Below, one piece after another: positions 1 through 64,000 of a stretch of DNA of 64,000 nt; within the stretch, counting starts at the first letter, position 1; each line of letters opens with the position of its first letter. The stretch is from a phage. Position numbers and translations under genes: made by a program. The stretch is taken from NCBI GenBank assembly GCA_013585095.1, contig GCA_013585095.1_3039.1. One strand, given 5' to 3'. The notes beneath the pieces are model-generated. The model made no database searches. It had not been told where the DNA came from and was given only the letters and a program-made list of their open reading frames with translations.

Positions 1-39
1 TGGGCGTATTGTTAGTATTCCAATTGCAGGGACTTTCCG

Positions 40-1359
40 ATGACATTTGATGATTTGACAGAAGGCCAGAAAAATGCCTTTAACATCGTTATGAGGGCTA
101 TTAAAGAAAAGAAACATCATGTAACTATTAATGGACCTGCTGGTACTGGTAAGACTACTCTTACAAAATTCATCATTGAAGCTTTAATATCTACGGGTGA
201 AACTGGTATTATTTTAGCAGCTCCTACTCATGCAGCTAAAAAGATTCTTTCAAAACTGTCGGGGAAAGAAGCGAGTACTATTCACAGTATTCTTAAAATT
301 AACCCAGTTACGTATGAAGAAAACGTTCTTTTTGAACAAAAAGAAGTACCAGATTTAGCTAAATGTAGGGTATTAATCTGCGACGAAGTGTCAATGTATG
401 ATAGAAAGCTCTTCAAAATTTTGCTTTCAACTATCCCACCGTGGTGTACTATAATTGGAATAGGCGATAATAAGCAAATTAGACCTGTTGACCCAGGAGA
501 AAATACTGCTTATATCAGTCCATTCTTTACACACAAAGATTTTTATCAGTGTGAACTTACTGAAGTTAAACGCAGTAATGCTCCTATTATTGATGTAGCT
601 ACTGATGTTCGCAACGGTAAGTGGATTTATGATAAAGTTGTTGACGGGCATGGAGTACGTGGATTTACTGGTGATACCGCTTTACGCGATTTTATGGTAA
701 ATTATTTTTCAATCGTAAAATCATTAGATGATTTGTTTGAAAATCGCGTAATGGCATTTACGAATAAATCTGTTGACAAGTTAAATAGCATTATTCGTAA
801 AAAGATTTTTGAAACTGATAAAGATTTTATTGTTGGTGAAATTATTGTAATGCAGGAACCATTAATTAAAACATATAAAATTGATGGAAAGCCTGTGTCA
901 GAAATTATTTTTAATAACGGACAATTAGTTCGTATTATAGAAGCAGAGTATACATCAACGTTTGTTAAAGCTCGTGGTGTTCCTGGAGAATACTTAATTC
1001 GTCATTGGGATTTAACAGTAGAAACTTATGGCGATGATGAATATTATCGTGAAAAGATTAAAATAATTTCATCTGATGAAGAGTTATATAAGTTTAACCT
1101 GTTTTTAGGTAAAACGGCAGAAACTTATAAAAATTGGAATAAAGGCGGAAAGGTTCCGTGGAGTGATTTTTGGGATGCTAAATCACAGTTTAGTAAAGTG
1201 AAAGCACTTCCTGCATCAACATTCCATAAAGCTCAGGGTATGTCTGTAGACCGTGCTTTCATTTATACGCCTTGTATTCATTATGCAGATGCTGAACTAG
1301 CTCAGCAGCTTCTTTATGTTGGTGTAACACGTGGTCGTTATGATGTGTTTTATGTGTGA
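40..1359 (+). CDS. dda: Dda DNA helicase (SF1)
   Basis: 439 aa; Walker A GPAGTGKTT; N-terminus matches remembered T4 Dda; ATG at 40. Confidence 0.93.
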   Translation: MTFDDLTEGQKNAFNIVMRAIKEKKHHVTINGPAGTGKTTLTKFIIEALISTGETGIILAAPTHAAKKILSKLSGKEASTIHSILKINPVTYEENVLFEQKEVPDLAKCRVLICDEVSMYDRKLFKILLSTIPPWCTIIGIGDNKQIRPVDPGENTAYISPFFTHKDFYQCELTEVKRSNAPIIDVATDVRNGKWIYDKVVDGHGVRGFTGDTALRDFMVNYFSIVKSLDDLFENRVMAFTNKSVDKLNSIIRKKIFETDKDFIVGEIIVMQEPLIKTYKIDGKPVSEIIFNNGQLVRIIEAEYTSTFVKARGVPGEYLIRHWDLTVETYGDDEYYREKIKIISSDEELYKFNLFLGKTAETYKNWNKGGKVPWSDFWDAKSQFSKVKALPASTFHKAQGMSVDRAFIYTPCIHYADAELAQQLLYVGVTRGRYDVFYV

Positions 1360-1365
1360 GGCTAT

Positions 1366-1626
1366 ATGATTAACATCAATTCAAAATATTTAAATCGTCT
1401 AATAGATGGTATAAGGAAGCATACTAATAAGCAAGATAATCTCGATGTTATGGTAACAGGAGCTGAGCTCCTTCATAAGCTTTATCTTATAAGTGATACT
1501 ATATTAGCAATTAAACGAATTGAAAAACAATCATATCACAGTAATACAGATACGGTAATTACACTAGATGAAAGTGTCTGTAAATTACTAATTAAATTTG
1601 AGGAAGCTATTCGTGGAAATAACTAA
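1366..1626 (+). CDS. hypothetical small protein (dexA.2 position)
   Basis: ATG start 4 nt after dda stop; 86 aa ORF. Confidence 0.5.
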   Translation: MININSKYLNRLIDGIRKHTNKQDNLDVMVTGAELLHKLYLISDTILAIKRIEKQSYHSNTDTVITLDESVCKLLIKFEEAIRGNN

Positions 1627-1858
1627 AGATCAGTTTTATCTTCTTCAGGATAAAGTTAGCGAAATTTATGAATTAGCTTATAGTAAAAATCGTAGAAATG
1701 TAAAAATTGAATCTGGAAAGTTAATGCTTCAATTAGAAGAAATTGAACGAGATTTAATTGCGTTAGAATTCTTTTGTGGTGAAGTGAAAACTGTCACAAT
1801 CTGTGATTATGTTTTAGGTGAAATTAGCCATCTTTATGAGGCGATTATTAATGATTGA
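1613..1858 (+). CDS. hypothetical small protein; start uncertain (GTG 1613 after GAGGAA)
   Basis: track ORF begins at TTG 1598; C-terminal motif V-x-I-x-DY-x-x-G-x-I shared with next ORF. Confidence 0.4.
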   Translation: MEITKDQFYLLQDKVSEIYELAYSKNRRNVKIESGKLMLQLEEIERDLIALEFFCGEVKTVTICDYVLGEISHLYEAIIND

Positions 1859-2093
1859 ATTAAGTTGGTACCAGTTTAAATCTCTTATGACAAATGTTAA
1901 AGCTGTCATTCAAGAAAATCCAGGACCTGATAATGTTACTATTCGCGAAAAAGCTTCAAAGATAGTATACAGTCTTGAAGAGATACAAAAAGACATTGAA
2001 TCTATGGCAAAATTTATTGATGAGCCTATTAATAAAGTTTATATTCAAGACTATACTGTAGGTCAAATTCGTGATTTAGCGAGGAAAATTTAA
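1851..2093 (+). CDS. hypothetical small protein, paralog of preceding ORF
   Basis: first ATG in frame with RBS; track start is GTG 1818; shared C-terminal motif. Confidence 0.4.
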   Translation: MIELSWYQFKSLMTNVKAVIQENPGPDNVTIREKASKIVYSLEEIQKDIESMAKFIDEPINKVYIQDYTVGQIRDLARKI

Positions 2094-2776
2094 TGTTTGA
2101 TTTTATTATAGATTTTGAAACAATGGGAAGCGGTGAAAAAGCAGCTGTTATTGATTTGGCTGTAATTGCTTTTGACCCTAACCCAGAAGTAGTTGAAACA
2201 TTTGATGAATTAGTTTCACGTGGCATTAAAATCAAATTTGATTTAAAAAGCCAAAAAGGACATCGTCTTTTTACTAAAAGCACTATCGAATGGTGGAAAA
2301 ATCAATCTCCTGAAGCTCGAAAAAATATTGCACCATCCGATGAAGATGTAAGCACTATCGACGGTATTGTAAAATTTAATGATTACATCAATGCACATAA
2401 TATCGATCCTTGGAAATCTCAAGGCTGGTGCCGTGGAATGTCGTTTGATTTTCCAATTTTAGTCGATCTCATTCGTGATATTCAACGTCTTAATGGTGTT
2501 TCTGAGAATGAGCTTGACACATTTAAGTTAGAACCATGTAAATTCTGGAATCAGCGTGATATTCGTACCAGAATTGAAGCACTTCTGCTTGTTCGTGATA
2601 TGACAACATGTCCTCTTCCAAAGGGAACCTTAGATGGATTCGTTGCGCATGATTCTATTCATGACTGTGCGAAAGACATCCTGATGATGAAGTATGCTTT
2701 GCGATACGCTATGGGTCTTGAAGATGCTCCGTCAGAGGAAGAGTGCGATCCTCTGTCTCTTCCAACAAAACGATAA
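2093..2776 (+). CDS. dexA: exonuclease A (DEDD-type 3'-5' exonuclease)
   Basis: 227 aa (T4 DexA size); IIDFETMG exo motif; position after dda. Confidence 0.8.
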   Translation: MFDFIIDFETMGSGEKAAVIDLAVIAFDPNPEVVETFDELVSRGIKIKFDLKSQKGHRLFTKSTIEWWKNQSPEARKNIAPSDEDVSTIDGIVKFNDYINAHNIDPWKSQGWCRGMSFDFPILVDLIRDIQRLNGVSENELDTFKLEPCKFWNQRDIRTRIEALLLVRDMTTCPLPKGTLDGFVAHDSIHDCAKDILMMKYALRYAMGLEDAPSEEECDPLSLPTKR

Positions 2777-2782
2777 AAAGTT

Positions 2783-2812
2783 GTTTACTTCCTCGGTTAG
2801 TTGTGGTATTAT
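2783..2812 (+). promoter_or_regulatory. T4-type early promoter (-35 GTTTAC, -10 TATTAT)
   Basis: gtttacttcctcggttagttgtggtattat, 18-nt spacer. Confidence 0.55.
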
Positions 2813-2839
2813 AACACCATAGCTACTGAGGATAATAAA

Positions 2840-3343
2840 ATGAAAATTTATCGTGTTGAATCATCATTTAGTATTCTTAATTATGAAGATGCTATAACAA
2901 TACGTCGAGATCTTTGTGTTCAAATAACGCCATACAGGAGTATAATGGATTCATGGAGCGAAGAGTGGTTATTACACGTAGGTTATGACAGACCTAATTT
3001 TATGCATCATAGTAATGATAATAAAAGAATTCCTCTTCCGCACGAAGACAAACTATTAGTTAAAAATGCTAATATAGCAATTAATACTAATTTTGAGAAA
3101 GAAGAATATGTAGGCGTAGATCACTATATTCCAGGATGGTTTATAGCTCTTTATCATTTTGCTTTTGCTAGTGAATATGATATGATGAGATGGTTCACAC
3201 GAGAAGAGCGTGAAGAATTAGCTTCTAAAGGATTTTATCTTGCTGTATACGAAGTACCTGAAGATAAAGTTATCATTGGTGGGCATCAAGTAATGTTCCG
3301 TAAATCCCATGCCGAATTAAAAGGCTTTATTACCTTAGATTAA
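2840..3343 (+). CDS. hypothetical protein
   Basis: ATG after GAGGA; track start TTG 2801 lies inside an upstream early promoter. Confidence 0.5.
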   Translation: MKIYRVESSFSILNYEDAITIRRDLCVQITPYRSIMDSWSEEWLLHVGYDRPNFMHHSNDNKRIPLPHEDKLLVKNANIAINTNFEKEEYVGVDHYIPGWFIALYHFAFASEYDMMRWFTREEREELASKGFYLAVYEVPEDKVIIGGHQVMFRKSHAELKGFITLD

Positions 3344-3353
3344 AGAGAAAATT

Positions 3354-3791
3354 ATGATTAAAAATAATGCTGTTTATCAATTGAAAAAATTTGATGAAAT
3401 TAAGAATTTTTCGGTACTGTCTAATACAGCTCATAATAAGTTTTGTGAACTTCTTGGTTTAACTGGCGGATATCCTTTTACTGTTATTAGTGTTAATAGC
3501 GGAATTCTTATCGGTATGATGTATATTGAAATTAGAAACTATTATGGAATGGTATCACCGCTTATTATTTATGAAAAAGATTTTAGTCTATTGACAGAAA
3601 TTGAAAAACCTGAAGATCCAACTGATCTACTGTGTAAGGCAGTTTATATTCGTCGTCCATTCGCGAATCCTGTGGGTGGATGGGTGACTGATCAGTGGAT
3701 TGAAGATGGTGTTGAACTTCTGAACGTAGTTCATGCTGGAGAGTACTCTGTAGTTCCTCGCAGCGCAGTGATTAATGTTCGTGTAAGCTAG
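3354..3791 (+). CDS. hypothetical protein; C-terminal domain paralogous to next ORF
   Basis: C-terminus TDQWIEDGVELLNVVHAGEYSVVP resembles TDQWVEDGVKLYNAVFLGTYKVIP of 3865..4356. Confidence 0.5.
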   Translation: MIKNNAVYQLKKFDEIKNFSVLSNTAHNKFCELLGLTGGYPFTVISVNSGILIGMMYIEIRNYYGMVSPLIIYEKDFSLLTEIEKPEDPTDLLCKAVYIRRPFANPVGGWVTDQWIEDGVELLNVVHAGEYSVVPRSAVINVRVS

Positions 3792-3820
3792 TTTACAAAC
3801 TCTTGGGACCAGAGTATAAT
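3791..3820 (+). promoter_or_regulatory. T4-type early promoter (-35 GTTTAC, -10 TATAAT inside an inverted repeat)
   Basis: gtttacaaactcttgggaccagagtataat followed by ggtcc. Confidence 0.6.
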
Positions 3821-3864
3821 GGTCCTGCGGAGTATAAAATCTTTTTAACAAGTGAGAGATAACT

Positions 3865-4356
3865 ATGATTATTAATATTGGTGAATTAGCTCGTGTATCT
3901 GATAAATCCCGCTCTAAAGCAGCAGGAAAATTGGTCGAAGTTGTAAGCATTCAGCTTAAACACGGTGTTAAAGATGAAGATTCTGAAGTAAAAGTGCGTA
4001 TCATTCCTAAAGATGGAAAGTCTAAAACTCAGTTTGGCTATGTTCGTGCGAAATTTCTTGAATCTGCGTTTTTGAAAGCTGTTCCTGCTAAAGGAATTGA
4101 AACGATTGATACTTCGCATGTAGGTGTAGACTTTAAGTGGAAACTCGGTCAGGCTATTAAGTTCGTTGCTCCTTATGAGTTTGAATTTACTGAAGGTGAG
4201 GAAGGTGTTGTTAACCGTACTCGCGCTATGTGTGCATACATTACTGATCAATGGGTAGAAGATGGCGTTAAGTTATACAACGCGGTATTTTTAGGAACAT
4301 ACAAAGTCATTCCTGAAAGTTGGATTAAACACTACAGCAAAGCTCGCTATGCATAA
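3865..4356 (+). CDS. MotB-like protein (by size and position; not sequence-verified)
   Basis: 163 aa (T4 MotB 162 aa); basic N-terminus; own early promoter upstream. Confidence 0.4.
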   Translation: MIINIGELARVSDKSRSKAAGKLVEVVSIQLKHGVKDEDSEVKVRIIPKDGKSKTQFGYVRAKFLESAFLKAVPAKGIETIDTSHVGVDFKWKLGQAIKFVAPYEFEFTEGEEGVVNRTRAMCAYITDQWVEDGVKLYNAVFLGTYKVIPESWIKHYSKARYA

Positions 4357-4453
4357 AGTTTAAAATTTTTTCATAAAACTATATACATCAGTAGTTGATT
4401 ATGGTACTATATCAATATCAACTACTGATACAGAAAACAACTTGGAGAATAAA

Positions 4454-4723
4454 ATGGAAAATTTAATTATCATCGAGCAATCTTTCAATGATTATGGTAT
4501 GGCTTACGGTTATCGTGCGATAATGGAAGATTCTCGTGGATGTGTTATCGATATTGCTGAATGTAAAGATTTACTGCAGCTTTTGAAGATTGTTCGCAAA
4601 AATTGGGATTGTGAAAACATTAAAGCTCGTGTTGTAACGGAAGAAGAAACTGTTTTTCATGATGTAAAATTCGCTAAAGGTGCTGCTACTCTTCTGAAAC
4701 GCATCGCTCCACTGTTCAATTAA
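4454..4723 (+). CDS. hypothetical protein
   Basis: ATG after GGAGAA; track start is TTG 4442. Confidence 0.45.
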   Translation: MENLIIIEQSFNDYGMAYGYRAIMEDSRGCVIDIAECKDLLQLLKIVRKNWDCENIKARVVTEEETVFHDVKFAKGAATLLKRIAPLFN

Positions 4724-4736
4724 TGAGGAAATTGTA

Positions 4737-4952
4737 ATGAAACGTAAAATTGTTCAGAATTGCACTAATGACGAATTTGAAGATGTATTATTCGATCCAG
4801 ATTTGGTAGTAGTTCAAAAAGAACATACCGTTAAGTTTACTCACTTGACTTCGGTTTATGTGTATGAAAAGGTTGGTGATAAACAACCAATTTACGGTGT
4901 ATTTCGTGAAATTACTGAAGATGGCACAACTTACTGGAAGGAAACTTATTAA
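4737..4952 (+). CDS. hypothetical protein (cef-region, 71 aa)
   Basis: ATG start; RBS GAGGAA upstream. Confidence 0.45.
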
Positions 4953-5377
4953 TGGCTATTAGATTTGAAGTTAATAAATGGTATCAATTTAAAAATAAAC
5001 AAGCTCAAGAAAATTTTATTAAAGATCATACTGATAACGGAATCTATGCACGCCGTTTAGGTATGCATCCTTTTAAAATTTTAGATGTTGACCATCTTGG
5101 TCGTCCTACTAAAATTGTGACATCTACTGGCACAATTGGATATGCAACACATGGTGATATCCTTGACGAAAACTTTATCTGGCTCTCTACTAACGAAGCC
5201 GAGTTCTTTGATGAAGTGGAAAATCCATATCAGGCAGCTGAAGAGCAAGAGCAGGAAGAGAAAGAGCAAGAACAAATAGAAGATTTCACAGAATTCCCAG
5301 TCATGAAAGTTACTATTGAAAATAATGAACAGGCATGGTCCTTGTATCAGATGTTGAAAGCTCACTTTAAGGAATAA
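4952..5377 (+). CDS. hypothetical acidic protein (goF position, 141 aa)
   Basis: ATG overlaps previous stop; [12 protein letters not shown] acidic tract. Confidence 0.45.
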
Positions 5378-5379
5378 TT

Positions 5380-5556
5380 ATGCCAATGTATGATTATAAA
5401 TGCCAATCCGAAGATTGCGGGCATGAATATGAAAAAATTAAAAAGATTTCTGAACGAGAAAATGATGTTTGCCCTAAATGTCATCGTCTGTCTACTCGTC
5501 GGCCTTCTGCTCCTAAGCATGTGAATGGCGGATTTTACGACTTACTTAAAGGATAA
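5380..5556 (+). CDS. small zinc-ribbon protein (CxxC..CxxC), not in ORF track
   Basis: 58 aa MPMYDYKCQSEDCGHEYEKIKKISERENDVCPKCHRLSTRRPS...; below the track's 60-aa cutoff. Confidence 0.45.
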   Translation: MPMYDYKCQSEDCGHEYEKIKKISERENDVCPKCHRLSTRRPSAPKHVNGGFYDLLKG

Positions 5557-5558
5557 TT

Positions 5559-5930
5559 ATGTTTAAAATCGGTAAGAAATATCGTATTCGCGAAGGCGAA
5601 GAAAAGAAATATCTAATGTCTGCTATTTATAGGAATGGTTCTATTAATGCTGTAATATCTACAAGCGAATTTATCGTTGAAGATATGAAAGGTCATAATG
5701 TTACGATGATTAGTACAGCGTCTGGAAATAACGGAAAAATTCTTCACAGTTTTCAGAGTAATGTTCTAATTTATGCTGAAGAATTTGACTTCTTCGAAGA
5801 AGTCACAGAAGATTTTGATTTTGAATGCACTATTACCATGAAATCTGGCGACCCTCTTTCCTTTACAGTTAAAGATGAAAGAAGTCGCTTGAGAATTATT
5901 AGTCTTCTTCAAGCTATTAAATTTAAGTGA
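5559..5930 (+). CDS. hypothetical protein
   Basis: 123 aa ORF, ATG start overlapping previous stop region. Confidence 0.5.
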   Translation: MFKIGKKYRIREGEEKKYLMSAIYRNGSINAVISTSEFIVEDMKGHNVTMISTASGNNGKILHSFQSNVLIYAEEFDFFEEVTEDFDFECTITMKSGDPLSFTVKDERSRLRIISLLQAIKFK

Positions 5931-5935
5931 AAATT

Positions 5936-6196
5936 ATGAAATATATTAATCGTTCTATCGCAGCATTAGTATTAGCAGTATCTTTAGTAGGATGTACTGA
6001 TGCTGATAATGCAACTAAAATTTTATCATCAAGTGGTTTTACGAATATTGAAATCACTGGATATAACTGGTTCGGTTGCTCTGAAAATGATTTCCAACAT
6101 ACTGGATTTCGTGCTATTGGACCTACCGGGCAGAAAGTAGAAGGAACAGTATGTTCTGGGCTGTTCTTTAAGGATTCAACTATTCGTTTTAAATAA
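5936..6196 (+). CDS. putative lipoprotein
   Basis: MKYINRSIAALVLAVSLVGC signal peptide with lipobox LVGC; hairpin follows. Confidence 0.5.
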   Translation: MKYINRSIAALVLAVSLVGCTDADNATKILSSSGFTNIEITGYNWFGCSENDFQHTGFRAIGPTGQKVEGTVCSGLFFKDSTIRFK

Positions 6197-6220
6197 AAGG
6201 CCTTCGGGCCTTTAGCTTTA
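6197..6220 (+). terminator. UUCG-tetraloop hairpin, weak intrinsic terminator
   Basis: aaggccTTCGggcctt followed by tttagcttta. Confidence 0.45.
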
Positions 6221-6265
6221 TGATTACTGGAGTATAATATTCCCGAAACCAAACGAGGATAAGTG

Positions 6266-8083
6266 ATGATTAAGAATGAAATTAAAATTCTGAGCGATAT
6301 TGAACATATCAAAAAGCGTAGCGGCATGTACATTGGCTCTTCAGCTAATGAAATGCATGAGCGCTTTCTGTTTGGTAAATGGGAAAGTGTTCAGTATGTA
6401 CCTGGTCTTGTTAAGCTTATTGATGAAATTATCGATAACTCAGTAGATGAAGGTATTCGTACTAAGTTTAAATTCGCAAATAAAATTAATGTTACTATCA
6501 AAAACAATCAAGTAACAGTTGAAGATAACGGTCGTGGTATTCCACAAGCGATGGTTAAAACACCTACCGGTGAAGAAATTCCTGGTCCAGTTGCTGCTTG
6601 GACTATTCCAAAAGCGGGTGGTAACTTCGGTGATGATAAAGAACGCGTCACCGGTGGTATGAATGGTGTTGGTTCTAGTTTGACAAACATTTTTTCTGTG
6701 ATGTTTGTCGGTGAAACTGGCGACGGTCAAAATAATATTGTAGTTCGTTGTTCAAATGGCATGGAAAATAAATCCTGGGAAGATATTCCTGGAAAATGGA
6801 AAGGAACCCGTGTTACTTTCATTCCTGATTTTATGTCATTTGAAACTAATGAGCTGTCCCAAGTTTATCTTGACATTACACTGGATCGTCTCCAGACACT
6901 TGCTGTTGTTTATCCTGATATTCAATTTACCTTTAATGGTAAAAAGGTTCAGGGCAATTTTAAGAAATATGCACGACAGTATGATGAACATGCTATTGTT
7001 CAAGAACAAGAAAATTGTTCTATTGCGGTTGGTCGTTCACCGGATGGTTTTCGTCAGTTAACATACGTCAATAACATTCACACTAAGAATGGTGGCCATC
7101 ATATTGACTGTGTTATGGATGATATTTGTGAAGACCTCATTCCACAAATCAAGCGCAAGTTCAAAATTGATGTAACTAAAGCGCGTGTCAAAGAATGTTT
7201 GACTATCGTTATGTTTGTTCGTGATATGAAAAACATGCGATTTGATTCTCAGACTAAAGAGCGTTTGACTTCTCCATTTGGTGAAATTCGTAGTCATATT
7301 CAGCTTGATGCTAAAAAGATTTCACGCGCTATTCTAAATAATGAAGCTATTTTGATGCCAATTATTGAAGCTGCCTTGGCCCGTAAATTAGCAGCAGAAA
7401 AAGCAGCAGAAACTAAAGCAGCTAAAAAGGCTTCTAAAGCTAAGGTTCATAAACATATCAAAGCGAATCTTTGCGGTAAAGATGCTGATACTACTCTTTT
7501 CTTGACTGAGGGTGATTCTGCTATCGGATATCTTATTGATGTTCGTGATAAAGAACTTCATGGTGGTTATCCATTACGTGGTAAAGTTCTTAACAGCTGG
7601 GGTATGTCATATGCTGATATGCTTAAAAACAAAGAACTGTTTGATATTTGCGCAATCACTGGATTAGTTCTTGGTGAAAAAGCTGAAAACTTGAATTATC
7701 ATAATATTGCTATTATGACCGATGCTGACCATGATGGTTTAGGAAGCATTTATCCTTCTCTGCTCGGATTTTTTAGTAATTGGCCAGAATTGTTTGAGCA
7801 AGGACGAATTCGCTTCGTCAAAACTCCTGTAATCATCGCTCAGGTCGGTAAAAAACAAGAATGGTTTTATACAGTCGCTGAATATGAGAGTGCCAAAGAT
7901 GCTCTACCTAAACATAGCATCCGTTATATTAAAGGACTTGGCTCTTTGGAAAAATCTGAATATCGTGAGATGATTCAAAATCCAGTATATGATGTTGTTA
8001 AACTTCCTGAGAATTGGAAAGAGCTTTTTGAAATGCTCATGGGAGATAATGCTGACCTTCGTAAAGAATGGATGAGCCAGTAG
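6266..8083 (+). CDS. 39: topoisomerase II large subunit (GyrB-like ATPase + Toprim), unsplit
   Basis: 605 aa; DNSVDEG (GHKL), LTEGDSA and MTDADHDG (Toprim); no gene-60 split. Confidence 0.9.
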   Translation: MIKNEIKILSDIEHIKKRSGMYIGSSANEMHERFLFGKWESVQYVPGLVKLIDEIIDNSVDEGIRTKFKFANKINVTIKNNQVTVEDNGRGIPQAMVKTPTGEEIPGPVAAWTIPKAGGNFGDDKERVTGGMNGVGSSLTNIFSVMFVGETGDGQNNIVVRCSNGMENKSWEDIPGKWKGTRVTFIPDFMSFETNELSQVYLDITLDRLQTLAVVYPDIQFTFNGKKVQGNFKKYARQYDEHAIVQEQENCSIAVGRSPDGFRQLTYVNNIHTKNGGHHIDCVMDDICEDLIPQIKRKFKIDVTKARVKECLTIVMFVRDMKNMRFDSQTKERLTSPFGEIRSHIQLDAKKISRAILNNEAILMPIIEAALARKLAAEKAAETKAAKKASKAKVHKHIKANLCGKDADTTLFLTEGDSAIGYLIDVRDKELHGGYPLRGKVLNSWGMSYADMLKNKELFDICAITGLVLGEKAENLNYHNIAIMTDADHDGLGSIYPSLLGFFSNWPELFEQGRIRFVKTPVIIAQVGKKQEWFYTVAEYESAKDALPKHSIRYIKGLGSLEKSEYREMIQNPVYDVVKLPENWKELFEMLMGDNADLRKEWMSQ

Positions 8084-8112
8084 TTTACTTTACCACAAGG
8101 ATGTGGTATAAT
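8083..8112 (+). promoter_or_regulatory. T4-type early promoter
   Basis: gtttactttaccacaaggatgtggtataat. Confidence 0.6.
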
Positions 8113-8137
8113 TAATTGGGCAAATGAGGATATTGAA

Positions 8138-8341
8138 ATGAAATCATATAGAGTAAATTTAGAACTTTTTGATAAAGCAGTTCATCGAGAATATAGAATC
8201 ATTCAACGCTTTTTCGATATGGGAGAAGCCGAAGAATTTAAAAACCGCTTTAAAGATATTAGAGATAAAATTCAATCCGACACTGCAACTAAAGATGAAC
8301 TACTAGAAGTTGCTGAAGTTATTAAGCGTAATATGAATTAA
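8138..8341 (+). CDS. hypothetical protein (rIIA.1 position)
   Basis: 67 aa, ATG with GAGGA RBS, own early promoter. Confidence 0.5.
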
Positions 8342-8351
8342 TGAGGAAATT

Positions 8352-10529
8352 ATGATTATCACCACTGAAAAAGAAACAATTCTTGGCAATGGTTCTAAAT
8401 CAAAAGCATTTAGCATCGCAGCAAATCCTAAAGTATTTAAAATTCTATCATCTGATTTGTATACAAACAAGATTCGCGCAGTGGTCCGTGAATTGATTAC
8501 CAACATGATTGATGCCCATGCTCTCAATGGAAATCCTGAAAAATTTATCATTCAAGTTCCTGGACGTTTAGATCCACGATTTGTTTGCCGAGATTTTGGT
8601 CCCGGTATGAGTGATTTTGATATTCAGGGTGATGATAATTCTCCCGGTCTGTATAATTCATACTTCAGTTCATCTAAGGCTGAATCTAACGATTTCATTG
8701 GCGGATTTGGTTTAGGTTCTAAATCTCCGTTTAGTTATACTGATACATTTAGTATTACTTCGTATCATAAAGGTGAAATTCGTGGCTATGTAGCTTACAT
8801 GGATGGTGATGGTCCACAGATTAAACCTACATTCGTAAAAGAAATGGGTCCAGATGATAAAACTGGTATTGAAATCGTAGTTCCAGTTGAAGAAAAAGAC
8901 TTTAGAAACTTTGCTTATGAAGTTTCTTATATCATGCGACCGTTCAAAGATTTGGCTATCATTAATGGTCTTGACCGTGAAATTGATTATTTTCCGGATT
9001 TTGATGATTATTACGGTGTAAATCCAGAAAGATACTGGCCTGATCGTGGTGGATTATATGCTATCTATGGCGGTATTGTTTATCCTATCGATGGTGTTAT
9101 TAGAGACCGTAATTGGCTAAGCATTCGCAATGAAGTGAATTACATTAAGTTTCCAATGGGTTCACTTGATATTGCTCCATCTCGCGAGGCTCTTTCACTT
9201 GATGATCGTACTCGTAAAAATATTATTGAGCGAGTTAAAGAACTCAGTGAGAAAGCATTTAATGAAGATGTAAAACGATTTAAAGAATCTACATCTCCTC
9301 GTCACACATATCGTGAATTGATGAAGATGGGGTATTCTGCTCGAGATTATATGATTAGTAATTCGGTCAAATTCACGACTAAAAATCTGTCATATAAAAA
9401 GATGCAGAGCATGTTTGAACCTGACAGTAAGTTATGTAATGCAGGCGTGGTGTATGAAGTAAATCTTGACCCTCGACTGAAGCGCATTAAGCAAAGTCAT
9501 GAAACATCAGCCGTTGCATCAAGTTATCGTCTGTTTGGTATTAATACAACAAAAATTAATATCGTTATTGATAATATTAAAAATCGTGTTAATATTGTCC
9601 GTGGATTAGCGCATGCGTTAGATGATAGTGAATTTAATAACACTTTGAATATTCATCATAACGAACGCCTTTTGTTTATTAACCCAGAAGTAGAATCGCA
9701 GATTGATTTACTCCCTGATATTATGGCGATGTTTGAAAGTGATGAAGTTAACATTCATTATTTGTCAGAAATTGAAGCTTTAGTTAAAAGCTATATTCCA
9801 AAGGTAGTTAAAAGTAAAGCTCCTCGTCCTAAAGCTGCTACAGCATTTAAATTTGAAATTAAAGATGGACGATGGGAAAAAGAGGAACTATTTACACTTA
9901 CGTCAGAAGCAGATGAAATTACTGGTTATGTAGCGTATATGCATCGTTCTGATATTTTCTCTATGGATGGTACTACATCGCTTTGTCATCCATCTATGAA
10001 TATTTTGATTCGTATGGCTAATCTTATTGGCATTAATGAATTTTATGTTATTCGTCCGCTTTTGCAGAAAAAGGTAAAAGAGCTTGGTCAGTGCCAATGT
10101 ATTTTTGAAGCTTTACGTGATTTATATGTAGATGCTTTTGATGATGTAGATTATGATAAGTATGTAGGTTATTCAAGTTCAGCTCAACGATATATTGATA
10201 AAATTATCAAGTATCCTGAACTAGATTTTATGATGAAGTACTTCAGTACAGATGAAGTTTCTGAAGAATATACACGACTTGGTAATATGGTTAGTTCATT
10301 ACGCGGTGTGTATTTCAATGGTGGAAAAGATACCATCGGTCATGATATCTGGACAGTAACTAATCTCTTTGATGAATTATCACGTAATGCTTCAAAAAAT
10401 AGTGATAAAATGGTTGCTGAGTTTACCAAGAAATTCCGTATTGTTTCCGACTTCATCGGTTATCGCAACTCTTTAAGTGATGATGAAGTTTCCCAAATCG
10501 CTAAAACTATGAAGGCCCTTGCGGCCTAA
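8352..10529 (+). CDS. rIIA: rIIA protein (GHKL-type ATPase fold)
   Basis: 725 aa as in T4; ELITNMIDA and DFGPGMS Bergerat-fold motifs. Confidence 0.9.
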
Positions 10530-10540
10530 TAAGGAAAATT

Positions 10541-11479
10541 ATGTACAATATTAAATGCCTGACCAAAAACGAACAAGCTGAAATTGTTAAATTGTATTCA
10601 AGCGGTAATTACACCCAACAGGAATTGGCTGATTGGCAAGGTGTATCGGTTGACACAATTCGTCGTGTTTTGAAAAATGCTGAAGAAGCTAAACGCTCTA
10701 AAGTTACTATTAGCGGTGACATTACGGTTAAAGTTAATAGCGATACAGCTATTGCTCCAGTTACTAAATCTGACATTATTTGGAATGCATCTAAAAAATT
10801 CATTTCAATTACTGTTGACGGTGTAACTTATAACGCAACTCCTAATACTCATTCAAACTTCCAGGAAATTCTTAATCTGCTTGTAGCAGATAAGTTGGAA
10901 GAAGCGGTACAAAAAATTAATGTTCGTCGCGCTGTTGAAAAATATATTTCCGGCGATGTTCGAATTGAAGGCGGAAGCTTGTTCTATCAAAATATCGAAT
11001 TACGGTCTGGTTTAGTTGATCGTATTCTCGATTCGATGGAAAAAGGTGAAAACTTTGAATTTTATTTTCCGTTCTTGGAAAATCTGCTGGAAAACCCAAG
11101 CCAGAAAGCGGTATCTCGACTCTTTGATTTCTTGGTAGCAAACGATATTGAAATTACAGAAGATGGTTACTTCTATGCTTGGAAAGTAGTTCGTGACAAC
11201 TACTTTGACTGTCACTCAAACACCTTTGATAACAGTCCTGGTAAAGTAGTTAAAATGCCGCGTACTCGTGTGAATGACGATGATACACAAACTTGTTCTC
11301 GTGGTCTGCATGTGTGTTCTAAATCTTATATTCGTCACTTTGGCAGTTCAACCAGCCGAGTTGTAAAAGTTAAAGTACATCCACGTGATGTAGTATCAAT
11401 TCCGATTGATTACAACGATGCTAAAATGCGTACCTGCCAATACGAAGTAGTTGAAGACGTTACTGAACAATTTAAATAA
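10541..11479 (+). CDS. rIIB: rIIB protein
   Basis: 312 aa as in T4, directly downstream of rIIA; hairpin follows. Confidence 0.85.
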   Translation: MYNIKCLTKNEQAEIVKLYSSGNYTQQELADWQGVSVDTIRRVLKNAEEAKRSKVTISGDITVKVNSDTAIAPVTKSDIIWNASKKFISITVDGVTYNATPNTHSNFQEILNLLVADKLEEAVQKINVRRAVEKYISGDVRIEGGSLFYQNIELRSGLVDRILDSMEKGENFEFYFPFLENLLENPSQKAVSRLFDFLVANDIEITEDGYFYAWKVVRDNYFDCHSNTFDNSPGKVVKMPRTRVNDDDTQTCSRGLHVCSKSYIRHFGSSTSRVVKVKVHPRDVVSIPIDYNDAKMRTCQYEVVEDVTEQFK

Positions 11480-11496
11480 GGGCTTCGGCCCTTATC
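11479..11496 (+). terminator. UUCG-tetraloop hairpin after rIIB
   Basis: agggcTTCGgccct; weak U-tract. Confidence 0.4.
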
Positions 11497-11511
11497 ATAT
11501 TAAGGAAAATT

Positions 11512-11706
11512 ATGTTAGGTTATCAAGCACGAGTAAAAGAAGAATACGATCAATTAATGCTCAAAATTAATGCACTGAGCAAATTTTTAGAAAGCACAAA
11601 GTTTCTAACGGTTAGTGCAGTTGAGCAAGAACTGCTGCTTTCACAGTTCATCTCAATGAAATCTTATGCTGAGTGTCTAGAGAAAAGAATCGCACAATTC
11701 AAATAA
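11512..11706 (+). CDS. hypothetical protein
   Basis: 64 aa between two UUCG hairpins. Confidence 0.45.
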   Translation: MLGYQARVKEEYDQLMLKINALSKFLESTKFLTVSAVEQELLLSQFISMKSYAECLEKRIAQFK

Positions 11707-11710
11707 AATA

Positions 11711-11732
11711 AGGGCTTCGGCCCTTTTGTTTT
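11711..11732 (+). terminator. intrinsic terminator
   Basis: agggcTTCGgccct followed by tttgtttt. Confidence 0.55.
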
Positions 11733-11769
11733 AAGAGAAATTATGATTCCGACATAAAGGAAAGTTTAA

Positions 11770-12327
11770 ATGCAGAAAACGAATCCGGGTTTGCAGAGAC
11801 TATTTCAGATTCCGACATTTACTCTATCGAACAGCGATTTAACCAATGAAATGAAGGTCAAAATTGCTGATACAGCAAGATACTCTTTAAAACAAAACCC
11901 GAACCAGGATAAGGCAGAAGTTATCGAAAGATGTCGTATCGCTGTGTATGCTGAGTATGTTGTAGCAGATTGGTTAAGCGGGTATGTTAATAAAGGTCAA
12001 GAAGATGTCGATGATCCGTACACATATGCATGGGATGTTTTAGCGCATCCAAAATATTGCGGGCTTCGTGTAGAAGTCAAAACACATCAAACTGACTCGC
12101 GTTGGATTTCGGTAACAACGGGATGCAGCGGAGAGTATCCATATGGTTCTGGAATAAATTTAGGGCCCATTCTAAATCATCAAGTCGCTGACTGTATAAT
12201 TATATTCAACACTAAAGAAATTCATCCAGGTGTCATCCAGTACACTCCGAAGTTCATCGGTGACAGAGAAGACCTTCGTAAGGTTGTAAGAAAAAGCAAC
12301 TACAACGGATGGTATCTTTCCATTTAA
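11770..12327 (+). CDS. endonuclease IV-like (denB position and size)
   Basis: 185 aa equals T4 DenB length; location after rIIB. Confidence 0.5.
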   Translation: MQKTNPGLQRLFQIPTFTLSNSDLTNEMKVKIADTARYSLKQNPNQDKAEVIERCRIAVYAEYVVADWLSGYVNKGQEDVDDPYTYAWDVLAHPKYCGLRVEVKTHQTDSRWISVTTGCSGEYPYGSGINLGPILNHQVADCIIIFNTKEIHPGVIQYTPKFIGDREDLRKVVRKSNYNGWYLSI

Positions 12328-12345
12328 AAATTTTTTCACAAAACG

Positions 12346-12375
12346 GTTTACATACCACAAGGACCGTGGTACTAT
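12346..12375 (+). promoter_or_regulatory. T4-type early promoter with A/T-rich upstream element
   Basis: aaaattttttcacaaaacGGTTTACataccacaaggaccgtggTACTAT. Confidence 0.55.
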
Positions 12376-12403
12376 TACCCTATCAACTACGGAGGAGCGG
12401 AAA

Positions 12404-12667
12404 ATGAAATTTAAATTTTATTACGCTAAACATAAAATAACTGATGAGTTTGTGTCAGTTGAATATTCTAGCGATGATGAAGGTATGATTTATACTCGCT
12501 TAGGATTATCGCATTGGGAGTCTGATACGCCTTATTTTTCAACTCCCGAAGAAATTACACGCTTAGTTAATGGTCATATGAATGACCACTGGAATGTAAT
12601 TCTTTCAGATAGTCTTAAAGCGGCTATTAATAGTAATGAAATGAAAATCGCTGAGATTGAGTTATGA
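12404..12667 (+). CDS. hypothetical protein
   Basis: 87 aa; early promoter and GGAGGAG RBS upstream. Confidence 0.45.
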   Translation: MKFKFYYAKHKITDEFVSVEYSSDDEGMIYTRLGLSHWESDTPYFSTPEEITRLVNGHMNDHWNVILSDSLKAAINSNEMKIAEIEL

Positions 12668-12853
12668 GTTCACTATGGTGGTGTTTCGTTTGGTTAATTA
12701 GTATTCCATTAATTTGTTTAACATTTACTTTTGTAATGAGATTATTATGAAAATTTTGAATTCTGTACTTATTGCTTGCGCGTGGTGGGTTGCACAGGTT
12801 TCAGCGGTAGTAGTTGGTATTCACATTTATTACGAATATTTTTAAAAAAGTTG

Positions 12854-12882
12854 TTTACAAGACTGTTCTTCCGTGGTACTAT
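12854..12882 (+). promoter_or_regulatory. T4-type early promoter
   Basis: gtttacaagactgttcttccgtggtactat. Confidence 0.55.
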
Positions 12883-12910
12883 TACTCTATCAACTACGGA
12901 GGAACAGAAA

Positions 12911-13024
12911 ATGAAAAAGATTATTAAAGCTATATGGAATGTAGTTATAATATTAATAGTTTTGAGTATATTCCCAATCGTTTTAATGATTGATGTATTA
13001 AACGCTTACTTTGGATTTATGTGA
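12911..13024 (+). CDS. small hydrophobic membrane peptide (37 aa)
   Basis: MKKIIKAIWNVVIILIVLSIFPIVLMIDV...; RBS GGAGGAA; promoter upstream. Confidence 0.4.
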   Translation: MKKIIKAIWNVVIILIVLSIFPIVLMIDVLNAYFGFM

Positions 13025-13031
13025 GGAAAAT

Positions 13032-13229
13032 ATGAAGCGTAAACGCAGTGCTTTTACATTTATTGAATGGTTTTTCGATAATATTTTTCCGGCTTTATTC
13101 ATTTTCATGCTGATTTTTGCCTTAGGTTCAGTTGTAGTTGGAATCTATTTGATGGCGGTAGTCGGAATGGATATTCATCAAAATGGTTTAAAATCCGTAG
13201 TTGAAACAATTTGGAATGGTGTAAAATAA
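13032..13229 (+). CDS. small membrane protein (65 aa)
   Basis: ATG after GAGGAAAA; hydrophobic core FPALFIFMLIFALGSVVVGIYLMAVVG. Confidence 0.4.
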   Translation: MKRKRSAFTFIEWFFDNIFPALFIFMLIFALGSVVVGIYLMAVVGMDIHQNGLKSVVETIWNGVK

Positions 13230-13344
13230 TGAATTTACTAAACATTTGGTTTTATATTCTTATGTTTTACATTGGCGCAAATTTTCCATATTGGATGGGA
13301 TGGTCAACAACTGCATTTGGATTTTATACTCCTTGAGGTGAATT

Positions 13345-13560
13345 ATGAAAATCTTTAAAGATGTAAAAGTTGGTGAAATTTTCTGTTTAGATAACGGTGA
13401 TCAGTTAATTCGTATTTCACCTCTTAAGAGCACTAGCGAGAAACCGACAGTTAATGCTACTTTAGCAAATAATAGTAATGAACGTTTCTGTATTGAAAAT
13501 GATACTGAAACTTACACCGTAGAAGAATTCTGGGAATTGAGCGTCGACTGCGACGAGTAA
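13345..13560 (+). CDS. hypothetical protein
   Basis: 71 aa, ATG with GAGGTG RBS. Confidence 0.45.
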   Translation: MKIFKDVKVGEIFCLDNGDQLIRISPLKSTSEKPTVNATLANNSNERFCIENDTETYTVEEFWELSVDCDE

Positions 13561-13620
13561 TTTAATGGCCGTGTGTATTCATGCGGCCTTGGAGTAGAAA
13601 ATAATTTAGAGGAAATTAAT

Positions 13621-14079
13621 ATGAAATATATGACTGTTACTGATCTGAACAACGCAGGTGCTACTGTTATTGGTACAATCAAGGGTGGTGAATGGTTTTT
13701 GGGAACTCCGCATAAAGATATTTTATCTAAACCTGGATTTTACTTTTTAGTAAGTAAATTAGATGGTCGTCTATTTAGTAATCCATGCGTGTCTGCACGA
13801 TTTTATGTAGGTAATCAGCGTTCTAAGCAAGGATTCAGTGCAGTTCTAAGTCATATTCGTCAACGTCGGTCTCAGCTTGCACGTACTATTGCAAATAACA
13901 ATGTTCCATACACAGTATTTTATCTGCCTGCTTCTAAGATGAAACCTCTGACGACAGGATTTGGTAAAGGTCAGTTAGCTTTGGCGTTTACTCGTAATCA
14001 TCATTCTGAGTATCAAACACTTGAAGAAATGAACCGTATGTTGGCTGATAACTTTAAATTCGTTTTGCAGGCATATTAA
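13621..14079 (+). CDS. ndd: nucleoid disruption protein
   Basis: 152 aa from ATG 13621 (GAGGAAA RBS); matches remembered T4 Ndd ([13 protein letters not shown]...). Confidence 0.75.
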
Positions 14080-14159
14080 TGAGTAATTTCCACAACGAAC
14101 ACGTGATGCAGTTCTATCGTAACAATCTTAAAACCAAAGGCGTCTTCGGACGCCAGTGA
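14079..14159 (+). CDS. stp: Stp peptide (activator of host PrrC anticodon nuclease / inhibitor of EcoprrI)
   Basis: 26 aa [26 protein letters not shown], identical to remembered T4 Stp; not in ORF track. Confidence 0.85.
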
Positions 14160-14166
14160 GGAAAAT

Positions 14167-14322
14167 ATGAAATTTGTTCACGGTATAGCCTTTTTCTGTT
14201 GGTTCTTTTTATGCATCGGAACAGTAATAACTGGAGAAACTTCAGTATTTTTGCAAGCATCAGCTCAGGGCGTATTAGCGATTTTATCATTATTCGCGTA
14301 CATTGGTTCTAAAAATAGTTGA
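14167..14322 (+). CDS. small hydrophobic membrane peptide (51 aa)
   Basis: MKFVHGIAFFCWFFLCIG...; paralog of next ORF (SVFxQAxAQG motif). Confidence 0.4.
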   Translation: MKFVHGIAFFCWFFLCIGTVITGETSVFLQASAQGVLAILSLFAYIGSKNS

Positions 14323-14332
14323 GGAGAATATT

Positions 14333-14491
14333 ATGAATATCGCAAAATTATTAGGAGTTATTTCATTTATTTGTTGGATAGTAGCATGTGTTTTAACTAT
14401 CTGTATTGATGCTAGCAGTGTGTTTTCGCAAGCTTTAGCTCAGGGTATGTGTGCATATTTAACATTTGTGTTGTTATCTACTAATGATTAA
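14333..14491 (+). CDS. small hydrophobic membrane peptide (52 aa)
   Basis: ATG after GAGGAG; track start 14303 is upstream extension. Confidence 0.4.
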   Translation: MNIAKLLGVISFICWIVACVLTICIDASSVFSQALAQGMCAYLTFVLLSTND

Positions 14492-14624
14492 GAAAATCTT
14501 GGGCTATTCATTAGCCCTTGCTATTTTATTAATAGCACTATATTATGGAGTAATGTTTGGATTAATTCAAGTCGTGCTTTTCATTTCTGATGTTATTATG
14601 GCACTACATTCACTAGTATGGTAA
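14484..14624 (+). CDS. small membrane peptide (ac-like position just upstream of gene 52)
   Basis: 46 aa MIKKILGYSLALAILLIALYYGVMFGLIQVV...; not in ORF track. Confidence 0.35.
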   Translation: MIKKILGYSLALAILLIALYYGVMFGLIQVVLFISDVIMALHSLVW

Positions 14625-14628
14625 ATTT

Positions 14629-15957
14629 ATGCAACTGAATAATCGCGATTTAAAAAGTATCATTGATAATGAAGCATTGGCTTATGCTATGTACACGGTT
14701 GAAAATCGTGCTATTCCAAATATGATTGATGGATTTAAGCCAGTTCAACGATTTGTTATTGCTCGAGCTCTTGATTTGGCACGAGGAAATAAAGATAAGT
14801 TTCACAAACTCGCTTCTATTGCAGGTGGTGTAGCGGACCTTGGATATCACCATGGTGAAAACTCTGCACAAGATGCGGGGGCTTTGATGGCTAACACTTG
14901 GAATAATAACTTTCCTTTATTAGATGGTCAAGGAAACTTCGGTTCTCGTACTGTCCAAAAGGCAGCAGCTAGTCGTTATATTTTTGCTCGTGTAAGTAAA
15001 AATTTCTATAACGTATATAAAGATACTGAATATGCTCCAGTACATCAAGATAAAGAACACATTCCGCCTGCTTTCTATTTGCCTATTATTCCTACTGTTC
15101 TTCTTAATGGCGTTTCCGGTATTGCAACTGGTTATGCAACTTACATTCTTCCTCATAGTGTTTCTTCTGTTAAGAAAGCTGTACTGCAAGCTCTTCAAGG
15201 AAAGAAAGTAACTAAACCGAAGGTAGAATTCCCAGAATTTCGTGGTGAAGTCGTTGAAATTGATGGGCAATATGAAATTCGTGGAACATATAAGTTTACT
15301 TCACGAACTCAAATGCATATCACTGAGATTCCGTATAAGTATGATCGTGAAACTTATGTGAGTAAAATCTTAGACCCACTTGAAGATAAAGGCTTCATTA
15401 CATGGGATGATGCTTGTGGTGAGCATGGTTTTGGATTCAAAGTTAAATTCCGTAAAGAATATTCTTTGAGCGATAATGAAGAAGAACGCCATGCAAAAAT
15501 TATGAAAGACTTCGGGTTGATTGAGCGTCGTTCTCAGAATATTACCGTCATTAATGAGAAAGGAAAACTGCAAGTTTACGATAACGTAGTTGATTTAATT
15601 AAAGACTTTGTTGAAGTTCGTAAAACTTATGTCCAAAAACGAATTGATAACAAAATCAAAGAAACTGAGTCAGCTTTTCGTTTAGCCTTTGCCAAGGCAC
15701 ATTTCATTAAGAAAGTAATTTCAGGTGAAATTGTTGTACAAGGTAAAACTCGCAAAGAACTGACCGAAGAACTTTCTAAAATTGATATGTATTCTTCTTA
15801 TGTTGATAAACTAGTTGGAATGAATATTTTTCATATGGCTTCCGACGAAGCAAAGAAACTTGCTGAAGAAGCTAAAGCTAAAAAAGAAGAAAACGAATAT
15901 TGGAAAACTACTGATGTAGTTACAGAATACACCAAAGATTTAGAGGAAATCAAATGA
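14629..15957 (+). CDS. 52: topoisomerase II medium subunit (GyrA-like)
   Basis: 442 aa as in T4; AIPNMIDGFKPVQRFV and AASRY active-site Tyr region. Confidence 0.9.
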   Translation: MQLNNRDLKSIIDNEALAYAMYTVENRAIPNMIDGFKPVQRFVIARALDLARGNKDKFHKLASIAGGVADLGYHHGENSAQDAGALMANTWNNNFPLLDGQGNFGSRTVQKAAASRYIFARVSKNFYNVYKDTEYAPVHQDKEHIPPAFYLPIIPTVLLNGVSGIATGYATYILPHSVSSVKKAVLQALQGKKVTKPKVEFPEFRGEVVEIDGQYEIRGTYKFTSRTQMHITEIPYKYDRETYVSKILDPLEDKGFITWDDACGEHGFGFKVKFRKEYSLSDNEEERHAKIMKDFGLIERRSQNITVINEKGKLQVYDNVVDLIKDFVEVRKTYVQKRIDNKIKETESAFRLAFAKAHFIKKVISGEIVVQGKTRKELTEELSKIDMYSSYVDKLVGMNIFHMASDEAKKLAEEAKAKKEENEYWKTTDVVTEYTKDLEEIK

Positions 15958-16103
15958 GTCCATTCATAGGTATTACAAGCGCTGCATTAGTATCCGGTAG
16001 CATTTTACTGGCGGGTTTAGGTGTTGTTCCAGCCGTAGCAGGAGGTCTTCTTGCGTTCGGAATTCAACGTGTTATCATGACAGTTATCACAGTCATGCAG
16101 TAA
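15954..16103 (+). CDS. small membrane peptide (49 aa)
   Basis: overlaps gp52 stop; strong terminator follows; not in ORF track. Confidence 0.35.
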   Translation: MSPFIGITSAALVSGSILLAGLGVVPAVAGGLLAFGIQRVIMTVITVMQ

Positions 16104-16108
16104 TTTTA

Positions 16109-16136
16109 GGGAGAGCCTCGGCTCTCCCTTTTTTAT
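16109..16136 (+). terminator. intrinsic terminator downstream of gene 52
   Basis: gggagagcCTCGgctctccc followed by tttttt. Confidence 0.75.
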
Positions 16137-16158
16137 TTTAAAATTTTTTCACAAAACG

Positions 16159-16188
16159 GTTTACAACCAAAGCATTCTATGGTACTAT
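16159..16188 (+). promoter_or_regulatory. T4-type early promoter upstream of motA
   Basis: aaaattttttcacaaaacggtttacaaccaaagcattctatggtactat. Confidence 0.6.
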
Positions 16189-16229
16189 ACAACTATCAAC
16201 TACTGATACAGAATTACGGAGATTAGAAA

Positions 16230-16865
16230 ATGTCTAAAGTAACTTACATCATTAAAGCTTCTAACGATGTTCTGAATGAAAAAACTGCTGCGATTTTAAT
16301 TACCATTGCTAAGAAAGATTTCATTACAGCTGCAGAAGTTCGTGAGGTGCATCCAGATTTAGGTAACGCAGTAGTTAATAGTAATATTGGGGTATTGATT
16401 AAAAAAGGCCTGGTGGAGAAATCTGGTGATGGATTAATCATTACTGGTGAAGCTCAGGATATTATTTCAAATGCAGCAACTTTATACGCACAGGAAAACG
16501 CTCCTGAACTGCTGAAAAAACGAGCAACTCGTAAAGCTCGCGAAATTACTTCTGATATGGAAGAAGATAAAGACTTCATGTTAAAACTTTTGGATGAAAA
16601 TGGATTTGTTCTTAAAAAGGTTGAAACTTATCGTAGTAACTATCTCGCTATTTTAGAAAAACGCACTCACGGAATTCGTAATTTTGAAATTAACAACAAT
16701 GGAAATATGCGAATTTTTGGATACAAAATGATGGAACATCATATTCAGAAATTTACTGACATCGGAATGTCATGTAAAATCGCTAAAAACGGTAATGTGT
16801 ATCTTGACATTAAACGCTCGGCAGAAAACATTGAAGCAGTAATCACTGTAGCATCTGAACTGTGA
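16230..16865 (+). CDS. motA: MotA middle-promoter transcription activator
   Basis: 211 aa; matches remembered T4 MotA (MSKVTYIIKASNDVLNEKTAAIL...). Confidence 0.9.
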   Translation: MSKVTYIIKASNDVLNEKTAAILITIAKKDFITAAEVREVHPDLGNAVVNSNIGVLIKKGLVEKSGDGLIITGEAQDIISNAATLYAQENAPELLKKRATRKAREITSDMEEDKDFMLKLLDENGFVLKKVETYRSNYLAILEKRTHGIRNFEINNNGNMRIFGYKMMEHHIQKFTDIGMSCKIAKNGNVYLDIKRSAENIEAVITVASEL

Positions 16866-16875
16866 GGAATAAATA

Positions 16876-17205
16876 ATGAACAAGTTAGAAATTGTCAATG
16901 AACTTCGTCGTTGTGCAGAACCTACTCAAGAGGGTTGGGATATTTGGTACCATGGAGCTTATCTTGGAACTATTGTAAAGATTAAGACTGGTAAATACAT
17001 GATTATTCGTGAAAGTAAAGATGCTCCAGTAGGTATTCGCAATAATTTTATGGCAGCGATAAGTTCCTTTACAGATGCAGCTTACGAAATTTACCTTGCC
17101 GATTATAAAGAATTCCAGGAATCTCAACCGGTTATTCGTTCAATTGGTGTTAACAAAGCTCAACAGAAAACTTTGTGGCAGCGTATTAAAGGATGGTTTA
17201 AATGA
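16876..17205 (+). CDS. hypothetical protein
   Basis: 109 aa, ATG with GAGGAA RBS. Confidence 0.5.
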
Positions 17206-17663
17206 AAACTTTTAAAGAACGTTTAGCTCTGTTAGATAAAGCTTTATCTCGTGAGACTCCGGAAAGTCTGGCTGCTAAATTAGCTTCTTATGGTGGTGAA
17301 TATACAGAACAAAATGTTTTAGATGAAGTTCCTGAAATCTGTTGGCAGACTGCATATTGGGATGAAAACCAAAAGTATCAACGACGAATTGTCTGTGCAG
17401 CCAACCGTTTTAAATTAAAAGATGGACGAACTCTTATTATTCCAGGTGCTCGTCATTATTCTAAAGATATGGCAGAAGTTTTAGATGTAGTTAAACCTCA
17501 ATTAGTTACTCAACAAGTTTGTGATGATGACCAAGGGTTTATTGACCAATATAGTAATTATTGGACTCGCGAAGAAGCAATGATTATTGCAACTTACGCT
17601 GGACAAGTACGTATTGAACGTGGTGGTAGTGAAAAAGAACTTTACTCTGAGGACCTTTACTAA
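17202..17663 (+). CDS. hypothetical protein
   Basis: 153 aa, start overlaps previous stop. Confidence 0.5.
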
Positions 17664-17959
17664 TGAATATTAAAAAGTTTCAAATCGATGGAATTATGAA
17701 TCAAATCCAGGCACTAGAATATGCCAATAAAATGATGTCAACTAATTGGGGAATTTATACCAATGAGCCGGGATTTAAGTTCTGTGATATGGAATTTACT
17801 AAAAAGCTTGTAGGAAAAGATTATGTATGTCCATTTAGTTCTATAATAAATGACATGCTAAAACCTGCTTTACGCGATCTTTATATTGCGATGAACGAAG
17901 AGATGATAAAAGAGCTAAAACGTCAACTGAAGGTGATTCAATTTGGCCAGGGAAATTAA
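17663..17959 (+). CDS. hypothetical protein
   Basis: 98 aa, ATG overlapping previous stop (TAATG). Confidence 0.45.
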   Translation: MNIKKFQIDGIMNQIQALEYANKMMSTNWGIYTNEPGFKFCDMEFTKKLVGKDYVCPFSSIINDMLKPALRDLYIAMNEEMIKELKRQLKVIQFGQGN

Positions 17960-18244
17960 TTCAAAATCTGACTATTTTAATTCTCTTAATGATAAAGATA
18001 AAAATCTAATACGGCATTTTATTGTTGAGATGGGATATACCGATACACGCGATTTAAGAGAACATATATTTGAATGTGGTGTAGCTAAAAAGTTTTCATT
18101 CACATGCAAATGTTTAAGAGAGGTAATTCAGCACTATGAACAATTTAGTCGCAAAACATAATTTTAATAAAGCTTCTGTTCATAAGGATAAGAAGAAAGC
18201 GTTTAAAGAATCTAATCGCAAACAGAAACATAAGGGGAAGGTCT

Positions 18245-18523
18245 ATGATTATTGATTCTCAGTCCGTGGTTCAATATACAATCAAAATTGATATTCTAGA
18301 AAAGCTATATAAGTTTCTACCAAATTTATACCACTCAATTGTTAATGAATTAGTTGAAGAACTACATCTTGAGAATAATGATTTCTTGATTGGAACTTAT
18401 AAAGACCTCTCAAAAGCAGGATATTTTTACGTAATTCCAGCTCCAGGAAAAAGTATTGATGATGTATTAAAAACTATAATGATTTACGTCCATGATTATG
18501 AAATTGAAGATTATTTCGAATGA
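18245..18523 (+). CDS. Arn-like protein (anti-restriction nuclease; by size and position)
   Basis: 92 aa acidic protein immediately upstream of asiA region. Confidence 0.4.
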   Translation: MIIDSQSVVQYTIKIDILEKLYKFLPNLYHSIVNELVEELHLENNDFLIGTYKDLSKAGYFYVIPAPGKSIDDVLKTIMIYVHDYEIEDYFE

Positions 18524-18672
18524 GTCATAATCTTGAAAAAGTAATCGAGCATAATGTAGCTCAGGAACGTAAGTCGTTCAAGGAATTCGTAGAAAAAATT
18601 TTTGAAGAAAATAACACAGACCAGTTTACAAATCAAGCGTCTGATGATATTATAACAAAGTCAACTAATTGA
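18520..18672 (+). CDS. hypothetical small protein (50 aa)
   Basis: ATG overlapping previous stop; not in ORF track. Confidence 0.3.
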   Translation: MSHNLEKVIEHNVAQERKSFKEFVEKIFEENNTDQFTNQASDDIITKSTN

Positions 18673-18684
18673 GTGGTATAGTTA

Positions 18685-18957
18685 ATGAATAAAAATATTG
18701 ATACAGTTCGTGAAATTATTACTGTTGCGTCTATTTTGATTAAATTTTCCAGAGAAGATATTGTTGAGAATCGTGCTAATTTTATTGCATTTCTGAATGA
18801 GATTGGAGTAACGCATGAAGGTAGAAAGTTAAATCAGAATTCATTCCGTAAAATTGTTTCTGAATTAACTCAGGAAGATAAGAAAACCCTCATCGACGAA
18901 TTCAACGAGGGTTTTGAGGGTGTATATCGATATCTAGAGATGTATACGAACAAATAA
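18685..18957 (+). CDS. asiA: AsiA anti-sigma70 factor
   Basis: 90 aa; matches remembered T4 AsiA (MNKNIDTVREIITVASILIKF...). Confidence 0.9.
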   Translation: MNKNIDTVREIITVASILIKFSREDIVENRANFIAFLNEIGVTHEGRKLNQNSFRKIVSELTQEDKKTLIDEFNEGFEGVYRYLEMYTNK

Positions 18958-19614
18958 TTATTTAGCCCTTCCTAATATTCTGGCCGCCTGAGCACATATT
19001 GATTCAAGGCGGTCATTACTTATATGATCATTTCTATACCAGTACATGGTTATTGTTCCAGCATAGATATTATCCAAATTAAAATATGGACAACTGTACA
19101 TGTAGTTTATTTCGGGAGTAGGCTTTTTAGTTGGTAAAAAAGCAAATTTTGAGTTGGAATAATAATGACGTCCATTTAAATGAACTGCATATTCATCCAT
19201 AGTTTTATCAACAGGATATCCTCCAAGTGATTTTTCACTTATTGTTGAAGGTAATTTTCCTTCATATGCTATAATATCAACAAAATAGTTTAAGTTTTTA
19301 GGGCGGAAAGAATACACCGCACTAAAGTCTGCCTCAGATGATATGTGAACTATCTGGAGTTGTTCCAGGGCGACAGATTCAAAGCGTGCATTTCTTTCCT
19401 TTTCAATAATTTCACTGTATGTTTCATACTTTGATTGCTTATAGTACTCAAAGAAACTATCTCCCCTATACCAAACAATCGCCATCATAAACAAAAGAAT
19501 TACGACAGCTACCCGGGAAGCAAGAACTTTCCCGGTAGCGTTATCTTTGAACAAGCGATCTAGAACACCAAATAGAATATCAGAGGGCGAAAGTGATATT
19601 CTAGGTGCTGCCAT
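18958..19614 (-). CDS. t: holin T
   Basis: 218 aa as in T4; N-terminal transmembrane segment VAVVILLFMMAIVWY; convergent with asiA. Confidence 0.85.
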   Translation of the reverse strand: MAAPRISLSPSDILFGVLDRLFKDNATGKVLASRVAVVILLFMMAIVWYRGDSFFEYYKQSKYETYSEIIEKERNARFESVALEQLQIVHISSEADFSAVYSFRPKNLNYFVDIIAYEGKLPSTISEKSLGGYPVDKTMDEYAVHLNGRHYYSNSKFAFLPTKKPTPEINYMYSCPYFNLDNIYAGTITMYWYRNDHISNDRLESICAQAARILGRAK

Positions 19615-19646
19615 AGACCCTCCTTTTAAGGATATTTATTCAAAAA

Positions 19647-20432
19647 TTATACTCTTGAACCATATATTGTGCCAACTTTAGTCCAAGTTGGAGCATTACC
19701 AGTAACAGCTTTACCAGCCGCACCGCCGTTATATTCTGATCCTTGACCACGAATATTACATTTACCACCTGCGGCACCAGCATCACCGCCGTTTCCGCCA
19801 TTGTAGATACCGTTTACAGACCCTTTACCGGGTGCAGAAATAGTACCAGCAGTAGCACCTTGTTCCATATTAGCAGACCCACCAGCAGCGCCAAATGGAC
19901 GACCGCCGCCACCGCCAAAGGTTAATCTCATTTGTGAAAAAGGAGAATAATACCCGCCGCCACCGCCGCCACCGCCGCCTGCGATAACACCATTGTTGTT
20001 AATACGTAATCTAGTTCCAATTCCGTTATTTATTGCAGTTCCTCCTGCTCCACCAGCAGAGTTATTTCCGCCATTCCCGCCGCGACCCCAAACATGCACG
20101 CCTGAATTGATATTAAGTGTCACGTATGCATTAGTTAATGAGCTAGGAAAATCTAAGCACGGTTGACCTGTCGATGAAGAAACGATATTGCCTGTAATTG
20201 TAATAACAACAGGAGTACTTCCTTGGGCTTTTATCCAATTTATTAGTGTGTCTTTATTGTAAGAATTGCTAGCACCAATGCTATAATATACTTCTTTAGA
20301 TTGCCCAGCCATTGAACTCATCCAACCGGGAACTGAAACACGAACAGCTTTCATAGCAGCATCCATCCAGCGTTGTCCAGTTTCATTCACGGCAGATTCG
20401 CCAATCCAGCCAGGAACACCTACAATTGCCAT
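19647..20432 (-). CDS. 38: gp38 receptor-binding adhesin (T2/T6 type, glycine-rich motifs)
   Basis: 261 aa; poly-Gly motifs GGNGGNNSAGGAGG, GGGGGGGGGYY, GGGGRPFGAAGG, GGNGGDAGAAGG. Confidence 0.85.
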   Translation of the reverse strand: MAIVGVPGWIGESAVNETGQRWMDAAMKAVRVSVPGWMSSMAGQSKEVYYSIGASNSYNKDTLINWIKAQGSTPVVITITGNIVSSSTGQPCLDFPSSLTNAYVTLNINSGVHVWGRGGNGGNNSAGGAGGTAINNGIGTRLRINNNGVIAGGGGGGGGGYYSPFSQMRLTFGGGGGRPFGAAGGSANMEQGATAGTISAPGKGSVNGIYNGGNGGDAGAAGGKCNIRGQGSEYNGGAAGKAVTGNAPTWTKVGTIYGSRV

Positions 20433-20443
20433 TAAAAATCCTT

Positions 20444-20461
20444 AGAGGGCCGAAGCCCTCT
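20444..20461 (-). other. stem-loop between genes 37 and 38
   Basis: agagggccgaagccctct; on the - strand sits just upstream of the gp38 SD AAGGA. Confidence 0.4.
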
Positions 20462-20462
20462 T

Positions 20463-23400
20463 TTACATAAGTTTAGATTCAAGTTCTTTTACACGAGCAG
20501 AAAGTGTTTTCACAGCTTCAACTAGAAGAGCAATCTGGGATTGAGAAGAAACAGTGAGTATTTTATTACCCTTAATATCTTCAACTTCACGAACTGCTTC
20601 TGGTAAAACATCTTGCAGTGTTTGAGCCACAATACCCGCTTCAGTCTGAACAATTTCACCGCCTATATAGTCAGCTTTATCATAGATTAAACCATCAAGC
20701 TGTTCAACCTTTTCAAGAGCATTTTCAATAGGTCTGAAATTAGATTTCAAATGAATATCAGAACGAATATAAACGTTTGGTGCATTTATATTCATGTCAG
20801 AATAAGTGTCACCCGACTGAAATCTCATTCGGCGTGCGGCGTTAGTAATGATATCAAGAATTCCGTCACCGGATTGTTTAATTCCAGTATCATTATCACC
20901 AAATGCTATACTATTTCCACCAAGTGCGTTATTGATATTAATACCAAATGAATTTGTTTGATTAATACCAGCTACAGTAGCATTATTTACTACAAAGCGG
21001 TTAGCTCCACCTGGAGTCTTTTCAAAGTAAGCAATATAGTTAGTTTCATCTGCAATTTCAATGCGGTTACCGCGAGAAGCATCGCCAGCATGAAATATTC
21101 TCATATTTCTCGGGTTAGCACCAGACTTATCAAAGTTAATGCTTCCATTATTTTTGATGTTAAGGCCATTATAAAACTCTGATGCCCCAGAAACGCTCAT
21201 AGAGTTTGAAATAGTTACTTTACCTGAAGCGATATTGATAGAAAAAGGTCTCAAGCTATTATAAGAACCCGAGGCTTTAGTTTTATCAGTATCGGTATTT
21301 TTATCTGTTAATAATATGTGGAACGTAGTACCATCATTATAAAACAGAGCAGCTGCAGAGCCACTTTCGTCGCCGTTAGATTTGTGACGGTATCCTATAG
21401 TAGTATTTGCCACAAAAGTTGCATTTGTAGAAATATTAGAACTACCCGCGTCAAAAACGCCTGAGCTATTATTAAGAAGTTTAAAAACACGACCTTTAAC
21501 AATATCTACAGGAAGCTCTTCTACCGGTGATTGCGTAGGCCCATATAATCCATGAACTACCACAGAAGCATTTTCTGAAGTGCTATATTCTATGGTAAGT
21601 CTATTTAAATAAGTGCCACAACTAATATAAACATCATACTCATCGCCTGAGGTATTAATATACGCAATATCTTTAATAGCATCTGTTTCACGTTGCCACA
21701 AAACACCGTTAATTCCTTTAGGTGTATTATTACCAGAACGTAATACAATTTCATTAATTGTTGCTTGTTTGAAAATACCAACGTTAAAACCGGAACCGCC
21801 TGTTATTTTAAATTGGACCGTAGCTACACCTTGAGGCATAGTTACTGTTGCCAATTTATACCAACCGCTTACAGAAGAATAGTTAATCCAGCCGGTAGTT
21901 ACTTTATGGTTTAAAGTCGTATCTAAGTTAGCAAAATTGCCAGAACCACCGGTAATATTACCAGTTCTATCAAATCTGACTTTGCCTGCTATTAAATCGC
22001 GAGGTGAAATAAAATCACCGTTTTTAATAAATTCCCATCCAAAATCAGCAGTCTGTGGACCTGTAGAACCGTTATCTCCGCCGCCATGGTAATGAACTCG
22101 GAAATTACCATTATTAATTAAAGTCCCTAATGAATAGCAGCCGTTGCCTTGAACATATCGTTGTTTCAAAATCGGAACATATGTACTAGTATCAGTTCTA
22201 TCAATATTCATATAGAACGGCGCACGGACATTTTCATTATTCTGAGAAGCAAATGAACCCGCGCCTGCCGGGCGAACAGCATCAGTACATTCTGCATCAA
22301 TGTACGCAGCCTGACCTATCTGCATACGATAATTAGGAGAAATACGACTATGACTAGTAACAACAACAAGTTTATTATCGTTGTCTACGGTAATCATATT
22401 GCCACCTCTACCATCATCGCCTAACGTGACAGAATGACGCATTTGTACCATACCGTTATTAAGGCTGATACTTAACGGGCGAAGATTACTTATTCCACCA
22501 CTTTCACCAGCATCTTTAGGGGTTGGAATAATATGCAATGATGCTTCTGAACGACGGAAAATAGCACCATATTCAGCATTCCAAATTCTTAATGCATCTG
22601 CCGTTCCACCAAATTTAGCCTGACCATTTACAGATAATCCATTATTTGCAACTAAACTTGATTCAGTAACAATAGAACCAGATGATGTAATACCACCACC
22701 GGTTAATAATGCTCCAGCAACTCTAAATTGAATTACTCCAGTTGTTGAACCTGGTGCAGGAGCTATACGTTGCGCATAAAAATAATAACCTTGTCCATCA
22801 GCTACTTCAAAAACTGATTCACGAGTGCGATCGCCAGATGCGTTAAATGAATTACCCCACGCTTTAATAGATACATAACTTTTATTCTGACCTGCGCGAG
22901 TACCACCAGCCCACAGTATAGTTTTAGTGCCATCTACTGATGTAGGCGCATCAAGTTGAATACCATCAGGTCTAGCACCAGTAAGAACTAATCCGTTATC
23001 AAATTTAATTCTTTGTATTGAAGATACTGTTCCATTAGCATAAAACTGTACGTTATTAGAGCCAGTTACCAATTTCAAAATACCAGGGTTAATTTCCATA
23101 CCTTCCTGCGTATTAATGTTGGTTTGGCCTTTACCGCGGAAATAATGGGAAAATTTACCGCCAGAATTATATCCAATGTGGGTTTGACCATCGCCTGCGT
23201 TATTCACATCTGCCTGGGTTTGAACAGACAAGAGAGCAGCGTTCGTTCCAGGCATTGTCCAGGTTCCGCCTTGGTCTTCTGAACGTCCAAATAAACCTTT
23301 GCGAGTACTGCGGAAACTGTCAGGAGTAATAGAAGCAACAGAATTCCAATTACCTACTAAATCATAAACACCTTGCTTAATATATTTTAAACCGGTTGCA

Positions 23401-24362
23401 GCATCACCCAAAGCAATATATCTTTCTCCCATTGGAGTAGGAGAGCCGTAGTTGTTAGTATTTTCGTCAGTGGTAATTGTGCCAATAGCAAGTGAACGAC
23501 GTAATACCATTGCGCCATCATTACGAAGACCCATTAATTTAGTAGTAAGTGTATTTCCGGTCCACCAAGAAATTTCATCATTTTTACCGGTTTGAGCTGA
23601 AGCGATTTCATGGTAAATAGTTCCGCCTGATTTAGCTCGAACTTTACGAAGATAGTTTATACCGTTTTCTTCACCGGTTCCAGGATAAACATATTGAACT
23701 AATGATTGCGAATCGTATTGTCCAAATGCTTTTGTGTCTAAAACAATGGTTTTCGTATTAACTTGTGGAGCAGAAACTATTCCAGTAGCTGAATTAATAT
23801 TGCCTGAAGCGGAAATATTACCTTTGCTGACAAATAAATCGCCTGTGTCAACTTGGAAATTACCATTACGATTAAAAGTCCAATATTTCGAATCCCCAGA
23901 TTCATTGATGTAATGAATCTTAAAACTTCCTTCAGCAACCAATGTACCCGCTGAAAAAGTTCCATCTTTATAGCGTTGCTTAATGAGTGGATGATATTCT
24001 GAAATAGAAGTAGTTGAACTTAAATCTGTAAAGATAGGAGCTTTATTTAGGTGTTGATTTGCCCACGCACCATTACCAGCTGTTTTAGGTAAAAATTCAA
24101 TATATTTTCCTGCATAAACAAACTGATTTCCATTGAGATTGTATGTACCGTTCTGTAAATAATCTCCAGTTTGAGTGATATTACCACTGATATTACCGCC
24201 AGTGGAAATGCTTAAGTCAATGATATTTCCTGAATCATCTTTAGTAAAAAGAGTACGGTCTTTTAAGTTTATAGCCAATTCGCCTTCGGCTAATACTGAA
24301 GCAGCAGGACGTGCACCTGCGATTTTGCTTCTTTTAAATTGTATTTGTTTTAAAGTAGCCAT
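20463..24362 (-). CDS. 37: long tail fibre distal subunit gp37 with C-terminal chaperone-like domain
   Basis: 1299 aa; tail-fibre order 34-35-36-37-38; C-terminal RSDIHLKSN...ELESKLM. Confidence 0.9.
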
Positions 24363-24370
24363 AAGTCCTC

Positions 24371-25033
24371 TTAATAATAGCCGAAATCTTGAACAGAATC
24401 CTTAATTACGATTTGGTCAAATCGTGGAACGTGTGAAGGTTGAGATGCAGGATTCTGCGAAAAAAAGTTTGGTGCGGTTAAGTTTCCCGTCATAGTGTCA
24501 CCAGATCGTAACACTCTAGAGTTAGCATTTGCCGTAACAGTATTTATTGCTCCATCAACATAGTCCTTTCTAGTAAGGTCATTTGCTGATACAGGAGAAA
24601 CTGCATTACTTCTTATTTGACCTACTGCTGTCACAACGCCTTTTGTACTAATATCACCATTACGTGCATTAATTACAACAGTTCGGTCTGCTGAACCTTG
24701 TGATGATTTAAAACCAATACCATTCCACGAAACGATGTCAATATTTGCCATAGCAAAAGTAGCTGCATCACCGTTACCTGGATAAACACCGCACTGTTGA
24801 CTACTACCTATAGTAGGAACATGTACTCCTCCATTAAATCGAACAGTCGCGGCGTAAGTACCACCATTAGCTTTAGAAACAAAATCGTTATCAACAGCTT
24901 GTGGTTTATTGTATTCTGAATATATTTTAAATGATTTATAGAGTACATCGTCACCAGCTGGATTCAATGGAAAATTTCCTTGATGCCAAATGACAGAGCC
25001 TCCGGTTGTTGAACCTACTTTTAAATCAGCCAT
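24371..25033 (-). CDS. 36: long tail fibre subunit gp36
   Basis: 220 aa; position between 35 and 37. Confidence 0.8.
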
Positions 25034-25056
25034 TGTATGCCCCTTTATTTTAATAG

Positions 25057-25064
25057 TATTTATA
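25057..25064 (-). promoter_or_regulatory. late promoter TATAAATA upstream of gene 36
   Basis: + strand tatttata = TATAAATA on - strand, about 25 nt upstream of the gp36 start. Confidence 0.5.
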
Positions 25065-25095
25065 AAGAAAAAGGGAACCCGAAGGCTCCCTCAAT

Positions 25096-26211
25096 TTATA
25101 CTTCTCTAAATTCTTGCCCAAACACTTTACCAGTTTTAGACGATGCTTGCGTAGGAAGTACCATTATATCCGGAGGTGAAGCAGATTCACAGATATAATT
25201 AACACGAATACCATTGACGCCAAATTCAGCAGGTTTTGAAATGCCGCCATTTCTTGATACTTCAGAAAAGCTTAAATTTCTCATGCCACCTTGACCAGCT
25301 TGTGCAGTTCTTTGTGCGTATATCGTAAATCCCACAGCGTTTTCTGGAACAACTACATAATCTTCCTTTAATTCCCAAGACCCAGCTTGTCCGGTGAACT
25401 CAGCTTGTGTTGAAGAAATATATCCATTAGATGCATTATAAAAACGGATGGATATATTTGTGGTTCCAAGCGCAAGTAAATCAGCATCAGCATATAACTG
25501 AGCTTTAAGATAAAGAACATCACCAGGAATTAAATTATAATCAGATAATTTACTTATAGCAGCTGAAGTTGGTAGACGCGCAATTTCGTTATTAGTTCCA
25601 CCAACCGCTGACATAAATTGCTCAACGCTTTCATACGTTCTTCTTGGAAACCCGGTAGCTCCGACGTCTTCTAAACTGTCAAATACAACATCTAAAATAG
25701 TTTGATAATCATCTGTGCTTTTTCTATTACTCAGTTTAACATGCTCTAATGCAATAGCTCTTTTAGAAGAAGTATAAAAAGCAGCATATGATACGTCAAA
25801 TCTTGACAATATAGAGTCAGATGGAAAGGCAGACGTTCCGGCGGTTCTTAACCAAGATACTACTTCAGGAGGAAAATTAACCTTTCCGTTAGTTAATATA
25901 GCAACAATTCGATTATTCGTCAAAGAATTCATGAAACTAACAAAAGCAGCTGATGTAGTATCATTTGAAGTCGAAAAAGCATATGATTTACTATCAACTA
26001 ATGCTCCGGTGGAAGGGTCAAAAACTCTTAAATGAAGGCCTGCGCTAAATGTTTGACTTCCTACAGGATTATCCTGAAATTTAACGTATGGTCCTGCTGT
26101 AGAAAGCGGGCAAGAACCCGCTATACTTATTTTGTATCTTACTGAATTACTTTCCGATAAAAATGGCGTTTGGACATATCCTTGTCCAAACTCTGCCATA
26201 AATTTTTCCAT
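25096..26211 (-). CDS. 35: long tail fibre hinge gp35
   Basis: 371 aa; position. Confidence 0.8.
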   Translation of the reverse strand: MEKFMAEFGQGYVQTPFLSESNSVRYKISIAGSCPLSTAGPYVKFQDNPVGSQTFSAGLHLRVFDPSTGALVDSKSYAFSTSNDTTSAAFVSFMNSLTNNRIVAILTNGKVNFPPEVVSWLRTAGTSAFPSDSILSRFDVSYAAFYTSSKRAIALEHVKLSNRKSTDDYQTILDVVFDSLEDVGATGFPRRTYESVEQFMSAVGGTNNEIARLPTSAAISKLSDYNLIPGDVLYLKAQLYADADLLALGTTNISIRFYNASNGYISSTQAEFTGQAGSWELKEDYVVVPENAVGFTIYAQRTAQAGQGGMRNLSFSEVSRNGGISKPAEFGVNGIRVNYICESASPPDIMVLPTQASSKTGKVFGQEFREV

Positions 26212-26219
26212 AATACCTC

Positions 26220-29200
26220 TTATTCAACCCATTCAAATTTAACAGTTTTATTCACTGGGTCAGGAATAATGCGAACATTACCAATTCGCAAGAAATCGCG
26301 AATAGTAAGATTCCCCATTGTAGCATTATCAGATGGTAAAGCACCGATATCAGATGGTTGAGGAGGGTTACCTCCATCAAATACCTGAACAAAACTTGAC
26401 CAAGAGTTTTTGGTTTTCTGCCATGTACGTGTCCAGCGAGTGGTACGCGCTTCTGGTGTCGTTGGATAAGTAATCCAATCTTGGTAAAGCGAATCAAGTG
26501 TGTTACCAAATTGTGTCAGTGTACCAGGAGATTTAACTTCTTCGCCACGTTCTAAGTACGGAAGTCCAGTCACTTCATTAGTTTTTTCAACCATTTTAAA
26601 ATAACCCGGGAACTGGTTATAAGTAGCTGAATCATTAATATCAATTGACCAGAATCCTACAGTATCAGATGTTGGTGCGCGAGTGTATAAATCAGCAGTT
26701 TTAGTACCCTGAGAACGAATTCTCGAGTTAACGGTTAAACCACCAGAATTTATAGTAGCGCCTTTGGCAATGATTAAGCTTTCACCGATCGTTACTTGTC
26801 CAGATGCATTATTAATAGCTAAAGGGCGTAATCCATTAAATCCACCGGTCTGATCACCCGATGCAGTAAGCATAAAATAGGTGTTAGCAGCATCATTGCG
26901 AATAAAGAATCCATAGTCGCCATTTATTGCTCTGAAAGCATTTGTTGATTTACTGATGAATTCGCCATTAGCAGTAACTGAACTACCAAATGTTGCAACG
27001 CCGTTAGCGTTCAAAGAACCTGAAGCGTTAACATTTATCGGCATCACAGTACCATTAATGCTAAACGTTATATTCCCAGCTTTATTACGTTGAGAATAAA
27101 AGTGATTAGACGTTTCATCACCAACTTCAAATACAGTAGAACGTGTTGTATCTGAACCGCCACCAAACTGATTTCCCCAAACTCTGATAGTCATCGTCTG
27201 CGCTGGGTTAGTTCCAGTTTGAGGTCCTTTCTCAAAAATCAGACGAGTTGCCGTTCCAGTATTAGAAATAGTTAATGTACTATTTGCCGAAACTGAACCA
27301 CCAAACGTAGCAGTACTAGATGATACAAGAGGGGCACTCAGATTCGTTTGTTGGGTTAAGGTTAGTGAACCATTAACCGTCTGTGCAATATCCCTACGAA
27401 TGAACTGAGATGAATCTAGGCCATCTAATAAATTTGCGTCAGCAGCTTTTGCTTTTAACGGCAGATAATTTGCTAATACACGGTTTAATTCATATGGTGA
27501 TACCGCATAGCTATTTTTCTCATACAGTTCTAAATCTTGGGTAGAACCGACTGTATCATTACCAACGAATGTAATTGAACCAGATGAAGTTTTAACAAAA
27601 CCTCTTATTGCAGTAGTAGCTGCCCAAGTAGGTTCACTCTGCACAATCCATTTTAAATTTTTTGGAGATACAGCAGTATTTGCTGATGTTCCAGCTACGG
27701 TTTCAGCTTGAGTTGCAACTTTAATAACACCTTCTTGCGATTCGGTAGATTTAGTACCTAAAAGCTTTTTAGGAGTTATTAAAACATTATCTAATGTTCC
27801 TGCAGCAGCTTCAACTTGTGTAGCTACACGAAGTGTACCACGTTGCGTCTCATTTGCTTCAAGAATATTAAGGGTATAATGGTCCCAGAGAGTTCCTGAT
27901 TCAACTAATCCAGATAGAGCAACAACAGAAGTACGATCAGTACTATTAAATCTGGTTTTAATTTTTAATGGTGTAGAGATACGAGTATCGTCGACGCCTG
28001 CGTCGAATTCAACTTGTGTAGCAATTTCAGCTATACCACTTAAACTTTCAGTTGCTCTACGGTCATTTAAAGTTTTAGGAGTGACTGCACGAGTATAATC
28101 AGTTCCTGTATTAACTTCACTTTGCGTAGCAATTTCAATTAAACCAATTCTTGCATCAGTTGATGTCTTTTTATGTAACGTTTCTGGCGTTACAACCGCA
28201 TTTGCCCATCCTTCTTGGCTTTGTCCAGCAATTACTTCACTTTCAACTGCTAAAATTACTGCACCTTGCTGTGTTGGAGTAGCTTTATACTGATCCAAAG
28301 CTTTAGGTGAAACAACTAAATTATTAGTGTTTTTATTATAAACATTCGTACCATTTAATTCACGGCTAGAAGCTGGAGTAGCTCCTGCAGTAGATACAAA
28401 AGTTACAATACCAGATAATGATTCAGAACCTTGACGAGCTTGAAGCTTTTTAGGAGTAATGATTGTAGTATCATCAGTACCTGCATTAGTTTCTTGCTGC
28501 GTAGCAATTTCTGCGACACCTCTGCGAGTTTCTGTAGCAGTTCTTTCATTCAGCTTTTTAGGAGTGATGATAATATCATCAGCAAAAGAGAATGTGGTGT
28601 TCTGATTCACTTGAGCAGTAGTTGCTATTCTTGCGATACCTCTACGAGTTTCTGTAGCAGTACGATTAGCTAACGTTTCTGGAGTAATTGCTAATTCTTT
28701 TTGTGGAGAATTTTCTAAATCGACATTAGCTTGAGCTTGTGTAGCTAAAGCAATTACGCCTAATCTTGCTCTAGTAGAATCATTTAAAGAATCTACTCTT
28801 TCGACAGTTGGAACGTTTTGCTGTACAACCCAGTATTTTCCATCAGAATCTTCTATATAAGCAAGCTCTAAAACTGGAACATAATTAGTTTCACCATTAA
28901 AAACTAATTCTTGAACTGTAACCCACTCAGCTTCAGGCGGATATTCTGAGCGTTTTGGGAATTGCAGCAATTGAACTGAAGAAGCAATTTTATCTTCACC
29001 AGCAGCTTTGATTTTAACTGTTTGTCCTTTTCTCATGTAATTCATGGAAATTTTAACAGTATCACCAACAGAGATATCAGTAGGAAGCTGAAGCTCAATT
29101 GTCTGAGTCATTCCATTATTCGCTCCAAATACCATAACTTCTTCATTTGGACGAATGTTTGAATTAGTCGTTATAATACGTAAACGTGCTTTACTGTCCC

Positions 29201-30089
29201 CGTCAAACAATCTCCACAATTTCTCGTTATCATCAAACATCAAGAAACCGTCAATCGATGTACGGCCTTCAATAGAATGAGTTCCATCTTCTTGTATTGA
29301 AGTAGTTTCATCGTATGTAGTAACAATTGTATGATAAAGTGGATTCAGTTTATCTAAATCGACGAAATTAATAATATCGCCATGATTAGCAAATCTTGGA
29401 AGCTTAATATTTATCGGTGCAGCAGAAGTAAATCTACGTACGATAAAATCGTTTGATTGCGCTTGATAAGTATTCGCTGGTGTTACAATTACAGCTTCTC
29501 TACTATAATCAGCAACATACATTTGCCACAGACGATTACTAAAAATTAAAACTAGCTGTGACTTTGGATGAGTCATTAGTACTGAACGTACTTGTTCACC
29601 TCTGAAGTTTACAATACTTTGCACTGGAGCTACAATTAAAACTTGGTTAACTCCAGGTTTTCCTCCAATATCTTGGAGAACGATAGTATCACCATCAATT
29701 GGGGTAGATGGTAAAGTAAATGTAATATCATTACCAGCTGCGGTGTTAACCGAAATAGCTTCACCGGATTTTAATTGATATGAACCAGATGAAACCGTAA
29801 TCCAGTTAGCATCGGTACGTAATGCTCTCCAGCGTCCGCTATTAAAAGCTCCTGCCGGTTTTGGAATATCATTTATAGCAGCCCAAAAGCGGTTATCATA
29901 AATGATTACAAAATCTTTTAAATATCCACGAGTTGGATCATATTGTTGAACTGTGTTTTCTTGAATTAAGTAATCAACGTTAACACCGTCAGTTCCTACG
30001 GCACGATCAGCTAAAGCTACGTTGATTATTTTATCGCCACCTGCGTCCAGACCGTCTTCTGCTCTGAACTTTCTTTTAATCTCGGCCAT
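26220..30089 (-). CDS. 34: long tail fibre proximal subunit gp34
   Basis: 1289 aa as in T4; internal ~35-aa repeats; late promoter upstream. Confidence 0.9.
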   Translation of the reverse strand: MAEIKRKFRAEDGLDAGGDKIINVALADRAVGTDGVNVDYLIQENTVQQYDPTRGYLKDFVIIYDNRFWAAINDIPKPAGAFNSGRWRALRTDANWITVSSGSYQLKSGEAISVNTAAGNDITFTLPSTPIDGDTIVLQDIGGKPGVNQVLIVAPVQSIVNFRGEQVRSVLMTHPKSQLVLIFSNRLWQMYVADYSREAVIVTPANTYQAQSNDFIVRRFTSAAPINIKLPRFANHGDIINFVDLDKLNPLYHTIVTTYDETTSIQEDGTHSIEGRTSIDGFLMFDDNEKLWRLFDGDSKARLRIITTNSNIRPNEEVMVFGANNGMTQTIELQLPTDISVGDTVKISMNYMRKGQTVKIKAAGEDKIASSVQLLQFPKRSEYPPEAEWVTVQELVFNGETNYVPVLELAYIEDSDGKYWVVQQNVPTVERVDSLNDSTRARLGVIALATQAQANVDLENSPQKELAITPETLANRTATETRRGIARIATTAQVNQNTTFSFADDIIITPKKLNERTATETRRGVAEIATQQETNAGTDDTTIITPKKLQARQGSESLSGIVTFVSTAGATPASSRELNGTNVYNKNTNNLVVSPKALDQYKATPTQQGAVILAVESEVIAGQSQEGWANAVVTPETLHKKTSTDARIGLIEIATQSEVNTGTDYTRAVTPKTLNDRRATESLSGIAEIATQVEFDAGVDDTRISTPLKIKTRFNSTDRTSVVALSGLVESGTLWDHYTLNILEANETQRGTLRVATQVEAAAGTLDNVLITPKKLLGTKSTESQEGVIKVATQAETVAGTSANTAVSPKNLKWIVQSEPTWAATTAIRGFVKTSSGSITFVGNDTVGSTQDLELYEKNSYAVSPYELNRVLANYLPLKAKAADANLLDGLDSSQFIRRDIAQTVNGSLTLTQQTNLSAPLVSSSTATFGGSVSANSTLTISNTGTATRLIFEKGPQTGTNPAQTMTIRVWGNQFGGGSDTTRSTVFEVGDETSNHFYSQRNKAGNITFSINGTVMPINVNASGSLNANGVATFGSSVTANGEFISKSTNAFRAINGDYGFFIRNDAANTYFMLTASGDQTGGFNGLRPLAINNASGQVTIGESLIIAKGATINSGGLTVNSRIRSQGTKTADLYTRAPTSDTVGFWSIDINDSATYNQFPGYFKMVEKTNEVTGLPYLERGEEVKSPGTLTQFGNTLDSLYQDWITYPTTPEARTTRWTRTWQKTKNSWSSFVQVFDGGNPPQPSDIGALPSDNATMGNLTIRDFLRIGNVRIIPDPVNKTVKFEWVE

Positions 30090-30142
30090 TCTCCCGGGCT
30101 CCTATTGTGTTTTCAATAATAAGTATTTATACTTGTTTACTT

Positions 30143-30150
30143 TAAGATTT
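30143..30150 (-). promoter_or_regulatory. late promoter TATAAATA upstream of gene 34
   Basis: + strand tatttata = TATAAATA on - strand, about 55 nt upstream of the gp34 start. Confidence 0.55.
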
Positions 30151-30193
30151 GGATGGTATATAATAAAAATCTCACTAATTGAACGAGGTTCAT

Positions 30194-31111
30194 ATGGATT
30201 TAGAAATGATGTTGGATGAAGATTACAAAGAAGGAATTTGCTTTATTGACTTTAGTCAAATTGCGCTTTCAACTGCTTTAGTAAACTTCCCAGATAAAGA
30301 AAAAATTAATTTATCAATGGTTCGTCATTTGATATTGAACTCAATTAAGTTTAATGTCAAAAAAGCAAAAACGCTTGGATACACTAAAATTGTACTGTGT
30401 ATTGATAACGCGAAATCTGGATACTGGCGTCGTGATTTCGCGTATTATTATAAGAAAAACCGTGGAAAAGCACGAGAAGAATCGACTTGGGACTGGGAAG
30501 GTTATTTTGAATCCAGCCATAAAGTTATAGATGAATTGAAAGCTTATATGCCATACATTGTTATGGATATTGATAAGTATGAAGCAGATGACCACATTGC
30601 TGTTCTTGTTAAAAAGTTCTCTTTAGAAGGACACAAGATTTTAATCATTTCATCGGATGGTGACTTTACTCAACTTCACAAATATCCAAATGTTAAGCAA
30701 TGGTCACCGATGCATAAGAAATGGGTTAAAATTAAAAGCGGTTCTGCTGAAATTGACTGTATGACTAAAATCCTTAAAGGCGATAAAAAGGATAACGTTG
30801 CTTCAGTTAAAGTACGATCTGACTTTTGGTTTACCAAAGTTGAAGGTGAACGAACTCCTTCAATGAAAACTTCAATCGTTGAAGCTATTGCTAATGACCG
30901 TGAGCAAGCTAAGGTGCTTCTCACAGAATCTGAATATAATCGTTATAAAGAAAATTTAGTTCTAATTGATTTTGATTATATTCCTGATAATATTGCTTCA
31001 AACATTGTGAATTACTATAATTCATATAAATTACCACCGCGTGGCAAAATTTATTCATATTTTGTAAAAGCGGGTCTTTCTAAATTAACTAATAGCATTA
31101 ATGAATTTTGA
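30194..31111 (+). CDS. rnh: RNase H (5'-3' exonuclease, FEN-1 family)
   Basis: 305 aa from ATG 30194 (MDLEMMLDEDYKEG...) matches remembered T4 RNase H; track start is TTG 30179. Confidence 0.9.
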   Translation: MDLEMMLDEDYKEGICFIDFSQIALSTALVNFPDKEKINLSMVRHLILNSIKFNVKKAKTLGYTKIVLCIDNAKSGYWRRDFAYYYKKNRGKAREESTWDWEGYFESSHKVIDELKAYMPYIVMDIDKYEADDHIAVLVKKFSLEGHKILIISSDGDFTQLHKYPNVKQWSPMHKKWVKIKSGSAEIDCMTKILKGDKKDNVASVKVRSDFWFTKVEGERTPSMKTSIVEAIANDREQAKVLLTESEYNRYKENLVLIDFDYIPDNIASNIVNYYNSYKLPPRGKIYSYFVKAGLSKLTNSINEF

Positions 31112-31119
31112 GGTGAATA

Positions 31120-31389
31120 ATGGCTAAAAAAGAAATGGTTGAATTTGATGAAGCTATCCATGGCGAAGACTTGGCTAAATTTATTAAAGAAGCATCTGAT
31201 CATAAACTGAAAATTTCCGGTTATAATGAACTGATTAAAGATATTCGAATTCGTGCTAAAGATGAACTTGGCGTTGATGGTAAGATGTTTAATCGTCTAT
31301 TAGCTTTGTATCATAAAGATAACCGTGATGTGTTTGAAGCTGAAACTGAAGAGGTAGTTGAACTTTATGACACAGTTTTCTCTAAATGA
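31120..31389 (+). CDS. dsbA: DsbA dsDNA-binding late transcription enhancer
   Basis: 89 aa as in T4; position between rnh and 33. Confidence 0.7.
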   Translation: MAKKEMVEFDEAIHGEDLAKFIKEASDHKLKISGYNELIKDIRIRAKDELGVDGKMFNRLLALYHKDNRDVFEAETEEVVELYDTVFSK

Positions 31390-31705
31390 TATTCGTCCGG
31401 TCGATGAGACCGGTCTTTCAGAAAAAGAACTTTCAATTAAGAAAGAAAAGGATGAAATTGCAAAGCTTCTTGACCGCCAAGAAAATGGATTTATTATTGA
31501 AAAAATGGTAGAAGAGTTTGGAATGAGTTATCTTGAAGCTACAACAGCATTCTTGGAAGAAAATTCTATTCCTGAAACTCAATTTGCTAAATTTATTCCT
31601 TCGGGTATAATTGAAAAAATTCAGTCAGAAGCTATTGACGAAAATCTTTTACGTCCTTCTGTTGTTCGTTGTGAAAAAACTAATACATTAGATTTTCTAT
31701 TATGA
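31367..31705 (+). CDS. 33: gp33 late transcription co-activator
   Basis: 112 aa from ATG 31367 with GAGGTAG RBS; track start is TTG 31358. Confidence 0.7.
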   Translation: MTQFSLNDIRPVDETGLSEKELSIKKEKDEIAKLLDRQENGFIIEKMVEEFGMSYLEATTAFLEENSIPETQFAKFIPSGIIEKIQSEAIDENLLRPSVVRCEKTNTLDFLL

Positions 31706-32355
31706 TTAAACTCCGCATGCCTGCTGGTGGTGAAAGATATATTGATGGTAAATCAGTTTATAAATTATACTTAATGATAAAACAACATATGAATGGAAAG
31801 TATGATGTAATTAAGTATAATTGGTGCATGCGGGTGTCTGATGCCGCTTATCAAAAGCGAAGGGATAAGTATTTTTTCCAGAAGTTATCAGAAAAATATA
31901 AATTAAAGGAACTTGCTTTAATTTTTATAAGTAATTTGGTTGCTAACCAAGATGCTTGGATTGGCGACATCTCTGACGCTGATGCACTTGTGTTTTATCG
32001 TGAATATATTGGACGCTTAAAGCAAATTAAATTTAAGTTTGAAGAAGATATTCGCAACATTTATTATTTTAGTAAAAAAGTTGAAGTTTCTGCTTTTAAA
32101 GAAATCTTTGAATATAATCCAAAAGTTCAGTCAAGTTATATTTTTAAACTTCTGCAATCAAACATAATTTCGTTTGAGACGTTTATCTTGCTTGATTCGT
32201 TTTTAAATATAATTGATAAACATGATGAACAGACTGATAATTTAGTTTGGAATAATTATTCTATAAAGTTAAAGGCTTATAGAAAAATTTTAAATATCGA
32301 TTCACAGGAAGCTAAAAAAGTTTTTATTGAAACTGTGAAATCTTGTAAGTATTAA
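31702..32355 (+). CDS. 59: gp59 helicase loader
   Basis: 217 aa as in T4; immediately upstream of gene 32. Confidence 0.75.
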   Translation: MIKLRMPAGGERYIDGKSVYKLYLMIKQHMNGKYDVIKYNWCMRVSDAAYQKRRDKYFFQKLSEKYKLKELALIFISNLVANQDAWIGDISDADALVFYREYIGRLKQIKFKFEEDIRNIYYFSKKVEVSAFKEIFEYNPKVQSSYIFKLLQSNIISFETFILLDSFLNIIDKHDEQTDNLVWNNYSIKLKAYRKILNIDSQEAKKVFIETVKSCKY

Positions 32356-32363
32356 TTGCTTAT

Positions 32364-32371
32364 TATAAATA
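32364..32371 (+). promoter_or_regulatory. late promoter TATAAATA upstream of gene 32
   Basis: exact tataaata about 85 nt upstream of the gene 32 ATG. Confidence 0.4.
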
Positions 32372-32388
32372 GATTATAATTATCTCAC

Positions 32389-32454
32389 TGACCAGCTATG
32401 AGGTCATACATCGTCATAGCACCAACTGTTAATTAAATTAAAAAGGAAATAAAA
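32389..32454 (+). promoter_or_regulatory. gene 32 autoregulatory translational operator (pseudoknot + A/U-rich tract)
   Basis: tgaccagctatgaggtcatacatcgtcatagca matches the remembered T4 gene 32 pseudoknot, then ttaattaaattaaaaaggaaataaaa before ATG. Confidence 0.7.
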
Positions 32455-33363
32455 ATGTTTAAACGTAAATCTACTGCTGAACTCGCTGCACAAATGGCTA
32501 AACTGGCTGGAAATAAAGGTGGTTTTTCTTCTGAAGATAAAGGCGAGTGGAAACTGAAACTCGACAATGCGGGTAACGGTCAAGCAGTAATTCGTTTTCT
32601 TCCGTCTAAAAATGATGAACAAGCACCATTCGCAATTCTTGTAAATCACGGTTTCAAGAAAAATGGTAAATGGTATATTGAAAACTGTTCATCTACCCAC
32701 GGTGATTACGATTCTTGCCCAGTATGTCAGTACATCAGTAAAAATGATTTGTACAACACTGACAATAAAGAGTACAGTCTTGTTAAACGCAAAACTTCTT
32801 ACTGGGCTAACATTCTTGTTGTAAAAGACCCAGCTGCTCCAGAAAATGAAGGTAAAGTATTTAAATACCGTTTCGGTAAGAAAATCTGGGATAAAATCAA
32901 TGCAATGATTGCGGTTGATGTTGAAATGGGTGAAACTCCGGTTGATGTAACTTGTCCGTGGGAAGGTGCTAACTTTGTACTGAAAGTTAAACAAGTTTCT
33001 GGATTTAGTAACTACGACGAATCTAAATTCCTGAATCAATCTGCGATTCCAAACATTGATGATGAATCTTTCCAGAAAGAATTGTTCGAACAAATGGTTG
33101 ACCTTTCTGAAATGACTTCTAAAGATAAATTCAAATCGTTTGAAGAACTGAGCACTAAATTCGGTCAAGTTATGGGAACTGCTGTGATGGGTGGTGCCGC
33201 TGCAACTGCTGCTAAGAAAGCTGATAAAGTTGCTGATGATTTGGATGCATTCAATGTTGATGACTTCAATACAAAAACTGAAGATGATTTTATGAGCTCA
33301 AGCTCTGGCAGTTCATCTAGTGCTGATGACACGGACCTGGATGACCTTTTGAATGACCTTTAA
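32455..33363 (+). CDS. 32: gp32 single-stranded DNA-binding protein
   Basis: 302 aa, near-identical to remembered T4 gp32 incl. acidic tail [12 protein letters not shown]. Confidence 0.95.
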
Positions 33364-33386
33364 TAGATTATATTACTAATTAATTG

Positions 33387-33410
33387 GGGACCCTAGAGGT
33401 CCCCTTTTTA
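33387..33410 (+). terminator. intrinsic terminator after gene 32
   Basis: ggggaccctagaggtcccc followed by ttttta. Confidence 0.7.
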
Positions 33411-33434
33411 TTTCAAAAATTTTTTCACAAAACG

Positions 33435-33464
33435 GTTTACATCCTTGTCCTTCCATGGTACTAT
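33435..33464 (+). promoter_or_regulatory. T4-type early promoter
   Basis: caaaaattttttcacaaaacggtttacatccttgtccttccatggtactat. Confidence 0.55.
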
Positions 33465-33507
33465 ACAACTATCGGCAATACTGCTGATGATTAAAGAGGA
33501 AAATAAT

Positions 33508-33738
33508 ATGGCTAAAGTTGATATTGACATCGTTGATTTTGAATATATTGAAGAAATTATTCGTAATCGTTATCCTGAACTTAGTATCACAAGTATTCAC
33601 GATGATCCCAATTATTGCAATTTTTCTATTGTCATTGAAGGTCCTCTTGAAGACCTCACCCGCTTTATGGCTAATGAATATTGCGATGGCATGGATTCTG
33701 AAGACGCAGAATTTTACATGGGACTGATTGAACAATAA
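33508..33738 (+). CDS. hypothetical protein
   Basis: 76 aa from ATG after AGAGGAAA; track start 33445 runs through the promoter. Confidence 0.4.
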
Positions 33739-33784
33739 TTATCAAGGGGCTATTTGATAGCCCCGTTAAAATGAGGAAATCAAA

Positions 33785-34171
33785 ATGGAAGTTGGAAAAA
33801 CTTATATCATTAACCCTTTATTTAAAAATGACTTTGCTAACGAGTGTCGTTGCAATGTAATGATGCTAAATTTAATAGAGAAGCACGGACCTAGTTTTGT
33901 TGTAGATGAAATGGAAAGTGATGATTGTGCTGGTGAATGTGTGGTACGTGTAACTATGGAAGATGGCACTGAATACATGGCGGGTGGCCCACTTGAGACG
34001 TATTTTGAGATTTACTCTGAAGAATTCAAATACTTTACTGAGGTAACTTTAGAAAAGCCTCAATCCGCTAATGAAGGTATAGTTTCTGGCGTAACAAAAA
34101 TTCACTGCATTGTAGATGAAAACAATGTAGATGAAATCATTGAACTTTTGCGAAAAACTTTCAAAAAGTAG
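33785..34171 (+). CDS. hypothetical protein
   Basis: 128 aa, ATG with GAGGAAA RBS. Confidence 0.5.
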   Translation: MEVGKTYIINPLFKNDFANECRCNVMMLNLIEKHGPSFVVDEMESDDCAGECVVRVTMEDGTEYMAGGPLETYFEIYSEEFKYFTEVTLEKPQSANEGIVSGVTKIHCIVDENNVDEIIELLRKTFKK

Positions 34172-34200
34172 TTTACAACGGGCTATGGTAATGATACTAT
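34171..34200 (+). promoter_or_regulatory. T4-type early promoter with -10 inside an inverted repeat
   Basis: gtttacaacgGGCTATggtaatgatactATAGCC. Confidence 0.55.
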
Positions 34201-34228
34201 AGCCTTATCAACTACTGAGGAGAATAAA

Positions 34229-34471
34229 ATGAGATTACAACGTCAGAGCATCAAAGATTCAGAAGTTAGAGGTAAATGGTATTTTAATATCATCGGTAAA
34301 GATTCTGAACTTGTTGAAAAAGCTGAACATCTTTTACGTGATATGGGATGGGAAGATGAATGCGATGGATGTCCTCTTTATGAAGACGGAGAAAGCGCAG
34401 GATTCTGGATTTACCATTCTGACGTCGAGCAGTTTAAAGCTGATTGGAAAATTGTGAAAAGGTCTGTTTAA
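34229..34471 (+). CDS. hypothetical protein
   Basis: 80 aa, early promoter and GAGGAG RBS upstream. Confidence 0.45.
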   Translation: MRLQRQSIKDSEVRGKWYFNIIGKDSELVEKAEHLLRDMGWEDECDGCPLYEDGESAGFWIYHSDVEQFKADWKIVKRSV

Positions 34472-34481
34472 GGAAAATAAT

Positions 34482-35308
<827 letters not shown>

Positions 35309-35328
35309 AATAACACGTGGCGGAAAAT

Positions 35329-35676
35329 ATGAATTTTAATTATTATCCTATTCTATTAGAAAAAGACGCGAAACAGCCAAAATGGCAAGGTCCTCAGTTT
35401 ATTAAAGGTGTCTATCAATTAGTAGTTCCTAAAGACAAGATTTATAGTAGCTGTTTCACTGAATCCGCTTGTAGTATTTTTGGTAATAGTTCTCCGTATT
35501 GGAATTTTGACATAAAGCTGGATAGAAATATCGATATTTGGTTGAAAGCTATGGATATTGGTAATATCACGTTTGATGAGAATAATTATCATATTATTGG
35601 TCGCTTTTCCAAACGCGGTAAAGAATTATATTTCACACCTGAAATTGAGAGAAAATTTGATGCTAAACCGTATTGA
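35329..35676 (+). CDS. hypothetical protein between frd and td
   Basis: 115 aa from ATG 35329; track start is GTG 35317. Confidence 0.5.
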   Translation: MNFNYYPILLEKDAKQPKWQGPQFIKGVYQLVVPKDKIYSSCFTESACSIFGNSSPYWNFDIKLDRNIDIWLKAMDIGNITFDENNYHIIGRFSKRGKELYFTPEIERKFDAKPY

Positions 35677-35691
35677 TTATATAGGTGTTAA

Positions 35692-36552
35692 ATGAAACAA
35701 TACCAAGATTTAATTAAAGACATTTTTGAAAATGGTTATGAAACCGATGATCGTACAGGCACAGGAACAATCGCTTTGTTCGGTACTAAATTGCGTTGGG
35801 ATTTAACTAAAGGCTTTCCTGCAGTAACAACTAAAAAGCTCGCCTGGAACGCATGTATTGCTGAGCTTCTATGGTTTATTTCCGGTTCTACCAATGTTAA
35901 TGATTTACGTCTTCGTACTCATGGTAGTCTTATTCAAGGTAAAACTATCTGGGATGACAATTATGAAAACCAAGCTAAAGACCTAGGATATCATAGTGGT
36001 GAACTTGGTCCAATTTATGGAAAACAGTGGCGTGATTTCGGTGGTGTGGATCAATTAGTTGAAACTATTGATCGTATTAAAAAATTACCAACTGATCGAC
36101 GTCAAATCGTTTCAGCATGGAATCCAGCTGAAATCAATCAAATGGCATTACCACCCTGTCATATGTTCTATCAGTTTAATGTGCGTAATGGTTATCTTGA
36201 TTTACAATGGTACCAAAGAAGTGTAGATGTTTTCTTGGGATTGCCATTCAACATTGCCTCGTACGCTGCCTTGACACATATTGTGGCTAAGATGTGTAAT
36301 CTTATCCCAGGAGATTTGATATTTTCTGGTGGTAATACTCACATCTATATGAATCATACTGAGCAATGTAAAGAAATTTTACGTCGTGAGCCTAAAGAAC
36401 TATGTGAACTTAAAATTGATTGGCCTATAGAGTTTGGAAATTGTGACACCGAAACACAGCTTTACTGGTTAACTGAATACATGAAACCGAAAGATTTTAT
36501 CCTTGAAAATTATGAATCGCATTCAGCAATTAAAGGGAAAATGGCAATATGA
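35692..36552 (+). CDS. td: thymidylate synthase, uninterrupted (no intron)
   Basis: 286 aa continuous ORF; active-site [10 protein letters not shown]. Confidence 0.95.
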
Positions 36553-36812
36553 TTTTACGATTTAAAGATACTTCTGGCGTTGTTCTTTTTACACTTCCTA
36601 ACCCAAGCGAGTTAGAAGTTCCAGGACCAGAACAGCCTATTACCATTTATGGTAAAAAATACTATACTCATAAAATGACTCGTGAGTATTTTGATAATAA
36701 AATTTCCACAGTTAAAACTTCTTCTGACTGTTACTACGATATTACTGTTTTAACGGAAAAACAATATGACGAATTATTCCAGCGTGGGCCGTCTATGCCG
36801 GGTAGTGAATAA
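36549..36812 (+). CDS. hypothetical protein
   Basis: 87 aa, ATG overlapping td stop. Confidence 0.4.
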
Positions 36813-37092
36813 ATATAAATCCGACTTTGATGTTAATATTCACCGTGGTACATTTTGGGGAAATTACGTCGGTAAAGATGCTGGCAGCCGGGAGGCTGCC
36901 ATTGAATTATTCAAAAAAGATTTTATACGTCGAATTAAATCCGGAGAAATAACTAAAGCACATTTAGAGCCTTTACGTGGAATGAGGCTAGGATGCACAT
37001 GTAAACCAAAGCCGTGTCATGGTGATATAATAGCTCATATAGTTAACCGATTGTTTAAAGACGATTTTCAAGTTGAGGACTTATGCAATTAA
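36766..37092 (+). CDS. hypothetical protein; start uncertain (ATG 36766 or GTG 36805)
   Basis: 108 aa; overlaps previous ORF by 47 nt; Cys/His cluster [11 protein letters not shown]. Confidence 0.4.
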
Positions 37093-39347
37093 TTAATGTT
37101 ATCAAAAGTAGTGGTGTTTCTCAGAGCTTTGACCCACAAAAAATTATTAAAGTTTTATCTTGGGCAGCTGAAGGAACATCAGTAGATCCTTATGAATTAT
37201 ATGAAAATATTAAATCTTATCTCCGTGATGGAATGACAACTGATGATATTCAGACTATTGTCATTAAGGCTGCAGCGAATTCTATTTCGGTTGAAGAGCC
37301 TGATTATCAATATGTAGCTGCACGTTGTTTAATGTTCGCTCTTCGTAAGCATGTTTATGGACAGTATGAACCACGTTCATTTATTGACCATATTTCTTAC
37401 TGTGTAAATGAAGGTAAATATGACCCTGAATTATTGTCAAAATATTCAGCAGAAGAAATTACATTTTTAGAATCAAAAATTAAGCACGAGCGGGATATGG
37501 AATTTACTTATTCCGGGGCGATGCAATTAAAAGAAAAATATCTAGTTAAAGATAAAACCACTGGTCAAATTTATGAAACTCCACAGTTTGCATTTATGAC
37601 TATTGGAATGGCATTGCATCAAGATGAACCTGTTGATAGACTAAAACACGTTATCCGTTTTTATGAAGCAGTATCTACTCGACAGATTTCATTGCCAACT
37701 CCTATTATGGCTGGATGTCGTACTCCAACTCGGCAGTTTAGTTCATGCGTTGTTATTGAGGCAGGTGATTCATTAAAGTCTATCAATAAGGCTTCTGCTT
37801 CAATTGTTGAATATATCTCTAAACGCGCTGGAATTGGTATTAACGTTGGTATGATTCGTGCCGAAGGTTCTAAGATTGGCATGGGTGAAGTACGCCATAC
37901 TGGTGTTATTCCTTTTTGGAAACATTTTCAGACTGCAGTTAAATCATGTTCACAGGGTGGAATTCGTGGCGGCGCTGCTACTGCTTATTATCCTATTTGG
38001 CATTTGGAAGTTGAAAATCTTCTTGTTTTGAAAAATAACAAAGGCGTAGAAGAAAACCGCATTCGTCATATGGATTATGGCGTTCAACTGAATGACCTAA
38101 TGATGGAACGTTTTGGAAAGAACGATTACATTACTTTGTTCAGTCCGCATGAAATGGGTGGAGAGCTTTATTATTCTTATTTTAAAGACCAAGACCGTTT
38201 CCGTGAATTGTACGAAGCAGCAGAAAAAGACCCTAATATTCGCAAAAAGCGTATTAAAGCCCGTGAACTATTTGAATTGCTCATGACTGAACGTTCAGGA
38301 ACAGCAAGGATTTATGTGCAGTTCATTGATAATACGAATAACTATACTCCATTTATTCGTGAAAAGGCACCTATTCGTCAGAGTAACTTGTGCTGTGAAA
38401 TTGCTATTCCAACAAATGATGTGAATAGTCCTGATGCTGAAATTGGATTGTGCACGTTATCTGCATTTGTGCTGGATAACTTCGATTGGCAAGACCAAGA
38501 TAAAATTAATGAATTGGCAGAAGTCCAAGTTCGTGCTCTTGATAATCTTTTGGACTACCAAGGATATCCAGTTCCTGAAGCAGAAAAAGCTAAAAAGCGT
38601 CGAAACCTTGGTGTAGGTGTTACTAACTATGCAGCTTGGCTGGCAAGTAACTTTGCTTCTTATGAAGATGCTAACGATTTAACACATGAACTATTTGAGA
38701 GATTACAGTATGGACTCATTAAAGCATCCATTAAACTCGCCAAAGAAAAAGGACCTTGCGAATATTATTCAGACACTCGTTGGTCTCGAGGCGAATTACC
38801 TATCGACTGGTACAATAAAAAGATTGACCAAATCGCAGCTCCAAAATACGTTTGTGACTGGTCGTCGTTGCGGGAAGACCTTAAGCTCTTTGGCATCCGT
38901 AATAGCACATTATCAGCACTTATGCCATGTGAGTCATCTTCCCAAGTTTCTAACAGTACAAACGGTATCGAGCCTCCACGTGGACCAGTCTCTGTTAAAG
39001 AATCAAAAGAGGGCTCCTTTAATCAAGTCGTGCCCAATATTGAGCATAACATAGACCTCTATGATTATACCTGGAAATTAGCTAAGAAAGGTAATAAACC
39101 TTATCTTACGCAGGTAGCTATTATGCTGAAATGGGTATGTCAATCAGCTTCAGCGAATACATACTATGACCCTCAAATCTTCCCTAAAGGAAAGGTTCCA
39201 ATGTCAATAATGATTGATGACCTTTTGTATTTTTGGTACTTTGGTGGAAAAAATTTCTATTATCATAATACCCGTGATGGTTCTGGTACTGATGATTATG
39301 AAATAGAAACTCCAAAAGCTGAAGATTGTGCAGCGTGTAAATTGTAA
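37083..39347 (+). CDS. nrdA: ribonucleotide reductase large subunit (class Ia)
   Basis: 754 aa as in T4; catalytic SNLCCEIA; C-terminal CAACKL. Confidence 0.95.
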   Translation: MQLINVIKSSGVSQSFDPQKIIKVLSWAAEGTSVDPYELYENIKSYLRDGMTTDDIQTIVIKAAANSISVEEPDYQYVAARCLMFALRKHVYGQYEPRSFIDHISYCVNEGKYDPELLSKYSAEEITFLESKIKHERDMEFTYSGAMQLKEKYLVKDKTTGQIYETPQFAFMTIGMALHQDEPVDRLKHVIRFYEAVSTRQISLPTPIMAGCRTPTRQFSSCVVIEAGDSLKSINKASASIVEYISKRAGIGINVGMIRAEGSKIGMGEVRHTGVIPFWKHFQTAVKSCSQGGIRGGAATAYYPIWHLEVENLLVLKNNKGVEENRIRHMDYGVQLNDLMMERFGKNDYITLFSPHEMGGELYYSYFKDQDRFRELYEAAEKDPNIRKKRIKARELFELLMTERSGTARIYVQFIDNTNNYTPFIREKAPIRQSNLCCEIAIPTNDVNSPDAEIGLCTLSAFVLDNFDWQDQDKINELAEVQVRALDNLLDYQGYPVPEAEKAKKRRNLGVGVTNYAAWLASNFASYEDANDLTHELFERLQYGLIKASIKLAKEKGPCEYYSDTRWSRGELPIDWYNKKIDQIAAPKYVCDWSSLREDLKLFGIRNSTLSALMPCESSSQVSNSTNGIEPPRGPVSVKESKEGSFNQVVPNIEHNIDLYDYTWKLAKKGNKPYLTQVAIMLKWVCQSASANTYYDPQIFPKGKVPMSIMIDDLLYFWYFGGKNFYYHNTRDGSGTDDYEIETPKAEDCAACKL

Positions 39348-39988
39348 TGAATTATCAAAAAATCTATAACGACCTAATTTCCCGAGCTCAGGCTCGGGAA
39401 CCTTTATTAGGATATAAAGAGACTCATCATATAATCCCTAGATGCATGGGAGGTTCTGATGATAAAGAAAATTTAGTTGAATTAACAGGTAGAGAGCATT
39501 TTATAGCTCATTGGCTTTTATGCAAAATATATGACACACCAGGATTAAAGAAAGCTTTTGGTTTAATGTGCTTGACTGGTAAAAATCGCTCATATAAAAT
39601 TTCTTCTCAACTATACGAATTAGGTAGACGACGTTTATCTGAAGCTGCTATAGGACGTGAAGTTTCTATAGAAACCAGGGAAAAGATAAGTAGAGCTCTT
39701 AAAGGAAGGAAATTTACCAAAGAGCATTTAGCTCGCATGAGAAAACCTAAAACCGAAGAAGCTAAAAAGAATATAGCTGCTGCTAAAGTCGGCGTGCTTA
39801 ATCCGATGTATGGTACAATCTCTCCGACAAGAGATGTTCCTCATACTAAAGAAACTCGCGATTTGATTTCTTTGAGAACTAAGCAAAGTATAGAGTATCC
39901 GCCTTGTCCGCATTGTGGCAAGAAAGTTAATAAAGGCAATGCTCTAAGATGGCATTATGATAAATGTAAATTTAAGGATTCTAAATGA
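39347..39988 (+). CDS. HNH homing endonuclease with NUMOD3-like repeats (mobE-like)
   Basis: HHIIPRCMGGSDDKENLVELTGREHFIAH HNH motif; located between nrdA and nrdB. Confidence 0.75.
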   Translation: MNYQKIYNDLISRAQAREPLLGYKETHHIIPRCMGGSDDKENLVELTGREHFIAHWLLCKIYDTPGLKKAFGLMCLTGKNRSYKISSQLYELGRRRLSEAAIGREVSIETREKISRALKGRKFTKEHLARMRKPKTEEAKKNIAAAKVGVLNPMYGTISPTRDVPHTKETRDLISLRTKQSIEYPPCPHCGKKVNKGNALRWHYDKCKFKDSK

Positions 39989-41163
39989 GTACAGTTTTTA
40001 ATACATCCCCTGTTAATATTTTGACTGAGCCGATGTTTTTTGGTTCTGGATTGGGTTTAGCTCGATATGATATTCAACGGCATAGAGTATTTGAAGAACT
40101 TATTGAGAAATCTTTATCATTTTTCTGGCGTCCTGAAGAAGTAAACTTGATGATGGATGCTGCACAGTTTAATAAGCTTCCTCAGTATCAGCAAAATATT
40201 TTTACTAATAATCTGAAGTATCAATCACTTTTGGATAGCATTCAGGGTCGTGCGCCGTCTGCTGTACTTATGTCATTAATTTCAGACCCGAGCCTTGATA
40301 CATGGGTTGCTACATGGACTTTTAGTGAAACTATTCACAGTCGTTCATATACTCATATCATGCGAAATCTTTATACTGATCCATCGAAGGTATTTGATGA
40401 AATTGTATTAGATGAAGCTATTATGAAACGTGCTGAATCCATTGGACGTTATTATGATGATGTTCTGATTAAAACTCGCTATTGGGAAAACGCTAAAGCT
40501 GATATCGAATACCAAAAAGAAATTAATGCAGACGAAGACGTTATTGAAGATGCTATTGAGCATGAGACATATTGGAAGCGTGAGCTAATGAAATCTCTTT
40601 ACCTCTGTTTGCATGTAATCAACGCATTGGAAGCTATTCGTTTTTATGTATCTTTCGCATGTACCTTTAACTTCCATAAGAACATGGAAATCATGGAAGG
40701 TAATGCCAAGATTATGAAGTTCATTGCACGCGATGAACAGCTTCACCTTAAAGGCACCCAATATATTATTCGTCAACTTCAATCTGGTACTGATGGCGAT
40801 CAATGGGTTAAAATTGCTCAAGAGTGTGAACAAGAAGCAGTTGATATTTTCATGGAAGTTAACCGCCAAGAAAAAGATTGGGCAGTTCATTTATTTAAAG
40901 ATGGCGATGTTCCTGGATTAAATACAAATAGCATGTGGAGCTTTATTGATTACTTAACTGTATCTCGTATGAAACAGTGTGGTCTTCCATGCCCAATTAC
41001 CGATGCTCCGGTTAAACACCCGTATCCTTGGATTCGTGAATATCTTAATTCTGATAATGTTCAATCCGCGCCACAAGAAGTAGAACTGTCATCTTATCTT
41101 GTAGCACAGATTGATAATGATGTTGATGATAAAGTTATGATGAGTTTTAAAAAATATTTTTAA
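39985..41163 (+). CDS. nrdB: ribonucleotide reductase small subunit, uninterrupted (no intron)
   Basis: 392 aa continuous ORF; di-iron ExxH motif SETIHSRSY. Confidence 0.9.
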   Translation: MSTVFNTSPVNILTEPMFFGSGLGLARYDIQRHRVFEELIEKSLSFFWRPEEVNLMMDAAQFNKLPQYQQNIFTNNLKYQSLLDSIQGRAPSAVLMSLISDPSLDTWVATWTFSETIHSRSYTHIMRNLYTDPSKVFDEIVLDEAIMKRAESIGRYYDDVLIKTRYWENAKADIEYQKEINADEDVIEDAIEHETYWKRELMKSLYLCLHVINALEAIRFYVSFACTFNFHKNMEIMEGNAKIMKFIARDEQLHLKGTQYIIRQLQSGTDGDQWVKIAQECEQEAVDIFMEVNRQEKDWAVHLFKDGDVPGLNTNSMWSFIDYLTVSRMKQCGLPCPITDAPVKHPYPWIREYLNSDNVQSAPQEVELSSYLVAQIDNDVDDKVMMSFKKYF

Positions 41164-41167
41164 GGAG

Positions 41168-41190
41168 TGGGCCGCAAGGCCCATTTTATT
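41168..41190 (+). terminator. hairpin with U-tract between nrdB stop/SD and denA ATG
   Basis: tgggccgcaaggccca + ttttatt; SD AAGGAG lies upstream of the hairpin. Confidence 0.5.
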
Positions 41191-42778
<1,588 letters not shown>

Positions 42779-42781
42779 GCT

Positions 42782-42836
42782 GTTTACAAGTCCCTCGTGT
42801 TGTGTTATAGTAATCTTACTGACATAACATGAGGAC
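42782..42836 (+). promoter_or_regulatory. early promoter plus 5'UTR hairpin cassette (repeat copy A)
   Basis: gtttacaagtccctcgtgttgtgttatagtaatcttactgacataacatgagga; 54/55 identical to 58088..58142. Confidence 0.6.
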
Positions 42837-42842
42837 TTTATG

Positions 42843-43346
42843 ATGGATTTACAGCTTATTACTACTGAAATGGTCGTTGAAGCATACGGTGATACTACAG
42901 ATGGGATTTCTGTATTCAAAGGAAATCGTCGAGTTGGATATATCACCGATCTTAAGAAAGATTTAGCTAAGCAAGTCAAGCGGAAAACGACCATTAAAGA
43001 ATATCGAAATCGTCGTCTTGAGCAAGCCCGTGATATGCTTCCTGATGCGGTTGAAGAGATGAAAGTCTTTTTAGAAAATCAACTCGCTAAGTATGATTGC
43101 GAAGTGTTCATTAATCAGACTCAACCTAATGTTCATATCAATAGCTGCAAATGCTATATCATCGTTAATCCTTTGACTGGAAAGCATCGTCTTGGAATTA
43201 GTAATCCAAATCGTAGTGCATCGGATATGGCAGAAGATGTTGAGGCATGCTTTAAAATTTCTAAATCTCCGGCTGAACATCATATTTTAATTAACGGTCT
43301 TTCTCAAGACGATATTATAGAGGTTATTAAAACTTTATGCAATTAA
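42843..43346 (+). CDS. Alc-like protein (by size and position)
   Basis: 167 aa from second ATG (T4 Alc 167 aa); between rnlA and pseT. Confidence 0.45.
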   Translation: MDLQLITTEMVVEAYGDTTDGISVFKGNRRVGYITDLKKDLAKQVKRKTTIKEYRNRRLEQARDMLPDAVEEMKVFLENQLAKYDCEVFINQTQPNVHINSCKCYIIVNPLTGKHRLGISNPNRSASDMAEDVEACFKISKSPAEHHILINGLSQDDIIEVIKTLCN

Positions 43347-43690
43347 GTAATACGACAGCAGGCTTGCTATTAATTGTAATTGCATTGGGCGGAACTTCTT
43401 TAATTTTAAAAAATAAAATTGAAAGATTAGAAACGTCTGTTGTAGAAATTACAAAAACGGCCAATGAAAACGCTTTAGCATTAAATAATTTGCGAATTCA
43501 GTATAATTATATTGATGCGATGAATAATAAAAATCGTGAGGCAATTGCTGCTATTGAGCGTGAAAATGAAAAACTGCGCAAAGACGCAAAGAAGGCGGAT
43601 GTGGTGGCTCATAAGCCAGGATTGGTTGAAAAACAAATCAACAACTCCTTCAACAAGTTCGCAGAAGACATCCAGGACCTTTCTAAATGA
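43337..43690 (+). CDS. membrane-anchored coiled-coil protein
   Basis: N-terminal TM segment TAGLLLIVIALGGTSLIL followed by charged helical region. Confidence 0.45.
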   Translation: MQLSNTTAGLLLIVIALGGTSLILKNKIERLETSVVEITKTANENALALNNLRIQYNYIDAMNNKNREAIAAIERENEKLRKDAKKADVVAHKPGLVEKQINNSFNKFAEDIQDLSK

Positions 43691-43986
43691 TTAGACTATC
43701 AGCAGTAATATTATCTATTGGTCTTCTAGTTGGTTGTTCGACAAAGCCTCTAGAAGTAAAGAAAGAAACAGTTCATCCTAATTGGCCAGTACAAATAAAG
43801 TCATATGATGAAGCTAAACTATCCTGGCAAGTTAAAGTTATTGATGGTAAAGCTTGGGTCGGTATGCCATTCGAAGATTCCCAGGAATTTCGTATTTGGC
43901 TTAATGATGTAAAACGATATGTACATGATCAGAAAACTATGATATGTTATTATCGCCAAGAGTTAAAAGAGGATAAATGCAAATGA
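43687..43986 (+). CDS. putative lipoprotein
   Basis: MIRLSAVILSIGLLVGCSTK signal peptide with lipobox LVGC. Confidence 0.45.
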   Translation: MIRLSAVILSIGLLVGCSTKPLEVKKETVHPNWPVQIKSYDEAKLSWQVKVIDGKAWVGMPFEDSQEFRIWLNDVKRYVHDQKTMICYYRQELKEDKCK

Positions 43987-44207
43987 TTTCATGGCATCAA
44001 TTTGAACATCTCAAAGGATTGATTTATGAATCCGAGATGGCTGCAATGATTTATGGACGCCAGATTCAACGATTAGAATCTTTACCTCCAACTAATGATG
44101 TTTTATTAGCTCAATCACGTGCTAATCTTAAAAATGAATACCAAAATAAGTGGGGTAAAGCATCTAAAGACCTGCATGATTATATTCAATCATTGGTTGA
44201 GAAATAA
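43977..44207 (+). CDS. hypothetical protein
   Basis: 76 aa, ATG start overlapping previous ORF end. Confidence 0.4.
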   Translation: MQMISWHQFEHLKGLIYESEMAAMIYGRQIQRLESLPPTNDVLLAQSRANLKNEYQNKWGKASKDLHDYIQSLVEK

Positions 44208-44210
44208 TAA

Positions 44211-45435
<1,225 letters not shown>

Positions 45436-45436
<1 letters not shown>

Positions 45437-45633
45437 TGGCGTGGCATCATGAAACTTGGTCTATTGTTATTGTAAATAGTGGTTTAGTTGGTACTAGTAA
45501 TGGGCAATTTTGTGTATTCACTAGTGAAATAAGAGCTTGGGAGGAATGCCTTAAATTAAGAGAAAAGAATCCTGATGTTGAACTAACAGTAAAGAAAACT
45601 AAACTGCCTTTACCATGGAAAACTTATGAATAA
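45436..45633 (+). CDS. hypothetical protein
   Basis: 65 aa from ATG overlapping pseT stop, AGGAG RBS. Confidence 0.35.
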
Positions 45634-45826
45634 CATAGAAAAGATTTATCGACTTTGTGATAAAATTGAAAAAGAAAAGAAATATCTATTTTGTTTATGG
45701 CCTATTGTTGATGGAAGAGTAGACTTAGATATTCTTGATTATGAAACAGAAGACATAGTAGATGGTTCAACTTTTGATAATGCGTTGGATGTTATTAATT
45801 GGCTTGAAGAAAATTATGTGAGGTGA
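45626..45826 (+). CDS. hypothetical protein
   Basis: 66 aa ATG start. Confidence 0.4.
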   Translation: MNNIEKIYRLCDKIEKEKKYLFCLWPIVDGRVDLDILDYETEDIVDGSTFDNALDVINWLEENYVR

Positions 45827-45828
45827 AT

Positions 45829-46104
45829 ATGTTTCCGACTTATTCTAAAATCGTAGAAGTAGTGTTTAGTCAAATTATCGCTAATAATATGTTTGAAAAG
45901 CTTGATAACGCAGCCGAGCTTCGAATTCATGCTCAAGTGACTCATGTATTGAACACTTTGCTTCCAGACCAGGTGGATTCTATTGCAATTACGCTGTATC
46001 CAGGTTCCGCGCATATCATTGTTGTATTCGGTCTTGATGCTGAGCTAGTTATCAAAGGCGACATTCGTTTTGAATCACAGACATCAGAATTCAAGGCAAT
46101 TTAA
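45829..46104 (+). CDS. hypothetical protein
   Basis: first ATG; track start is GTG 45823. Confidence 0.4.
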   Translation: MFPTYSKIVEVVFSQIIANNMFEKLDNAAELRIHAQVTHVLNTLLPDQVDSIAITLYPGSAHIIVVFGLDAELVIKGDIRFESQTSEFKAI

Positions 46105-46106
46105 TA

Positions 46107-46136
46107 GTTTACTTTTTGGTAGAGTTGTGATATTAT
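46107..46136 (+). promoter_or_regulatory. T4-type early promoter with -10 inside an inverted repeat
   Basis: gtttactttttGGTAGAGttgtgatattatagCTCTACC. Confidence 0.55.
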
Positions 46137-46166
46137 AGCTCTACCAAAACAAATGAGGAAATTGAA

Positions 46167-46403
46167 ATGCTAAGTGAAAAACCAATTACTGTTAAAGAAT
46201 TCCAAGAAAAAGTTAAGCTATTTGCGCAGGAATTGGTAAATAAGGTTTCTGAACGATTTCCTGAAACATCGGTTCGTGTTATTACCGAAACTCCTCGTTC
46301 AGTATTAGTAATTGTGAATCCAGGTGATGGCGATCAAATATCGCATCTTAAACTGGATTTTGATGGATTAGTTGAAGCACAAAGGGTGTATGGCGTACTA
46401 TGA
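46167..46403 (+). CDS. hypothetical protein
   Basis: 78 aa; GAGGAAA RBS; early promoter upstream. Confidence 0.45.
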   Translation: MLSEKPITVKEFQEKVKLFAQELVNKVSERFPETSVRVITETPRSVLVIVNPGDGDQISHLKLDFDGLVEAQRVYGVL

Positions 46404-46738
46404 TGAATTTAACTGATATAATTGATAATTGTCTTGAAAATGATACTGGCGATCATAGAGCGCTTGATTCTGAAACAACACAGTTCATTAGAATAACTTT
46501 AATGAATGACACTCTAGTGAATAGTATTCATCCTTCTGTGTATGATGCTATTATTGTGACGAAGTGTCCAGTTGAGCTTCACAAAAAGATGGTTGGCGCA
46601 GTTTTTATTGATAAGAAAAACCGCTTTAAAGATGGGCAGAATATAATTAGTTCTGTTATTAAAAGTATAACTAAACTTCGTCACGAAATTTATCGTGTTG
46701 AAACTGCTAAATCTGCTTATCTGGTGATTATGAAATGA
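46400..46738 (+). CDS. hypothetical protein
   Basis: 112 aa, overlapping start/stop. Confidence 0.45.
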   Translation: MMNLTDIIDNCLENDTGDHRALDSETTQFIRITLMNDTLVNSIHPSVYDAIIVTKCPVELHKKMVGAVFIDKKNRFKDGQNIISSVIKSITKLRHEIYRVETAKSAYLVIMK

Positions 46739-47316
46739 AAGCGAGTACAGTACTTCAAATTGCATATTTAGTATCACAAGAATCAAAATGTTGCTCCTGG
46801 AAGGTAGGAGCAGTAATTGAAAAGAATGGACGTATTATTTCTACTGGGTATAATGGTTCACCCGCAGGGGGTGTGAACTGCTGTGATTATGCTGCTGAGC
46901 AAGGTTGGTTGCTAAATAAACCTAAACATACTATCATTCAAGGTCATAAGCCCGAATGTGTATCATTTGGTTCAACTGATCGTTTTGTCTTGGCGAAAGA
47001 ACATCGTAGCGCTCACTCTGAATGGTCGTCTAAAAATGAAATTCATGCTGAACTAAATGCAATTTTGTTTGCTGCACGAAACGGTTCTTCTATTGAAGGT
47101 GCTACTATGTATGTAACACTTTCTCCTTGTCCGGATTGTGCAAAAGCGATAGCTCAATCTGGTATTAAAAAGCTGGTTTATTGCGAAACATACGATAAAA
47201 ATAAACCTGGTTGGGATGATATTCTGCGAAATGCAGGTATTGAAGTGTTTAATGTTCCTAAGAAAAACTTGAATAAGTTAAACTGGGAAAATATCAACGA
47301 ATTCTGTGGTGAATAA
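46735..47316 (+). CDS. cd: dCMP deaminase
   Basis: 193 aa as in T4; zinc motifs HAELNAI and PCPDCAKAI. Confidence 0.9.
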   Translation: MKASTVLQIAYLVSQESKCCSWKVGAVIEKNGRIISTGYNGSPAGGVNCCDYAAEQGWLLNKPKHTIIQGHKPECVSFGSTDRFVLAKEHRSAHSEWSSKNEIHAELNAILFAARNGSSIEGATMYVTLSPCPDCAKAIAQSGIKKLVYCETYDKNKPGWDDILRNAGIEVFNVPKKNLNKLNWENINEFCGE

Positions 47317-47552
47317 TGAAATTTCGTTTGGTACAGCTTACAGCAATTAGTTCTTATTCTAACGAGAACATCTCATTTGCTGTAGAGTATAAGAAATATT
47401 TTTTCTCTAAATGGAAACAGTATTATAAAACTGATTGGACTAGTATTGATAGACCATATAGTTGGAAATCTGATTTAGAAAAATGCCAAAAATTACTTTC
47501 CACCCTTAAAGAACGTGGAACAACTCATATTAAAACTGTGATAGGTAAATAA
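47316..47552 (+). CDS. hypothetical protein
   Basis: 78 aa, ATG overlapping cd stop. Confidence 0.45.
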   Translation: MKFRLVQLTAISSYSNENISFAVEYKKYFFSKWKQYYKTDWTSIDRPYSWKSDLEKCQKLLSTLKERGTTHIKTVIGK

Positions 47553-47861
47553 ATGAAACTGACAACTGAGCAGAAAGTAGCAGTTCGTGAAATTTTGAAA
47601 ACTAAATTGTCCATGGGTGTTTCAAACATAGTTTTTGAAAAGTCTGATGGTACTATTCGTACTATGAAAGGTACTCGTGATGCAGACTTTATGCCAACCA
47701 TGCAAACCGGTAAATTGACTGAATCTACTCGGAAAGAATCTACTGACATGATTCCAGTATTTGATGTTGAGCTTGGCGAGTGGCGAGGTTTTTCTATTGA
47801 CAAATTGATTTCTGTTAATGGTATGAAAGTTGAGCATTTACTCCAATTTATTGGTAAATAA
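47553..47861 (+). CDS. hypothetical protein
   Basis: 102 aa ATG start. Confidence 0.45.
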   Translation: MKLTTEQKVAVREILKTKLSMGVSNIVFEKSDGTIRTMKGTRDADFMPTMQTGKLTESTRKESTDMIPVFDVELGEWRGFSIDKLISVNGMKVEHLLQFIGK

Positions 47862-47917
47862 ATGCTTTAAGAATTATTTGTTATTATTAATTCATCTGTT
47901 AACAAAAAGGAAAAACG

Positions 47918-48253
47918 ATGTCTGAAGTACAACAGCTACCAATTCGTGCTGTCGGTGAATATGTTATTTTAGTTTCTGAACCTGCACAAGCCGGTGATGA
48001 AGAAGTTACAGAATCAGGACTTATTATCGGTAAACGTGTTCAAGGTGAAGTTCCTGAACTGTGTGTAGTTCACTCTGTTGGTCCTGATGTTCCTGAAGGT
48101 TTCTGCGAAGTTGGTGATTTGACTTCTCTTCCAGTTGGTCAAATTCGAAATGTTCCGCATCCTTTTGTAGCTCTGGGTCTTAAGCAGCCAAAAGAAATTA
48201 AACAAAAATTCGTTACTTGTCACTATAAAGCTATTCCGTGTCTTTATAAGTGA
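47918..48253 (+). CDS. 31: gp31 co-chaperonin (GroES-like)
   Basis: 111 aa; matches remembered T4 gp31 ([19 protein letters not shown]...). Confidence 0.9.
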
Positions 48254-48261
48254 TATAAATA
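48254..48261 (+). promoter_or_regulatory. late-promoter-like TATAAATA upstream of rIII
   Basis: exact tataaata right after the gene 31 stop, 140 nt before rIII. Confidence 0.3.
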
Positions 48262-48400
48262 ATAATATGAATTGGGTGTCGGAATAATAAGTTAACCGAA
48301 CAATTCTATGTGGTAGTCTACAACTGAGAGATCTGTCGAAAGAAGATGAAATTCAGAAGAACGTGACTACCGAGTTTTAATCTCTAACGAGAATTTTTAA

Positions 48401-48649
48401 ATGATTAAACAATTACAACACGCTCTTGAACTGCAACGAAACGCATGGAATAATGGTCACGAAAACTATGGCGCATCTATTGATGTTGAAGCCGAAGCTC
48501 TTGAAATCCTGCGTTATTTCAAACATCTGAATCCTGCTCAAACTGCATTAGCTGCTGAGCTTCAGGAAAAAGATGAACTTAAATATGCTAAGCCTCTGGC
48601 TTCTGCTGCACGAAAAGCAGTTCGTCACTTTGTGGTAACACTGAAGTAA
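48401..48649 (+). CDS. rIII: rIII lysis-inhibition accessory protein
   Basis: 82 aa as in T4; position after gene 31. Confidence 0.7.
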   Translation: MIKQLQHALELQRNAWNNGHENYGASIDVEAEALEILRYFKHLNPAQTALAAELQEKDELKYAKPLASAARKAVRHFVVTLK

Positions 48650-48894
48650 TTTATTGGAGATTCACTGCCTTAGTGTGAGCTAAAATCGAGGAGCCGTCGA
48701 ACTGTCTGATTAATGATTTGCGAATCATTATAGTTTTAAGACCCCGGCAGTTTTACGGTGTACCTCTTGAATGTGAATGATGACGGGTTTATGGTTATCC
48801 TGGTCGTTAAATATCCAAAAACCTATGTTCCCCTTGAGGGCTTGCGCAGGCAATGCCAATAAGTCCTGCATTTTCATTTAAAAGAGAATTTATA

Positions 48895-49071
48895 ATGGCA
48901 AAACAAGCTAAAGCAAAGAAAGCAGTTGAAAAGAAAGTTGGTGATTCTAAACGCGCTGGCTACAAGCGTGGGTCGAACTCTCGTATCAATCAAACTGTTG
49001 AGAAGATCATGCGCCGAGCACGTGCGGTTCTTCGAGATGATGCTTCTCGTTTTGGTAAGCAGAAAGCATAA
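48895..49071 (+). CDS. small basic protein (58 aa)
   Basis: ATG after AAAGAGAA; lysine-rich; terminator follows; track start 48853 is upstream extension. Confidence 0.35.
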   Translation: MAKQAKAKKAVEKKVGDSKRAGYKRGSNSRINQTVEKIMRRARAVLRDDASRFGKQKA

Positions 49072-49075
49072 GTTG

Positions 49076-49104
49076 AGGACTCCTTCGGGAGTCCTTTTTT
49101 ATTT
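49076..49104 (+). terminator. intrinsic terminator
   Basis: aggactccTTCGggagtcct + tttttatttt. Confidence 0.7.
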
Positions 49105-49124
49105 TCCAAAGATTGCATAAAGTT

Positions 49125-49157
49125 GTTTACAGTATGGTTCCTTTGTGATAGTATTAT
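49125..49157 (+). promoter_or_regulatory. T4-type early promoter
   Basis: gtttacagtatggttcctttgtgatagtattat. Confidence 0.5.
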
Positions 49158-49181
49158 CTTACACAAACAAAGGAGAATAAA

Positions 49182-49514
49182 ATGAAAACGATTAATCTGA
49201 ACGCTACAGTTAAAACTAAATGCTTCAATGGTAAATATGATGAAACTATGTGGTTCTTAATGGCAGTTGAAGGTGATATTATTGAAGTAGAAACAACAGA
49301 AGGTATGGGAACAGATTTCACCTTTACAATTCAAGTTCATAATTTCTTTACTGGTTGGATTTATGAATTGAATACAGTAATCGTTGGAAAAATTGAACAA
49401 AATGAATTAGGCGAATGGCATTATGTTACAGCTCGCCAACGTGCCGAACGTTTGATTGAGAAGATGAAAAAAGTTGGTAAACTTGACATGCAACATTGGA
49501 AAGTAGTAAAATAA
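49182..49514 (+). CDS. hypothetical protein
   Basis: 110 aa; early promoter and AAGGAG RBS. Confidence 0.45.
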   Translation: MKTINLNATVKTKCFNGKYDETMWFLMAVEGDIIEVETTEGMGTDFTFTIQVHNFFTGWIYELNTVIVGKIEQNELGEWHYVTARQRAERLIEKMKKVGKLDMQHWKVVK

Positions 49515-49516
49515 TT

Positions 49517-49545
49517 GTTTACTTTGGTACAGGATATGATATTAT
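49517..49545 (+). promoter_or_regulatory. T4-type early promoter with -10 inside an inverted repeat
   Basis: gtttactttGGTACAGGatatgatattatataCCTGTACC. Confidence 0.55.
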
Positions 49546-49582
49546 ATACCTGTACCGCAATTAAACATCTCGGAGAATAAAA

Positions 49583-49948
49583 ATGAACTACATCAACTTT
49601 GAACGTAAATATGTTTCTAATGGTATTGCAGGTTCTATTGATACTATTTGCCTCTGGAAACATCAAAATGGTTCAGTATGCGAAATTGAACAGTATATGA
49701 CTCCTAACTACGTTTATATGCGATTTGAAAACGGTATCACAGTTTCAATCACAATGGAAGGTTCCAACTTCAAAATCGCTCTGGATGATGATTTCCGTCA
49801 ACGCGATTTAGGGACTCATCCTTGCTGGAATGGCGTTAATCGCAAGCTTTTGGTTAAAACTTGGATTCGTCATATTCTGAGTAACAGAGCTAAACCTGAG
49901 CATCTTGAAGCAATCTTTGATGTAGTTCTTAATGAATTTGATATTTAA
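49583..49948 (+). CDS. hypothetical protein
   Basis: 121 aa; early promoter and GGAGAA RBS. Confidence 0.45.
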   Translation: MNYINFERKYVSNGIAGSIDTICLWKHQNGSVCEIEQYMTPNYVYMRFENGITVSITMEGSNFKIALDDDFRQRDLGTHPCWNGVNRKLLVKTWIRHILSNRAKPEHLEAIFDVVLNEFDI

Positions 49949-49957
49949 AATAAAATG

Positions 49958-49975
49958 AGGGGCTTTGGCCCCTTA
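49958..49975 (+). other. GC-rich stem-loop without U-tract
   Basis: aggggctttggcccct. Confidence 0.35.
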
Positions 49976-49989
49976 CTGAGGAAAATATT

Positions 49990-50277
49990 ATGTTTATGAC
50001 TACTTATTTTGATACCCGTAAAAACTTCTGCGAAGTAGTTTTCTCAAAGGCGCCTAAAGATCTTCCTGCACATTTGCAACCTACTAGCGAATCGATTAAA
50101 AACTACGTTGATGTGGTTTGTCCTTTAGAGTTTCGTACTGTAAATGGGCGCGATACTTTAGCTATCACTAAACTCAATCGTGAAATTGACATTGACCCTT
50201 CAATTGCGCGCGAAATTAATATCTCTGATATTGGTGGCGGTAATGTTAAATCGCATGGTTTTCAGATGAGGTTCTAA
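49990..50277 (+). CDS. hypothetical protein
   Basis: 95 aa ATG start. Confidence 0.4.
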   Translation: MFMTTYFDTRKNFCEVVFSKAPKDLPAHLQPTSESIKNYVDVVCPLEFRTVNGRDTLAITKLNREIDIDPSIAREINISDIGGGNVKSHGFQMRF

Positions 50278-50474
50278 TGAAATTCTTTTTGGGTCAAACT
50301 GTTGAATTAAAGGGAGTTGGTATACCTGGATTAATTTCTAAGGTTCTACCTCCATTTAAATGGAGTGGTATTCAAATAAAAGAGGCTTATATTGTTTCCT
50401 GGGTAGATGGAAATGAAGACCTTCGTATGGGTGATGAATTATCTCCTATCTATGGATTAAAGGAATTAATATGA
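50277..50474 (+). CDS. hypothetical protein
   Basis: 65 aa ATG overlapping previous stop. Confidence 0.4.
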   Translation: MKFFLGQTVELKGVGIPGLISKVLPPFKWSGIQIKEAYIVSWVDGNEDLRMGDELSPIYGLKELI

Positions 50475-50677
50475 ATATAATTAATAAGATTTTTGGAATT
50501 CAGTACATTAAGGTTACATATAAAGTAACGTATAAAGGTCCGTATACCGATGAACATGAAGAGCCACAAGTTCAGTCTATTATATTAGAAAAGGACCCTA
50601 ACTGGCCAGTTGAATTTCGTCTTCCTTGCTATGGTCATTGGGCTGATGTTGAAATTATAAGTATTGAAAATGTCTGA
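50471..50677 (+). CDS. hypothetical protein
   Basis: 68 aa ATG start. Confidence 0.4.
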   Translation: MNIINKIFGIQYIKVTYKVTYKGPYTDEHEEPQVQSIILEKDPNWPVEFRLPCYGHWADVEIISIENV

Positions 50678-51128
50678 GTTAGAGATAAGAAGCAATTTTA
50701 GATGGCCATCATGTGCATTAAGTAATTTCGCCCAATGGCCTTTTGTTATGGATGGTATCCAATTTGGAGGTCTCGAAGGATTCCTCCAAGGATGCAAGGT
50801 GAAAAATGTTGAACAACAGCGTCGTATATTTGGGTTATCCGGGCTTGCCGCCCAACAAGCTGGAAGGTCTTATGCTAGAGCTCAGGACCGTGGGACCCTC
50901 TTCTGGCTTGGAGTTCCGTTTTCAAGATACTCCCCAGCGTGGAAAGAATTATACACAAATGCATATTTTGAAGCAGCGTTCCAAAACAAGGGCTTTCGCG
51001 ATGCATTACAAGCCTCGAAAGGAAAAGTTTTGAAGCACAGCATGGCTAGTGGTCTAACAAAAGATGATACAATACTAACCGAAGCTGAATTTATTGATGT
51101 GTTAAACCTATTAAGAGACTCTCTATGA
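50670..51128 (+). CDS. NADAR / YbiA-like (DUF1768) domain protein
   Basis: SNFAQWPFVMDGIQFGGLEGFLQGCKV resembles remembered E. coli YbiA FSNFAAWPIKVDGKTWPTSEHYFQAQKF; ATG 50670. Confidence 0.6.
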   Translation: MSELEIRSNFRWPSCALSNFAQWPFVMDGIQFGGLEGFLQGCKVKNVEQQRRIFGLSGLAAQQAGRSYARAQDRGTLFWLGVPFSRYSPAWKELYTNAYFEAAFQNKGFRDALQASKGKVLKHSMASGLTKDDTILTEAEFIDVLNLLRDSL

Positions 51129-51967
51129 AGCCTACTATTTTGACTGATATTGACGGGGTGTGTTTAAGCTGGCAATCAGGCCTTCCTTATTTTGCCCAAA
51201 AATATAATCTTCCGTTGGAACATATTTTAAAAATGATTCAGGACGAAAAATTTATTTCTCCTGGTAAGCTCTTTAATTGCGATGAAGAACTTGGTGTTAA
51301 ATTAATCGAAAAGTATAATCGTTCAGATTTTATTCGCTATTTGTCTCCATATAAAGATGCCCTGTGTGTAATTAACAAATTAAAAGAAGATTATAATTTT
51401 GTAGCTGTTACAGCATTGGGTGATTCTATTGATGCTTTGCTGAATCGTCAATTTAATTTGAACGCTCTTTTTCCTGGTGCCTTCTCAGAAGTACTGATGT
51501 GTGGTCATGATTCTTCAAAAGAAGAGTTATTCAAAAAGGCAAAAGAGAAATATAACGTAATTTGTTATATTGACGATCTCGCTCACCACTGCGATCACGC
51601 GAGTGAAATATTAAATGTTCCTGTTTATTGGATGGCTCGAGGGGAGCGTGACAGTATTCCAAAAACCGCTCAGCGAGTTTATACATGGAATGATGTAGAG
51701 AATAAGCTTTTTCCATCGAAGGAAAATAAAGAAAGTTTTGATAGTGAAAAAGCTATAAAAGATGTAATTGAAAAGATGATTAAAAACGATTCTTTTCGTT
51801 GGAATACTACCTGGAGAACTCCTGGATTAAATCCATACCATCCATATTATACACATCCATATCATGTGCATCCATTTCATACATGGAACTATATTAAACC
51901 TGGTGGCATAGAGTATTTGTATAATAGACCTACTAGTGGTGATAATATTTTCCAAGGAGCATTCTAA
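51125..51967 (+). CDS. HAD-superfamily phosphatase-like protein with His/Pro/Tyr-rich C-terminus
   Basis: N-terminal ILTDIDGVCL (HAD motif I DxDxV); later CYIDDLAHH; C-terminal PYHPYYTHPYHVHPFHTW. Confidence 0.55.
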   Translation: MKPTILTDIDGVCLSWQSGLPYFAQKYNLPLEHILKMIQDEKFISPGKLFNCDEELGVKLIEKYNRSDFIRYLSPYKDALCVINKLKEDYNFVAVTALGDSIDALLNRQFNLNALFPGAFSEVLMCGHDSSKEELFKKAKEKYNVICYIDDLAHHCDHASEILNVPVYWMARGERDSIPKTAQRVYTWNDVENKLFPSKENKESFDSEKAIKDVIEKMIKNDSFRWNTTWRTPGLNPYHPYYTHPYHVHPFHTWNYIKPGGIEYLYNRPTSGDNIFQGAF

Positions 51968-52236
51968 TGTTTGTCGTTCACACTATTTATGAAAATGAAG
52001 GTAATACTACACGTGATTACGGTCACGTAAATCAATTTTTTAGATGCAATCCAGAATTCCGATCTCAAAAAGACGAACGAATTTTTAAAAAATGCGTAGA
52101 GCAAGGTTTCATTTACGTCAAGCACTGGATGCAAGGAAATAAAGTTAGAACCACGTACCACAGGTCTTTGACTGAGCTTAATGATGAATTGATTTATAAT
52201 AGAGCTGTAAACCAAACTCTAAAGGATGAACAATGA
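51967..52236 (+). CDS. hypothetical protein
   Basis: 89 aa ATG overlapping stop. Confidence 0.4.
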   Translation: MFVVHTIYENEGNTTRDYGHVNQFFRCNPEFRSQKDERIFKKCVEQGFIYVKHWMQGNKVRTTYHRSLTELNDELIYNRAVNQTLKDEQ

Positions 52237-53696
52237 TTCTTAAAATTCTGAACGAAATAGCATCTATTGGTTCAACTAAGCAGAAGCAAGCAATTCTTGA
52301 AAAGAACAAAGATAATGAATTGCTTAAACGAGTATATCGTCTGACTTATTCTCGTGGGTTACAGTATTATATCAAGAAATGGCCTAAACCTGGTATTGCT
52401 ACCCAGAGTTTTGGAATGTTGACTCTTACCGATATGCTTGACTTCATTGAATTCACGTTAGCTACTCGGAAATTGACCGGAAATGCGGCAATTGAGGAAT
52501 TAACTGGATATATTACTGACGGTAAAAAAGATGATGTTGAAGTTTTGCGTCGGGTGATGATGCGAGACCTTGAATGCGGTGCTTCAGTATCTATTGCAAA
52601 CAAAGTTTGGCCAGGTTTAATTCCTGAACAACCTCAAATGCTGGCAAGTTCTTATGATGAAAAAGGCATTAATAAGAATATCAAATTTCCAGCCTTTGCC
52701 CAATTAAAAGCTGATGGAGCTCGGTGCTTTGCTGAAGTCAGAGGTGATGAATTAGATGATGTTCGTCTTTTATCACGAGCTGGTAATGAATATCTAGGAT
52801 TAGATCTTCTCAAGGAAGAGTTAATCAAAATGACTGCAGAAGCTCGCCAGATTCATCCAGAAGGTGTGTTAATTGATGGCGAATTGGTATACCATGAGCA
52901 AGTTGAAAAGGAACCAGAAGGCCTAGATTTTCTTTTTGATGCTTATCCTGAAATTAGTAAAGCTAAAGAATTCGCTGAAGTAGCTGAATCACGTACTACT
53001 TCTAATGGAATCGCTAATAAATCTTTAAAGGGAACCATTTCTGAAAAAGAAGCACAATGCATGAAGTTTCAGGTCTGGGACTATGTTCCATTAGTAGAAA
53101 TATATGGTCTTCCAGCGTTTCGTTTAAAATATGATGTACGTTTTTCTAAACTAGAACAAATGACATCAGGCTATGATAAAGTAATTTTAATTGAAAACCA
53201 AGTAGTAAATAACCTAGATGAAGCTAAGGTAATTTACAAAAAGTATATTGACCAAGGTCTTGAAGGTATTATTCTCAAAAATATCGATGGATTATGGGAA
53301 AATGCTCGTTCAAAAAATCTTTATAAATTTAAAGAAGTAATTGATGTTGATTTAAAAATTGTAGGAATTTATCCTCACCGTAAAGACCCTACTAAAGCGG
53401 GTGGATTTATTCTTGAGTCAGAGTGTGGAAAAATTAAAGTAAATGCTGGTTCAGGCTTAAAAGATAAAGCCGGTGTAAAATCGCATGAACTTGACCGTAC
53501 TCGCATTATGGAAAACCAAAATTATTATATTGGAAAAATTCTAGAGTGCGAATGCAACGGTTGGTTAAAATCTGATGGCCGCACTGATTACGTTAAATTA
53601 TTTCTTCCGATTGCGATTCGTTTACGTGAAGATAAAACTAAAGCTAATACATTCGAGGATGTATTTGGCGATTTTCATGAGGTAACTGGTTTATGA
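52233..53696 (+). CDS. 30: ATP-dependent DNA ligase
   Basis: 487 aa as in T4; adenylation motif LKADGARCF. Confidence 0.95.
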   Translation: MILKILNEIASIGSTKQKQAILEKNKDNELLKRVYRLTYSRGLQYYIKKWPKPGIATQSFGMLTLTDMLDFIEFTLATRKLTGNAAIEELTGYITDGKKDDVEVLRRVMMRDLECGASVSIANKVWPGLIPEQPQMLASSYDEKGINKNIKFPAFAQLKADGARCFAEVRGDELDDVRLLSRAGNEYLGLDLLKEELIKMTAEARQIHPEGVLIDGELVYHEQVEKEPEGLDFLFDAYPEISKAKEFAEVAESRTTSNGIANKSLKGTISEKEAQCMKFQVWDYVPLVEIYGLPAFRLKYDVRFSKLEQMTSGYDKVILIENQVVNNLDEAKVIYKKYIDQGLEGIILKNIDGLWENARSKNLYKFKEVIDVDLKIVGIYPHRKDPTKAGGFILESECGKIKVNAGSGLKDKAGVKSHELDRTRIMENQNYYIGKILECECNGWLKSDGRTDYVKLFLPIAIRLREDKTKANTFEDVFGDFHEVTGL

Positions 53697-53881
53697 AAGC
53701 TTACTTAGAAACAATTGTCATTGCTCAAAAAGAAGGTGGAGATGTTTCTACTTCTGTATCACAAGTCATTCTCGAATTTGTAGATGCATATGCTTATAAT
53801 AAATTCACAGAAACATTTGATGCTTATGAAAAAGGTCCAAAGTTTGAAATATATCGTACTCTCTTACCAATAGATTATTAA
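53693..53881 (+). CDS. hypothetical protein
   Basis: 62 aa; terminator hairpin follows. Confidence 0.4.
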   Translation: MKAYLETIVIAQKEGGDVSTSVSQVILEFVDAYAYNKFTETFDAYEKGPKFEIYRTLLPIDY

Positions 53882-53900
53882 AGGCCTTCGGGCCTTTAAT
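53881..53900 (+). terminator. UUCG-tetraloop hairpin terminator before the alt late promoter
   Basis: aaggccTTCGggcctt + taatttta. Confidence 0.5.
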
Positions 53901-53902
53901 TT

Positions 53903-53910
53903 TATAAATA
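53903..53910 (+). promoter_or_regulatory. late promoter TATAAATA upstream of alt
   Basis: tataaata about 24 nt upstream of the alt ATG; Alt is a late, virion-packaged protein. Confidence 0.55.
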
Positions 53911-53933
53911 GAATAAACACTAGAGAGGATATG

Positions 53934-56027
53934 ATGGAACTCATTACAGAATTATTTGACGAAGATACTACTCTTCCGATTACAAACTTAAATCCAAAGA
54001 AGAAAATACCACAAATTTTTTCAGTTCATGTTGATGATGCAATTGAACAACCAGGCTTTCGTTTATGTACCTATACATCTGGAGGTGATACTAATCGTGA
54101 TTTAAAGATGGGCGATAAAATGATGCATATTGTTCCTTTTACATTAACTGCTAAAGGTTCAATTGCTAAATTAAAAGGTCTTGGTCCAAGCCCGATTAAT
54201 TATATCAATTCAGTTTTTACTGTTGCAATGCAAACAATGCGTCAATATAAAATTGATGCCTGCATGCTTCGTATTCTTAAGTCTAAAACCGCCGGTCAAG
54301 CTCGACAAATTCAACTTATTGCTGATAGACTCATCCGCAGTCGTTCAGGTGGCAGATACGTCCTTCTTAAGGAACTCTGGGATTACGATAAAAAGTATGC
54401 ATATATTCTTATACATCGTAAAAATGTATCACTAGAAGACATTCCAGGAGTTCCAGAAATTAGCACCGAGCTCTTTACTAAAGTTGAATCGAAGGTCGGT
54501 GATGTTTATATCAATAAAGATAATGGAGCTCAAGTAACTAAAAATGAGGCAATTGCAGCATCTATTGCACAAGAAAATGATAAACGTTCTGACCAAGCTG
54601 TAATCGTTAAAGTTAAAATTTCCCGTAGAGCAATTGCGCAAAGTCAATCATTGGAATCTTCTAGATTTGAAAGTGAATTATTCCAGAAGTATGAATCTAC
54701 AGCAGCTAATTTTAATAAACCTGCTACCGCTCCTTTAATTCCCGAAGCAGAAGAAATGAAGCTTGGAATTAATTCATTAGCTTCTAAAACTAAGGCAGCA
54801 AAAATTATTGCCGAAGGAACTGCAGATGAACTTCACTATGACTATAAATTCTTTTCAAAAAGTGAGGTTGATGAAGTTTCAGAAAAAATTAAAGATGTAA
54901 TTCTTAATGCGATTAAAAATGAACCAACTACTTCAATAAAATGTTTAGAGAAATACGCAGCAGCTGTTAATCAACTCTTTGAAGAATATAAAGATAATTG
55001 GCTTGATAAACATAATAAAACTCGTAAAGGGCAGCCAGATGAAGTCTGGGAAGAAATGACTAAAAATTCCTGGAACGCAGCAAAAACTAAATTCCTCAAA
55101 AGAATGATTTATAGTTTTTCTGGAATTGGTGCAGGTCCAATGATTGATATTACTATTGCCCGTGATGGTTCTAAATATACTCCATCACAAAAGCGCGGCA
55201 TTAGAGAGTATTGTGGATCAGGATATACTGACATTAATAATCTTCTTTTAGGTCGTTACAATCCAGAACGATATGATGTAATGAGTGAAAAAGAAATTGA
55301 ATCTGCTATAAATAATTTAGATTCAGCTTTTGAAAATGGTGACCGCATACCGGAAGGCATTACAGTTTATCGTGCTCAAAGTATGACTGCTCCTATATAC
55401 GAAGCACTAGTTAAAAATAAAGTATTCTATTTCAGAAATTTTGTATCTACTTCTTTAACTCCTATCATTTTTGGACGTTTTGGAATTACACATGCTGGTA
55501 TTGGTCTTTTAGAACCAGAAGCTCGCAATGAATTAACAGTTGATAAAAATGAAGAAGGAATAACTATTAATCCAAGCGAAATAAGAGCGTATAAAGAAAA
55601 TCCTGAATACGTTAAAGTTCAAATAGGATGGGCAATTGATGGAGCTCATAAAGTTAATGTTGTATATCCAGGAAGTCTCGGAATAGCAACCGAAGCTGAA
55701 GTTATTCTACCACGCGGATTGATGGTCAAAGTTAATAAAATAACTGATGCTTCTAATAACGACGGAACAACATCTAATAATACAAAACTCATTCAAGCTG
55801 AAGTTATGACTACGGAAGAACTCACCGAATCCGTAATTTATGACGGTGACCGTCTAATGGAAACCGGCGAAGTAGTTGCAATGACAGGTGATATTGAAAT
55901 AGAAGACAGAGTTGACTTTGCATCATTTGTTTCATCAAATGTTAAACAAAAAGTAGAATCATCTCTTGGAATTATTGCATCTTGCATAGATATTGCAAAC
56001 ATGCCTTACAAGTTCGTTCAAGGATAA
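53934..56027 (+). CDS. alt: Alt ADP-ribosyltransferase (copy 1)
   Basis: N-terminus MELITELFDEDTTLPITNLNPKKKIPQIF matches remembered T4 Alt; R (VYRAQS), STS (FVSTSL), ExE (ATEAEVILPRG); late promoter upstream. Confidence 0.85.
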   Translation: MELITELFDEDTTLPITNLNPKKKIPQIFSVHVDDAIEQPGFRLCTYTSGGDTNRDLKMGDKMMHIVPFTLTAKGSIAKLKGLGPSPINYINSVFTVAMQTMRQYKIDACMLRILKSKTAGQARQIQLIADRLIRSRSGGRYVLLKELWDYDKKYAYILIHRKNVSLEDIPGVPEISTELFTKVESKVGDVYINKDNGAQVTKNEAIAASIAQENDKRSDQAVIVKVKISRRAIAQSQSLESSRFESELFQKYESTAANFNKPATAPLIPEAEEMKLGINSLASKTKAAKIIAEGTADELHYDYKFFSKSEVDEVSEKIKDVILNAIKNEPTTSIKCLEKYAAAVNQLFEEYKDNWLDKHNKTRKGQPDEVWEEMTKNSWNAAKTKFLKRMIYSFSGIGAGPMIDITIARDGSKYTPSQKRGIREYCGSGYTDINNLLLGRYNPERYDVMSEKEIESAINNLDSAFENGDRIPEGITVYRAQSMTAPIYEALVKNKVFYFRNFVSTSLTPIIFGRFGITHAGIGLLEPEARNELTVDKNEEGITINPSEIRAYKENPEYVKVQIGWAIDGAHKVNVVYPGSLGIATEAEVILPRGLMVKVNKITDASNNDGTTSNNTKLIQAEVMTTEELTESVIYDGDRLMETGEVVAMTGDIEIEDRVDFASFVSSNVKQKVESSLGIIASCIDIANMPYKFVQG

Positions 56028-56030
56028 ATC

Positions 56031-58088
56031 ATGGAACTTATTACAGAATTATTTGACGGCGCTTCGGCGCCGGTTGTTAACTTAAATCCTAAGCATAAAA
56101 TACCACAAATTTTTGCTATTCAAGCCGGCGAAGAAAGTGTGCTTCCTGGATTTAGATTTTGTACATACACCTCTGGCGGTGATACAAATAAAAACGTTAA
56201 GCCAGGCGACAAAATGATGCATATCGTAATGATAGGTGTCAACGAGAAATTATCGCTGGTTAAGCTTAGAAACTTGGGTGGAAATCCAATTGGCGTCATT
56301 AATGCTGTTTTTGATACTGCTCTTCAAACAATGAAACAGTATAAAATTGACGCATGCCTATTCCGCGTACTAAAAAGTAAAACAAATGGCGCTGCTCGTC
56401 AAATGCAAGTTATTGCTGACCGTTTAGTACGTACTAAAGGAGCAGGTCGATATGTTCTTTTAAAGGAAATCTGGGATTATGATAAAAAGTACGCATATAT
56501 TATGGTTTACCGTAAAAATGCCAATTTAGAAGACATTCCAGGTGTACCTCCTATTTCAACTGAGTTATTCACAAAAGTTGAATCAAAGGTTGGTGATGTT
56601 TATGTAGACGTTAAAACAGGTAATGCTGTTCCTAAAGCTGTCGCTGTTGCTGCTTCTATTGCTTTAGAAAATGATAAGCGCACTGATCAAGCTGTTATTC
56701 AGAAAACTAAAATTAGTCGTCGATTAGCAGCACAAGCTCAATATTCTACTGTCGATGCTTCACTTCAGGGTGATAGCTTCGCTGCCAAGAAATATCAAGA
56801 GTTTGAATCTAAAGTTCCGGTATATAAAGCAGAAGGACCAATGAACTCCGGGGTTATCCAGATTGGTTCAAACTTTAGCAAAGGAGCTATCGGTGGTATG
56901 AGAAGTGCTTCTCGTTTTAAATCTAACGATTATGAACTAGAAAACTTCCGAAATCATATTGCATTAGCACATGCACGTTTACGTGATCCATCTATCAAGT
57001 TGCAGAGCGATATAACATATCAAGGTTCTCAAGAATATTTAAAGAATAAAGAATTCTTTGATTATAAAACTGATAAAATTTTAAGCGATCTTGCTGACAT
57101 TAATATTTCTAATAGCTTTGATGTTATTAAGAAAATTATCAATGATTTAGTTAAAGGTTCTAAAGCTACACCAGATGAAAAGACAGCTATTATTCAATTT
57201 GTCATGAATGGCATTTATAAATTGATTAATGAATCTGCCGCTCAGGCATATGAATATGCAAGTACTGAAGTAACTCCAAAAGGATTAACTCAGGCTGAGT
57301 CTGATGTAATTGAAGATTATTGTGCAGATTCATATGTTGAAATGAACTCGTTCCTTTTGGGTAAACCAGATTCTACCCGTGAAGAATATATGGAACGAGC
57401 TATTAAACATATTGAGACTCTTGATTCTGCATTCGCTAAAGGTTCAGTTCTTCCTCCAGGAACTACACTTTACCGTGGACAAGAAGTTACCTTTAAAACT
57501 TTGCGTCATAACATTGAAAATAAAATGTTCTATTTCAAGAACTTCGTATCCACATCGCTTAAACCAAATATCTTCGGTGAGCATGGTAAAAACTATATGG
57601 CTCTAGATGATTCCGGCGCAGTATTTTCTGGCGAAGGAGAAGGTTCCGTTGATGCAGAAGATTTGATGCATATGGGTAGTCATTCTACATATGCTAATGA
57701 AGATGCTGAAACTAGCGTGGGTATGGTAATTAAAGGAGCTGAGCGAATCAAAGTTATCGTTCCAGGTCATTTATCAGGATTTCCATCAGAAGCTGAAGTT
57801 ATTCTACCGCGTGGAATTTTACTGAAGATTAATAAAGTGAGCACGTACTTTATGAAAGAAACTGCTTATAACAAGTATCTAATAGAAGGTACAATCGTTC
57901 CTCCTTCTGAACAATTAGAGGAATCGGTATATGATGGCGACCATCTAATGGAAACTGGTGAAGTTCGTCCAATGGCTGGATTTAATCAATTCCTTGTAGA
58001 AGAATCAAAAGAAGAGGAAAACGAAGTTTCTCAAATCTTGGCTTCTTTGGTTAACATCAACGGAATGTCTAAAAAGTTCAAAATGTAG
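56031..58088 (+). CDS. Alt-like ADP-ribosyltransferase paralog (copy 2)
   Basis: 685 aa; shared N- and C-termini with copy 1, divergent middle; YRGQE, FVSTSL, PSEAEVILPRG. Confidence 0.8.
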   Translation: MELITELFDGASAPVVNLNPKHKIPQIFAIQAGEESVLPGFRFCTYTSGGDTNKNVKPGDKMMHIVMIGVNEKLSLVKLRNLGGNPIGVINAVFDTALQTMKQYKIDACLFRVLKSKTNGAARQMQVIADRLVRTKGAGRYVLLKEIWDYDKKYAYIMVYRKNANLEDIPGVPPISTELFTKVESKVGDVYVDVKTGNAVPKAVAVAASIALENDKRTDQAVIQKTKISRRLAAQAQYSTVDASLQGDSFAAKKYQEFESKVPVYKAEGPMNSGVIQIGSNFSKGAIGGMRSASRFKSNDYELENFRNHIALAHARLRDPSIKLQSDITYQGSQEYLKNKEFFDYKTDKILSDLADINISNSFDVIKKIINDLVKGSKATPDEKTAIIQFVMNGIYKLINESAAQAYEYASTEVTPKGLTQAESDVIEDYCADSYVEMNSFLLGKPDSTREEYMERAIKHIETLDSAFAKGSVLPPGTTLYRGQEVTFKTLRHNIENKMFYFKNFVSTSLKPNIFGEHGKNYMALDDSGAVFSGEGEGSVDAEDLMHMGSHSTYANEDAETSVGMVIKGAERIKVIVPGHLSGFPSEAEVILPRGILLKINKVSTYFMKETAYNKYLIEGTIVPPSEQLEESVYDGDHLMETGEVRPMAGFNQFLVEESKEEENEVSQILASLVNINGMSKKFKM

Positions 58089-58142
58089 TTTACAAGTCCC
58101 TCGTGTTGTGTTATAGTAGTCTTACTGACATAACATGAGGAA
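58088..58142 (+). promoter_or_regulatory. early promoter plus 5'UTR hairpin cassette (repeat copy B)
   Basis: gtttacaagtccctcgtgttgtgttatagtagtcttactgacataacatgagga. Confidence 0.6.
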
Positions 58143-58148
58143 CACAAA

Positions 58149-58439
58149 ATGAAATCTTCTTTGCGCTTTTTAGGTCAAGAACTTGTAGTTGAAGGCGTTA
58201 TTCCTGCTGATAATGCTTTTAATGAAGCAGTTTACGATGAATTTATCAAAATTTTTGGAACAGATAAAAAGTTCGGAATTTTTCCTTCTGAAAATTTTTC
58301 AAAGCCAGAACAGACTGAAAGTATTTTCCAAGGTGTAGTAACAGGTAAATTTGAGTCAGAAGCTCCGGTAAAAATTGAGGTTTATATTGAAGACAGTTTA
58401 GTTGCTTCAGTTGCTGCTTTTATTTCATTCCGTAAATAA
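58149..58439 (+). CDS. hypothetical protein
   Basis: 96 aa; preceded by repeated promoter cassette; hairpin follows. Confidence 0.45.
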   Translation: MKSSLRFLGQELVVEGVIPADNAFNEAVYDEFIKIFGTDKKFGIFPSENFSKPEQTESIFQGVVTGKFESEAPVKIEVYIEDSLVASVAAFISFRK

Positions 58440-58445
58440 AAATAT

Positions 58446-58467
58446 GGGGACCTTTCGGTCCCCATTG
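58446..58467. terminator. terminator hairpin between convergent units (strongest for the - strand gp54 operon)
   Basis: ggggacctttcggtcccc; on the - strand followed by AUAUUUUUAUUU. Confidence 0.6.
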
Positions 58468-59433
58468 TTATATTGCTCCTAATATTTTACTTTGCGAATT
58501 GACAATTCCTGTCATAGTATTAATGTTTGAAATGCTTCCTGCAGTTCCCCCTAATCTACTGAGTCGTGAAAGCGAATTAGATAGTCCAGTAACACCTCCA
58601 CTATTTCCGAGAACGCTTTGAATACCATTTATAGCAGCAGATTCAAGCCATTCAAGCGCAGCTTGCCTATCAACTGCTCCAGCCTGCATCACTCTATACG
58701 CAAAAGTAACATCAAATGTAGTTATTTGGTTATCTCCATCATATGATAACTCAGGAGCGCTCACTGACACTGGAATGCATCCGGTGAACATCACCGCAGT
58801 ATGAGGCAATCCATTACGAGAATGAAGATTAACCTGAATATCTGCCTCGACATCTTGCGGTAAAGCGCGTAATCCAGTTACTGGGTCTTGAACGGAGTTA
58901 ACCCAGTCTTGCATTGCACGATAGTTACAAGCTTCTGAATCCATTCTAAATGAAATAACCAAAGGGTCTAATTCTCTCCCGGTTATGCGAATATTAGGAG
59001 AATTGTAGTTCCAGTCAGTTTCATAGGATAATCTATTCTCTGGCATTTTTACAGAATATATCATCAATCCAGATGAATTATATGCCATATTAAAGAAGTC
59101 AATTAAATATGTACCAACTGTAAATGAGCCCAATAAACTTTGAACTGTACGTTGACTCATGGCACCAATAAGATATTTACTAACCCCTGATTTTCTTATC
59201 AGTTTTTGTGTGCCAGCAGTAATTAGCGTGGTAATTCCCTGATTAATATCGCCTTGAGACAATCCTAACCAGTCTGAATTTAGACCCAAGTTATTATAAG
59301 AAAAGTTGCTAATTGAACTTATCAACGAAGAGCTTTTAGTTGATGGAGTTGTCGCAAAAACGCAGCTAAACATATTATTACGTTGGAAATCTGCGTTTAT
59401 TGCTTGATTATTAAATTCCTCTAAAGAATACAT
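58468..59433 (-). CDS. 54: baseplate tail-tube initiator gp54
   Basis: 321 aa; position in 27-28-29-48-54 hub block. Confidence 0.8.
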   Translation of the reverse strand: MYSLEEFNNQAINADFQRNNMFSCVFATTPSTKSSSLISSISNFSYNNLGLNSDWLGLSQGDINQGITTLITAGTQKLIRKSGVSKYLIGAMSQRTVQSLLGSFTVGTYLIDFFNMAYNSSGLMIYSVKMPENRLSYETDWNYNSPNIRITGRELDPLVISFRMDSEACNYRAMQDWVNSVQDPVTGLRALPQDVEADIQVNLHSRNGLPHTAVMFTGCIPVSVSAPELSYDGDNQITTFDVTFAYRVMQAGAVDRQAALEWLESAAINGIQSVLGNSGGVTGLSNSLSRLSRLGGTAGSISNINTMTGIVNSQSKILGAI

Positions 59434-60527
59434 TAAAAAGTCCCCGCATATAAAGAAGCACGGTTTAACGTGATAATTTCTCTCATAGTAATCTCAAGAG
59501 TAAATGTACTAGGGAGGTTTGGAGCAATAGCTAATCCGTTAAAGTTACCATTAGGCGTTTTATCAAATCTGATGCTCTGTATTTGGCACGGGCCAAATAT
59601 TTCCGTTTTTCCATCAAACTTAGATGTTGCACCAAAGTTTTTCACCATCCAAATTGTCGGGTTTGAAACTACTAGAACGTTAGTTAAACTCGATGTCATT
59701 TTCTCAAATAGTGTTTTATTTTTAGCTGCGTCTTCCGGAGATAAAGGTTCAATTAACGTAGAACGATACCAATCATCTAAATACCCCTTTATTTCAGCAG
59801 CATATTGAGATTTACCCGTTTCACCATAAGAAAAATAGTTAAAATATTGATAGATATTAATAATAGCCATTAAATCTTCTGTTGAACGTGGCGTCAAATC
59901 CCATGTAAACACTTTAGTTCTATTCTCAGCACCGCCATACATACTTCTAGCTGTCGTATAAATCTGTTCATTATTATCAGCCATTATACCTTGTGTTATA
60001 CTTTCCAGTGCCCCAAATACTGCAGTTGAAGCAATATTACTTAACACACCAGTAGCAGTACCTCCGCCTCTGCTGATAAGACTTTCTTGAACATCGTTAA
60101 ATCTATGTGATGACGTATCAACGTCAGATTTAGATCTCGGTAAAAGAATGTTTGCGACAGGAGCTTTACTTATTGTTCCTGAATTATTGTTGGATATTAA
60201 TCCATTTGATAGTTTTGATACTGTACTACTAATAGTGTTTCTAGCTGTACTTAAAATACTCGAAGATGAAGAAGAGTAGTTAGATCTCATCGATCTAAGA
60301 CTTCCAGAATCCCTAGATGACATATTGTATGCAGTAAATAATAATCCATTCTTATATAGATCTGTTACCTGGAAGTCCCCTGTAGTGTCATTACCACTAG
60401 CACGCCCAGTTGGAAACTGGGCAGTGTATGTTTTAGTTACTACTTCTGATTTAGTACTCTGTCCGGCTGAAATTTTCTCACCGGACTTTTTAATTAAATC
60501 AGCAGTTATTTCTTTAACAATTGCCAT
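59433..60527 (-). CDS. 48: baseplate tail-tube junction protein gp48
   Basis: 364 aa as in T4; position. Confidence 0.8.
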   Translation of the reverse strand: MAIVKEITADLIKKSGEKISAGQSTKSEVVTKTYTAQFPTGRASGNDTTGDFQVTDLYKNGLLFTAYNMSSRDSGSLRSMRSNYSSSSSSILSTARNTISSTVSKLSNGLISNNNSGTISKAPVANILLPRSKSDVDTSSHRFNDVQESLISRGGGTATGVLSNIASTAVFGALESITQGIMADNNEQIYTTARSMYGGAENRTKVFTWDLTPRSTEDLMAIINIYQYFNYFSYGETGKSQYAAEIKGYLDDWYRSTLIEPLSPEDAAKNKTLFEKMTSSLTNVLVVSNPTIWMVKNFGATSKFDGKTEIFGPCQIQSIRFDKTPNGNFNGLAIAPNLPSTFTLEITMREIITLNRASLYAGTF

Positions 60528-60535
60528 ATTATTCC

Positions 60536-62308
60536 TTAATTAACTCCAGTCGCATCAAATACACCAGGAGCAGTCGTGCTCGTTACGGGTGTCATATTAT
60601 GAACGACAGTATTTTTCTTAACAACATTATTAGTATTATTGATCGAAGGAGATGCTTGTTGAACAGGAGCTTGCTGTGCTTTGTTCTTTTCTATTACCTG
60701 GACTTGTTTTGCTTCTGGCGATTTAGCAGAAGTTTCAGGTTTGGCATTAGGCTGATTTTTCTTGAGCTCTTGATAAGTAGCATCAATTTTAGAAAATCTA
60801 GCAGCAAGTTCTTTTTTAACTGCCGGTGAATTATTTAAATCCGGGTCATCCATCCGTTTTTTAAGGTCTTCATAGGCAGCTTCAACTGATTTAACCGTTG
60901 AGTCTTTACTCATATCAGCCGAATCAGCGTATTTTTCAAAACGAATCATCGCGGCCCGAGCTTCATTAGCCTTCATTAAAGCATTTTTTCTTTCTTCTGG
61001 TGAAAGTTGCTTTAATTTTTCTTCTTCTGCTGCACGTTCTTCGTCGGTAGTTAGTGCTTCTTTATTATCAACGCCACGAATCCAGTTAGATGCACGAGTT
61101 TTCCAATTAGCAATTTTATCTAATCCTTTTGCTATCGGACCAAGGTCTCCGTTCATTCGTTTATCTTGATAATTTGCAACTTTTTCCTGGTCTTCTTTAT
61201 TGAGAGATGCTCCAGTAGAATTTTGGAAATTTTCTAGTGCTCTTCCTTCTACTTCATCAGCGGTATCCTTCATGCCAGGAATGACTCGAAGAATTGCAGC
61301 AGATAATTTAGCCATTCCAAGCTGAATAAGTTCTCCTAAATTATAAAGAACCTTTCCAAGCCCTTCTACAATAGCTACCGTCAAACCGCCCCAATCTCCC
61401 TCTTCCCAGAATTTTTTAATTTCATCAATAGAACTAAAGATGCTCTGTAATAAAGGACCCCATGTTCCTGTTTCACTAGAGAATTTAGTAAAGTTTGAAC
61501 TAAACAAATCCCAAGCCTGTGAAAATTTATCTGACCAATATTTGAAATGAACCATCAACAGGTCTATTCCGACAACAACAGCCAATATCATTGCTGTCAT
61601 TTTAGCAGCTTCAATAGCAGCACTGACGGTATACTTAAATAGCATGCTTGATATTTTATCAGTAATTGAAATAGATTTCTTAAATCCGAAATCAACAGTC
61701 TTTGTTAATTTATCTAAAGCTTGAGATAATTTTAAGTTAAATGCGTCTTTTTTCTGTTTTTCTTCTGGCGATTCTTGTTTAGGTTCAACTGGCTGAGGGG
61801 TAGGGAAAAAATCAGCATCAGGATCATTATTAACTGCTTCAGGAGCCGGTAATAAAGGACCCACAGATTCAGCTGTATCGTCCTCAACAACTTTAACAGG
61901 AATAGCGCTTTCAACCGTAGCTAAACTAGTTCCTGTTTGTTGAATTCCAGCTGTCTGAATTTTTTGCTCGAGTAAACTCGTTAATTTATCTAATTTACTT
62001 CCGAGCGATTCACCGATTTCTTTATTAATATTATTGCCAATTTCGACAGTTTCAGCAATTAACTCAGAACCAGCAGTAGTATCACTCACTGCGCTTTCTA
62101 CATTGTCAATTGCTCCAATTATTTCATTCGATTTTTCTTCGACAGTTTGAGCAATTAATTCAGAAGCAGCTTGAGCATCATCCAATTTCGTAGATATATC
62201 GTTAAGTCCAGATAAAGTGTTAGAAGCGGATTTAGCCGCTTCCTGTGTTGGTTTATTATCTGAAATAACTTTTCTACGCATCGTTTGCATTTCTTGTGGC
62301 TTTTTCAT
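60536..62308 (-). CDS. 29: baseplate hub / tail length determinant gp29
   Basis: 590 aa as in T4; extended helical region with TM-like segment. Confidence 0.85.
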   Translation of the reverse strand: MKKPQEMQTMRRKVISDNKPTQEAAKSASNTLSGLNDISTKLDDAQAASELIAQTVEEKSNEIIGAIDNVESAVSDTTAGSELIAETVEIGNNINKEIGESLGSKLDKLTSLLEQKIQTAGIQQTGTSLATVESAIPVKVVEDDTAESVGPLLPAPEAVNNDPDADFFPTPQPVEPKQESPEEKQKKDAFNLKLSQALDKLTKTVDFGFKKSISITDKISSMLFKYTVSAAIEAAKMTAMILAVVVGIDLLMVHFKYWSDKFSQAWDLFSSNFTKFSSETGTWGPLLQSIFSSIDEIKKFWEEGDWGGLTVAIVEGLGKVLYNLGELIQLGMAKLSAAILRVIPGMKDTADEVEGRALENFQNSTGASLNKEDQEKVANYQDKRMNGDLGPIAKGLDKIANWKTRASNWIRGVDNKEALTTDEERAAEEEKLKQLSPEERKNALMKANEARAAMIRFEKYADSADMSKDSTVKSVEAAYEDLKKRMDDPDLNNSPAVKKELAARFSKIDATYQELKKNQPNAKPETSAKSPEAKQVQVIEKNKAQQAPVQQASPSINNTNNVVKKNTVVHNMTPVTSTTAPGVFDATGVN

Positions 62309-62838
62309 TCAAATAATCCAATAATATTGCCAATTCCGGTTATTGGACCATTAGGGCCAGGAATTGCTAAAGTTGTAAAAATATCATTTGCCCATTTTAA
62401 AACGAATGCTGGCATCTCAAGAAAATTAATTTCTTTAACTTCATCATTGACCTTAAGCAAGCATTTGGATAACATATCGCTCACAGTTAAAAATTGTTCA
62501 AATTTTCCAGGCGGTCTAAAATAAAATGTATTTCCTTGGTATTGAAATTCTAATCTTTGGCATACATAAACATCATTAATGTCATAAGTATAACCATCTA
62601 TTTCTTTACGAGATTTAATCTTTCCATTAAATTCTAATAAATGAATGGAAACGAAATCAACTTCTGCCGGTGATAAATTCGGACAAATAGAATCAATAAG
62701 AAGTTTTAAATTTTCATCAGGACCTTTAACATCTTTTAAAATGTTATAATGTTTAAGACCCATTTTAGGAATAGAAACTTCTTTATTGCTTATTGGAAGA
62801 ACTACTTTCTTCAGTGGTAGTATCAGATTTAAATTCAT
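62305..62838 (-). CDS. 28: baseplate hub distal subunit gp28
   Basis: 177 aa as in T4; position. Confidence 0.75.
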
Positions 62839-63958
62839 TTTTAACCTTAACTGGGTCTATTGTTTCCAGTTTCGTTGCATTAGTGAACATATATAGATGA
62901 GTTACTGAATTATTATTGGATAATTCGTGGATAACTTCATCAACGTAAAATTCTGTTTTAAATTGGTTTTTACTATCATTAAAAATAATTTTAACACCAG
63001 GAGTCAAGTTAAAATTACCGACAGTAGAACATTTAGCATAGCCGTCATATTGTGCCATAGTTTGAAGACGAATAGCTTCTTCATATCCATTCCTATAAGT
63101 CATTTCAGAATAAGCACCTGACCTTGACACCACAATAGAGTTTTCGCCCTTTCCTGTAGTAATCATTGGCAGTGAAGAATCTAAAAATGAATGAGCATAG
63201 ATAGTAGCATTTTTCATTGGGTCACGTTTGTGAGGATTCGATTTAGTCAACCAAACGAAATCATATGCTAATGGATATTTTAATTCTTGGACAAATTGAC
63301 CTATTAAAGATGGCTCACCGACAATCATTGGATACGGTTCTTGATTTATCATCATATCATAGTCCATCATGTTAACTCCCATGATGTCTTGCCACACAAA
63401 TACAAATTTGTCACTTCCTACAGCTAGAGCAACTTCTCTAACATACGACAAATAGTTTTCAAATGTGCTAGTCCATGGAATATCAGGAACATAAGCATTT
63501 ATAGCATTTATTGCTGGAGTTAATAACGTGCGATCCTGATAAATGACACCAAGCATTTCCTTTATAGATTCACCTGCATCAGAGAAAAACGGTCTGCCGA
63601 ATTTAAGATTTTCTATAGAATGAATAGTTCCCAATTCAATAGCAATGATGTTATCGCCTTTTGAATCTACAGATACAGAAAAATGCTTACATCCATAAAT
63701 TCGTGTTTTAACATTATTAATATCGTTTGCATTAGCTACAGAAATCTGAATTATTTCATTTCCATCCATTTTTGTATGGATATTTTTAGAATCATAAAAC
63801 TGCAGCATTCCTTCATTTCGGCCATAAAGAGAATCCCGCATAGTTAATGTGGTAATAGTAGCAGCTAATTCAACAAATCTATTATTACTCCAAGCGTCGT
63901 AGCTATCAAATAATTTAACGCTGAGATTTGGATATCCTGGGCGTTGCAACATACTCAT
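62783..63958 (-). CDS. 27: baseplate hub subunit gp27
   Basis: 391 aa as in T4; position. Confidence 0.8.
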
Positions 63959-64000
63959 TATTGTTTATCCTTCTCAATCAGTTTTAATACGAATCCGCGC

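Follow-up and report, generated by a model that had tools for sequence, protein, structure and literature searches.

Hairpins at the early promoters of a Tequatrovirus as candidate RNA elements of read-through transcripts

Early promoter cassettes of the window and their hairpins

The stretch of phage DNA analysed here (64,000 nt, contig GCA_013585095.1_3039.1; hereafter, the window) is the early region of a Tequatrovirus, from dda to gene 27, with the + strand as the early-transcribed strand. The motif GTTTAC-N16-19-TAnnAT is found 14 times, against 1.24 matches expected, and all 14 matches lie on the + strand. The promoter set used for the window consisted of 15 cassettes of GTTTAC-N17/18-TAnnnT, with an A/T-rich tract upstream of the motif at every site. 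The cassettes with a hairpin sit between ORFs: the stop codon of the upstream ORF borders on the -35 or overlaps it, and the Shine-Dalgarno (SD) sequence and ATG of the next ORF lie downstream. The genes that follow them are motB.2, motB, frd.1, alc, cd.2, 30.8, 30.7 and alt.-3 (Table 1). An Rfam search of the window yielded no family matches.

A preliminary description of this DNA had reported inverted repeats at the -10 of at least six early promoters. The coordinates of these repeats were all correct on re-inspection of the window, including the core repeat of frd.1. Nine of the 15 cassettes fold beyond shuffles (z-scores of -2.1 to -5.8, for the energy of the RNA from the -35 through the ATG relative to shuffled sequences). 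The sites at 2783 and 12853 were absent from the earlier list and have been added to the hairpin set; the site at 30135, also absent, has an AT-rich 6-bp repeat only, without a fold signal. The six promoters lacking a fold signal (8083, 12346, 16159, 18624, 30135 and 33435) have z-scores of about 0 to -1.6.

The hairpins have two geometries, both of which place the 5' arm in the spacer, immediately downstream of the -35. In class A, the arms lie around the -10: the 3' arm follows the -10 directly and spans the predicted start site, and the SD sequence is unpaired, 5-20 nt downstream of the hairpin. In class B (2783, 12853, 42782, 49125 and 58088, about half of the cassettes), the spacer pairs with the SD sequence, which serves as the 3' arm. 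The earlier statement that the -10 is flanked or overlapped by short perfect repeats holds for the motB, frd.1, cd.2 and 30.7 sites, albeit with stems longer than stated, whereas at 49140, 42782 and 58088 the hairpin is present but the identity of its 3' arm with the SD sequence had been missed. The 5-bp core of the motB cassette at 3791, taken alone, is too weak to stand by itself. The alt.-3 and alc cassettes (58088 and 42782) are identical at 54 of the 55 bases from GTTTAC to GAGGA, and this duplication is also found in T4. The 30.8 cassette is preceded by an intrinsic terminator (GAGGACTCC-TTCG-GGAGTCCTT, then a T-run).

Table 1. Positions and predicted folds of the hairpin cassettes and of two contrast promoters in the window
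Promoter	Class	Span	Strand	5' arm	-10	3' arm	Other elements	Fold (kcal/mol)	z
motB.2	B	2783..2842	+	2790-2807		2816-2832, with SD GAGGA	ATG 2840	-23.8	-4.5
motB	A	3791..3867	+	3799-3811	3815-3820, in loop	3820-3833	-35 3791-3796; core GGACC 3806-3810 / GGTCC 3821-3825; ATG 3865	-21.5	-3.4
Small ORF (12911) downstream of denB	B	12853..12913	+	12863-12877		12893-12907, over SD GGAGG		-22.7	-5.6
motA (contrast)		16108..16188	+				GTTTAC 16159; terminator 16108-16129 and T-run directly upstream		0.0
frd.3 (contrast)		33380..33464	+				GTTTAC 33435; gene 32 terminator GGGGACC-CTAGA-GGTCCCC and T-run upstream		-1.6
frd.1	A	34171..34231	+	34180-34190	34195-34200, overlapped by 3' arm	34195-34205	Core GGCTAT 34181-34186 / ATAGCC 34198-34203	-14.7	-3.6
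alc	B	42782..42842	+	42788-42806, in spacer	42806-42811	42821-42838, with SD GAGGA	ATG 42840	-24.4	-5.8
cd.2 (T4 Pe133295)	A	46107..46169	+	46114-46129	46131-46136	46134-46149	GGTAGAG 46118-46124 / CTCTACC 46139-46145, part of perfect 11-bp repeat 46114-46124 / 46139-46149	-19.8	-5.2
30.8	B (weak)	49125..49184	+	49138-49146		49167-49175, over SD AAGGAG	Repeat 49139-49146 TCCTTTGT / 49167-49174 ACAAAGGA	-12.1	-2.1
30.7	A	49517..49585	+	Core 49526-49533 GGTACAGG	49540-49545	Core 49549-49556 CCTGTACC		-19.4	-4.8
alt.-3	B	58088..58151	+	58096-58112		58127-58143, with SD		-23.0	-4.4

Inverted repeats were more frequent at these promoters than in the controls (swapped partners and random positions), a comparison of the kind that the preliminary description had called for. 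The longest perfect inverted repeat between the spacer and the 30 nt after the -10 had a mean length of 5.93 bp over the 15 promoters, versus 4.57 bp when spacers and downstream parts were swapped among promoters (P<0.0002) and 4.64 bp at 9,115 random window positions. Repeats of at least 6 bp were seen at nine promoters, with 2.56 expected from the swap control and 2.8 from random positions (P=0.0005), and repeats of at least 8 bp at three, with 0.28 expected from random positions (P=0.0025).

Conservation and compensatory change among T4-like phages

Orthologues in viral contigs were gathered by protein-alignment searches (single-protein searches gave only 5-9 near-identical loci), and the cross-phage set comprised 57 non-redundant cassettes from Tequatrovirus, Mosigvirus, Dhakavirus, Moonvirus, Jiaodavirus, Winklervirus and Gelderlandvirus. 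The mean duplex energy of a spacer with its own downstream partner was -10.60 kcal/mol, versus -6.90 kcal/mol for swapped pairs (z -11.7), and the own partner was the best of the 57 in 13 cases, with one expected; the advantage of own pairs persisted inside each single phage. The own duplex ranked first among the 57 possible partners for motB.2 (-23.1 kcal/mol) and for the 12853 cassette.

Conservation at orthologous promoters of related phages, the absence of which would have told against the earlier proposal, was found at alc, 30.7, frd.1 and cd.2, where the helix is kept despite many different sequences, with compensatory changes. The frd.1 orthologues have at least nine different helices (for example, GGGTA/TACCC in T4, GATAGGGTA/TACCCTATC in Moon, GGAGCTAT/ATAGCTCC in PKO111 and GGGTTAT/ATAACCC in STML-198), and at cd.2 the helix is GGTAGAG/CTCTACC in T4, GGTGGAG/CTCTACC (with a G·U pair) in JS09 and GGTAGGACT/AGTCCTACC in JS98 and Bp7. 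Spacer-SD pairing at alc involves at least 12 different helices among 30 distinct cassettes from several genera. The hairpin is present in 24 of the 25 distinct orthologous cassettes of 30.7, with five class A and two class B helices, so that this promoter swaps between the two classes among genera. The cassettes also move. The motB helix, GGGACC/GGTCC in the window and in T4, is changed on both sides to GGAGC/GCTCC in the motB-type promoter of JS09, JS98, Bp7 and Shf125875, which is at another locus, and the cd.2-type hairpin of JS98 recurs in the alc promoters of other contigs.

A formal count over the in-register alc subset gave a helix of 17 pairs, in which 94.6% of the cells were paired, versus 39-47% when the partner was slid; four pairs were altered on both sides, and the covariation score (0.203 versus 0.096) was reached by none of 500 shuffles. 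Column-based covariation on mixed-genus alignments gave no usable signal, because the register of the arms varies from genus to genus. In RB49 (44 kb), the five promoters found by a strict TTGACA pattern, a sample too small to build on, had no spacer-downstream pairing (-3.8 for own and -5.3 for swapped partners), and one of these five has a G-run/C-run hairpin wholly within the spacer. The promoter hairpins of the window are present in the sequence and under selection.

Pairing in RNA, the start site and upstream terminators

The mismatches within the helices are G·T in 10 cases and A·C in three (P=0.046; the count is small and some of the helices are related). Tolerance of G·T together with rarity of A·C fits pairing in + strand RNA, through G·U, rather than in duplex DNA or on both strands. 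The transcript of each promoter is predicted to start about 7 nt downstream of the -10. The T4 record name of the cd.2 promoter, Pe133295, corresponds to the A of CTCT-A-CC in the 3' arm, and the prediction of a start site within the hairpin draws on this one record name and on the standard spacing from the -10 to +1. The T4 records NC_000866 and AF158101 carry no promoter features. If the start lies inside the hairpin, then the hairpin can be formed only by RNA coming from an upstream promoter. Read-through does occur at alc and motB.2, given the middle promoters located upstream of them (PnrdA and PnrdB+ for alc; Pdex.2 and Pdda.1 for motB.2; PMC2988021).

Promoters preceded by a canonical terminator behave differently. 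When an intrinsic terminator lies at most 85 nt upstream (n=16), the mean energy is -6.93 kcal/mol, equal to background, versus -12.07 kcal/mol for promoters without one (n=51), and strong helices are found in 1 of 16 and 23 of 51 cases, respectively (Fisher P=0.0035), a test that in essence samples three loci, recurring from phage to phage (following gene 32, in front of 30.9/30.8 and in front of motA). Both contrast promoters of Table 1 follow this pattern: no spanning hairpin was found at motA and a weak one at most at frd.3. The promoters at 8083, 12346 and 18624 have neither an upstream terminator nor a hairpin spanning the -10; within the spacer, there is a 5-bp hairpin at 8083, and only 4-bp ones at the other two. 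The preliminary description had also assigned the hairpins to read-through RNA, right where the next transcription unit begins, and this is supported by the compensatory changes, the excess of G·T over A·C mismatches, the predicted start site within the hairpin (Pe133295) and the lack of hairpins at terminator-preceded promoters. The roles it suggested for them, in processing, attenuation or occlusion, were neither borne out nor refuted.

No T-run follows the 3' arm of any class A or class B hairpin of the window. Moreover, a terminator scan of positions 1-20000 and the upstream-terminator test detected canonical terminators but none of the promoter hairpins. As they lack a U-tract, the hairpins of the window are not classical intrinsic terminators. 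Like these, they are stem-loops in nascent RNA between two genes, but the terminators of the window combine a GC-rich composition with tetraloops and T-runs, whereas the promoter hairpins have long loops and moderately AT-rich stems.

Relation to known elements and possible roles

For T4-type phages, early-promoter hairpins have already been published as PeSL (promoter-early stem-loop) cassettes (Arbiol et al. 2010, PMC2839356; Comeau et al. 2014, PMC4122927). Both the PeSLs and the cassettes of the window combine a sigma-70-type early promoter, an AT-rich upstream region, a stem-loop, and an SD sequence and ATG packed between two ORFs. PeSLs mostly precede small, non-essential ORFs of plastic regions, they are repeated and mobile, as are the alc/alt.-3, motB-type and cd.2-type cassettes here, and G-T pairs have been noted in their stems. 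The cassettes of the window thus correspond to PeSLs in promoter, stem-loop, location and repeated, mobile character. The stem-loops in phi1 and RB49 mostly lie in the spacer that separates -35 from -10, or overlap the -10, and those of the window, which overlap or bracket the -10, fall into one of the five published subclasses. However, the published T4/PST PeSL stem-loops just upstream of the promoter correspond to the terminators of the window at 16108, ~33385 and ~49075, not to the -10-bracketing hairpins. The PeSL stem-loop has been treated as a terminator and recombination site (PMC2839356), and a text search of that paper did not find the word "translation". No accessible data set of T4 3' ends or start sites was found in the literature, and the hairpins of T4 early promoters may have been described before.

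The predicted geometry of class B, with the -10 in the loop, fits that of the T4 genes e, soc, 49 and I-TevI, whose long transcripts are kept silent by a hairpin containing the ribosome site and an internal promoter (PMC3014915), and which are translated from the shorter RNA of that promoter, lacking the 5' strand. Sequestration of the SD/AUG is likewise predicted for class B, and backed at alc by covariation, but not for class A. The internal promoter of these genes is late, resulting in a delay, whereas the promoters here are of the early sigma-70 type, for which the reverse is predicted, namely expression during the early period only or from the gene's own promoter only. Class B would therefore work like this family without being a member of it.

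We infer that it is fairly probable that the repeats constitute an RNA element specific to read-through transcripts, which would insulate the downstream early gene. The stem-loops would belong to a compact T-even unit of stop codon, early promoter, ribosome site and ATG, in which the transcript of the promoter itself would begin inside the hairpin and have an open leader. An element limited in this way to read-through RNA would mark the transcript by its origin, and the phage could handle read-through RNA and promoter-own RNA differently. In class B (motB.2, the ORF at 12911, alc, 30.8 and alt.-3), the ribosome site would be masked on read-through RNA; with the SD sequence as the 3' arm, masking is the obvious effect, and it is a well-grounded prediction for this class. 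Only RNA from the gene's own early promoter would then be translated and be cut by RegB at GGAG. In class A (motB, frd.1, cd.2 and 30.7), the predicted product is a stable stem-loop that follows the upstream stop codon and precedes the ribosome site; masking cannot explain this class, which leaves the SD sequence free, and the stem-loop is probably a decay or processing barrier or an attenuator. The switching of 30.7 between classes suggests a function common to both, possibly not translational, and use of the SD sequence as the 3' arm could be a mere convenience, because it is the sole G-rich block in a short AT-rich leader.

Shielding of GGAG from RegB by RNA structure is known in T4 (PMC3014915). 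We tentatively extend the read-through element into a general gate by transcript origin, set by the anti-SD or other 5' arm in the spacer. Early genes might then be translated and inactivated by RegB only from the RNA of their own promoters, read-through copies being silent and shielded from RegB. If so, the gate would tie the shut-off of Alc, MotB and other early proteins to that of early promoters and would keep long transcripts whole for the downstream middle genes, and canonical terminators would be an alternative solution at other junctions.

The stem-loops might instead be stability or processing elements that guard the end of a cistron, 3' for the upstream cistron or 5' for the downstream cistron, after cuts by RNase E, RNase G or RegB, which we regard as unlikely on balance. 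Intercistronic stabiliser hairpins exist in bacterial operons, as in the malE-malF REP elements and the pap operon; as there, the stem-loops lie just after a stop codon and could stop 3'-exonucleases after endonuclease cutting, but the malE-malF and pap hairpins have no tie to a promoter, whereas the arms in the window occupy the only positions of the promoter that are unconstrained. The absence of the hairpin where a terminator already provides a 3' stem-loop and the free switching between classes A and B fit such a role, as do the heavy processing of T4 early RNA by RegB and RNase E/G (PMC3014915) and the RegB consensus GGAGAATAAAA in several cassettes. However, the placement of the 5' arm upstream of the start site would be left unexplained, except by a lack of free space.

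The authors of the PeSL studies proposed attenuation or termination of the upstream polymerase, limiting the pile-up of transcription from tandem early promoters. One RB49 PeSL stem-loop reduced the expression of a downstream lacZ as much as the rrnB T1 terminator (PMC2839356), and the mutual exclusion of hairpins and canonical terminators upstream of promoters looks as if one substitutes for the other. For the hairpins of the window, this role seems improbable: none is followed by a U-tract, class B loops measure 8-40 nt, T4 middle-mode expression relies on read-through of early units (PMC2988021), and termination does not require the precise match of the class B arm to the SD sequence.

Roles at the DNA level, as cruciform or single-strand hairpin recombination sites (the PeSL mini-circle model) or as palindromic sites for an early-promoter regulator, appear very unlikely. 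Recombination between PeSLs has been demonstrated in RB49 and phi1 (PMC2839356), the alc cassette has been copied before alt.-3, and cassettes of the motB and cd.2 types are found at other loci elsewhere. However, the arm sequences differ completely between promoters, so that there is no common protein site; loops of 8-40 nt are unfavourable for cruciform extrusion; the tolerance of G·T but not A·C fits + strand RNA; the association with upstream terminators is a property of transcripts; and 685 phage records contained no inverted-loop variant of cd.2. Coincidental matching in AT-rich DNA, or a side effect of the promoter consensus, could account for single weak cases such as 30135 or the 5-bp core at 3791, as repeats of 5-6 bp turn up often (at least 5 bp in 45% of swapped pairs and at least 6 bp in 27% of AT-rich random windows), but this explanation is refuted for the set as a whole by the swap, random-position and shuffle controls and by the compensatory changes across genera.

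T4 is the reference model for timed phage gene expression, yet how early protein synthesis stops and how dozens of strong tandem promoters avoid interfering with one another is only partly understood. Hairpins that separate own from read-through RNA would add a layer of control needing sequence alone, conserved in at least eight genera of T4-like phages, and would explain why promoter spacers and leaders, usually deemed free sequence, are conserved and co-vary. The reuse of T4 early promoter cassettes or the editing of intergenic regions in therapeutic phages would alter this structure unnoticed.

The 14-nt loop between the cd.2 arms (133300-133313 in the T4 record) was once reported as its inverted complement. 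An invertible -10 switch at this promoter was considered and rejected: the best identity of the inverted-loop query among the 685 phage records was 92.5%, equal to that of the normal orientation. Hairpins inside the spacer, of the CCACA-AGGA-TGTGG type, were weakly above the swapped controls (at least 5 bp in six cases, versus 2.1 expected), and these six may share descent.

Early promoters and their inverted repeats

The window is a Tequatrovirus (T4-like) segment, sharing up to ~97% identity with phages such as Shigella phage ESh33, and comparison with the annotated T4 record identified its + strand as the early-transcribed one. Genes run in the order dda, dexA, motB.2, motB.1, motB, cef, goF, 39, rIIA and rIIB, then 52, motA and asiA, followed by the tail-fibre genes on the opposite strand and by rnh, 32, frd, td, nrdA/B, rnlA, alc, pseT, cd, 31, rIII, the 30.x genes, 30 and alt, with baseplate genes last. 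The pattern GTTTAC-N16-19-TAnnAT yielded 14 matches, all on the + strand, against 1.24 expected, and the two cassette copies at 42782 and 58088 were picked up once the −10 hexamer was relaxed to TAnnnT. Leaving out the match at 29607, inside gene 34, we retained 15 credible early promoters, each followed within 25–50 nt by a Shine-Dalgarno sequence (SD) and an ATG.

The preliminary description reported inverted repeats flanking or overlapping the −10 of at least six early promoters. All were recovered at the coordinates given there, several being longer than described (that of cd.2 is a perfect 11-bp repeat, TTTTGGTAGAG/CTCTACCAAAA), and they exceeded swap, random-position and dinucleotide-shuffle controls. 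The longest repeat averaged 5.93 bp, against 4.57 bp when spacers and downstream halves were exchanged among the 15 promoters (P<0.0002) and 4.64 bp at random window positions. Nine repeats reached at least 6 bp, compared with 2.56 expected in the swap control and 2.8 at random positions (P=0.0005), and three reached at least 8 bp (0.28 at random positions). RNA folding lengthened most stems by G·U and A-U pairs in the extended −10 region; fold z-scores against dinucleotide shuffles were −2.1 to −5.8 in nine cassettes (early promoter through SD to ATG) and about 0 to −1.6 in the other six. The repeats are confirmed, and are much stronger than was visible at first reading.

All hairpins take their 5′ arm from the promoter spacer and fall into two geometries according to where the 3′ arm sits. 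In class A, this arm begins 0–3 nt past the −10 hexamer, so the loop holds the −10; in class B, it includes the SD and ends no more than 10 nt from the ATG. The predicted start site, ~7 nt past the −10, falls within the loop or the 3′ arm in both classes; the cd.2 promoter is Pe133295 in the T4 record, and that coordinate is the A within the 3′-arm sequence CTCT-A-CC. RNA started at the cassette's own promoter should therefore be unable to form the hairpin, which would be open only to read-through RNA arriving from upstream.

Coordinates of promoter hairpins and other features in the window (cassettes by position of GTTTAC)
Feature	Position	Remark
motB.2 cassette	2783	class B
motB cassette	3791	class A
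Cassette	12853	class B
frd.1 cassette	34171	class A
alc cassette	42782	class B
cd.2 cassette	46107	class A
30.8 cassette	49125	class B
30.7 cassette	49517	class A
alt.-3 cassette	58088	class B
cd.2 14-nt loop	46125-46138	T4 133300-133313
rIIA.1 within-spacer hairpin	8093-8106	CCACA-AGGA-TGTGG
Promoter 12346 within-spacer hairpin	12355-12369	4 bp
aaaattttttcacaaaacg element	12327-12345; 16140-16158; 33416-33434	
Terminator before motA promoter	16108-16129	
55-nt unit, alc	42782-42836	
55-nt unit, alt.-3	58088-58142	
frd.1 ribosome site	34219-34231	GGAGAATAAAA(A)TG
30.8 ribosome site	49172-49184	GGAGAATAAAA(A)TG
30.7 ribosome site	49572-49585	GGAGAATAAAA(A)TG
Topoisomerase II large subunit	6263-8083	606 aa
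td, HNH/NUMOD3 ORF and nrdB	35692-36552; 39347-39988; 39985-41163	
Alt-type genes	53931-56027; 56031-58088	698 and 685 aa

With helices defined from Watson-Crick pairs alone, the isolated internal mismatches comprised ten G·T or T·G and three A·C or C·A (P=0.046, in a small sample partly kin by descent). Pairing of + strand RNA predicts such a bias; symmetry of duplex DNA, or structure formed on both strands, does not.

The GenBank record of T4 notes a 14-nt stretch once given as its inverted complement; this stretch is exactly the loop enclosed by the 11-bp arms of cd.2. No inverted version of this loop occurred among 685 phage records, so the hairpin probably misled sequencing or assembly and produced the older T4 version. 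The hairpin of the rIIA.1 promoter lies entirely within the spacer, with the extended −10 as its 3′ arm, and promoter 12346 has a shorter version; the motif was found again in other phages (CACCA/TGGTG, ACACA/TGTGT). Within-spacer hairpins were weakly above swapped controls (6 vs 2.1 with at least 5 bp).

Conservation and covariation in related phages

Regions were compared from T4, JS09 and Shf125875 (Mosigvirus), JS98 and Bp7 (Dhakavirus), Moon (Moonvirus), PKO111 (Jiaodavirus), CBH8 (Winklervirus), STML-198 (Gelderlandvirus), AS6 (Karamvirus) and one further Klebsiella phage; viral metagenome contigs contributed further promoter regions, lying before alc, frd.1 and 30.7 and after cd.3. Across 57 non-redundant cassettes from the window and the first nine of these phages, the duplex between spacer and downstream segment averaged −10.60 kcal/mol, against −6.90 kcal/mol with segments of other promoters (z −11.7; 0/20,000 permutations). 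For 13 cassettes, the own partner ranked first among all 57, and the preference held inside every phage tested.

Conservation at orthologous promoters, whose lack the preliminary description had named as a refutation, was found at alc, 30.7, frd.1 and cd.2, where the helix is kept while the sequence changes. At least 12 different spacer-SD helices occur at alc (for example, CTCCTCAT/ATGAGGAG, CCTCATCAG/CTGATGAGG, CTCCATTTGGTT/AACCAAATGGAG, CCTCATTTCGTT/AACGAAATGAGG and CCTCTCATTTT/AAAATGAGAGG). In 11 in-register alc sequences, a 17-pair helix was 94.6% paired, against 39–47% with the partner slid; four pairs were altered on both sides (12 cells vs 4.0±1.4 in shuffles), and the covariation score of 0.203 (vs 0.096) was matched by 0/500 shuffles. 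We found at least nine helices at frd.1, three at cd.2 and, among 25 distinct 30.7 cassettes, five class A and two class B helices, one cassette being weak. The motB-type promoter changes from GGACC/GGTCC to GGAGC/GCTCC. At three loci upstream of alc (L038, L039 and L067, from IMG/VR contigs), a GC-rich terminator, aaaaaggggtgtacaagccccttcttt, and after it a different promoter-like sequence take the place of the early promoter, a third solution at this junction.

Terminators, read-through and a possible role

Textbook terminators directly precede the motA, frd.3 (after gene 32) and 30.8 promoters, and the rnh promoter comes after an opposite-strand gene; at all four, hairpins are weak or absent. 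Each of the eight strongest hairpins of the window follows an ORF without a terminator. In 67 non-redundant cassettes from 12 phages, the mean was −6.93 kcal/mol, equal to the swap background, where a terminator lay no more than 85 nt upstream (n=16, in essence three genomic positions that recur from phage to phage), and −12.07 kcal/mol where none did (n=51; Mann-Whitney P=0.008); strong helices were present in 1/16 and 23/51, respectively (Fisher P=0.0035). The near-identical element aaaattttttcacaaaacg, directly before GTTTAC in three promoters, comes after a terminator at promoters 16159 and 33435 and is probably a common module of UP element and terminator tail.

The earlier proposal of a hairpin formed on read-through RNA at the start of the next unit is therefore supported in part: selection for pairing, RNA-type mismatches, a predicted start site inside the hairpin and its absence where read-through is blocked together point to an element acting on read-through RNA only; its functional steps are inferred. 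A class B hairpin would mask the ribosome site on such RNA, an arrangement known, with late promoters, from T4 genes e, soc, 49 and I-TevI (PMC3014915). The middle promoters PnrdA and PnrdB+ upstream of alc, and Pdex.2 and Pdda.1 upstream of motB.2, are a source of read-through RNA later in infection (PMC2988021), and the hairpin would therefore limit these two proteins, Alc and MotB.2, to RNA from the gene's own early promoter. RegB cleaves GGAG in early ribosome sites, and structure blocks this cleavage (PMC3014915), so masking could also protect read-through RNA from RegB. Several cassettes contain the RegB consensus GGAGAATAAAA, and the frd.1, 30.8 and 30.7 ribosome sites fit GGAGRAYARAA, the published consensus of strong cleavage sites.

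Class A leaves the SD free and so must act in another way, perhaps as a barrier to decay or processing, by hindering ribosome loading sterically, or by attenuation. Some genera have a class A hairpin at the 30.7 promoter and others a class B hairpin, which argues for a role common to both classes, proposed here to be insulating the downstream gene from transcripts that arrive from upstream.

Relation to known elements and neighbouring genes

Hairpins at T4-type early promoters have been described as promoter-early stem-loops (PeSLs; PMC2839356, PMC4122927), and the window hairpins are of this kind. The phi1/RB49 stem-loop lies mostly between −35 and −10 or overlaps the −10, and was read as a terminator or attenuator and recombination site; translation is nowhere mentioned in that 2010 paper (PMC2839356). 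The stem-loops published for PST/T4 are situated just 5′ of the promoter (PMC4122927) and correspond to the canonical terminators of the window, not to the hairpins bracketing the −10. Class B appears, from sequence, to work like the late-promoter family of e, soc, 49 and I-TevI, but is not a member of it. The anti-SD in the promoter spacer and the mutual exclusion with terminators are apparently new, although an older T4 description may exist.

Mobility of the cassettes, a PeSL trait, can be seen here too. A 55-nt unit from −35 to SD, 54/55 identical at alc and alt.-3, is duplicated in T4 too, and its copy boundaries coincide with those of the hairpin; JS98, unlike the window and T4, has different promoters at the two sites. 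In other phages, cassettes of the motB and cd.2 types occupy different loci.

One ORF encodes the topoisomerase II large subunit, and the T4 division into genes 39 and 60, together with mobA and the translational bypass of gene 60, is missing. Both td and nrdB look intron-free and uninterrupted, and an HNH/NUMOD3 homing-endonuclease-like ORF (213 aa) sits between nrdA and nrdB, where T4 carries mobE. Two tandem full-length Alt-type ADP-ribosyltransferase genes (Pfam ADPrib_exo_Tox) are present; T4 has one alt with remnants alt.-1 and alt.-2, and JS98 has two, as in the window.

Follow-up and report, generated by a model that had tools for sequence, protein, structure and literature searches.

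The 64-kb window, i.e., the whole stretch of DNA that was analysed, comes from a Tequatrovirus (T4-like phage), and over the cluster described here it is 98% identical in DNA sequence to Shigella phage A2 and phage Aplg8. The annotated T4 gene order, denB, ndd.6 through ndd, stp, ac, 52.1 and 52, is reproduced in the window, and the ORF-encoded peptides display 94-100% amino acid (aa) identity to their T4 counterparts. The first-pass annotation had placed eight short hydrophobic ORFs in the T-even region between denB and gene 52 and had recognised ndd and stp. The coordinates of all eight are exact, each ORF is on the + strand and has an ATG start, and both the placement and the two gene assignments are supported by synteny and by sequence matches to T4. 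By aa match and gene order, the eight ORFs are the known and named T4 genes ndd.6, ndd.5, ndd.4, ndd.3/ndd.2a, ndd.2 and 52.1, together with two paralogs of the Ac family. The features of the interval are listed in Table 1.

Table 1. Genes and sequence features of the interval downstream of denB, with the evidence for each
Feature	Coordinates	Strand	Evidence
Promoter-like site, T4 early type (TTTACA, 17 nt, TG-extended TACTAT), before orf87, ndd.6 and ndd.5	12347..12375	+	consensus scan; predicted
46-nt direct repeat, copy 1: -10 hexamer, leader, GGAGGA Shine-Dalgarno, ATGAAA	12364..12409	+	repeat comparison
orf87, 87 aa, hydrophilic, RB51ncORF272c-like, not among the eight	12404..12667	+	phrog_2390; pN/pS 0.07; absent from T4
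ndd.6 ortholog, 28 aa, one hydrophobic segment	12664..12750	+	27/28 residues identical to T4 Ndd.6; phrog_8851 E 3e-17; pN/pS 0.12
ndd.5 ortholog, 32 aa, one hydrophobic segment	12747..12845	+	100% identical to T4 Ndd.5; phrog_5011; pN/pS 0.11
Second promoter-like site, T4 early type, before ndd.4 through ndd.1, within repeat copy 2	12854..12882	+	consensus scan; predicted
46-nt promoter/leader repeat, copy 2	12871..12916	+	93% identical to copy 1
ndd.4 ortholog, 37 aa, N-terminal KK..K, one transmembrane-length segment	12911..13024	+	36/37 residues identical to T4 Ndd.4; phrog_3098
Intact DUF7248 gene (T4 ndd.3/ndd.2a), 65 aa	13032..13229	+	PF23906; phrog_2401; pN/pS 0.08
ndd.2 ortholog, 35 aa, aromatic-rich, zero charged residues	13229..13336	+	T4 match; phrog_4135; pN/pS 0.12
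ndd.1 ortholog, 71 aa, hydrophilic, context gene	13345..13560	+	T4 match; pN/pS 0.09
G+C-rich hairpin between ndd.1 and ndd, no U tract downstream	13567..13588	+	-16.8 kcal/mol, z-score -2.55
ndd, nucleoid disruption protein, context gene	13621..14079	+	T4 match; pN/pS 0.09
stp, 26 aa, hydrophilic	14079..14159	+	26/26 residues identical to T4 Stp; PF08133 (anticodon nuclease activator) 75.3 bits vs cut-off 25
acA, divergent Ac-family paralog, 51 aa, not in T4	14167..14322	+	phrog_2501 E 4.9e-26; identical in Aplg8
acB, T4 ac ortholog, 52 aa	14333..14491	+	T4 match; phrog_2501 E 3.7e-25; pN/pS 0.04
52.1 ortholog, 46 aa, DUF7396	14484..14624	+	PF24129; 44/46 residues identical to T4
gene 52, topoisomerase II medium subunit, downstream cluster boundary	14629..15957	+	sequence match

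Gene order, strand and flanking genes (denB upstream, gene 52 downstream) are those of T4 (NC_000866, T4p265-T4p275), and Aplg8 (NC_054902) also agrees with the window in gene order, strand and flanks. There are three differences from the T4 reference: the window has an additional 87-aa ORF between denB and ndd.6, an intact 65-aa ORF where T4 has the split ndd.3 and ndd.2a, and a second Ac paralog that is absent from T4. Aplg8 is identical to the window in all three respects. The 26-aa Stp, reported earlier to sit among the small ORFs, is indeed found there and is 100% identical to T4 Stp. Most of the small ORFs had been said to have no known function, and this holds; a phenotype is known only for ac.

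Every peptide of the cluster matches a PHROG family, and the Pfam families DUF7248, DUF7396 and Nuclease_act score above their cut-offs within it. The DUF7248 gene matches PF23906 over residues 6-63 of 65 (71.9 bits, cut-off 27), and 52.1 matches PF24129 (DUF7396) over residues 1-46 (80.1 bits, cut-off 27); a search of the local Pfam copy gave no match for ndd.6, ndd.5, ndd.4, ndd.2 or acB. In the T4 reference a 1-nt deletion splits the 65-aa gene into ndd.3 and ndd.2a, and the T4T annotation shows an intact 198-nt ORF at this gene. The cluster is already known: its genes have long been annotated in T4 and are now also PHROG and Pfam families. It carries little weight as a discovery, and the literature already cites it as a block of predicted membrane proteins. 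Papers retrieved with the gene names ndd.2a to ndd.6 dealt exclusively with neurodevelopmental disorders ("NDD"). What the analysis yields is that the eight tiny ORFs are real and selected, that ndd.3 and ndd.2a are halves of one conserved 65-aa gene, and that Ac has two divergent, sometimes tandem subtypes. The observation that the ORF track lacks most of these ORFs is probably explained by a length threshold, as a 60-aa minimum would have this effect: with such a cut-off only three of the eight would be listed, in the form of TTG-extended ORFs (12776-13024, 13011-13229 and 14303-14491).

The eight ORFs have GRAVY values of 0.64-1.82. In seven of them a 19-residue window reaches a Kyte-Doolittle mean of 2.1 or more, and 20 or more consecutive residues are uncharged; the aromatic-rich ndd.2-like ORF is weaker, with a maximum window mean of 1.29. 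Each ORF encodes 28-65 aa, with one or two predicted hydrophobic helices of membrane-spanning length, and the earlier description of small membrane peptides is upheld, at the level of prediction, by these hydrophobic stretches, by the distribution of charges and, for Ac, by a modelled two-helix hairpin. Hydrophobic ATG ORFs of 28-70 aa on the + strand number 7 in about 2 kb, or 3.4 per kb, compared with 0.53 per kb over the whole window, and none of this type was found on the - strand of the interval.

A ribosome-binding site had been described as usual for these ORFs. A clear Shine-Dalgarno sequence is present at four of the eight, GGAGGA (12911), GAGGAAAA (13032 and 14167) and GAGGAG (14333), and the other four begin instead by overlap with the preceding gene, as ATGA (12664 and 12747), TAATG (13229) or an 8-nt overlap (14484). 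The pattern at these four starts suggests translational coupling. The stop codon of orf87 also overlaps the start of ndd.6.

To assay coding status, pN/pS was determined from pairwise Nei-Gojobori counts across 17 Tequatrovirus loci. In six of the eight ORFs the pN/pS of the annotated frame lies between 0.04 and 0.26, whereas most off-frames reach about 1 or more; the control genes ndd and 52 gave 0.09 and 0.01, respectively. Within Tequatrovirus, ndd.4 has a pN/pS of 0.94, which comes from very few I/V/A changes, acA has 0.45, from three distinct sequences, and 52.1 has one off-frame with a value as low as that of its own frame. Comparisons between genera gave 0.12-0.38 for ndd.4 and about 0.14-0.18 for 52.1. 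Homologs are found in Mosig-, Dhaka-, Gapriver-, Winkler-, Karam- and Jiaodavirus, genera whose gene 52 has only 67-88% identity, and five of the families recur in other Tevenvirinae genera. Among them are an ndd.6 homolog in Dhakavirus JS10, ndd.4 homologs in five other genera, and DUF7248 gene homologs in Winklervirus, Karamvirus and Jiaodavirus. It is these homologs in other genera that settle the coding status of ndd.4 and acA. Profiles of Ndd.6, Ndd.5, Ndd.4 and Ndd.2 (phrog_8851, 5011, 3098 and 4135) show full-length matches with E values of 3e-17 to 4e-26, syntenic with T4. Each of the word-indexed protein searches gave 7-8 clusters, which all came from T4-like phages or from phage-sized contigs labelled as bacteria, and a scan of IMG/VR with Ndd found only 5 loci.

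It should be considered whether the ORFs are untranslated chance products of T-rich, A+T-rich DNA, in which a T at the second codon position gives hydrophobic residues. The + strand of the interval is 36.8% T, compared with 31.7% in the window, the + strand of the window as a whole contains 34 small hydrophobic ORFs, and a proteome study of T4 lists 52.1, ac, stp and ndd.2-ndd.6 all as "NA", i.e., none of the peptides was detected by mass spectrometry. However, the strong purifying selection is specific to the annotated frames, and this contrast between frames effectively refutes a chance origin. Nearly all of the 17 loci also have uninterrupted frames, homologs are recognisable across genera, Shine-Dalgarno sequences or coupled starts are present, and such ORFs are 6 times as dense as in the window on average and lie on one strand only. 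The likelihood of a chance origin is therefore negligible. A conservation and Ka/Ks analysis had been suggested with the first-pass annotation, and it finds the frames conserved and under purifying selection, so that the lack of conservation named there as refuting the ORFs was not observed. From these substitution patterns and the homologs in other genera, the eight ORFs are real protein-coding genes.

The two Ac copies were said to be paralogs that share SVF.QA.AQG. This is confirmed by the motif SVFxQAxAQG, by the match of both to phrog_2501 and by a 47-nt DNA repeat common to both genes, with 72% identity. Residues S29, V30, F31, Q33, Q37 and G38 are invariant in 13 aligned Ac sequences, including both copies from the window. 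acB corresponds to T4 Ac with one additional Thr near the C-terminus. acA shares only about 43% identity with T4 Ac and bears more resemblance to the Ac homologs found in Mosigvirus and Jiaodavirus, with which it has a TGET[ST]V turn in common; Aplg8 annotates its identical acA as "acridine resistance protein". The closest database homologs of acA and acB carry PF26944 in the precomputed annotation of the protein database, and in the local Pfam copy acA shows only a sub-threshold match to DUF1846_C (13.2 bits, cut-off 27).

Ac copies are placed between stp and 52.1, and the last copy overlaps the start of 52.1. Among phages the arrangement is acA alone, acB alone or a tandem pair; the tandem acA and acB are present in 51 of 502 matching phage records, a minority state that is annotated in some of them. 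An exhaustive search of 1.84 billion proteins with a profile of the Ac alignment gave 8 representatives at E <= 0.001, and Ac therefore has no detectable homolog outside of T4-like phages. One of the 8, a 275-aa protein (P0027) with a repeated VFLQxLKQG, looks like a chance motif match.

The AlphaFold2 model of acB has two helices, residues 3-24 and 28-51, with a mean pLDDT of 78.9, and both copies, of about 50 aa, are predicted to form a two-helix hairpin that carries the invariant motif. AcrZ and other bacterial small inner-membrane proteins that modulate larger membrane proteins are similar in size, in having hydrophobic helices and, by hypothesis for Ac, in an effect on AcrAB-TolC. AcrZ has one helix where two are predicted in Ac, and the likeness is one of analogy only. 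Ac as a homolog of AcrZ was rejected: a BLASTP comparison with a provisional AcrZ sequence gave no alignment at E <= 100, and an Ac profile search of the PDB gave nothing at E <= 10.

In T4, ac makes the infection acridine-sensitive, and it is the only small ORF of the cluster with a phenotype. According to a preprint, expression of ac sensitises E. coli to acriflavine and ampicillin, and phage with an ac deletion or with the change G38R are resistant (10.1101/2025.06.30.662393). A block of AcrAB-TolC efflux by Ac is put forward in the same 2025 preprint as a proposal only (10.1101/2025.06.30.662393).

Cluster transcripts are classed as early in T4 (Table S2 of the T4 data). The deletion saDelta9, which extends from 52.1 through denB, still allows a phage yield of about 50% (PMC6071114). 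All of ndd.1-ndd.6, ndd, stp, ac and 52.1 are rated "Not Fit" in the CRISPRi-ART supplement; the main texts of HIDEN-SEQ and CRISPRi-ART do not mention the cluster genes, and a search of the T4 ribosome-profiling and small-protein literature found nothing specific.

Taken as a whole, the locus is probably an early, dispensable cluster of membrane-peptide genes for host takeover, situated in a non-essential interval of T4-like phages, with Ac acting on efflux. In the first minutes after infection the peptides would enter the inner membrane of the host, with topologies as predicted, and there each may either join a larger membrane protein as a small accessory subunit or inhibit it. Ac would act in this way on the AcrAB-TolC efflux pump, its proposed target; with the pump blocked, dye would therefore accumulate in the infected cell. 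Contact is likely made through the SVFxQAxAQG motif, which lies at the start of helix 2 and includes the glycine that is changed in the acridine-resistant T4 G38R. The remaining peptides may be condition-specific factors of host takeover or host range.

Two other roles should be weighed against host takeover with Ac acting on efflux. One or more of the peptides could reprogram host phospholipid synthesis and so account for the rise in phosphatidylglycerol synthesis that follows T4 infection, by way of a membrane-bound lipid-synthesis enzyme or its regulator. With the saDelta9 deletion, in which 52.1, ac, stp, ndd, ndd.1-ndd.6 and denB are missing, the stimulation of phospholipid synthesis is almost completely lost, and the authors of that study point out that membrane proteins are predicted for several genes in the region (PMC6071114). 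However, the mapping of the phenotype goes no further than a 3.4-kb deletion in which ndd and denB are lost as well, and a lipid-enzyme motif was found in none of the peptides in the PHROG and Pfam searches, which leaves this role rather improbable.

The other role, somewhat less improbable but still unlikely, is in counter-defence or exclusion, whereby the peptides inhibit, or are sensed by, membrane-associated abortive-infection systems of the host or of prophages, or act in superinfection exclusion or in lysis timing. Neighbouring genes are of such a kind, and a cluster that is early, variable between phages and not needed on laboratory hosts fits the usual profile of accessory host-range genes, but direct evidence exists for none of the eight. 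In T4, the holin (t), the antiholin (rI) and the exclusion proteins (imm, sp) are encoded by genes other than these, which also counts against this role. For holins and antiholins the features looked for were late expression, an adjoining endolysin, and a hydrophilic, charged tail C-terminal to the transmembrane segments. Instead, the T4 transcripts are early, the neighbours are ndd, stp and the topoisomerase gene, and no C-terminus has more than one or two charges; the early timing of transcription and the absence of a charged tail argue against holins.

More speculative still is the idea that the two Ac paralogs, of which acA looks like the older type and acB like a derivative specific to Tequatrovirus, are non-redundant and block two host membrane targets, e.g., two efflux pumps, and that, separately, an ndd.x or 52.1 peptide is the determinant of phosphatidylglycerol stimulation; we give it little credence. 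If true, two Ac targets would let the function operate under a broader range of conditions or in more hosts.

The cluster forms two or three + strand units, tightly packed and with coupled starts, behind promoter-like sites of the T4 early type. The 46-nt repeat pattern has two exact matches in the window, where none is expected by chance. The -10 hexamer of the first promoter-like site falls inside the repeat. Promoter-early stem-loop (PeSL) cassettes have been described for hyperplastic regions of T4-like phages (PMC2839356, PMC4122927). As in the window, these are repeated early-promoter and leader modules beside small accessory ORFs, but PeSL cassettes have a stem-loop at the promoter, whereas the window has no significant one upstream of either copy: the 60-66 nt upstream of each promoter-like site fold no better than shuffled sequences (z-scores of +0.75 and -0.66). 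An RNA element in the interval was rejected, as a search of Rfam gave no match at E <= 1.

The gene content of the cluster differs between phages: orf87 is present in some and absent in others, and phage ESh26 has an extra ORF of 57 aa. As part of the explanation favoured here, small gene cassettes are probably gained, lost and swapped as the cluster evolves; ndd.4/ndd.5 is given as an example of cassette exchange in a 2014 paper (PMC4122927).

The eight short hydrophobic ORFs between denB and gene 52 are all present, with ATG starts, at the positions in the Table, and each is an already named and annotated gene. The first-pass annotation that reported them from the sequence was correct in its observation and sound in its interpretation, with nothing new in the finding itself. 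Along its entire length the region 12300-14700 is 98% identical to Shigella phage A2 and Enterobacteria phage Aplg8. It has matches in 557 phage records, nearly all from Tequatrovirus, the genus of T4. Its genes are arranged as in the T4 rIIB/denB-to-gene-52 segment and run, on the + strand of the window, denB.1, denB, an 87-aa ORF (orf87), ndd.6, ndd.5, ndd.4, ndd.3/2a, ndd.2, ndd.1, ndd, stp, ac (two copies), 52.1 and 52. Stp, which the first-pass annotation placed among these genes, is identical to T4 Stp. Just beyond the interval, a 49-aa hydrophobic ORF at 15954-16103 overlaps the gene 52 stop at the position of T4 motA.1 and is a further small membrane-protein gene.

The clustering is pronounced, with 3.4 small hydrophobic ATG ORFs per kb on the + strand of the interval vs 0.53 per kb in the whole window; the other strand of the interval has none. 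Seven of the eight have a hydrophobic segment, free of charged residues, that is 20 residues long or more, and the general description as hydrophobic fits less well only the ndd.2-like peptide, which is aromatic-rich. Ribosome binding sites had been described as usual, and a clear Shine-Dalgarno sequence precedes half of the ORFs; in the other four the start overlaps the end of the gene before it (as ATGA, as TAATG or by 8 nt), an arrangement that usually marks translational coupling and suggests it here. That most were missed by the ORF track is probably the outcome of a 60-aa length threshold: a cut-off of at least 60 aa would list just three of the eight, as TTG-extended ORFs. T4 ndd.4 differs: its annotated product has 42 aa and begins at an ATG farther upstream, within the Shine-Dalgarno region. 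In the window, where this start region is 12895-12913, the codon is ACG, and a 37-aa form is annotated in the other Tequatrovirus records that were checked, so the shorter form is probably the true product.

Table. Features of the denB-gene 52 interval, with pN/pS in the annotated frame, and members of a related-locus family
Feature	Position	Strand	pN/pS	Remarks
Promoter-like site, T4 early type	12347-12375	+		precedes orf87, ndd.6, ndd.5
46-nt direct repeat	12364-12409 and 12871-12916	+		93% identity
orf87	12404-12667		0.07	hydrophilic; phrog_2390
ndd.6	12664-12750	+	0.12	27/28 residues as in T4
ndd.5	12747-12845	+	0.11	32/32 residues as in T4
Promoter-like site, T4 early type	12854-12882	+		precedes ndd.4, DUF7248, ndd.2, ndd.1
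ndd.4	12911-13024	+	0.94	36/37 residues as in T4; handful of I/V/A changes among loci
DUF7248 (Pfam) member (ndd.3/2a)	13032-13229	+	0.08	65 aa
ndd.2	13229-13336	+	0.12	
G+C-rich hairpin GGCCGUGUG-UAUU-CAUGCGGCC	13567-13588	+		between ndd.1 and ndd; no U tract after
ndd (control)			0.09	
acA	14167-14322	+	0.45	divergent Ac-family paralog; three distinct sequences
acB	14333-14491	+	0.04	T4 ac ortholog; one extra threonine
52.1	14484-14624	+	0.26	Pfam DUF7396 member
gene 52 N-terminus (control)			0.01	
57-aa family, ESh26 (L020)	3737-3910			
57-aa family, locus L011	2963-3136			
57-aa family, locus L013	2685-2858			
57-aa family, locus L014	2983-3156			

Each ORF was aligned across 17 Tequatrovirus loci, including the window, T4, T2, T6, RB51, RB18, Ac3 and Aplg8, and pN/pS was calculated by the Nei-Gojobori method in all three frames. 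Off-frame values are about 1 or higher in most cases. The two genes with weak signals within the genus, 52.1 and ndd.4, are settled as coding by comparison of the window with Dhakavirus JS10 and Gaprivervirus P479, in which pN vs pS is 0.06-0.08 vs 0.39-0.44 for 52.1 and 0.05-0.24 vs 0.43-0.72 for ndd.4. Other Tevenvirinae genera have, at the equivalent place, recognisable homologs of ndd.4, the DUF7248 protein, Ac, 52.1 and ndd.6, and the frames are unbroken in almost every one of the 17 loci, the exceptions being mostly classic laboratory strains. Unconserved frames in relatives had been proposed as grounds for rejecting the ORFs; since the frames are conserved and the annotated frames are under purifying selection, that test fails to refute them. 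The identity of the ORFs and their status as real genes are close to certain, and chance ORFs are a most improbable explanation.

The T4 reference record (NC_000866) shows ndd.3 (26 aa) and ndd.2a (40 aa), which are two halves of the one conserved 65-aa DUF7248 gene. A single-base deletion (window atgaaGcgt vs T4 atgaacgt) splits the gene, the re-sequenced strain T4T (L025) has one intact, annotated 198-nt ORF, and a published annotation table lists ndd.3 as a PHROG singleton (PMC11879866 supplement). Thus the split is a peculiarity of the reference record and not biology. In T2 (L017) ac is truncated at codon 10 and the DUF7248 gene has a stop at codon 33, in T6 (L018) the Ac C-terminus is frameshifted, and in IMG/VR locus L004 ndd.6 is frameshifted. 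All three classic T-even laboratory strains (T2, T4, T6) carry a lesion in the cluster, and most other sampled loci are intact.

The peptides have hydrophobic helices of membrane-spanning length, and are encoded by real genes under selection behind early-type promoters. In the explanation that we consider best, and hold with reasonable confidence, they would enter the inner membrane of the host at an early stage of infection and may act there as modulators of larger membrane proteins; Ac would block efflux. Taken by itself, the general mode of action, inner-membrane peptides modulating larger membrane proteins, is moderately probable. Transcription of 52.1, ac, stp and ndd.2-ndd.6 is classed as early in T4; mass spectrometry detected Ndd and Ndd.1 and none of 52.1, Ac, Stp and Ndd.2-Ndd.6 (PMC9697503 Table S2). 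The deletion saDelta9, which removes 52.1 through denB, lowers the burst to about half of wild type and abolishes the T4-induced stimulation of phospholipid synthesis, notably of phosphatidylglycerol (PMC6071114). A control of lipid synthesis by the peptides could be read from this phenotype of the whole segment, and is quite unlikely. CRISPRi-ART knock-down of each gene gives no fitness defect (PMC11879866 supplement), and the literature has the genes as dispensable under laboratory conditions. A role in counter-defence, exclusion or lysis timing is a minority possibility. Both alternatives overlap the inner-membrane explanation and are not exclusive of it.

Within the cluster, ac alone has a gene-level phenotype, its loss giving acriflavine-resistant T4. 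E. coli made to express ac is sensitised to acriflavine and ampicillin, and G38R inactivates the protein (preprint 10.1101/2025.06.30.662393). The same preprint proposes that Ac blocks AcrAB-TolC, which is restated as an assumption in a 2026 PNAS paper; AcrAB-TolC as the target is a tentative assignment. The paralogy claimed for the two ac genes is borne out, as both encode SVFxQAxAQG, belong to one PHROG family and retain a DNA repeat of 47 nt that is 72% identical between them. In the alignment S29, V30, F31, Q33, Q37 and G38 are invariant in both subtypes, and G38 falls within this motif, which the first-pass annotation had spotted. An AlphaFold2 model (mean pLDDT 78.9) has two helices, residues 3-24 and 28-51, thus the motif is predicted to lie at the start of helix 2, adjoining the turn. 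Members of the Ac family are very few: when 1.84 billion representative proteins were searched with a profile, eight reached E <= 0.001, and one of the eight probably matches the motif by chance. No similarity was detected between Ac and AcrZ or any PDB chain.

The acA subtype has a TGETSV turn and is the closer of the two to Mosigvirus and Jiaodavirus homologs. Among the 17 loci, T4 and most others have acB alone, RB51 and Ac3 have acA alone, and three (the window, Aplg8 and vB_SsoM_113) have both; tandem copies occur in 51 of 502 matching records of the phage collection, several already annotated with two "acridine resistance" genes. The preprint (10.1101/2025.06.30.662393) describes the extra-threonine variant, and its survey, limited to hits of at least 93% nucleotide identity, leaves the divergent subtype unmentioned, which is a minor addition to that work and not a discovery. 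A Logan metagenomic contig (P0010) has a single 81-aa ORF in which Stp residues 1-18 are fused to full Ac, probably a frameshift or assembly variant.

The copies of the 46-nt repeat head two successive small-gene groups, and contain the -10 hexamer of a T4-early-type promoter, a leader, a GGAGGA Shine-Dalgarno sequence and ATGAAA. In the hyperplastic regions of T4-like phages, cassettes are proposed to shuffle by recombination between repeated promoter modules of this kind, with ndd.4/ndd.5 as a cassette-exchange example (2014 PeSL paper, PMC4122927), and the repeat is a plausible substrate for such exchange. Folding of the 60-66 nt upstream of each promoter copy gave no significant stem-loop. 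The hairpin between ndd.1 and ndd is stable: the 71-nt sequence that was folded gives -16.8 kcal/mol, with a z-score of -2.55. Rather than a terminator, it could be an element for processing or stability. Cassette turnover is visible among the loci, with orf87 present, absent or replaced and ac copies varying. orf87, under strong purifying selection and with homologs in Mosig-, Dhaka- and Gaprivervirus, is present in 12 of the 17 loci and absent from T4, T2, RB18 and ESh26. A 57-aa membrane-protein family that the window lacks has two hydrophobic segments and a C-terminal FERLCxxCGV[IY][KE]; its gene is immediately downstream of ndd in Winkler-, Karam- and Jiaodavirus, and one Tequatrovirus, ESh26, has it between ndd and stp.

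Follow-up and report, generated by a model that had tools for sequence, protein, structure and literature searches.

The open reading frame at 19647..20432 on the minus strand is very probably gene 38 of a T2/T6-like Tequatrovirus, coding for an adhesin of the T6/RB5 class at the tip of the long tail fibre, and its glycine tracts are best regarded as a by-product of coding. The gene comprises 786 nt including the stop codon at 19647-19649, the product 261 aa; the assignment is based on the reading frame, Pfam, a match in the PDB and an AF2 model. It lies in a window of 64,000 nt, by which we mean the whole stretch of phage DNA that was analysed. The protein consists of a T6-type cassette, extending from the second to the fifth glycine-rich motif (GRM2 to GRM5), set into an N- and C-terminal backbone of the RB18/T2 type. 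The gp38 found here is already known and nothing changes in the knowledge of gp38; the practical yield is a routine annotation as long-tail-fibre adhesin, predicted to be Tsx-dependent, and the window cleanly illustrates, in natural DNA, the GRM-bounded exchange of cassettes that was put forward in the 1990s.

Identity and predicted fold of gp38

Gene 38 is located between gene 37, encoding the distal half-fibre (1299 aa; 20463..24362, minus strand), and the holin gene t (218 aa; 18958-19614, minus strand; Pfam holin T). The order 37-38-t with all genes on the minus strand is common to nine reference phages, including NR1, Bas39, slur04, RB18, T2 and T6. The C-terminus of gp37 is formed by a Peptidase_S74 domain (Pfam, aa 1201-1258), i.e. 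an intramolecular chaperone domain, and gp37 is the partner capped by gp38. Between genes 37 and 38, the hairpin AGAGGGC-UUCG-GCCCUCU (20444..20461, minus strand) was called as a terminator-like site and folded, and the homologous site in NR1 carries a terminator annotation. Directly 3' of this hairpin come an AAGGA Shine-Dalgarno sequence and then the start codon (ATG) of gene 38.

Two Pfam families were assigned to gp38, namely GP38 (PF05268; 2e-71, 240.7 bits at a cut-off of 25) covering aa 47-261 and Gp38_N (PF21721; 7e-18, 64.8 bits) covering aa 1-42, while an NCBIfam scan of the protein matched no family. The crystal structure of S16 gp38 (6F45_D) was matched over its full length (E 4e-49), and a match was also obtained to the structure of the PP01 gp38 receptor-binding domain GFP fusion (9v85). 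An AF2 model built on 64 homologues reached a mean pLDDT of 93.1; its comparison with 6F45_D by Foldseek gave TM values of 0.80/0.84 (E 7e-22), and 9v85 was matched here too. According to this model, gp38 adopts the three-domain fold with the polyglycine-II (PGII) sandwich seen in 6F45 chain D. The C-terminal domain (aa 116-261) consists of 34% glycine.

The first-pass annotation had taken the protein for a T2/T6-type adhesin and not for the T4 chaperone. With PF05268 and PF21721 as the sole families, the match to 6F45_D and the modelled fold, this identification is borne out. T4 gp38 shares the gene name and the site downstream of gene 37 but is an unrelated protein; in the literature on the S16 structure it is described as a folding factor with a very different sequence.

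The N-terminal attachment domain (aa 1-42; 20307..20432, minus strand), as delimited by Gp38_N, contains Trp9, Trp22 and Trp37, each of which precedes a short helix in the AF2 model (10-18, 23-29 and 38-41, respectively). W9 and W22 are nearly invariant in the homologue alignment, being at least 90% conserved. Three conserved Trp residues at the helix apices have been described for the N-terminal attachment domain in the S16 structure. By analogy, this three-helix domain would dock onto gp37, with a gp38 monomer capping the gp37 trimer. It is followed by a linker and body (aa 43-115; 20088..20306, minus strand) with modelled strands at aa 48-115, which are predicted to form a beta-helix; by nucleotide identity this region is RB18/T2-like.

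Glycine-rich motifs, variable segments and receptor class

The published gp38 architecture consists of five GRMs which delimit four hypervariable segments (HVSs) (Trojet 2011; Lutz 2025). The boundaries given below are our own mapping onto this scheme, derived from Gly runs and from conservation in 64-103 homologues; all coordinates refer to the minus strand. GRM1 (GRGGNGG, aa 116-122; 20067..20087) contains G116, R117, G118 and G119, which are invariant in 64 homologues. It is followed by HVS1 (aa 123-151; 19980..20066), which according to the conservation track includes the conserved strands IxNxIGxRLRIxNxGxI. GRM2 is a run of nine glycines (aa 152-160; 19953..19979), evident from the codons and from Tandem Repeats Finder, with G152-155 and G157 invariant. 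HVS2, YYSPFSQMRLTF (aa 161-172; 19917..19952), is of the T6/RB5 type in the alignments. In GRM3 (GGGGGRPFG, aa 173-181; 19890..19916), G176, G177, P179 and G181 are invariant, and the adjoining HVS3 (aa 182-211; 19800..19889) aligns as T6-type. GRM4, GGNGGDAGAAGG (aa 212-223; 19764..19799), was delimited by conservation and codons and is followed by HVS4, KCNIRGQGSEYN (aa 224-235; 19728..19763), again T6-type in the alignments. GRM5 (GGAAG, aa 236-240; 19713..19727) was placed by conservation and the map of informative sites, and the conserved C-terminal strands (aa 241-261; 19650..19712) are 100% identical in nucleotides to RB18 and Bas43.

The published architecture is recovered: the 64 homologues share five conserved Gly blocks, which contain invariant glycines and are separated by variable stretches. 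Four glycine motifs had initially been counted within 19748-20090. This interval (aa 115-229) does cover GRM1-GRM4, but it cuts HVS4 and ends before GRM5, which accounts for a count of four in place of the canonical five. That the glycine motifs separate variable segments setting receptor specificity, as had likewise been proposed, agrees with established literature (Trojet 2011; Lutz 2025; S16 structure). The structure of S16 gp38 shows ten PGII helices, built from the glycine stretches and packed in three layers like a sandwich; the variable loops are located at the distal tip. The GRMs of the window protein would correspondingly fold into polyglycine-II helices packed as a 'polyglycine sandwich', and the HVS loops between them would constitute the distal receptor-binding face. 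S16 gp38 (6F45 chain D) can be considered the structural prototype: the three-domain fold is the same and the Trp-based attachment domain is conserved, whereas the identity is 43% and the HVS loops are different. S16 helix 3, 151-GGGGGGGG-158, aligns with G152-G160 of the window protein and has 8 Gly versus 9. S16 binds Salmonella OmpC.

Megablast returned 220 phage records, the best being vB_Eco_NR1 with 95.4% nt identity. The NR1 protein shows one difference, K28R in the N-terminal domain, and is identical to the window protein over aa 116-261. Over residues 142-261, NR1, Solly, SholemSchwarzbard and ECO26.1 3-1 show no difference from the window protein, and 31 phage records reach an identity of 99% or more. 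At least 9 public contigs encode the whole 261-aa sequence unchanged, and in one of them the DNA, too, is 100% identical. Like the window, Bas39 (FriedrichMiescher; MZ501066) and its clade (slur02/04, NR1, IME339, Sf24, JK38, teqhal and others) possess a gp38 of 261 aa in the 37-38-t context; members of this Bas39/NR1 clade show 90-95% nt identity to the window, with nearly all differences being synonymous. In the N-terminal part, the substitutions relative to the clade are K28R and, relative to Bas39, S86Q and Q90V. The sole difference in the specificity domain of Bas39 is R169K, a conservative substitution in HVS2, and slur04 likewise differs from the window over aa 116-261 by R169K alone.

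This constancy is also reflected in the substitution pattern (Nei-Gojobori). Compared with NR1, 35 synonymous and 1 non-synonymous differences were counted in the whole gene, and 25 and 0, respectively, in the C-terminal domain; comparison of the C-terminal domain with Bas39, slur04, IME339 and Sf24 gave 15-38 synonymous and 0-2 non-synonymous differences. Within a receptor class, the HVS loops are under strong purifying selection, and the term 'hypervariable' refers to differences between receptor classes, not within one.

T6, RB5 and Bas35 (WilhelmHis) carry the classical Tsx-specific adhesins and are like the window in the GRM2-to-GRM5 cassette; GRM2 of T6 is a Gly9 run as well. Over the cassette (aa 152-240), 88/89 residues are identical to the slur02/JLBYU22-type protein (P0121), 78/89 to WilhelmHis/Bas35 and 76/89 to T6. 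The RB5/Bas35 cluster has the same HVS2 as the window, from which T6 differs by one residue (S166P), and residue 169 is R in T6 as in the window. In contrast, the window protein is of the RB18/T2 type, and unlike T6, in its N-terminal domain, in GRM1 and HVS1 and over its last 21 residues; aa 1-115 show only ~45% aa identity to T6, and the overall identity is 65%. Compared with the window, gp38 of RB18/TadeuszReichstein (Bas43) has different HVS2-4 and two extra codons in HVS4.

The primary receptor of Bas39 is listed as Tsx, experimentally determined, and for Bas35 Tsx was confirmed by complementation (Maffei et al. 2021). Nearly all Tsx-binding gp38 proteins have one common HVS set (Trojet 2011), and the comparisons with Bas39, Bas35 and T6 place the window protein in this T6-type class, its HVS set being the one common to the Tsx-typed phages. 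Judging from these alignments, gp38 most likely binds Tsx, the nucleoside channel of E. coli, and we consider Tsx dependence probable. Bas43, which is RB18-type with quite different HVS2-4, is also Tsx-dependent (Maffei 2021), so that the mapping of sequence class to receptor is many-to-one. Furthermore, two or three substitutions in HVS2/HVS3 can widen a T6-type specificity, as in PST, which gains OmpA and Yersinia (Trojet 2011), and near-identity is therefore no proof of the same host range. PST needs OmpA too while being only three HVS residues away from T6, and the window has 13/89 cassette residues unlike T6 together with an HVS1 of the T2/RB18 type; both facts lend some weight to a receptor other than Tsx, or to an extra one such as OmpA or LPS, despite the T6-type loops. 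This is nevertheless unlikely, given that Bas39, recorded as Tsx-dependent, has the same HVS1-4 save R169K, that R169 is the T6 state, and that HVS2 is the one of the Tsx-specific RB5/Bas35 cluster. A literature search for a structure of a gp38-Tsx complex found none.

The first-pass annotation had named identity of the inter-motif segments with a characterised adhesin as the finding that would make the specificity already known. In substance, this is the case: the segments are identical in NR1 and others, and Bas39, with Tsx as its receptor, differs by R169K. The specificity domain is not new, and gp38 is a common, already characterised adhesin type.

DNA and length of the glycine tracts

The Gly9 run of GRM2 is encoded by GGC GGC GGT GGC GGC GGT GGC GGC GGG. 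Tandem Repeats Finder detected one tract only, at 19954-19979, with 2.9 copies of CCGCCGCCA at 100% and a period of 3 at 82%. The first 15 nt of GRM3, GGCGGTGGCGGCGGT (19902-19916), are an exact copy of GRM2 positions 19962-19976. GRM1, GRM4 and GRM5 are made up of interrupted GGN pairs and not of GCC repeats; the DNA of GRM4 is similar to that of GRM1 (71% over 35 nt) and GRM5 (89% over 18 nt). The earlier description of the motifs as near-perfect GCC repeats thus applies to GRM2 and, by virtue of the 15-nt copy, partly to GRM3, but not to the other motifs.

Within the 64-kb window, (GGY)5 occurs in GRM2 and GRM3 only, and it was found in 0/100 shuffles. GGC represents 33% of the Gly codons in the C-terminal domain (16% for a set of 40 further long ORFs; Fisher p = 0.005), and the probability of at least six GGC in nine codons is ~0.0009 under the codon usage of the window, so that the signal exceeds chance. 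GGY codons are favoured in GRM2 of T2, T6, RB18 and the window clade. The enrichment of GGC in the tracts goes beyond glycine coding alone; we infer that the preference for GGY reflects translation or the avoidance of homopolymer runs and not a recombination function. The GGC/GGT-rich tracts would then represent Gly9 and Gly5 runs coded with GGY, their length being fixed by the fold while synonymous sites drift.

Other origins of the tract DNA were considered. A recent duplication as the source of the 9-nt periodicity was rejected, since relatives alternate GGC and GGT with different synonymous choices; perfect 9-nt periodicity has a probability of ~0.005 under local codon usage, which is weak for a single tract. 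An Rfam scan of 18900-20700 on both strands gave nothing at threshold, leaving the GC-rich tract without an RNA-element explanation. Two antisense ORFs, 19743-19925 (60 aa) and 19993-20166 (57 aa), were dismissed, since the antisense of Gly codons is GC-rich and poor in stops and yields such frames as a by-product.

Slippage, which such tracts had been expected to favour, finds little support in the length of the tract, which is fixed while synonymous sites drift. The 30 closest phage genes (90-95% nt identity) are all 786 nt long, every full-length member of the 90% protein cluster has 261 aa, and four independent contigs that encode exactly this protein carry an identical Gly9 tract. For comparison of the tract, use was made of annotated phage records and protein clusters; an IMG/VR scan for related loci yielded 4 loci only, a number insufficient for population analysis. 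In 85 homologue clusters, the uninterrupted Gly run comprises 9 (51 clusters), 8 (19), 7 (11), 6 (1) or 4 (3) residues, and runs above 9 are absent from all 85. The differences between the classes with 9, 8 and 7 Gly are substitutions (Ala, Ser, Asn) at a fixed alignment length, not indels.

Among more distant homologues, only P0007 (-3 Gly), P0022 (-3), P0029 (-5) and P0141 (-2) have lost glycines in frame, exclusively within GRM2, and they otherwise match their full-length sisters. These variants are singletons or doubletons, compared with clusters of up to 298 members. The deletions, 2 to 5 Gly codons in length, affect four unrelated homologues and occur without any expansion.

Typical assembly k-mers are longer than 27 nt, and a collapse of the 27-nt tract during assembly was therefore judged unlikely to be behind the Gly-deletion variants; sequencing or PCR artefacts may be responsible for them. 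The location of the deletions exactly within GRM2 and the perfect 9-nt repeat (x2.9) could be taken to indicate that the Gly9 tract is a slippage-prone repeat generating adhesin length variants for diversity or contingency. We regard this as very unlikely in view of the invariant length in the closest genes, the 261-aa cluster and the four contigs, the class differences due to substitution with no expansion beyond 9 Gly, and the rarity of the deletion variants. The tract also lacks the features of a contingency locus, as its copy number is constant among close relatives and its unit is 3 or 9 nt and in frame; a change in copy number can consequently only add or remove Gly, so that frameshift switching is impossible and there is no on/off switch. 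Moreover, T6 lacking GRM2 could not be recovered as viable phage (Trojet 2011). We read the variants as occasional slippage or deletion events in the Gly9 tract which are then removed by selection, and not as the output of a variation device. It is likewise very unlikely that GRM2 is a hotspot of in-frame deletions yielding functional variants, in which a shorter PGII helix 3 would retract or re-angle the HVS2 loop. If true, this would provide a cheap tuning of receptor reach with the loop sequence unchanged.

Cassette exchange

Along the gene, nucleotide identity follows two references in turn. Over aa 1-115 it is ~90% versus RB18/Bas43 and 55% versus T6, and ~50 nt across late GRM1 and early HVS1 are 100% identical to RB18/Bas43. 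Identity to T6 is 56% for HVS1 overall, 85% for GRM2, 92% for HVS2 and 89% for HVS4, while from GRM2 through GRM5 the identity to RB18/Bas43 is 47-67%. The last 22 codons are again 100% identical to RB18/Bas43, versus 74% to T6. In a triplet test with RB18 and T6, 179/190 informative sites were RB18-type outside codons 149-239, and 70/89 were T6-type inside. The maximum chi-square was 156, a value reached by 0/300 permutations. Codons 141-151 (19980-20012), directly on the 5' side of the Gly9 tract, form a mixed zone which represents the left junction, and the right junction falls within GRM5 at codons 239-241 (19712-19716). Recombination between host-range segments, as had been proposed from the repeats, has thus left a T6-type cassette in an RB18/T2-type backbone.

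Cassette exchange of this kind is not new and corresponds to the modular-shuffling model of gp38 (Tétart 1998; Trojet 2011). A further question is whether the GRM DNA itself is a selected recombination device, its GGY tracts being kept similar in nucleotides for swaps of HVS cassettes between diverged phages. Several observations are compatible with this: both junctions are at or beside GRMs, GRM2 favours GGY in the window clade as it does in T2, T6 and RB18, the tracts are richer in GGC than the rest of the window, the same cassette is also found on Krischvirus-type N-termini (P0002, GEC-3S group), and recombinants of RB5 x RB32 had their exchanges near GRMs (Trojet 2011). The position of the junctions is confounded, however, for no segments other than the GRMs are sufficiently conserved for pairing, and an exchange survives only if it keeps folding units whole; a clustering of junctions at the GRMs would thus be expected even if the DNA were not under selection. 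In addition, close relatives vary freely at the synonymous sites of GRM2 (pS 0.1-0.56), meaning that nucleotide identity is not preserved, and the left junction, a blurred zone of 30 nt, lies mostly in the conserved late-HVS1 strands and not inside the tract. A selected device is therefore possible but doubtful. The exchange junctions more plausibly reflect recombination in the only stretches that are conserved enough to pair.

A further patch of identity is seen within the clade. Codons ~127-198 are 100% identical to IME339, the flanks ~91%, which points to a more recent gene conversion.

Probable exchange in gene 38 and glycine-tract variation in its homologues

Over about 215 nt (window 19838–20054, roughly codons 127–198) gene 38, which encodes the 261-residue T2/T6/S16-type adhesin gp38 (19647–20432, minus strand), is 100% identical to its counterpart in phage IME339, and the flanks of this patch within the same gene are only about 91% identical to it. 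This step in nucleotide identity suggests that 19838–20054 is a patch of recent gene conversion between the gene and other members of its clade.

The glycine-rich motifs (GRMs), between which the hypervariable segments lie, themselves contain direct repeats. GGCGGTGGCGGCGGT occurs as an exact 15-nt direct repeat in GRM3 (19902–19916) and GRM2 (19962–19976), 60 nt apart, and an 18-nt repeat with 89% identity is shared by GRM5 (19713–19730) and GRM4 (19776–19793). Recombination across either the GRM2/GRM3 or the GRM4/GRM5 pair would remove one whole hypervariable segment, in frame.

Some homologues of gp38 vary in length at GRM2, which in the window is a run of nine glycines (19953–19979). Four database gp38 homologues carry in-frame deletions of glycine codons exactly within this motif, namely P0007 (3 Gly), P0022 (3 Gly; locus L014, 601–1377), P0029 (5 Gly; locus L015, 318–1079) and P0141 (2 Gly), and outside GRM2 each of them matches full-length sister proteins. 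Expansions of GRM2 beyond nine glycines were not seen among the gp38 homologues compared.

Gene 37 and the borders of gene 38

Genes 37 and 38 are separated by a hairpin, AGAGGGC-UUCG-GCCCUCU (20444–20461, minus strand), with a GC-rich stem of 7 bp and a UUCG tetraloop. It is directly followed by AAGGAUUUUUAAUG, so that the U-run of what resembles a terminator shares bases with both the Shine-Dalgarno sequence and the ATG of gene 38. In phage NR1 the homologous position carries a terminator annotation. The hairpin might serve in attenuation or coupling of 37/38 expression.

The upstream product, gp37 (1299 aa; 20463–24362, minus strand), carries an intramolecular-chaperone domain, Peptidase_S74, at its C-terminal end (aa 1201–1258), consistent with a fibre of the T2/S16 type, in which cleavage precedes capping by gp38. 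Two stretches within aa 509–632 match the Gp34 trimerisation domain.

At the opposite border, a sigma-70-like promoter match (TTGGCA-18-TATAAT; 19646–19675, minus strand; score 11/12) falls in the final codons of gene 38, a short distance before the holin gene t; the total of promoter-like matches in the region is no higher than in shuffled sequence.

Relatives and phage genomes within bacterial assemblies

Across the tail-fibre and topoisomerase region (15000–30000) identity to any phage-collection record reaches at most about 94–95%, and on this measure the phage may represent a distinct Tequatrovirus species. However, the NCBI bacterial assembly GCA_013860435.1 includes a contig of 166.8 kb whose gp38 differs from that of the window by only 3 synonymous changes. 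Many gp38 entries (protein clusters P0040, P0124–P0133) located on contigs of about 166 kb bear bacterial labels, mostly E. coli or Shigella but also Bacillus cereus; these contigs are whole T-even phage genomes deposited within bacterial assemblies.

Follow-up and report, generated by a model that had tools for sequence, protein, structure and literature searches.

Does the open reading frame between nrdA and nrdB in this phage encode a working homing endonuclease, and what does its presence say about how such genes spread? The window examined here is the whole stretch of DNA that was analysed, 64,000 nucleotides of contig GCA_013585095.1_3039.1 (GenBank assembly GCA_013585095.1). It is a segment of a Tequatrovirus genome lying in the orientation opposite to the T4 map, with the gene order dda, 39, rIIA, rIIB, 52, tail-fibre genes, 32, frd, td, nrdA, nrdB, 30, alt, to gene 29. 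The ORF listing and the sequence place an intact frame of 213 codons between nrdA and nrdB. The locus is made up as follows, with all positions given in the numbering of the window.

37083..39347, + strand: nrdA, the upstream gene, recognised by its ORF and by colinearity with T4; its promoters would have to drive mobE.
39345..39350, + strand: TAATGA, the overlap of the nrdA stop and the mobE start, read from the sequence; the upstream stretch is without a Shine-Dalgarno.
39347..39988, + strand: mobE, T6-type allele, free-standing HNH homing endonuclease ORF, 213 aa.
39985..41163, + strand: nrdB, continuous, 392 aa; in T4 an intron is inserted at the position matching 40660/40661.

The ORF begins at the nrdA stop, as the sequence-only reading had reported: its ATG (39347-39349) shares one base with the TAA of nrdA (39345-39347). 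At its other end, its TGA overlaps the nrdB ATG at 39985 (ATGA). The nrdA-mobE-nrdB layout with start/stop overlap is common to T4, T6, RB5 and LHE83, and the UAAUGA arrangement at nrdA/mobE has likewise been described in T4 (PMC2988022). The overlap suggests that translation of mobE is coupled to that of nrdA. Because the ORF fills the whole gap and both of its neighbours are continuous, it is not an intron-encoded endonuclease gene.

The sequence-only reading had pointed out that T4 mobE occupies this position, which left room for an ORF that is merely placed like mobE and unrelated to it. The alignments show that this is not the case. The gene is 97.4% identical at the nucleotide level to the annotated mobE of T6 (AY262134.2, MH550421) and 99.7% identical to its counterpart in phage VEc20, and the protein is 97% identical to T6 MobE and 77% identical to full-length T4 MobE, which is encoded in the same nrdA-nrdB gap. 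A Megablast search of the ORF against 50,697 phage records found it in 143 of them, 50 over its full length, and a 100% identical protein is already present in NCBI and UniRef. Judged by these comparisons, the ORF is an orthologue of mobE and carries the T6-type allele. T6 MobE matches that of the window in length (213 aa), position, overlaps with nrdA and nrdB, hairpin and promoter; it differs at six amino acids, and T6 has a td intron next door that is absent from the window.

The protein has the features expected from the HNH motif and NUMOD3-like repeats that had been noticed in the 213-aa translation. Both domains score above their Pfam cut-offs, with 23.1 bits for HNH (cut-off 21.4, aa 24-44) and 34.5 bits for NUMOD3 (PF07460; cut-off 20.4), and PHROG 655, ‘homing endonuclease’, matches the ORF over its full length (1.7e-66). 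The protein-coding features are these.

39416..39511, + strand: HNH catalytic core, aa 24-55 (KETHHIIPRCMGGSDDKENLVELTGREHFIAH), from Pfam, conservation and the AF2 model.
39653..39709, + strand: NUMOD3 motif, a predicted DNA-binding helix, aa 103-121, from Pfam; more degenerate copies lie downstream.
39905..39967, + strand: C-terminal CCHC zinc-finger motif (CPHCGKKVNKGNALRWHYDKC), from residue conservation.

Among 45 homologues from phages of Escherichia, Klebsiella, Salmonella, Acinetobacter, Proteus, Yersinia and Aeromonas, residues E25, H27, H28, N42, H51 and H55 are invariant and the zinc-finger residues C187, C190, H203 and C207 (motif CPxC...RWHYDxC) are at least 90% conserved, while the number of NUMOD3-like repeats between these two sets of residues differs. 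The AF2 model (pLDDT 82.7) has a confident beta-beta-alpha HNH core, a helical extension and a less confident C-terminus. In having a His...Asn...His motif on a beta-hairpin and helix, the protein belongs with the HNH (beta-beta-alpha-metal) superfamily. Searching PDB chain sequences with MobE returned HNH-motif matches only, all insignificant, and fold searches against solved structures matched the HNH core only weakly, none of the matches being significant. The zinc-finger region is weakly similar to the C-terminus of I-TevIII. Both the I-TevIII of RB3 and I-HmuI resemble MobE in joining an N-terminal HNH nuclease to an extended linker and DNA-binding modules (PMC2790892); these two are intron-encoded, whereas MobE is free-standing.

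How might such a gene be expressed from within the nrdA-nrdB gap? In T4, whose MobE was characterised by Wilson and Edgell in 2009, mobE lacks a promoter and is transcribed together with nrdA, a weak intrinsic terminator forms a hairpin 27 nt after the AUG, and the middle promoter of nrdB sits in the 3' region of mobE (PMC2790892). Two counterparts are found in the window.

39379..39400, + strand: internal hairpin with a 9-bp stem, a 4-nt loop and the tail CCTTTATT, found by a terminator scan; counterpart of the weak intrinsic terminator of T4 mobE.
39795..39819, + strand: MotA box and -10 element (TGCTTAA N12 TACAAT), an nrdB middle-promoter-like site in the 3' end of mobE, found by pattern search.

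The RNA of the hairpin has a predicted folding energy of -21.3 kcal/mol (z -3.6). The hairpin is identical in T4, T6 and RB5, and in the Klebsiella phage Mexia it carries a compensatory A>G / T>C pair in the stem; the MotA-type site is identical in T4. Both elements are kept in the diverged T6-type alleles of Mexia, LHE83 and LF82-1. By sequence, then, the regulatory elements mapped in T4 mobE are present in the window, their function having been shown in T4 only (PMC2790892). If they act in the same way here, mobE would be transcribed from the nrdA promoters, its own promoter being absent, and would probably be translated by coupling to nrdA termination (TAATG). Some 30 nt after the start of the ORF, the weak terminator hairpin would keep its level low, and the MotA-dependent middle promoter in its 3' end would restore transcription of nrdB.

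The protein also appears to be under selection, since dN/dS against diverged orthologues is 0.15 (LHE83, a Dhakavirus) and 0.19 (LF82-1), the ratio being low in the first, middle and last third alike. The mobE genes of LHE83 and LF82-1 have diverged from that of the window about as much as the flanking nrdA and nrdB have, which fits either a gene long established at this site or co-conversion of its flanks. We consider it very likely that the ORF is a working mobE of the T6 type, mobE being the gene for a free-standing HNH homing endonuclease in T-even phages. The grounds shown here are the orthology of the gene, catalytic and zinc-finger residues that are intact, regulatory elements that are conserved, and the purifying selection on the protein. 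The gene is real and its protein probably active; nuclease activity, target site and homing are inferred from T4.

What T4 offers is as follows. T4 mobE is inherited at about twice its input ratio, and neighbouring markers, the nrdB intron among them, are carried along (PMC2790892). A MobE-dependent nick in T2 nrdB was mapped to nt 122-126; once the HNH motif of T4 MobE is deleted, T2 nrdB is no longer nicked, and the high-frequency inheritance of the gene falls from a ratio of 2.1 to 1.5 (PMC2790892). These results do not come from purified T4 MobE, and Wilson and Edgell allow that it could act through another nuclease (PMC2790892). The corresponding site in the window is the following.

40098..40115, + strand: nrdB nt 114-131, counterpart of the polymorphic region around the T2 nick, placed by alignment; codon 42 is AAA (40108-40110).

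By analogy, in a mixed infection MobE would use its NUMOD3 repeats and zinc finger to attach to the conserved 5' part of nrdB in a mobE-less co-infecting phage, where its HNH domain would nick a single strand of nrdB near codon 42. Recombination-dependent repair from the mobE-bearing genome would then copy mobE, together with flanking nrdA and nrdB sequence, into the recipient. In T2H and RB14, which lack mobE, the site is taken up by an unrelated spacer of 51 nt, as expected for a presence/absence element.

The polymorphism at the nick raises the question of whether codon 42 protects carriers from their own nuclease. It is AAA in the window, AAG in the mobE-less phages T2H and RB14 and in nearly all mobE-less relatives from IMG/VR, and CGG in T4, a pattern that agrees with the published logos. 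A synonymous AAG>AAA change acting as a self-immunity mark would fit the window, T6, T2H and RB14. We reject it as a firm claim because Mexia and LHE83 carry a T6-type mobE together with AAG; Mexia and the mobE-less RB14 differ by one base across nrdB nt 106-156. Scans of IMG/VR for close relatives recovered 34 and 8 loci, mostly from distant T4-like phages, and these were too few for a test of association between mobE and nrdB haplotype.

Comparison with other phages shows that mobE of Tequatrovirus exists in three allele classes, which have their first ~171-180 nt in common: T6-type (213 aa), T4-type (232 aa) and RB3-type (243 aa). The T6-type allele is carried at full length in 50 records and the T4-type in 20, and the third class occurs in RB3, RB5 and many others. 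The allele of the window shares with that of T4 its locus, TAATGA start, internal terminator and embedded nrdB promoter, and the two proteins are nearly identical over residues 1-55 (the HNH head) and over the last 83 residues, the segment annotated as NrdB.1 in T4 (97.6%). Between these ends lies a region in which they differ.

39532..39737, + strand: middle cassette, consisting of the linker and NUMOD3 repeats, unalignable with the T4 allele.

The blastn chain against T4 breaks at this cassette (T4 140231-139967), and the DNA and protein alignments agree on it. The earlier reading of the sequence had missed that the allele is of the T6 type, with a middle differing from that of T4. RB3/RB5-type MobE occupies the same locus, and the first ~171 nt of its gene, covering the HNH head and hairpin, are nearly identical to those of the window; the remainder is unrelated in sequence (42% identity overall), and the gene does not have the shared 3' end that bears the conserved promoter stretch.

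Because the middle third of the T6-type protein differs from that of T4 and the protein is 19 aa shorter, its nick position or specificity could differ as well. This leads to the alternative that survives best, namely that T6-type MobE is active, but that its different linker/NUMOD3 cassette directs it to another nick position or target, the three alleles being competing specificities. The divergence of all three classes downstream of the shared head would fit, and T4-type and T6-type alleles adjoin different nrdB 5' haplotypes (CGG CAG ATC AGT and AAA TCT TTA TCA, respectively). This linkage could, however, be mere hitchhiking. The C-terminal segment, 97.6% identical to that of T4, contains the zinc finger that is presumed to help bind DNA, and the FFWRPEE-coding block, the proposed binding site, is conserved everywhere, both of which speak against this reading. 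We regard altered specificity as possible but rather unlikely. Its broader form, in which alleles sharing the HNH head and hairpin have swapped cassettes that give different nrdB nick positions or preferences, making the nrdA/nrdB gap a multi-allelic battleground, is a speculative proposal that we think doubtful. If it were true, the allele of the window could invade, or resist, phages with another mobE allele.

A second alternative accepts the gene and denies the nuclease: mobE could be a retired endonuclease kept as a regulatory cassette, since its deletion would cost the embedded nrdB middle promoter, the Shine-Dalgarno and the terminator that balances nrdA and nrdB. In the view of Wilson and Edgell, loss of the gene is selected against on account of the promoter embedded in it (PMC2790892), and the promoter and hairpin are indeed the most conserved DNA features across diverged alleles. 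When T4 and the window are compared, mobE is more alike at its 5' and 3' ends than the flanking nrdA and nrdB are, and one phage in IMG/VR retains only the start of mobE, the hairpin and the 3' end. Against this stands the protein itself. In the middle third, where there is no known regulatory DNA, dN/dS is 0.12-0.24, and the HNH and zinc-finger residues are all intact across genera, a pattern not expected without protein function. We find it quite improbable that mobE persists for its regulatory DNA alone, and keep to a functional mobE as the preferred reading.

That the ORF is a decaying pseudogene or arose by chance, as the short annotations in T4 NC_000866 (141 and 83 aa) and Mexia (138 aa) might suggest, is refuted to the point of being negligible by the full-length ORF in the window, T6, LHE83, LF82-1 and Mexia, by the single 232-aa ORF of resequenced T4 and by dN/dS far below 1. 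The T4 reference NC_000866 splits the region into mobE and nrdB.1 in different frames; because resequenced T4 (MT984581) has a single 699-nt ORF, the split is a trait of the old reference, not of the gene. In Mexia it is likewise the record that annotates mobE at only 138 aa.

We then turn to the surroundings of mobE. The sequence-only reading had described td and nrdB as continuous and gp39 as a single 605-aa ORF, with introns hidden in td or nrdB as the way in which it could be wrong. The two relevant genes other than nrdB are located as follows.

35692..36552, + strand: td, continuous, 286 aa; in T4 an intron is inserted at the position matching 36241/36242.
6266..8083, + strand: gene 39 as a single ORF, 605 aa, lacking the mobA/60.1 block and 50-nt bypass gap of T4; the junction is at 7734/7735.

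Comparison with the T4 exon junctions gives clean, precise gaps that bear out this description, each T4 intron being missing as one block. In td, a block of ~1016 nt is missing exactly at the exon junction; in nrdB, the intron accounts for a single clean gap of 598 nt, exactly at the insertion site; and in gene 39, the missing 1053 nt correspond to mobA, 60.1 and the 50-nt bypass gap, with Pfam gyrase B and Toprim domains covering the entire ORF. An Rfam gathering search found no group I intron in the window; the same search also missed the known td and nrdB introns of T4, so the absence of introns rests on exact colinearity with the T4 exons. T4 nrdB contains an intron with a defunct I-TevIII that is mobilised by MobE in trans, and the window has nothing comparable.

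Other homing endonuclease genes are missing too. segG is absent as a clean block between genes 59 and 32 (window 32356-32392), and of the five T4 endonuclease loci of the interval (mobA, segG, I-TevI, mobE, I-TevIII) one, mobE, is present. A tblastn search of the window with the T4 endonucleases found nothing beyond the mobE ORF. In a Pfam scan of the 95 window ORFs, HNH occurred only in mobE and GIY-YIG only in denA, which encodes the ordinary endonuclease II; no nuclease domain was found in the ORFs that are extra relative to T4 (5559..5930, 35317..35676 and 44211..44531). The description of this backbone as poor in mobile elements holds to the extent that, within the window, mobE is the sole homing endonuclease gene found.

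How unusual is this configuration? A td without intron, a T6-type mobE and an nrdB without intron together align as one piece of 5472 nt (or 5463 nt) in nine phages (FL08, AdolfPortmann, slur02, slur04, slur11, slur13, FelixPlatter, Ge15 and KAW1E185), and the layout is thus shared by at least nine sequenced phages. T6-type mobE is also found with the td intron (T6, VEc20, JEP6, Lutter and others) and with both introns (HY03, SHFML-26), so that it occurs with zero, one or two introns. With 15 endonuclease genes, T4 is the exception among T-even phages, and the endonuclease-poor state is the usual one (PMC2790892). The suggestion that an endonuclease-poor backbone carrying mobE would be useful for tracing endonuclease spread is therefore right about the layout, which is real, but overstates its significance, given that at least nine phages share it and that T4 is the outlier.

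The mobE described here is a known gene in a known configuration, its allele already annotated in T6 and present in some fifty deposited phage genomes; as its position, regulation and homing have been published for T4, it carries little weight as a discovery. The window adds one more data point to the view that mobE and the introns of td and nrdB assort independently. Most of the remaining interest lies in the cassette-like variation among alleles and its possible tie to target choice; this variation could make mobE a tractable system for studying how the specificity of homing endonucleases changes.

Outside the mobE locus, several genes of the window differ from those of T4:

5559-5930: a protein of 123 aa whose N-terminus resembles goF, between the positions of 39.2 and 39.1 (PHROG 622)
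19647-20432: gp38, a T2/T6-type adhesin (Pfam GP38) rather than one of the T4 type
44211-44531: a 106-aa protein between pseT.1 and pseT (PHROG 2364)
53931-58088: a pair of alt-like ADP-ribosyltransferase genes, both full-length and coding for 698 and 685 aa; in T4 there is a single one plus fragments

The ORFs at 5559-5930 and 44211-44531 both lack a T4 counterpart, and no nuclease domain was found in either.

Closer to mobE, the td and nrdB genes and the junction upstream of td also depart from T4:

35302-35310 and 35689-35697: the two copies of a 9-bp direct repeat, TAAATGAAA, on both flanks of td.1
35317..35676: td.1, a 119-aa ORF between frd and td
40512-40523: a 12-nt insertion in nrdB relative to T4

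While frd and td overlap directly in T4, in the window they are separated by the 119-aa ORF, which the records of T6 and T2H list as td.1. This ORF falls into PHROG 1928, a class of unknown function, and found no match in Pfam. Because the flanking 9-mer is present as a single copy in T4, formed where the end of frd (stop) overlaps the start of td, td.1 looks like an inserted cassette (35302-35697).

The window td itself (35692-36552) is an RB14-type allele, being 97% identical to that of RB14 and only 78% identical to both the T4 exons and T2H. Numerous substitutions are found over the stretch that matches the homing site of I-TevI. In nrdB, the four-codon insertion results in a protein of 392 aa, as compared to 388 aa in T4. 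Over the ~140 nt that precede the site of intron insertion, identity to T4 is only 73%; downstream of that site it is 97%. A search of the T4 locus (134000-146500) at Rfam gathering thresholds did not report the group I introns of td and nrdB. Phage introns that contain ORFs therefore cannot be excluded on the strength of an empty Rfam search.

The annotation of mobE varies between records. NC_000866 lists a 141-aa mobE and a separate 83-aa nrdB.1 in a different frame (L001, the T4 reference locus, 5717-6417). Resequenced T4 strains (MT984581; L039 1501-2199) encode a single 232-aa mobE ORF, and are 2 nt shorter than NC_000866 there. The division into two ORFs probably stems from a mistake in the older reference. 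In the Klebsiella phage Mexia record only a 138-aa mobE ORF is annotated; the entire 213-aa frame is open.

A distant T4-like phage carries an internally deleted mobE:

L031 (IMGVR_UViG_2974546015_000001) 6833-7000: a 168-nt nrdA-nrdB spacer

Retained are the mobE start (ATGAATTATCAAAAAA), a hairpin, and the final ~90 nt, in which the end coding for the zinc finger lies. The spacer is clearly what is left of a decayed mobE element. The Mexia hairpin (L051 1501-1570), which lies within coding sequence, carries a compensatory double change from CCCGAGC/GCTCGGG to CCCGGGC/GCCCGGG. This change supports the idea that the RNA structure of the mobE hairpin, the counterpart of a weak intrinsic terminator mapped in T4 mobE, is under selection.

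Follow-up and report, generated by a model that had tools for sequence, protein, structure and literature searches.

The stretch of phage DNA analysed here (NCBI GenBank assembly GCA_013585095.1, contig GCA_013585095.1_3039.1; 64,000 nucleotides at its full length, hereafter the window) belongs to a Tequatrovirus (T4-like) genome having ~98% identity to many GenBank phages, and its + strand corresponds to the direction of early transcription. The order of the genes is as in T4, namely denA, rnlA, alc, pseT.3 ... 30, alt.1, alt, alt.-3, after which come the convergent late genes 54 and 48. The neighbors named in the preliminary description of this DNA, rnlA and alt, are those actually present, rnlA being followed by alc at one site and the second alt paralogue by alt.-3 at the other. 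The genes and signals of the two sites are the following:

41654-42778, + strand: rnlA (gp63), the gene lying 5′ of cassette copy 1, whose transcripts can enter copy 1
42840-43346, + strand: alc (inhibitor of host transcription), the gene under copy 1
53903-53910, + strand: late-promoter motif TATAAATA, 20 nt 5′ of the first alt paralogue
53931-56027 and 56031-58088, + strand: two tandem alt paralogues, 5′ of copy 2
58149-58439, + strand: alt.-3 homologue (96 aa, 100% identity to T4 Alt.-3, phrog_1739), the gene under copy 2
58444-58465, no strand assigned: bidirectional terminator-like hairpin (9 bp, 6 GC) closing the alt/alt.-3 unit before the convergent late gene 54

Both alt paralogues are full-length ADP-ribosyltransferase genes with repeat segments of ~72–78% DNA identity and a short third match at 51071-51095, within the 30.3 homologue; in T4 the second alt is reduced to the fragments alt.-1 and alt.-2, and the window phage keeps it in full. 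Just 5′ of rnlA, at 41603-41628, a MotA-box-like TGCTTC is found 15 nt before TACTAT, or 13 nt if one counts from where the 9-bp MotA box ends; since the published list of T4 middle promoters that have been mapped (Table 1 of PMC2988021) has no entry for rnlA, this site is kept as promoter-like only. A four-member family of 68-nt direct repeats with 62–74% identity lies on the − strand at 27712-28688, in the late long-tail-fibre block.

A 54-base segment, here called the cassette, is present in front of alc and again in front of alt.-3:

42782-42835, + strand: cassette copy 1, between rnlA and alc, spanning the −35 box to the end of the Shine–Dalgarno sequence (SD)
58088-58141, + strand: cassette copy 2, between alt paralogue 2 and alt.-3, with the alt stop TAG overlapping its first base

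The two copies are identical at 53 of their 54 positions, and no match comparable to this pair was obtained in 100 dinucleotide shuffles. Their similarity is sharply bounded, extending from the first base, the G of GTTTAC, to the final A of GAGGA, with unrelated sequences on either side, and the sole difference inside the cassettes is A42813 of copy 1, replaced by G58119 in copy 2, which is the first loop base of the hairpin described below. The copies had originally been given as 42782..42836 and 58088..58142 with 54/55 identities; they are indeed located there, but position 55 differs too (C vs A) and the identity over that length is 53/55. T4 itself possesses both copies, before alc and before alt.-3, and among Tequatrovirus records the cassette is found at 999 places in 500 records (about 500 genomes, two each) with 92–100% identity, so that the pair represents a fixed feature of the genus and not a peculiarity of the window phage. 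The whole window matched no Rfam family at gathering score, and a string search of papers for the cassette sequence returned nothing relevant.

The elements recognized within the cassettes are listed here:

42783-42788, + strand: −35 hexamer TTTACA of copy 1, part of the T4-early GTTTACA motif (promoter scan)
42793-42806, + strand: lower-stem 5′ arm of copy 1, CCUCGUGUUGUGUU, which holds the anti-SD CCUC and sits in the promoter spacer (fold)
42806-42811, + strand: −10 hexamer TATAGT of copy 1, with the extended-10 TG at 42803-42804 and a 17-bp spacer
42809-42820, + strand: apical 4-bp stem AGUA/UACU of copy 1, with loop AUCU at 42813-42816 (fold)
42818, + strand: predicted start A of copy 1, in the 3′ half of the apical stem-loop (placed from the −10 spacing)
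42821-42834, + strand: lower-stem 3′ arm of copy 1, GACAUAACAUGAGG (fold)
42831-42835, + strand: SD GAGGA of alc (ATG 42840), 4/5 of its bases within the stem
58089-58117, + strand: −35 TTTACA (58089-58094) and −10 TATAGT (58112-58117) of copy 2 (promoter scan)
58099-58140, + strand: hairpin of copy 2, with 5′ arm 58099-58112, apical stem-loop 58115-58126 and 3′ arm 58127-58140
58124, + strand: predicted start A of copy 2 (placed from the −10 spacing)
58137-58141, + strand: SD GAGGA of the alt.-3 homologue (ATG 58149) (sequence and fold)

Both promoters consist of a −35 TTTACA, a 17-bp spacer, a TGn and a −10 TATAGT and rank among the best σ70 matches between 40.5 and 59 kb; the −35 GTTTAC and −10 TATAGT originally attributed to the two copies are thus borne out by the promoter scan. 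A-rich runs, as read from the sequence, lie 5′ of the cassettes, inside the coding ends of rnlA and alt. The cassette interior contains no late-promoter TATAAATA, the internal promoter being of the early σ70 type.

The extended inverted repeat said to carry GAGGA in its 3′ arm is real, but its stem is longer than had been described. It consists of a 14-bp lower stem (CCUCGUGUUGUGUU / GACAUAACAUGAGG, including three G-U pairs), an AU bulge, a 4-bp apical stem and a 4-nt loop, with 18 bp in total; its ΔG is −22 kcal/mol (z −5.9 to −6.2), a stability not attained by any of 200 shuffles, and the structure is retained when folded in 221-nt contexts. The −10 box, which had been assigned to the loop, does lie between the lower arms, but what it covers is the final pair of the lower stem together with the bulge and the apical stem. 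In Tequatrovirus the sense RNA reaches −24.4 kcal/mol vs −15.4 kcal/mol for the antisense, the source of this difference being the three G-U pairs, and this large excess of sense over antisense stability argues for a role exerted at the RNA level on the coding strand.

Some other functions of such a structure were considered and discarded. An intrinsic terminator was rejected because neither hairpin is followed by a U-tract, the 3′ flanks being ACUUUAUG and ACACAAAAUG; the terminator scan flags neither copy. An RNase III site was set aside in that the stems of other genera comprise only 9–13 bp, and stems of this length are too short for RNase III. Finally, a RegB site was rejected for Tequatrovirus, the SD being GAGG and not the RegB target GGAG.

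With the start site placed as predicted, the 5′ arm is found only in RNA begun upstream of the cassette promoter, and the accessibility of the SD was accordingly computed for the two types of transcript. On read-through RNA the predicted mean probability of the SD being unpaired is 0.00 for alc and 0.20 for alt.-3, and a stable stem covers the SD in both short and 221-nt contexts. The RNA beginning at the predicted +1 (about 42818 and 58124, respectively) lacks the 5′ arm and is unstructured at the SD (z +1.1 and +1.6), with predicted probabilities of 0.62 (alc) and 0.80 (alt.-3). Folding of both transcript forms, which had been proposed as a check, therefore yields a stable SD-covering stem on the read-through RNA only, and the predictions agree both with the notion that transcripts started within the cassette leave the SD open and with the notion that transcripts arriving from upstream fold the ribosome-binding site into the stem. 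At copy 2, which is overlapped by the alt stop, a terminating ribosome could melt the lowest pairs and cause some coupling.

In the published T4 time course (PMC9697503 supplement), the RNA as well as the protein of alc and of alt.-3 falls in the early class. The same study (PMC9697503) places alt in the late class and the RNAs of alt.-1 and alt.-2 in the middle class, and for rnlA it gives an early RNA and a late protein. In neither spacer, rnlA-alc or alt to alt.-3, did the terminator scan reveal a terminator-like site, and this, together with the lack of a U-run after the hairpins, leads to the expectation that later transcripts read into alc and alt.-3. The late-promoter motif at 53903-53910 is a likely source of late read-through into copy 2.

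The reading that we favor, with moderate confidence, is that the cassette is a promoter-embedded anti-SD insulator by which translation is limited to the RNA made from its own early promoter. The cassette would represent the fusion of a strong T4-type early (σ70) promoter with a translational insulator, the spacer right after the −35 encoding the anti-SD 5′ arm, the 5′ UTR encoding the SD-bearing 3′ arm and transcription starting between the two arms. The leader made from the cassette's own promoter (~22 nt for alc and ~25 nt for alt.-3) would contain the 3′ arm only, leaving the SD open and translatable. RNA coming from upstream, i.e., from rnlA and earlier promoters in the case of copy 1 and from the late alt promoter in the case of copy 2, would carry both arms and would have its SD folded into the 18-bp hairpin. 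Translation of alc and alt.-3 would in this way be tied to their own early promoters and would stop at early-promoter shut-off despite later read-through. The basis of this reading consists of the sequence, the fold, the covariation, the recurrence at other early promoters and the published T4 timing, and from these we infer where transcription starts, that translation is blocked and what purpose the arrangement serves.

Protein searches of IMG/VR with Alc and Alt.-3 returned only 5–6 close Tequatrovirus loci, and the GenBank phage collection was used instead. Homologues of Alc occur in many Straboviridae genera, and the rnlA-alc spacer was read in another 15 phages, which represent 14 other genera or unclassified lineages. 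A −10-spanning hairpin whose stem sequence differs from case to case is found at alc in ten Tevenvirinae genera including Tequatrovirus, its other holders being Gelderlandvirus, Karamvirus, Winklervirus, a Klebsiella phage, Roskildevirus, Dhakavirus (two phages), Kanagawavirus and Tegunavirus. In eight of the ten genera the 5′ arm follows directly after TTTACA with TCTCC or TCCTC, the 3′ arm ends with GGAGA or GAGGA and the SD is buried, its probability of being unpaired on read-through RNA being 0.00–0.03; examples of arm pairs are TCTCCGTTTAGTT / AACTAAACGGAGA, TCTCCATTTGGTT / AACCAAATGGAGA, TCCTCATTTTGTT / AACGAAATGAGGA and TCCTCATCAG / CTGATGAGGA. In Kanagawavirus and Tegunavirus the hairpin ends 2–3 nt before the SD, which is mostly open (0.82 and 0.62, respectively). 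Folding of the rnlA-alc spacers of Mosigvirus, Gaprivervirus, Lazarusvirus, Tulanevirus and Cronobacter phage S13 gave no alc hairpin, and in Gaprivervirus an additional small gene separates rnlA from alc. In Gaprivervirus VR25 (locus 100-400) this extra gene encodes 77 aa, is annotated as an alc-like inhibitor and follows a terminator-like hairpin of the GGGG...CCCC type, with a −35-like TGTACA in the loop.

The covariation of the stems was analysed on an alignment of the arms only, joined by a constant artificial linker and anchored at the −35 edge and at the SD end; MAFFT and RNAalifold applied to full cassettes misaligned the 3′ arms and gave nothing useful, and N-padding still shifted the register. 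In the arms-only alignment, whose register was set by the analyst and which hence leans towards structure, its anchors being fixed sequence landmarks, 91% of the cells pair vs 38–54% when the partner is slid by 1–3 columns. Double compensatory changes are found in 9 of the 13 aligned pairs, and the covariation score is 0.684 vs 0.242 in shuffles (0/500). As far as sequence comparison can go, this cross-genus covariation shows that pairing at alc is under selection. The scan of related phages suggested at the outset has thus yielded both the ~500 Tequatrovirus records with the cassette and an alc hairpin that covaries across genera. In the alc leaders of Gelderlandvirus, Karamvirus, Roskildevirus and Dhakavirus the buried SD is GGAG, the target of the RegB endoribonuclease; in these genera the hairpin might also shield the read-through RNA from RegB, the own-promoter RNA staying cleavable.

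Within Tequatrovirus, 24 cassette copies were compared (window, T4, T2, RB10, teqhal, UFV13 and others). Of the eight changes within the stem, five keep the pairing, namely G16A (GU to AU), C15T then G50A (CG to UG to UA), G40A (UG to UA) and C13T, and those that break a pair (G29A, C12A and G40T) are all located at helix ends or in the apical stem, G29A also bettering the −10 box to TATAAT; loop or bulge changes occur at positions 27, 32 and 33. The polymorphisms A16, C27, A/G32 and A33 are found at both sites in different genomes, which suggests, in so far as these comparisons can tell, a continuing conversion between the copies. The idea that the direct repeats are potential recombination substrates gains support from these common polymorphisms as well as from the literature on promoter-early stem-loops (PeSL) considered below.

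The history of the second copy appears to be different from that of the first. In Karamvirus and in the Klebsiella phage the alt to alt.-3 spacer has a different early promoter without an SD hairpin; a second cassette “place” found in these genomes turned out to be this alt.-3 promoter, with which the cassette has core promoter and leader in common, but not the hairpin. It follows that the function of the hairpin at alt.-3 is not anciently conserved. Copy 2, which adjoins the variable alt duplication, appears to be a Tequatrovirus-specific conversion in which the alc cassette replaced the promoter-to-SD segment of alt.-3; the ends of the replacement would fall in the GTTTAC and GAGGA motifs common to both sites.

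The + strand of the window contains 14 strong early-promoter-like sites, nine of which have significantly stable hairpins (z −2.4 or lower). Five of these nine bury the SD by means of an arm located upstream of the start, namely those of motB.2 (promoter 2784), ndd.4 (12854), alc (42783), 30.8 (49126) and alt.-3 (58089), and four have stable hairpins that do not include the SD (promoters 4382, 34172, 46108 and 49518; z −3.9 to −6.3). Besides the two cassettes, the structures are these:

2784-2842, + strand: motB.2 anti-SD hairpin, ΔG −23.5 kcal/mol, z −6.3
12854-12913, + strand: ndd.4 anti-SD hairpin, ΔG −22.7 kcal/mol, z −5.6
49126-49184, + strand: 30.8 anti-SD hairpin, ΔG −12.1 kcal/mol, z −2.5
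4382-4456, 34172-34231, 46108-46169 (before cd.2) and 49518-49585 (before 30.7), + strand: promoters with SD-free hairpins (fold)

The stems found at motB.2 covary as well, being TCCTCGG.../...CTGAGGA in Tequatrovirus, TCTCCTCATG/CATGAGGAGA in Dhakavirus and TCTCCTCTGGTT/AACCAGAGGAGA in Mosigvirus. Among the + strand genes with a recognizable SD, near-complete SD burial is seen at 4 of the 12 starts preceded by a promoter vs 2 of the 46 others (Fisher p = 0.014), and the folds of the two exceptions without a promoter are not significant. Three of the SD-free hairpins span the −10 box and the predicted start, the stem at 34172 lying upstream of the start and overlapping the −10. The hairpins that miss the SD, i.e., these four and those of Kanagawavirus and Tegunavirus, indicate that a more general role of the stem-loop may exist, and the four in the window are not accounted for by the insulator model. 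The window also contains classic PeSL-type units, in which a GC-rich terminator hairpin with a T-run is followed by an A/T-rich tract and an early promoter, at 16101-16197, 33377-33473 and 49075-49131, the first two being 76% identical over 97 nt.

Could the stem-loop, as has been proposed for the PeSL, act mainly on transcription or RNA stability, attenuating or terminating the read-through from rnlA or alt or protecting the 3′ end of the upstream mRNA, with SD burial as a by-product of fitting a hairpin into a 60-nt intergenic space? We hold this, the main rival, to be unlikely, albeit worth serious consideration. In phage RB49 the usual place of a PeSL stem-loop is the interval from −35 to −10 or the −10 box itself, which it then overlaps (Arbiol et al. 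2010, PMC2839356), and one such stem-loop lowered the expression of a downstream reporter (PMC2839356); the Kanagawavirus and Tegunavirus hairpins, like four of those in the window, extend across the promoter and leave the SD uncovered, and a stabilization of the upstream mRNA would make sense since the rnlA and alt products are needed late. However, no alc hairpin has a U-run, the flanks are A-rich and the terminator scan flags none of them. Furthermore, in eight of the ten genera at alc and in all three examined at motB.2, the two arms correspond exactly to anti-SD and SD, the one fixed at the −35 edge and the other at the SD end, a precision for which a pure stabilizer would have no need, and strong SD burial is confined to promoter-bearing starts.

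A different explanation is that the cassette matters chiefly as DNA, as a portable promoter module of the PeSL type whose repeats are recombination sites and whose hairpin is either incidental or a recombination signal. The identity ending exactly at the common GTTTAC and GAGGA motifs, the different alt.-3 promoter of Karamvirus and of the Klebsiella phage, with the Tequatrovirus copy looking as if converted from the alc cassette, the presence of A16, C27, A/G32 and A33 at both sites in different genomes and the position of copy 2 at the border of the variable alt duplication (remnants alt.-1 and alt.-2 in T4 vs a full second alt) all point in this direction, and exchange mediated by PeSLs has been documented (PMC2839356; Comeau et al. 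2014, PMC4122927). Yet these facts account for the duplication and not for an alc stem that covaries in genera having a single copy; the G-U pairs make the structure strand-specific, which would be unexpected for a DNA cruciform, and a deletion between the repeats would entail the loss of essential genes such as 30 and 31. We regard this explanation as improbable. We give hardly any credence to the premise that there is nothing here beyond a strong promoter, that the repeat arose recently by a chance duplication and that promoter-consensus bases merely happen to form the hairpin. T4 early promoters do have a common extended consensus, so that some similarity and self-complementarity are to be expected (PMC2988021), but none of the 200 shuffles folds as well, compensatory changes are seen across genera at two loci and both copies are kept in ~500 genomes.

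The timing of T4 gene expression is usually put down to promoter classes and a few protein regulators, early shut-off being incompletely understood (PMC2988021, PMC3014915), and the recognized instances of translation depending on the origin of the RNA are only four late-promoter hairpins (PMC3014915). That anti-SD insulation is a general, unrecognized rule of the T-even early promoters, a large share of which would encode their own SD complement after the −35, is a tentative extension that we consider possible, if rather doubtful. If this rule were true, translation of early genes would depend on which promoter made the RNA, a circumstance that would help explain the abrupt stop of early protein synthesis after early-promoter silencing, and the PeSL stem-loops would be, at least in part, translational insulators rather than terminators. 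Should early promoters commonly carry an anti-SD arm, the early genes contained in longer middle and late units would be translationally silent after the switch-off, which would offer a simple cis-acting account for part of early shut-off. A common insulator would likewise give the PeSL stem-loop a concrete function and would clarify why promoter-to-SD modules move as units between loci. As to the cassette itself, it would be a compact natural part of ~54 bp insulating a gene from read-through, which may be of use in synthetic biology.

Several known systems bear a resemblance to the insulator proposed here. With an intrinsic terminator the cassettes have in common a stable hairpin located between genes, where the first gene ends; they differ in that they have no U-run and enclose an active-looking promoter and the SD of the next gene. 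The comparison with the transcription-dependent translational control of some T4 genes, made in the preliminary description, is apt except that the embedded promoter is early, not late (PMC3014915). Experiments have established hairpin sequestration for T4 e, soc, 49 and I-TevI; the 2010 review by Uzan and Miller (PMC3014915) names these four alone, and neither alc nor alt.-3 is among them. In these genes, as is predicted for the cassettes, the promoter lies inside the hairpin-coding DNA, so that a long RNA buries the SD or the AUG and a short RNA without the 5′ arm is translated. The four T4 genes, however, have a late promoter (TATAAATA) inside the hairpin, and it is early or middle read-through that is silenced. 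The cassettes have an early one, and the read-through silenced by them would be early, middle or late; the timing is inverted.

Like the cassettes, a PeSL is a compact intergenic σ70-type early promoter combined with a stem-loop, an SD and a start codon, is repeated within the genome and is tied to recombination and gene shuffling; both copies display a strong early-type promoter, a stem-loop that spans the −10 box, a placement described for the RB49 PeSLs, and a 3′ SD and ATG, and copy 2 abuts the variable alt duplication. On the other hand, the PeSL stems are described as terminators or attenuators, often of the GGGG...CCCC type, those of PST and T4 being just upstream of the promoter, whereas the stem of the cassette is an anti-SD/SD helix without a U-tract, and copy 1 lies between conserved genes and not in a hyperplastic region. 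Translation and SD pairing are not discussed in the PeSL papers (PMC2839356, PMC4122927).

In its proposed logic the cassette finds a counterpart in the anti-SD insulators of bacterial σ54 promoters (Levy et al. 2017, bioRxiv 10.1101/086108), where, as experiments have shown, a CT-rich stretch encoded by the promoter base-pairs with the SD that follows it, so that read-through RNA is silenced and the promoter's own transcripts escape, as is predicted for the cassettes. The bacterial insulators are 3–5 nt motifs situated within 25 nt of the SD, whereas the cassettes have an 18-bp hairpin, a phage σ70-type early promoter and an anti-SD placed 38 nt upstream of the SD.
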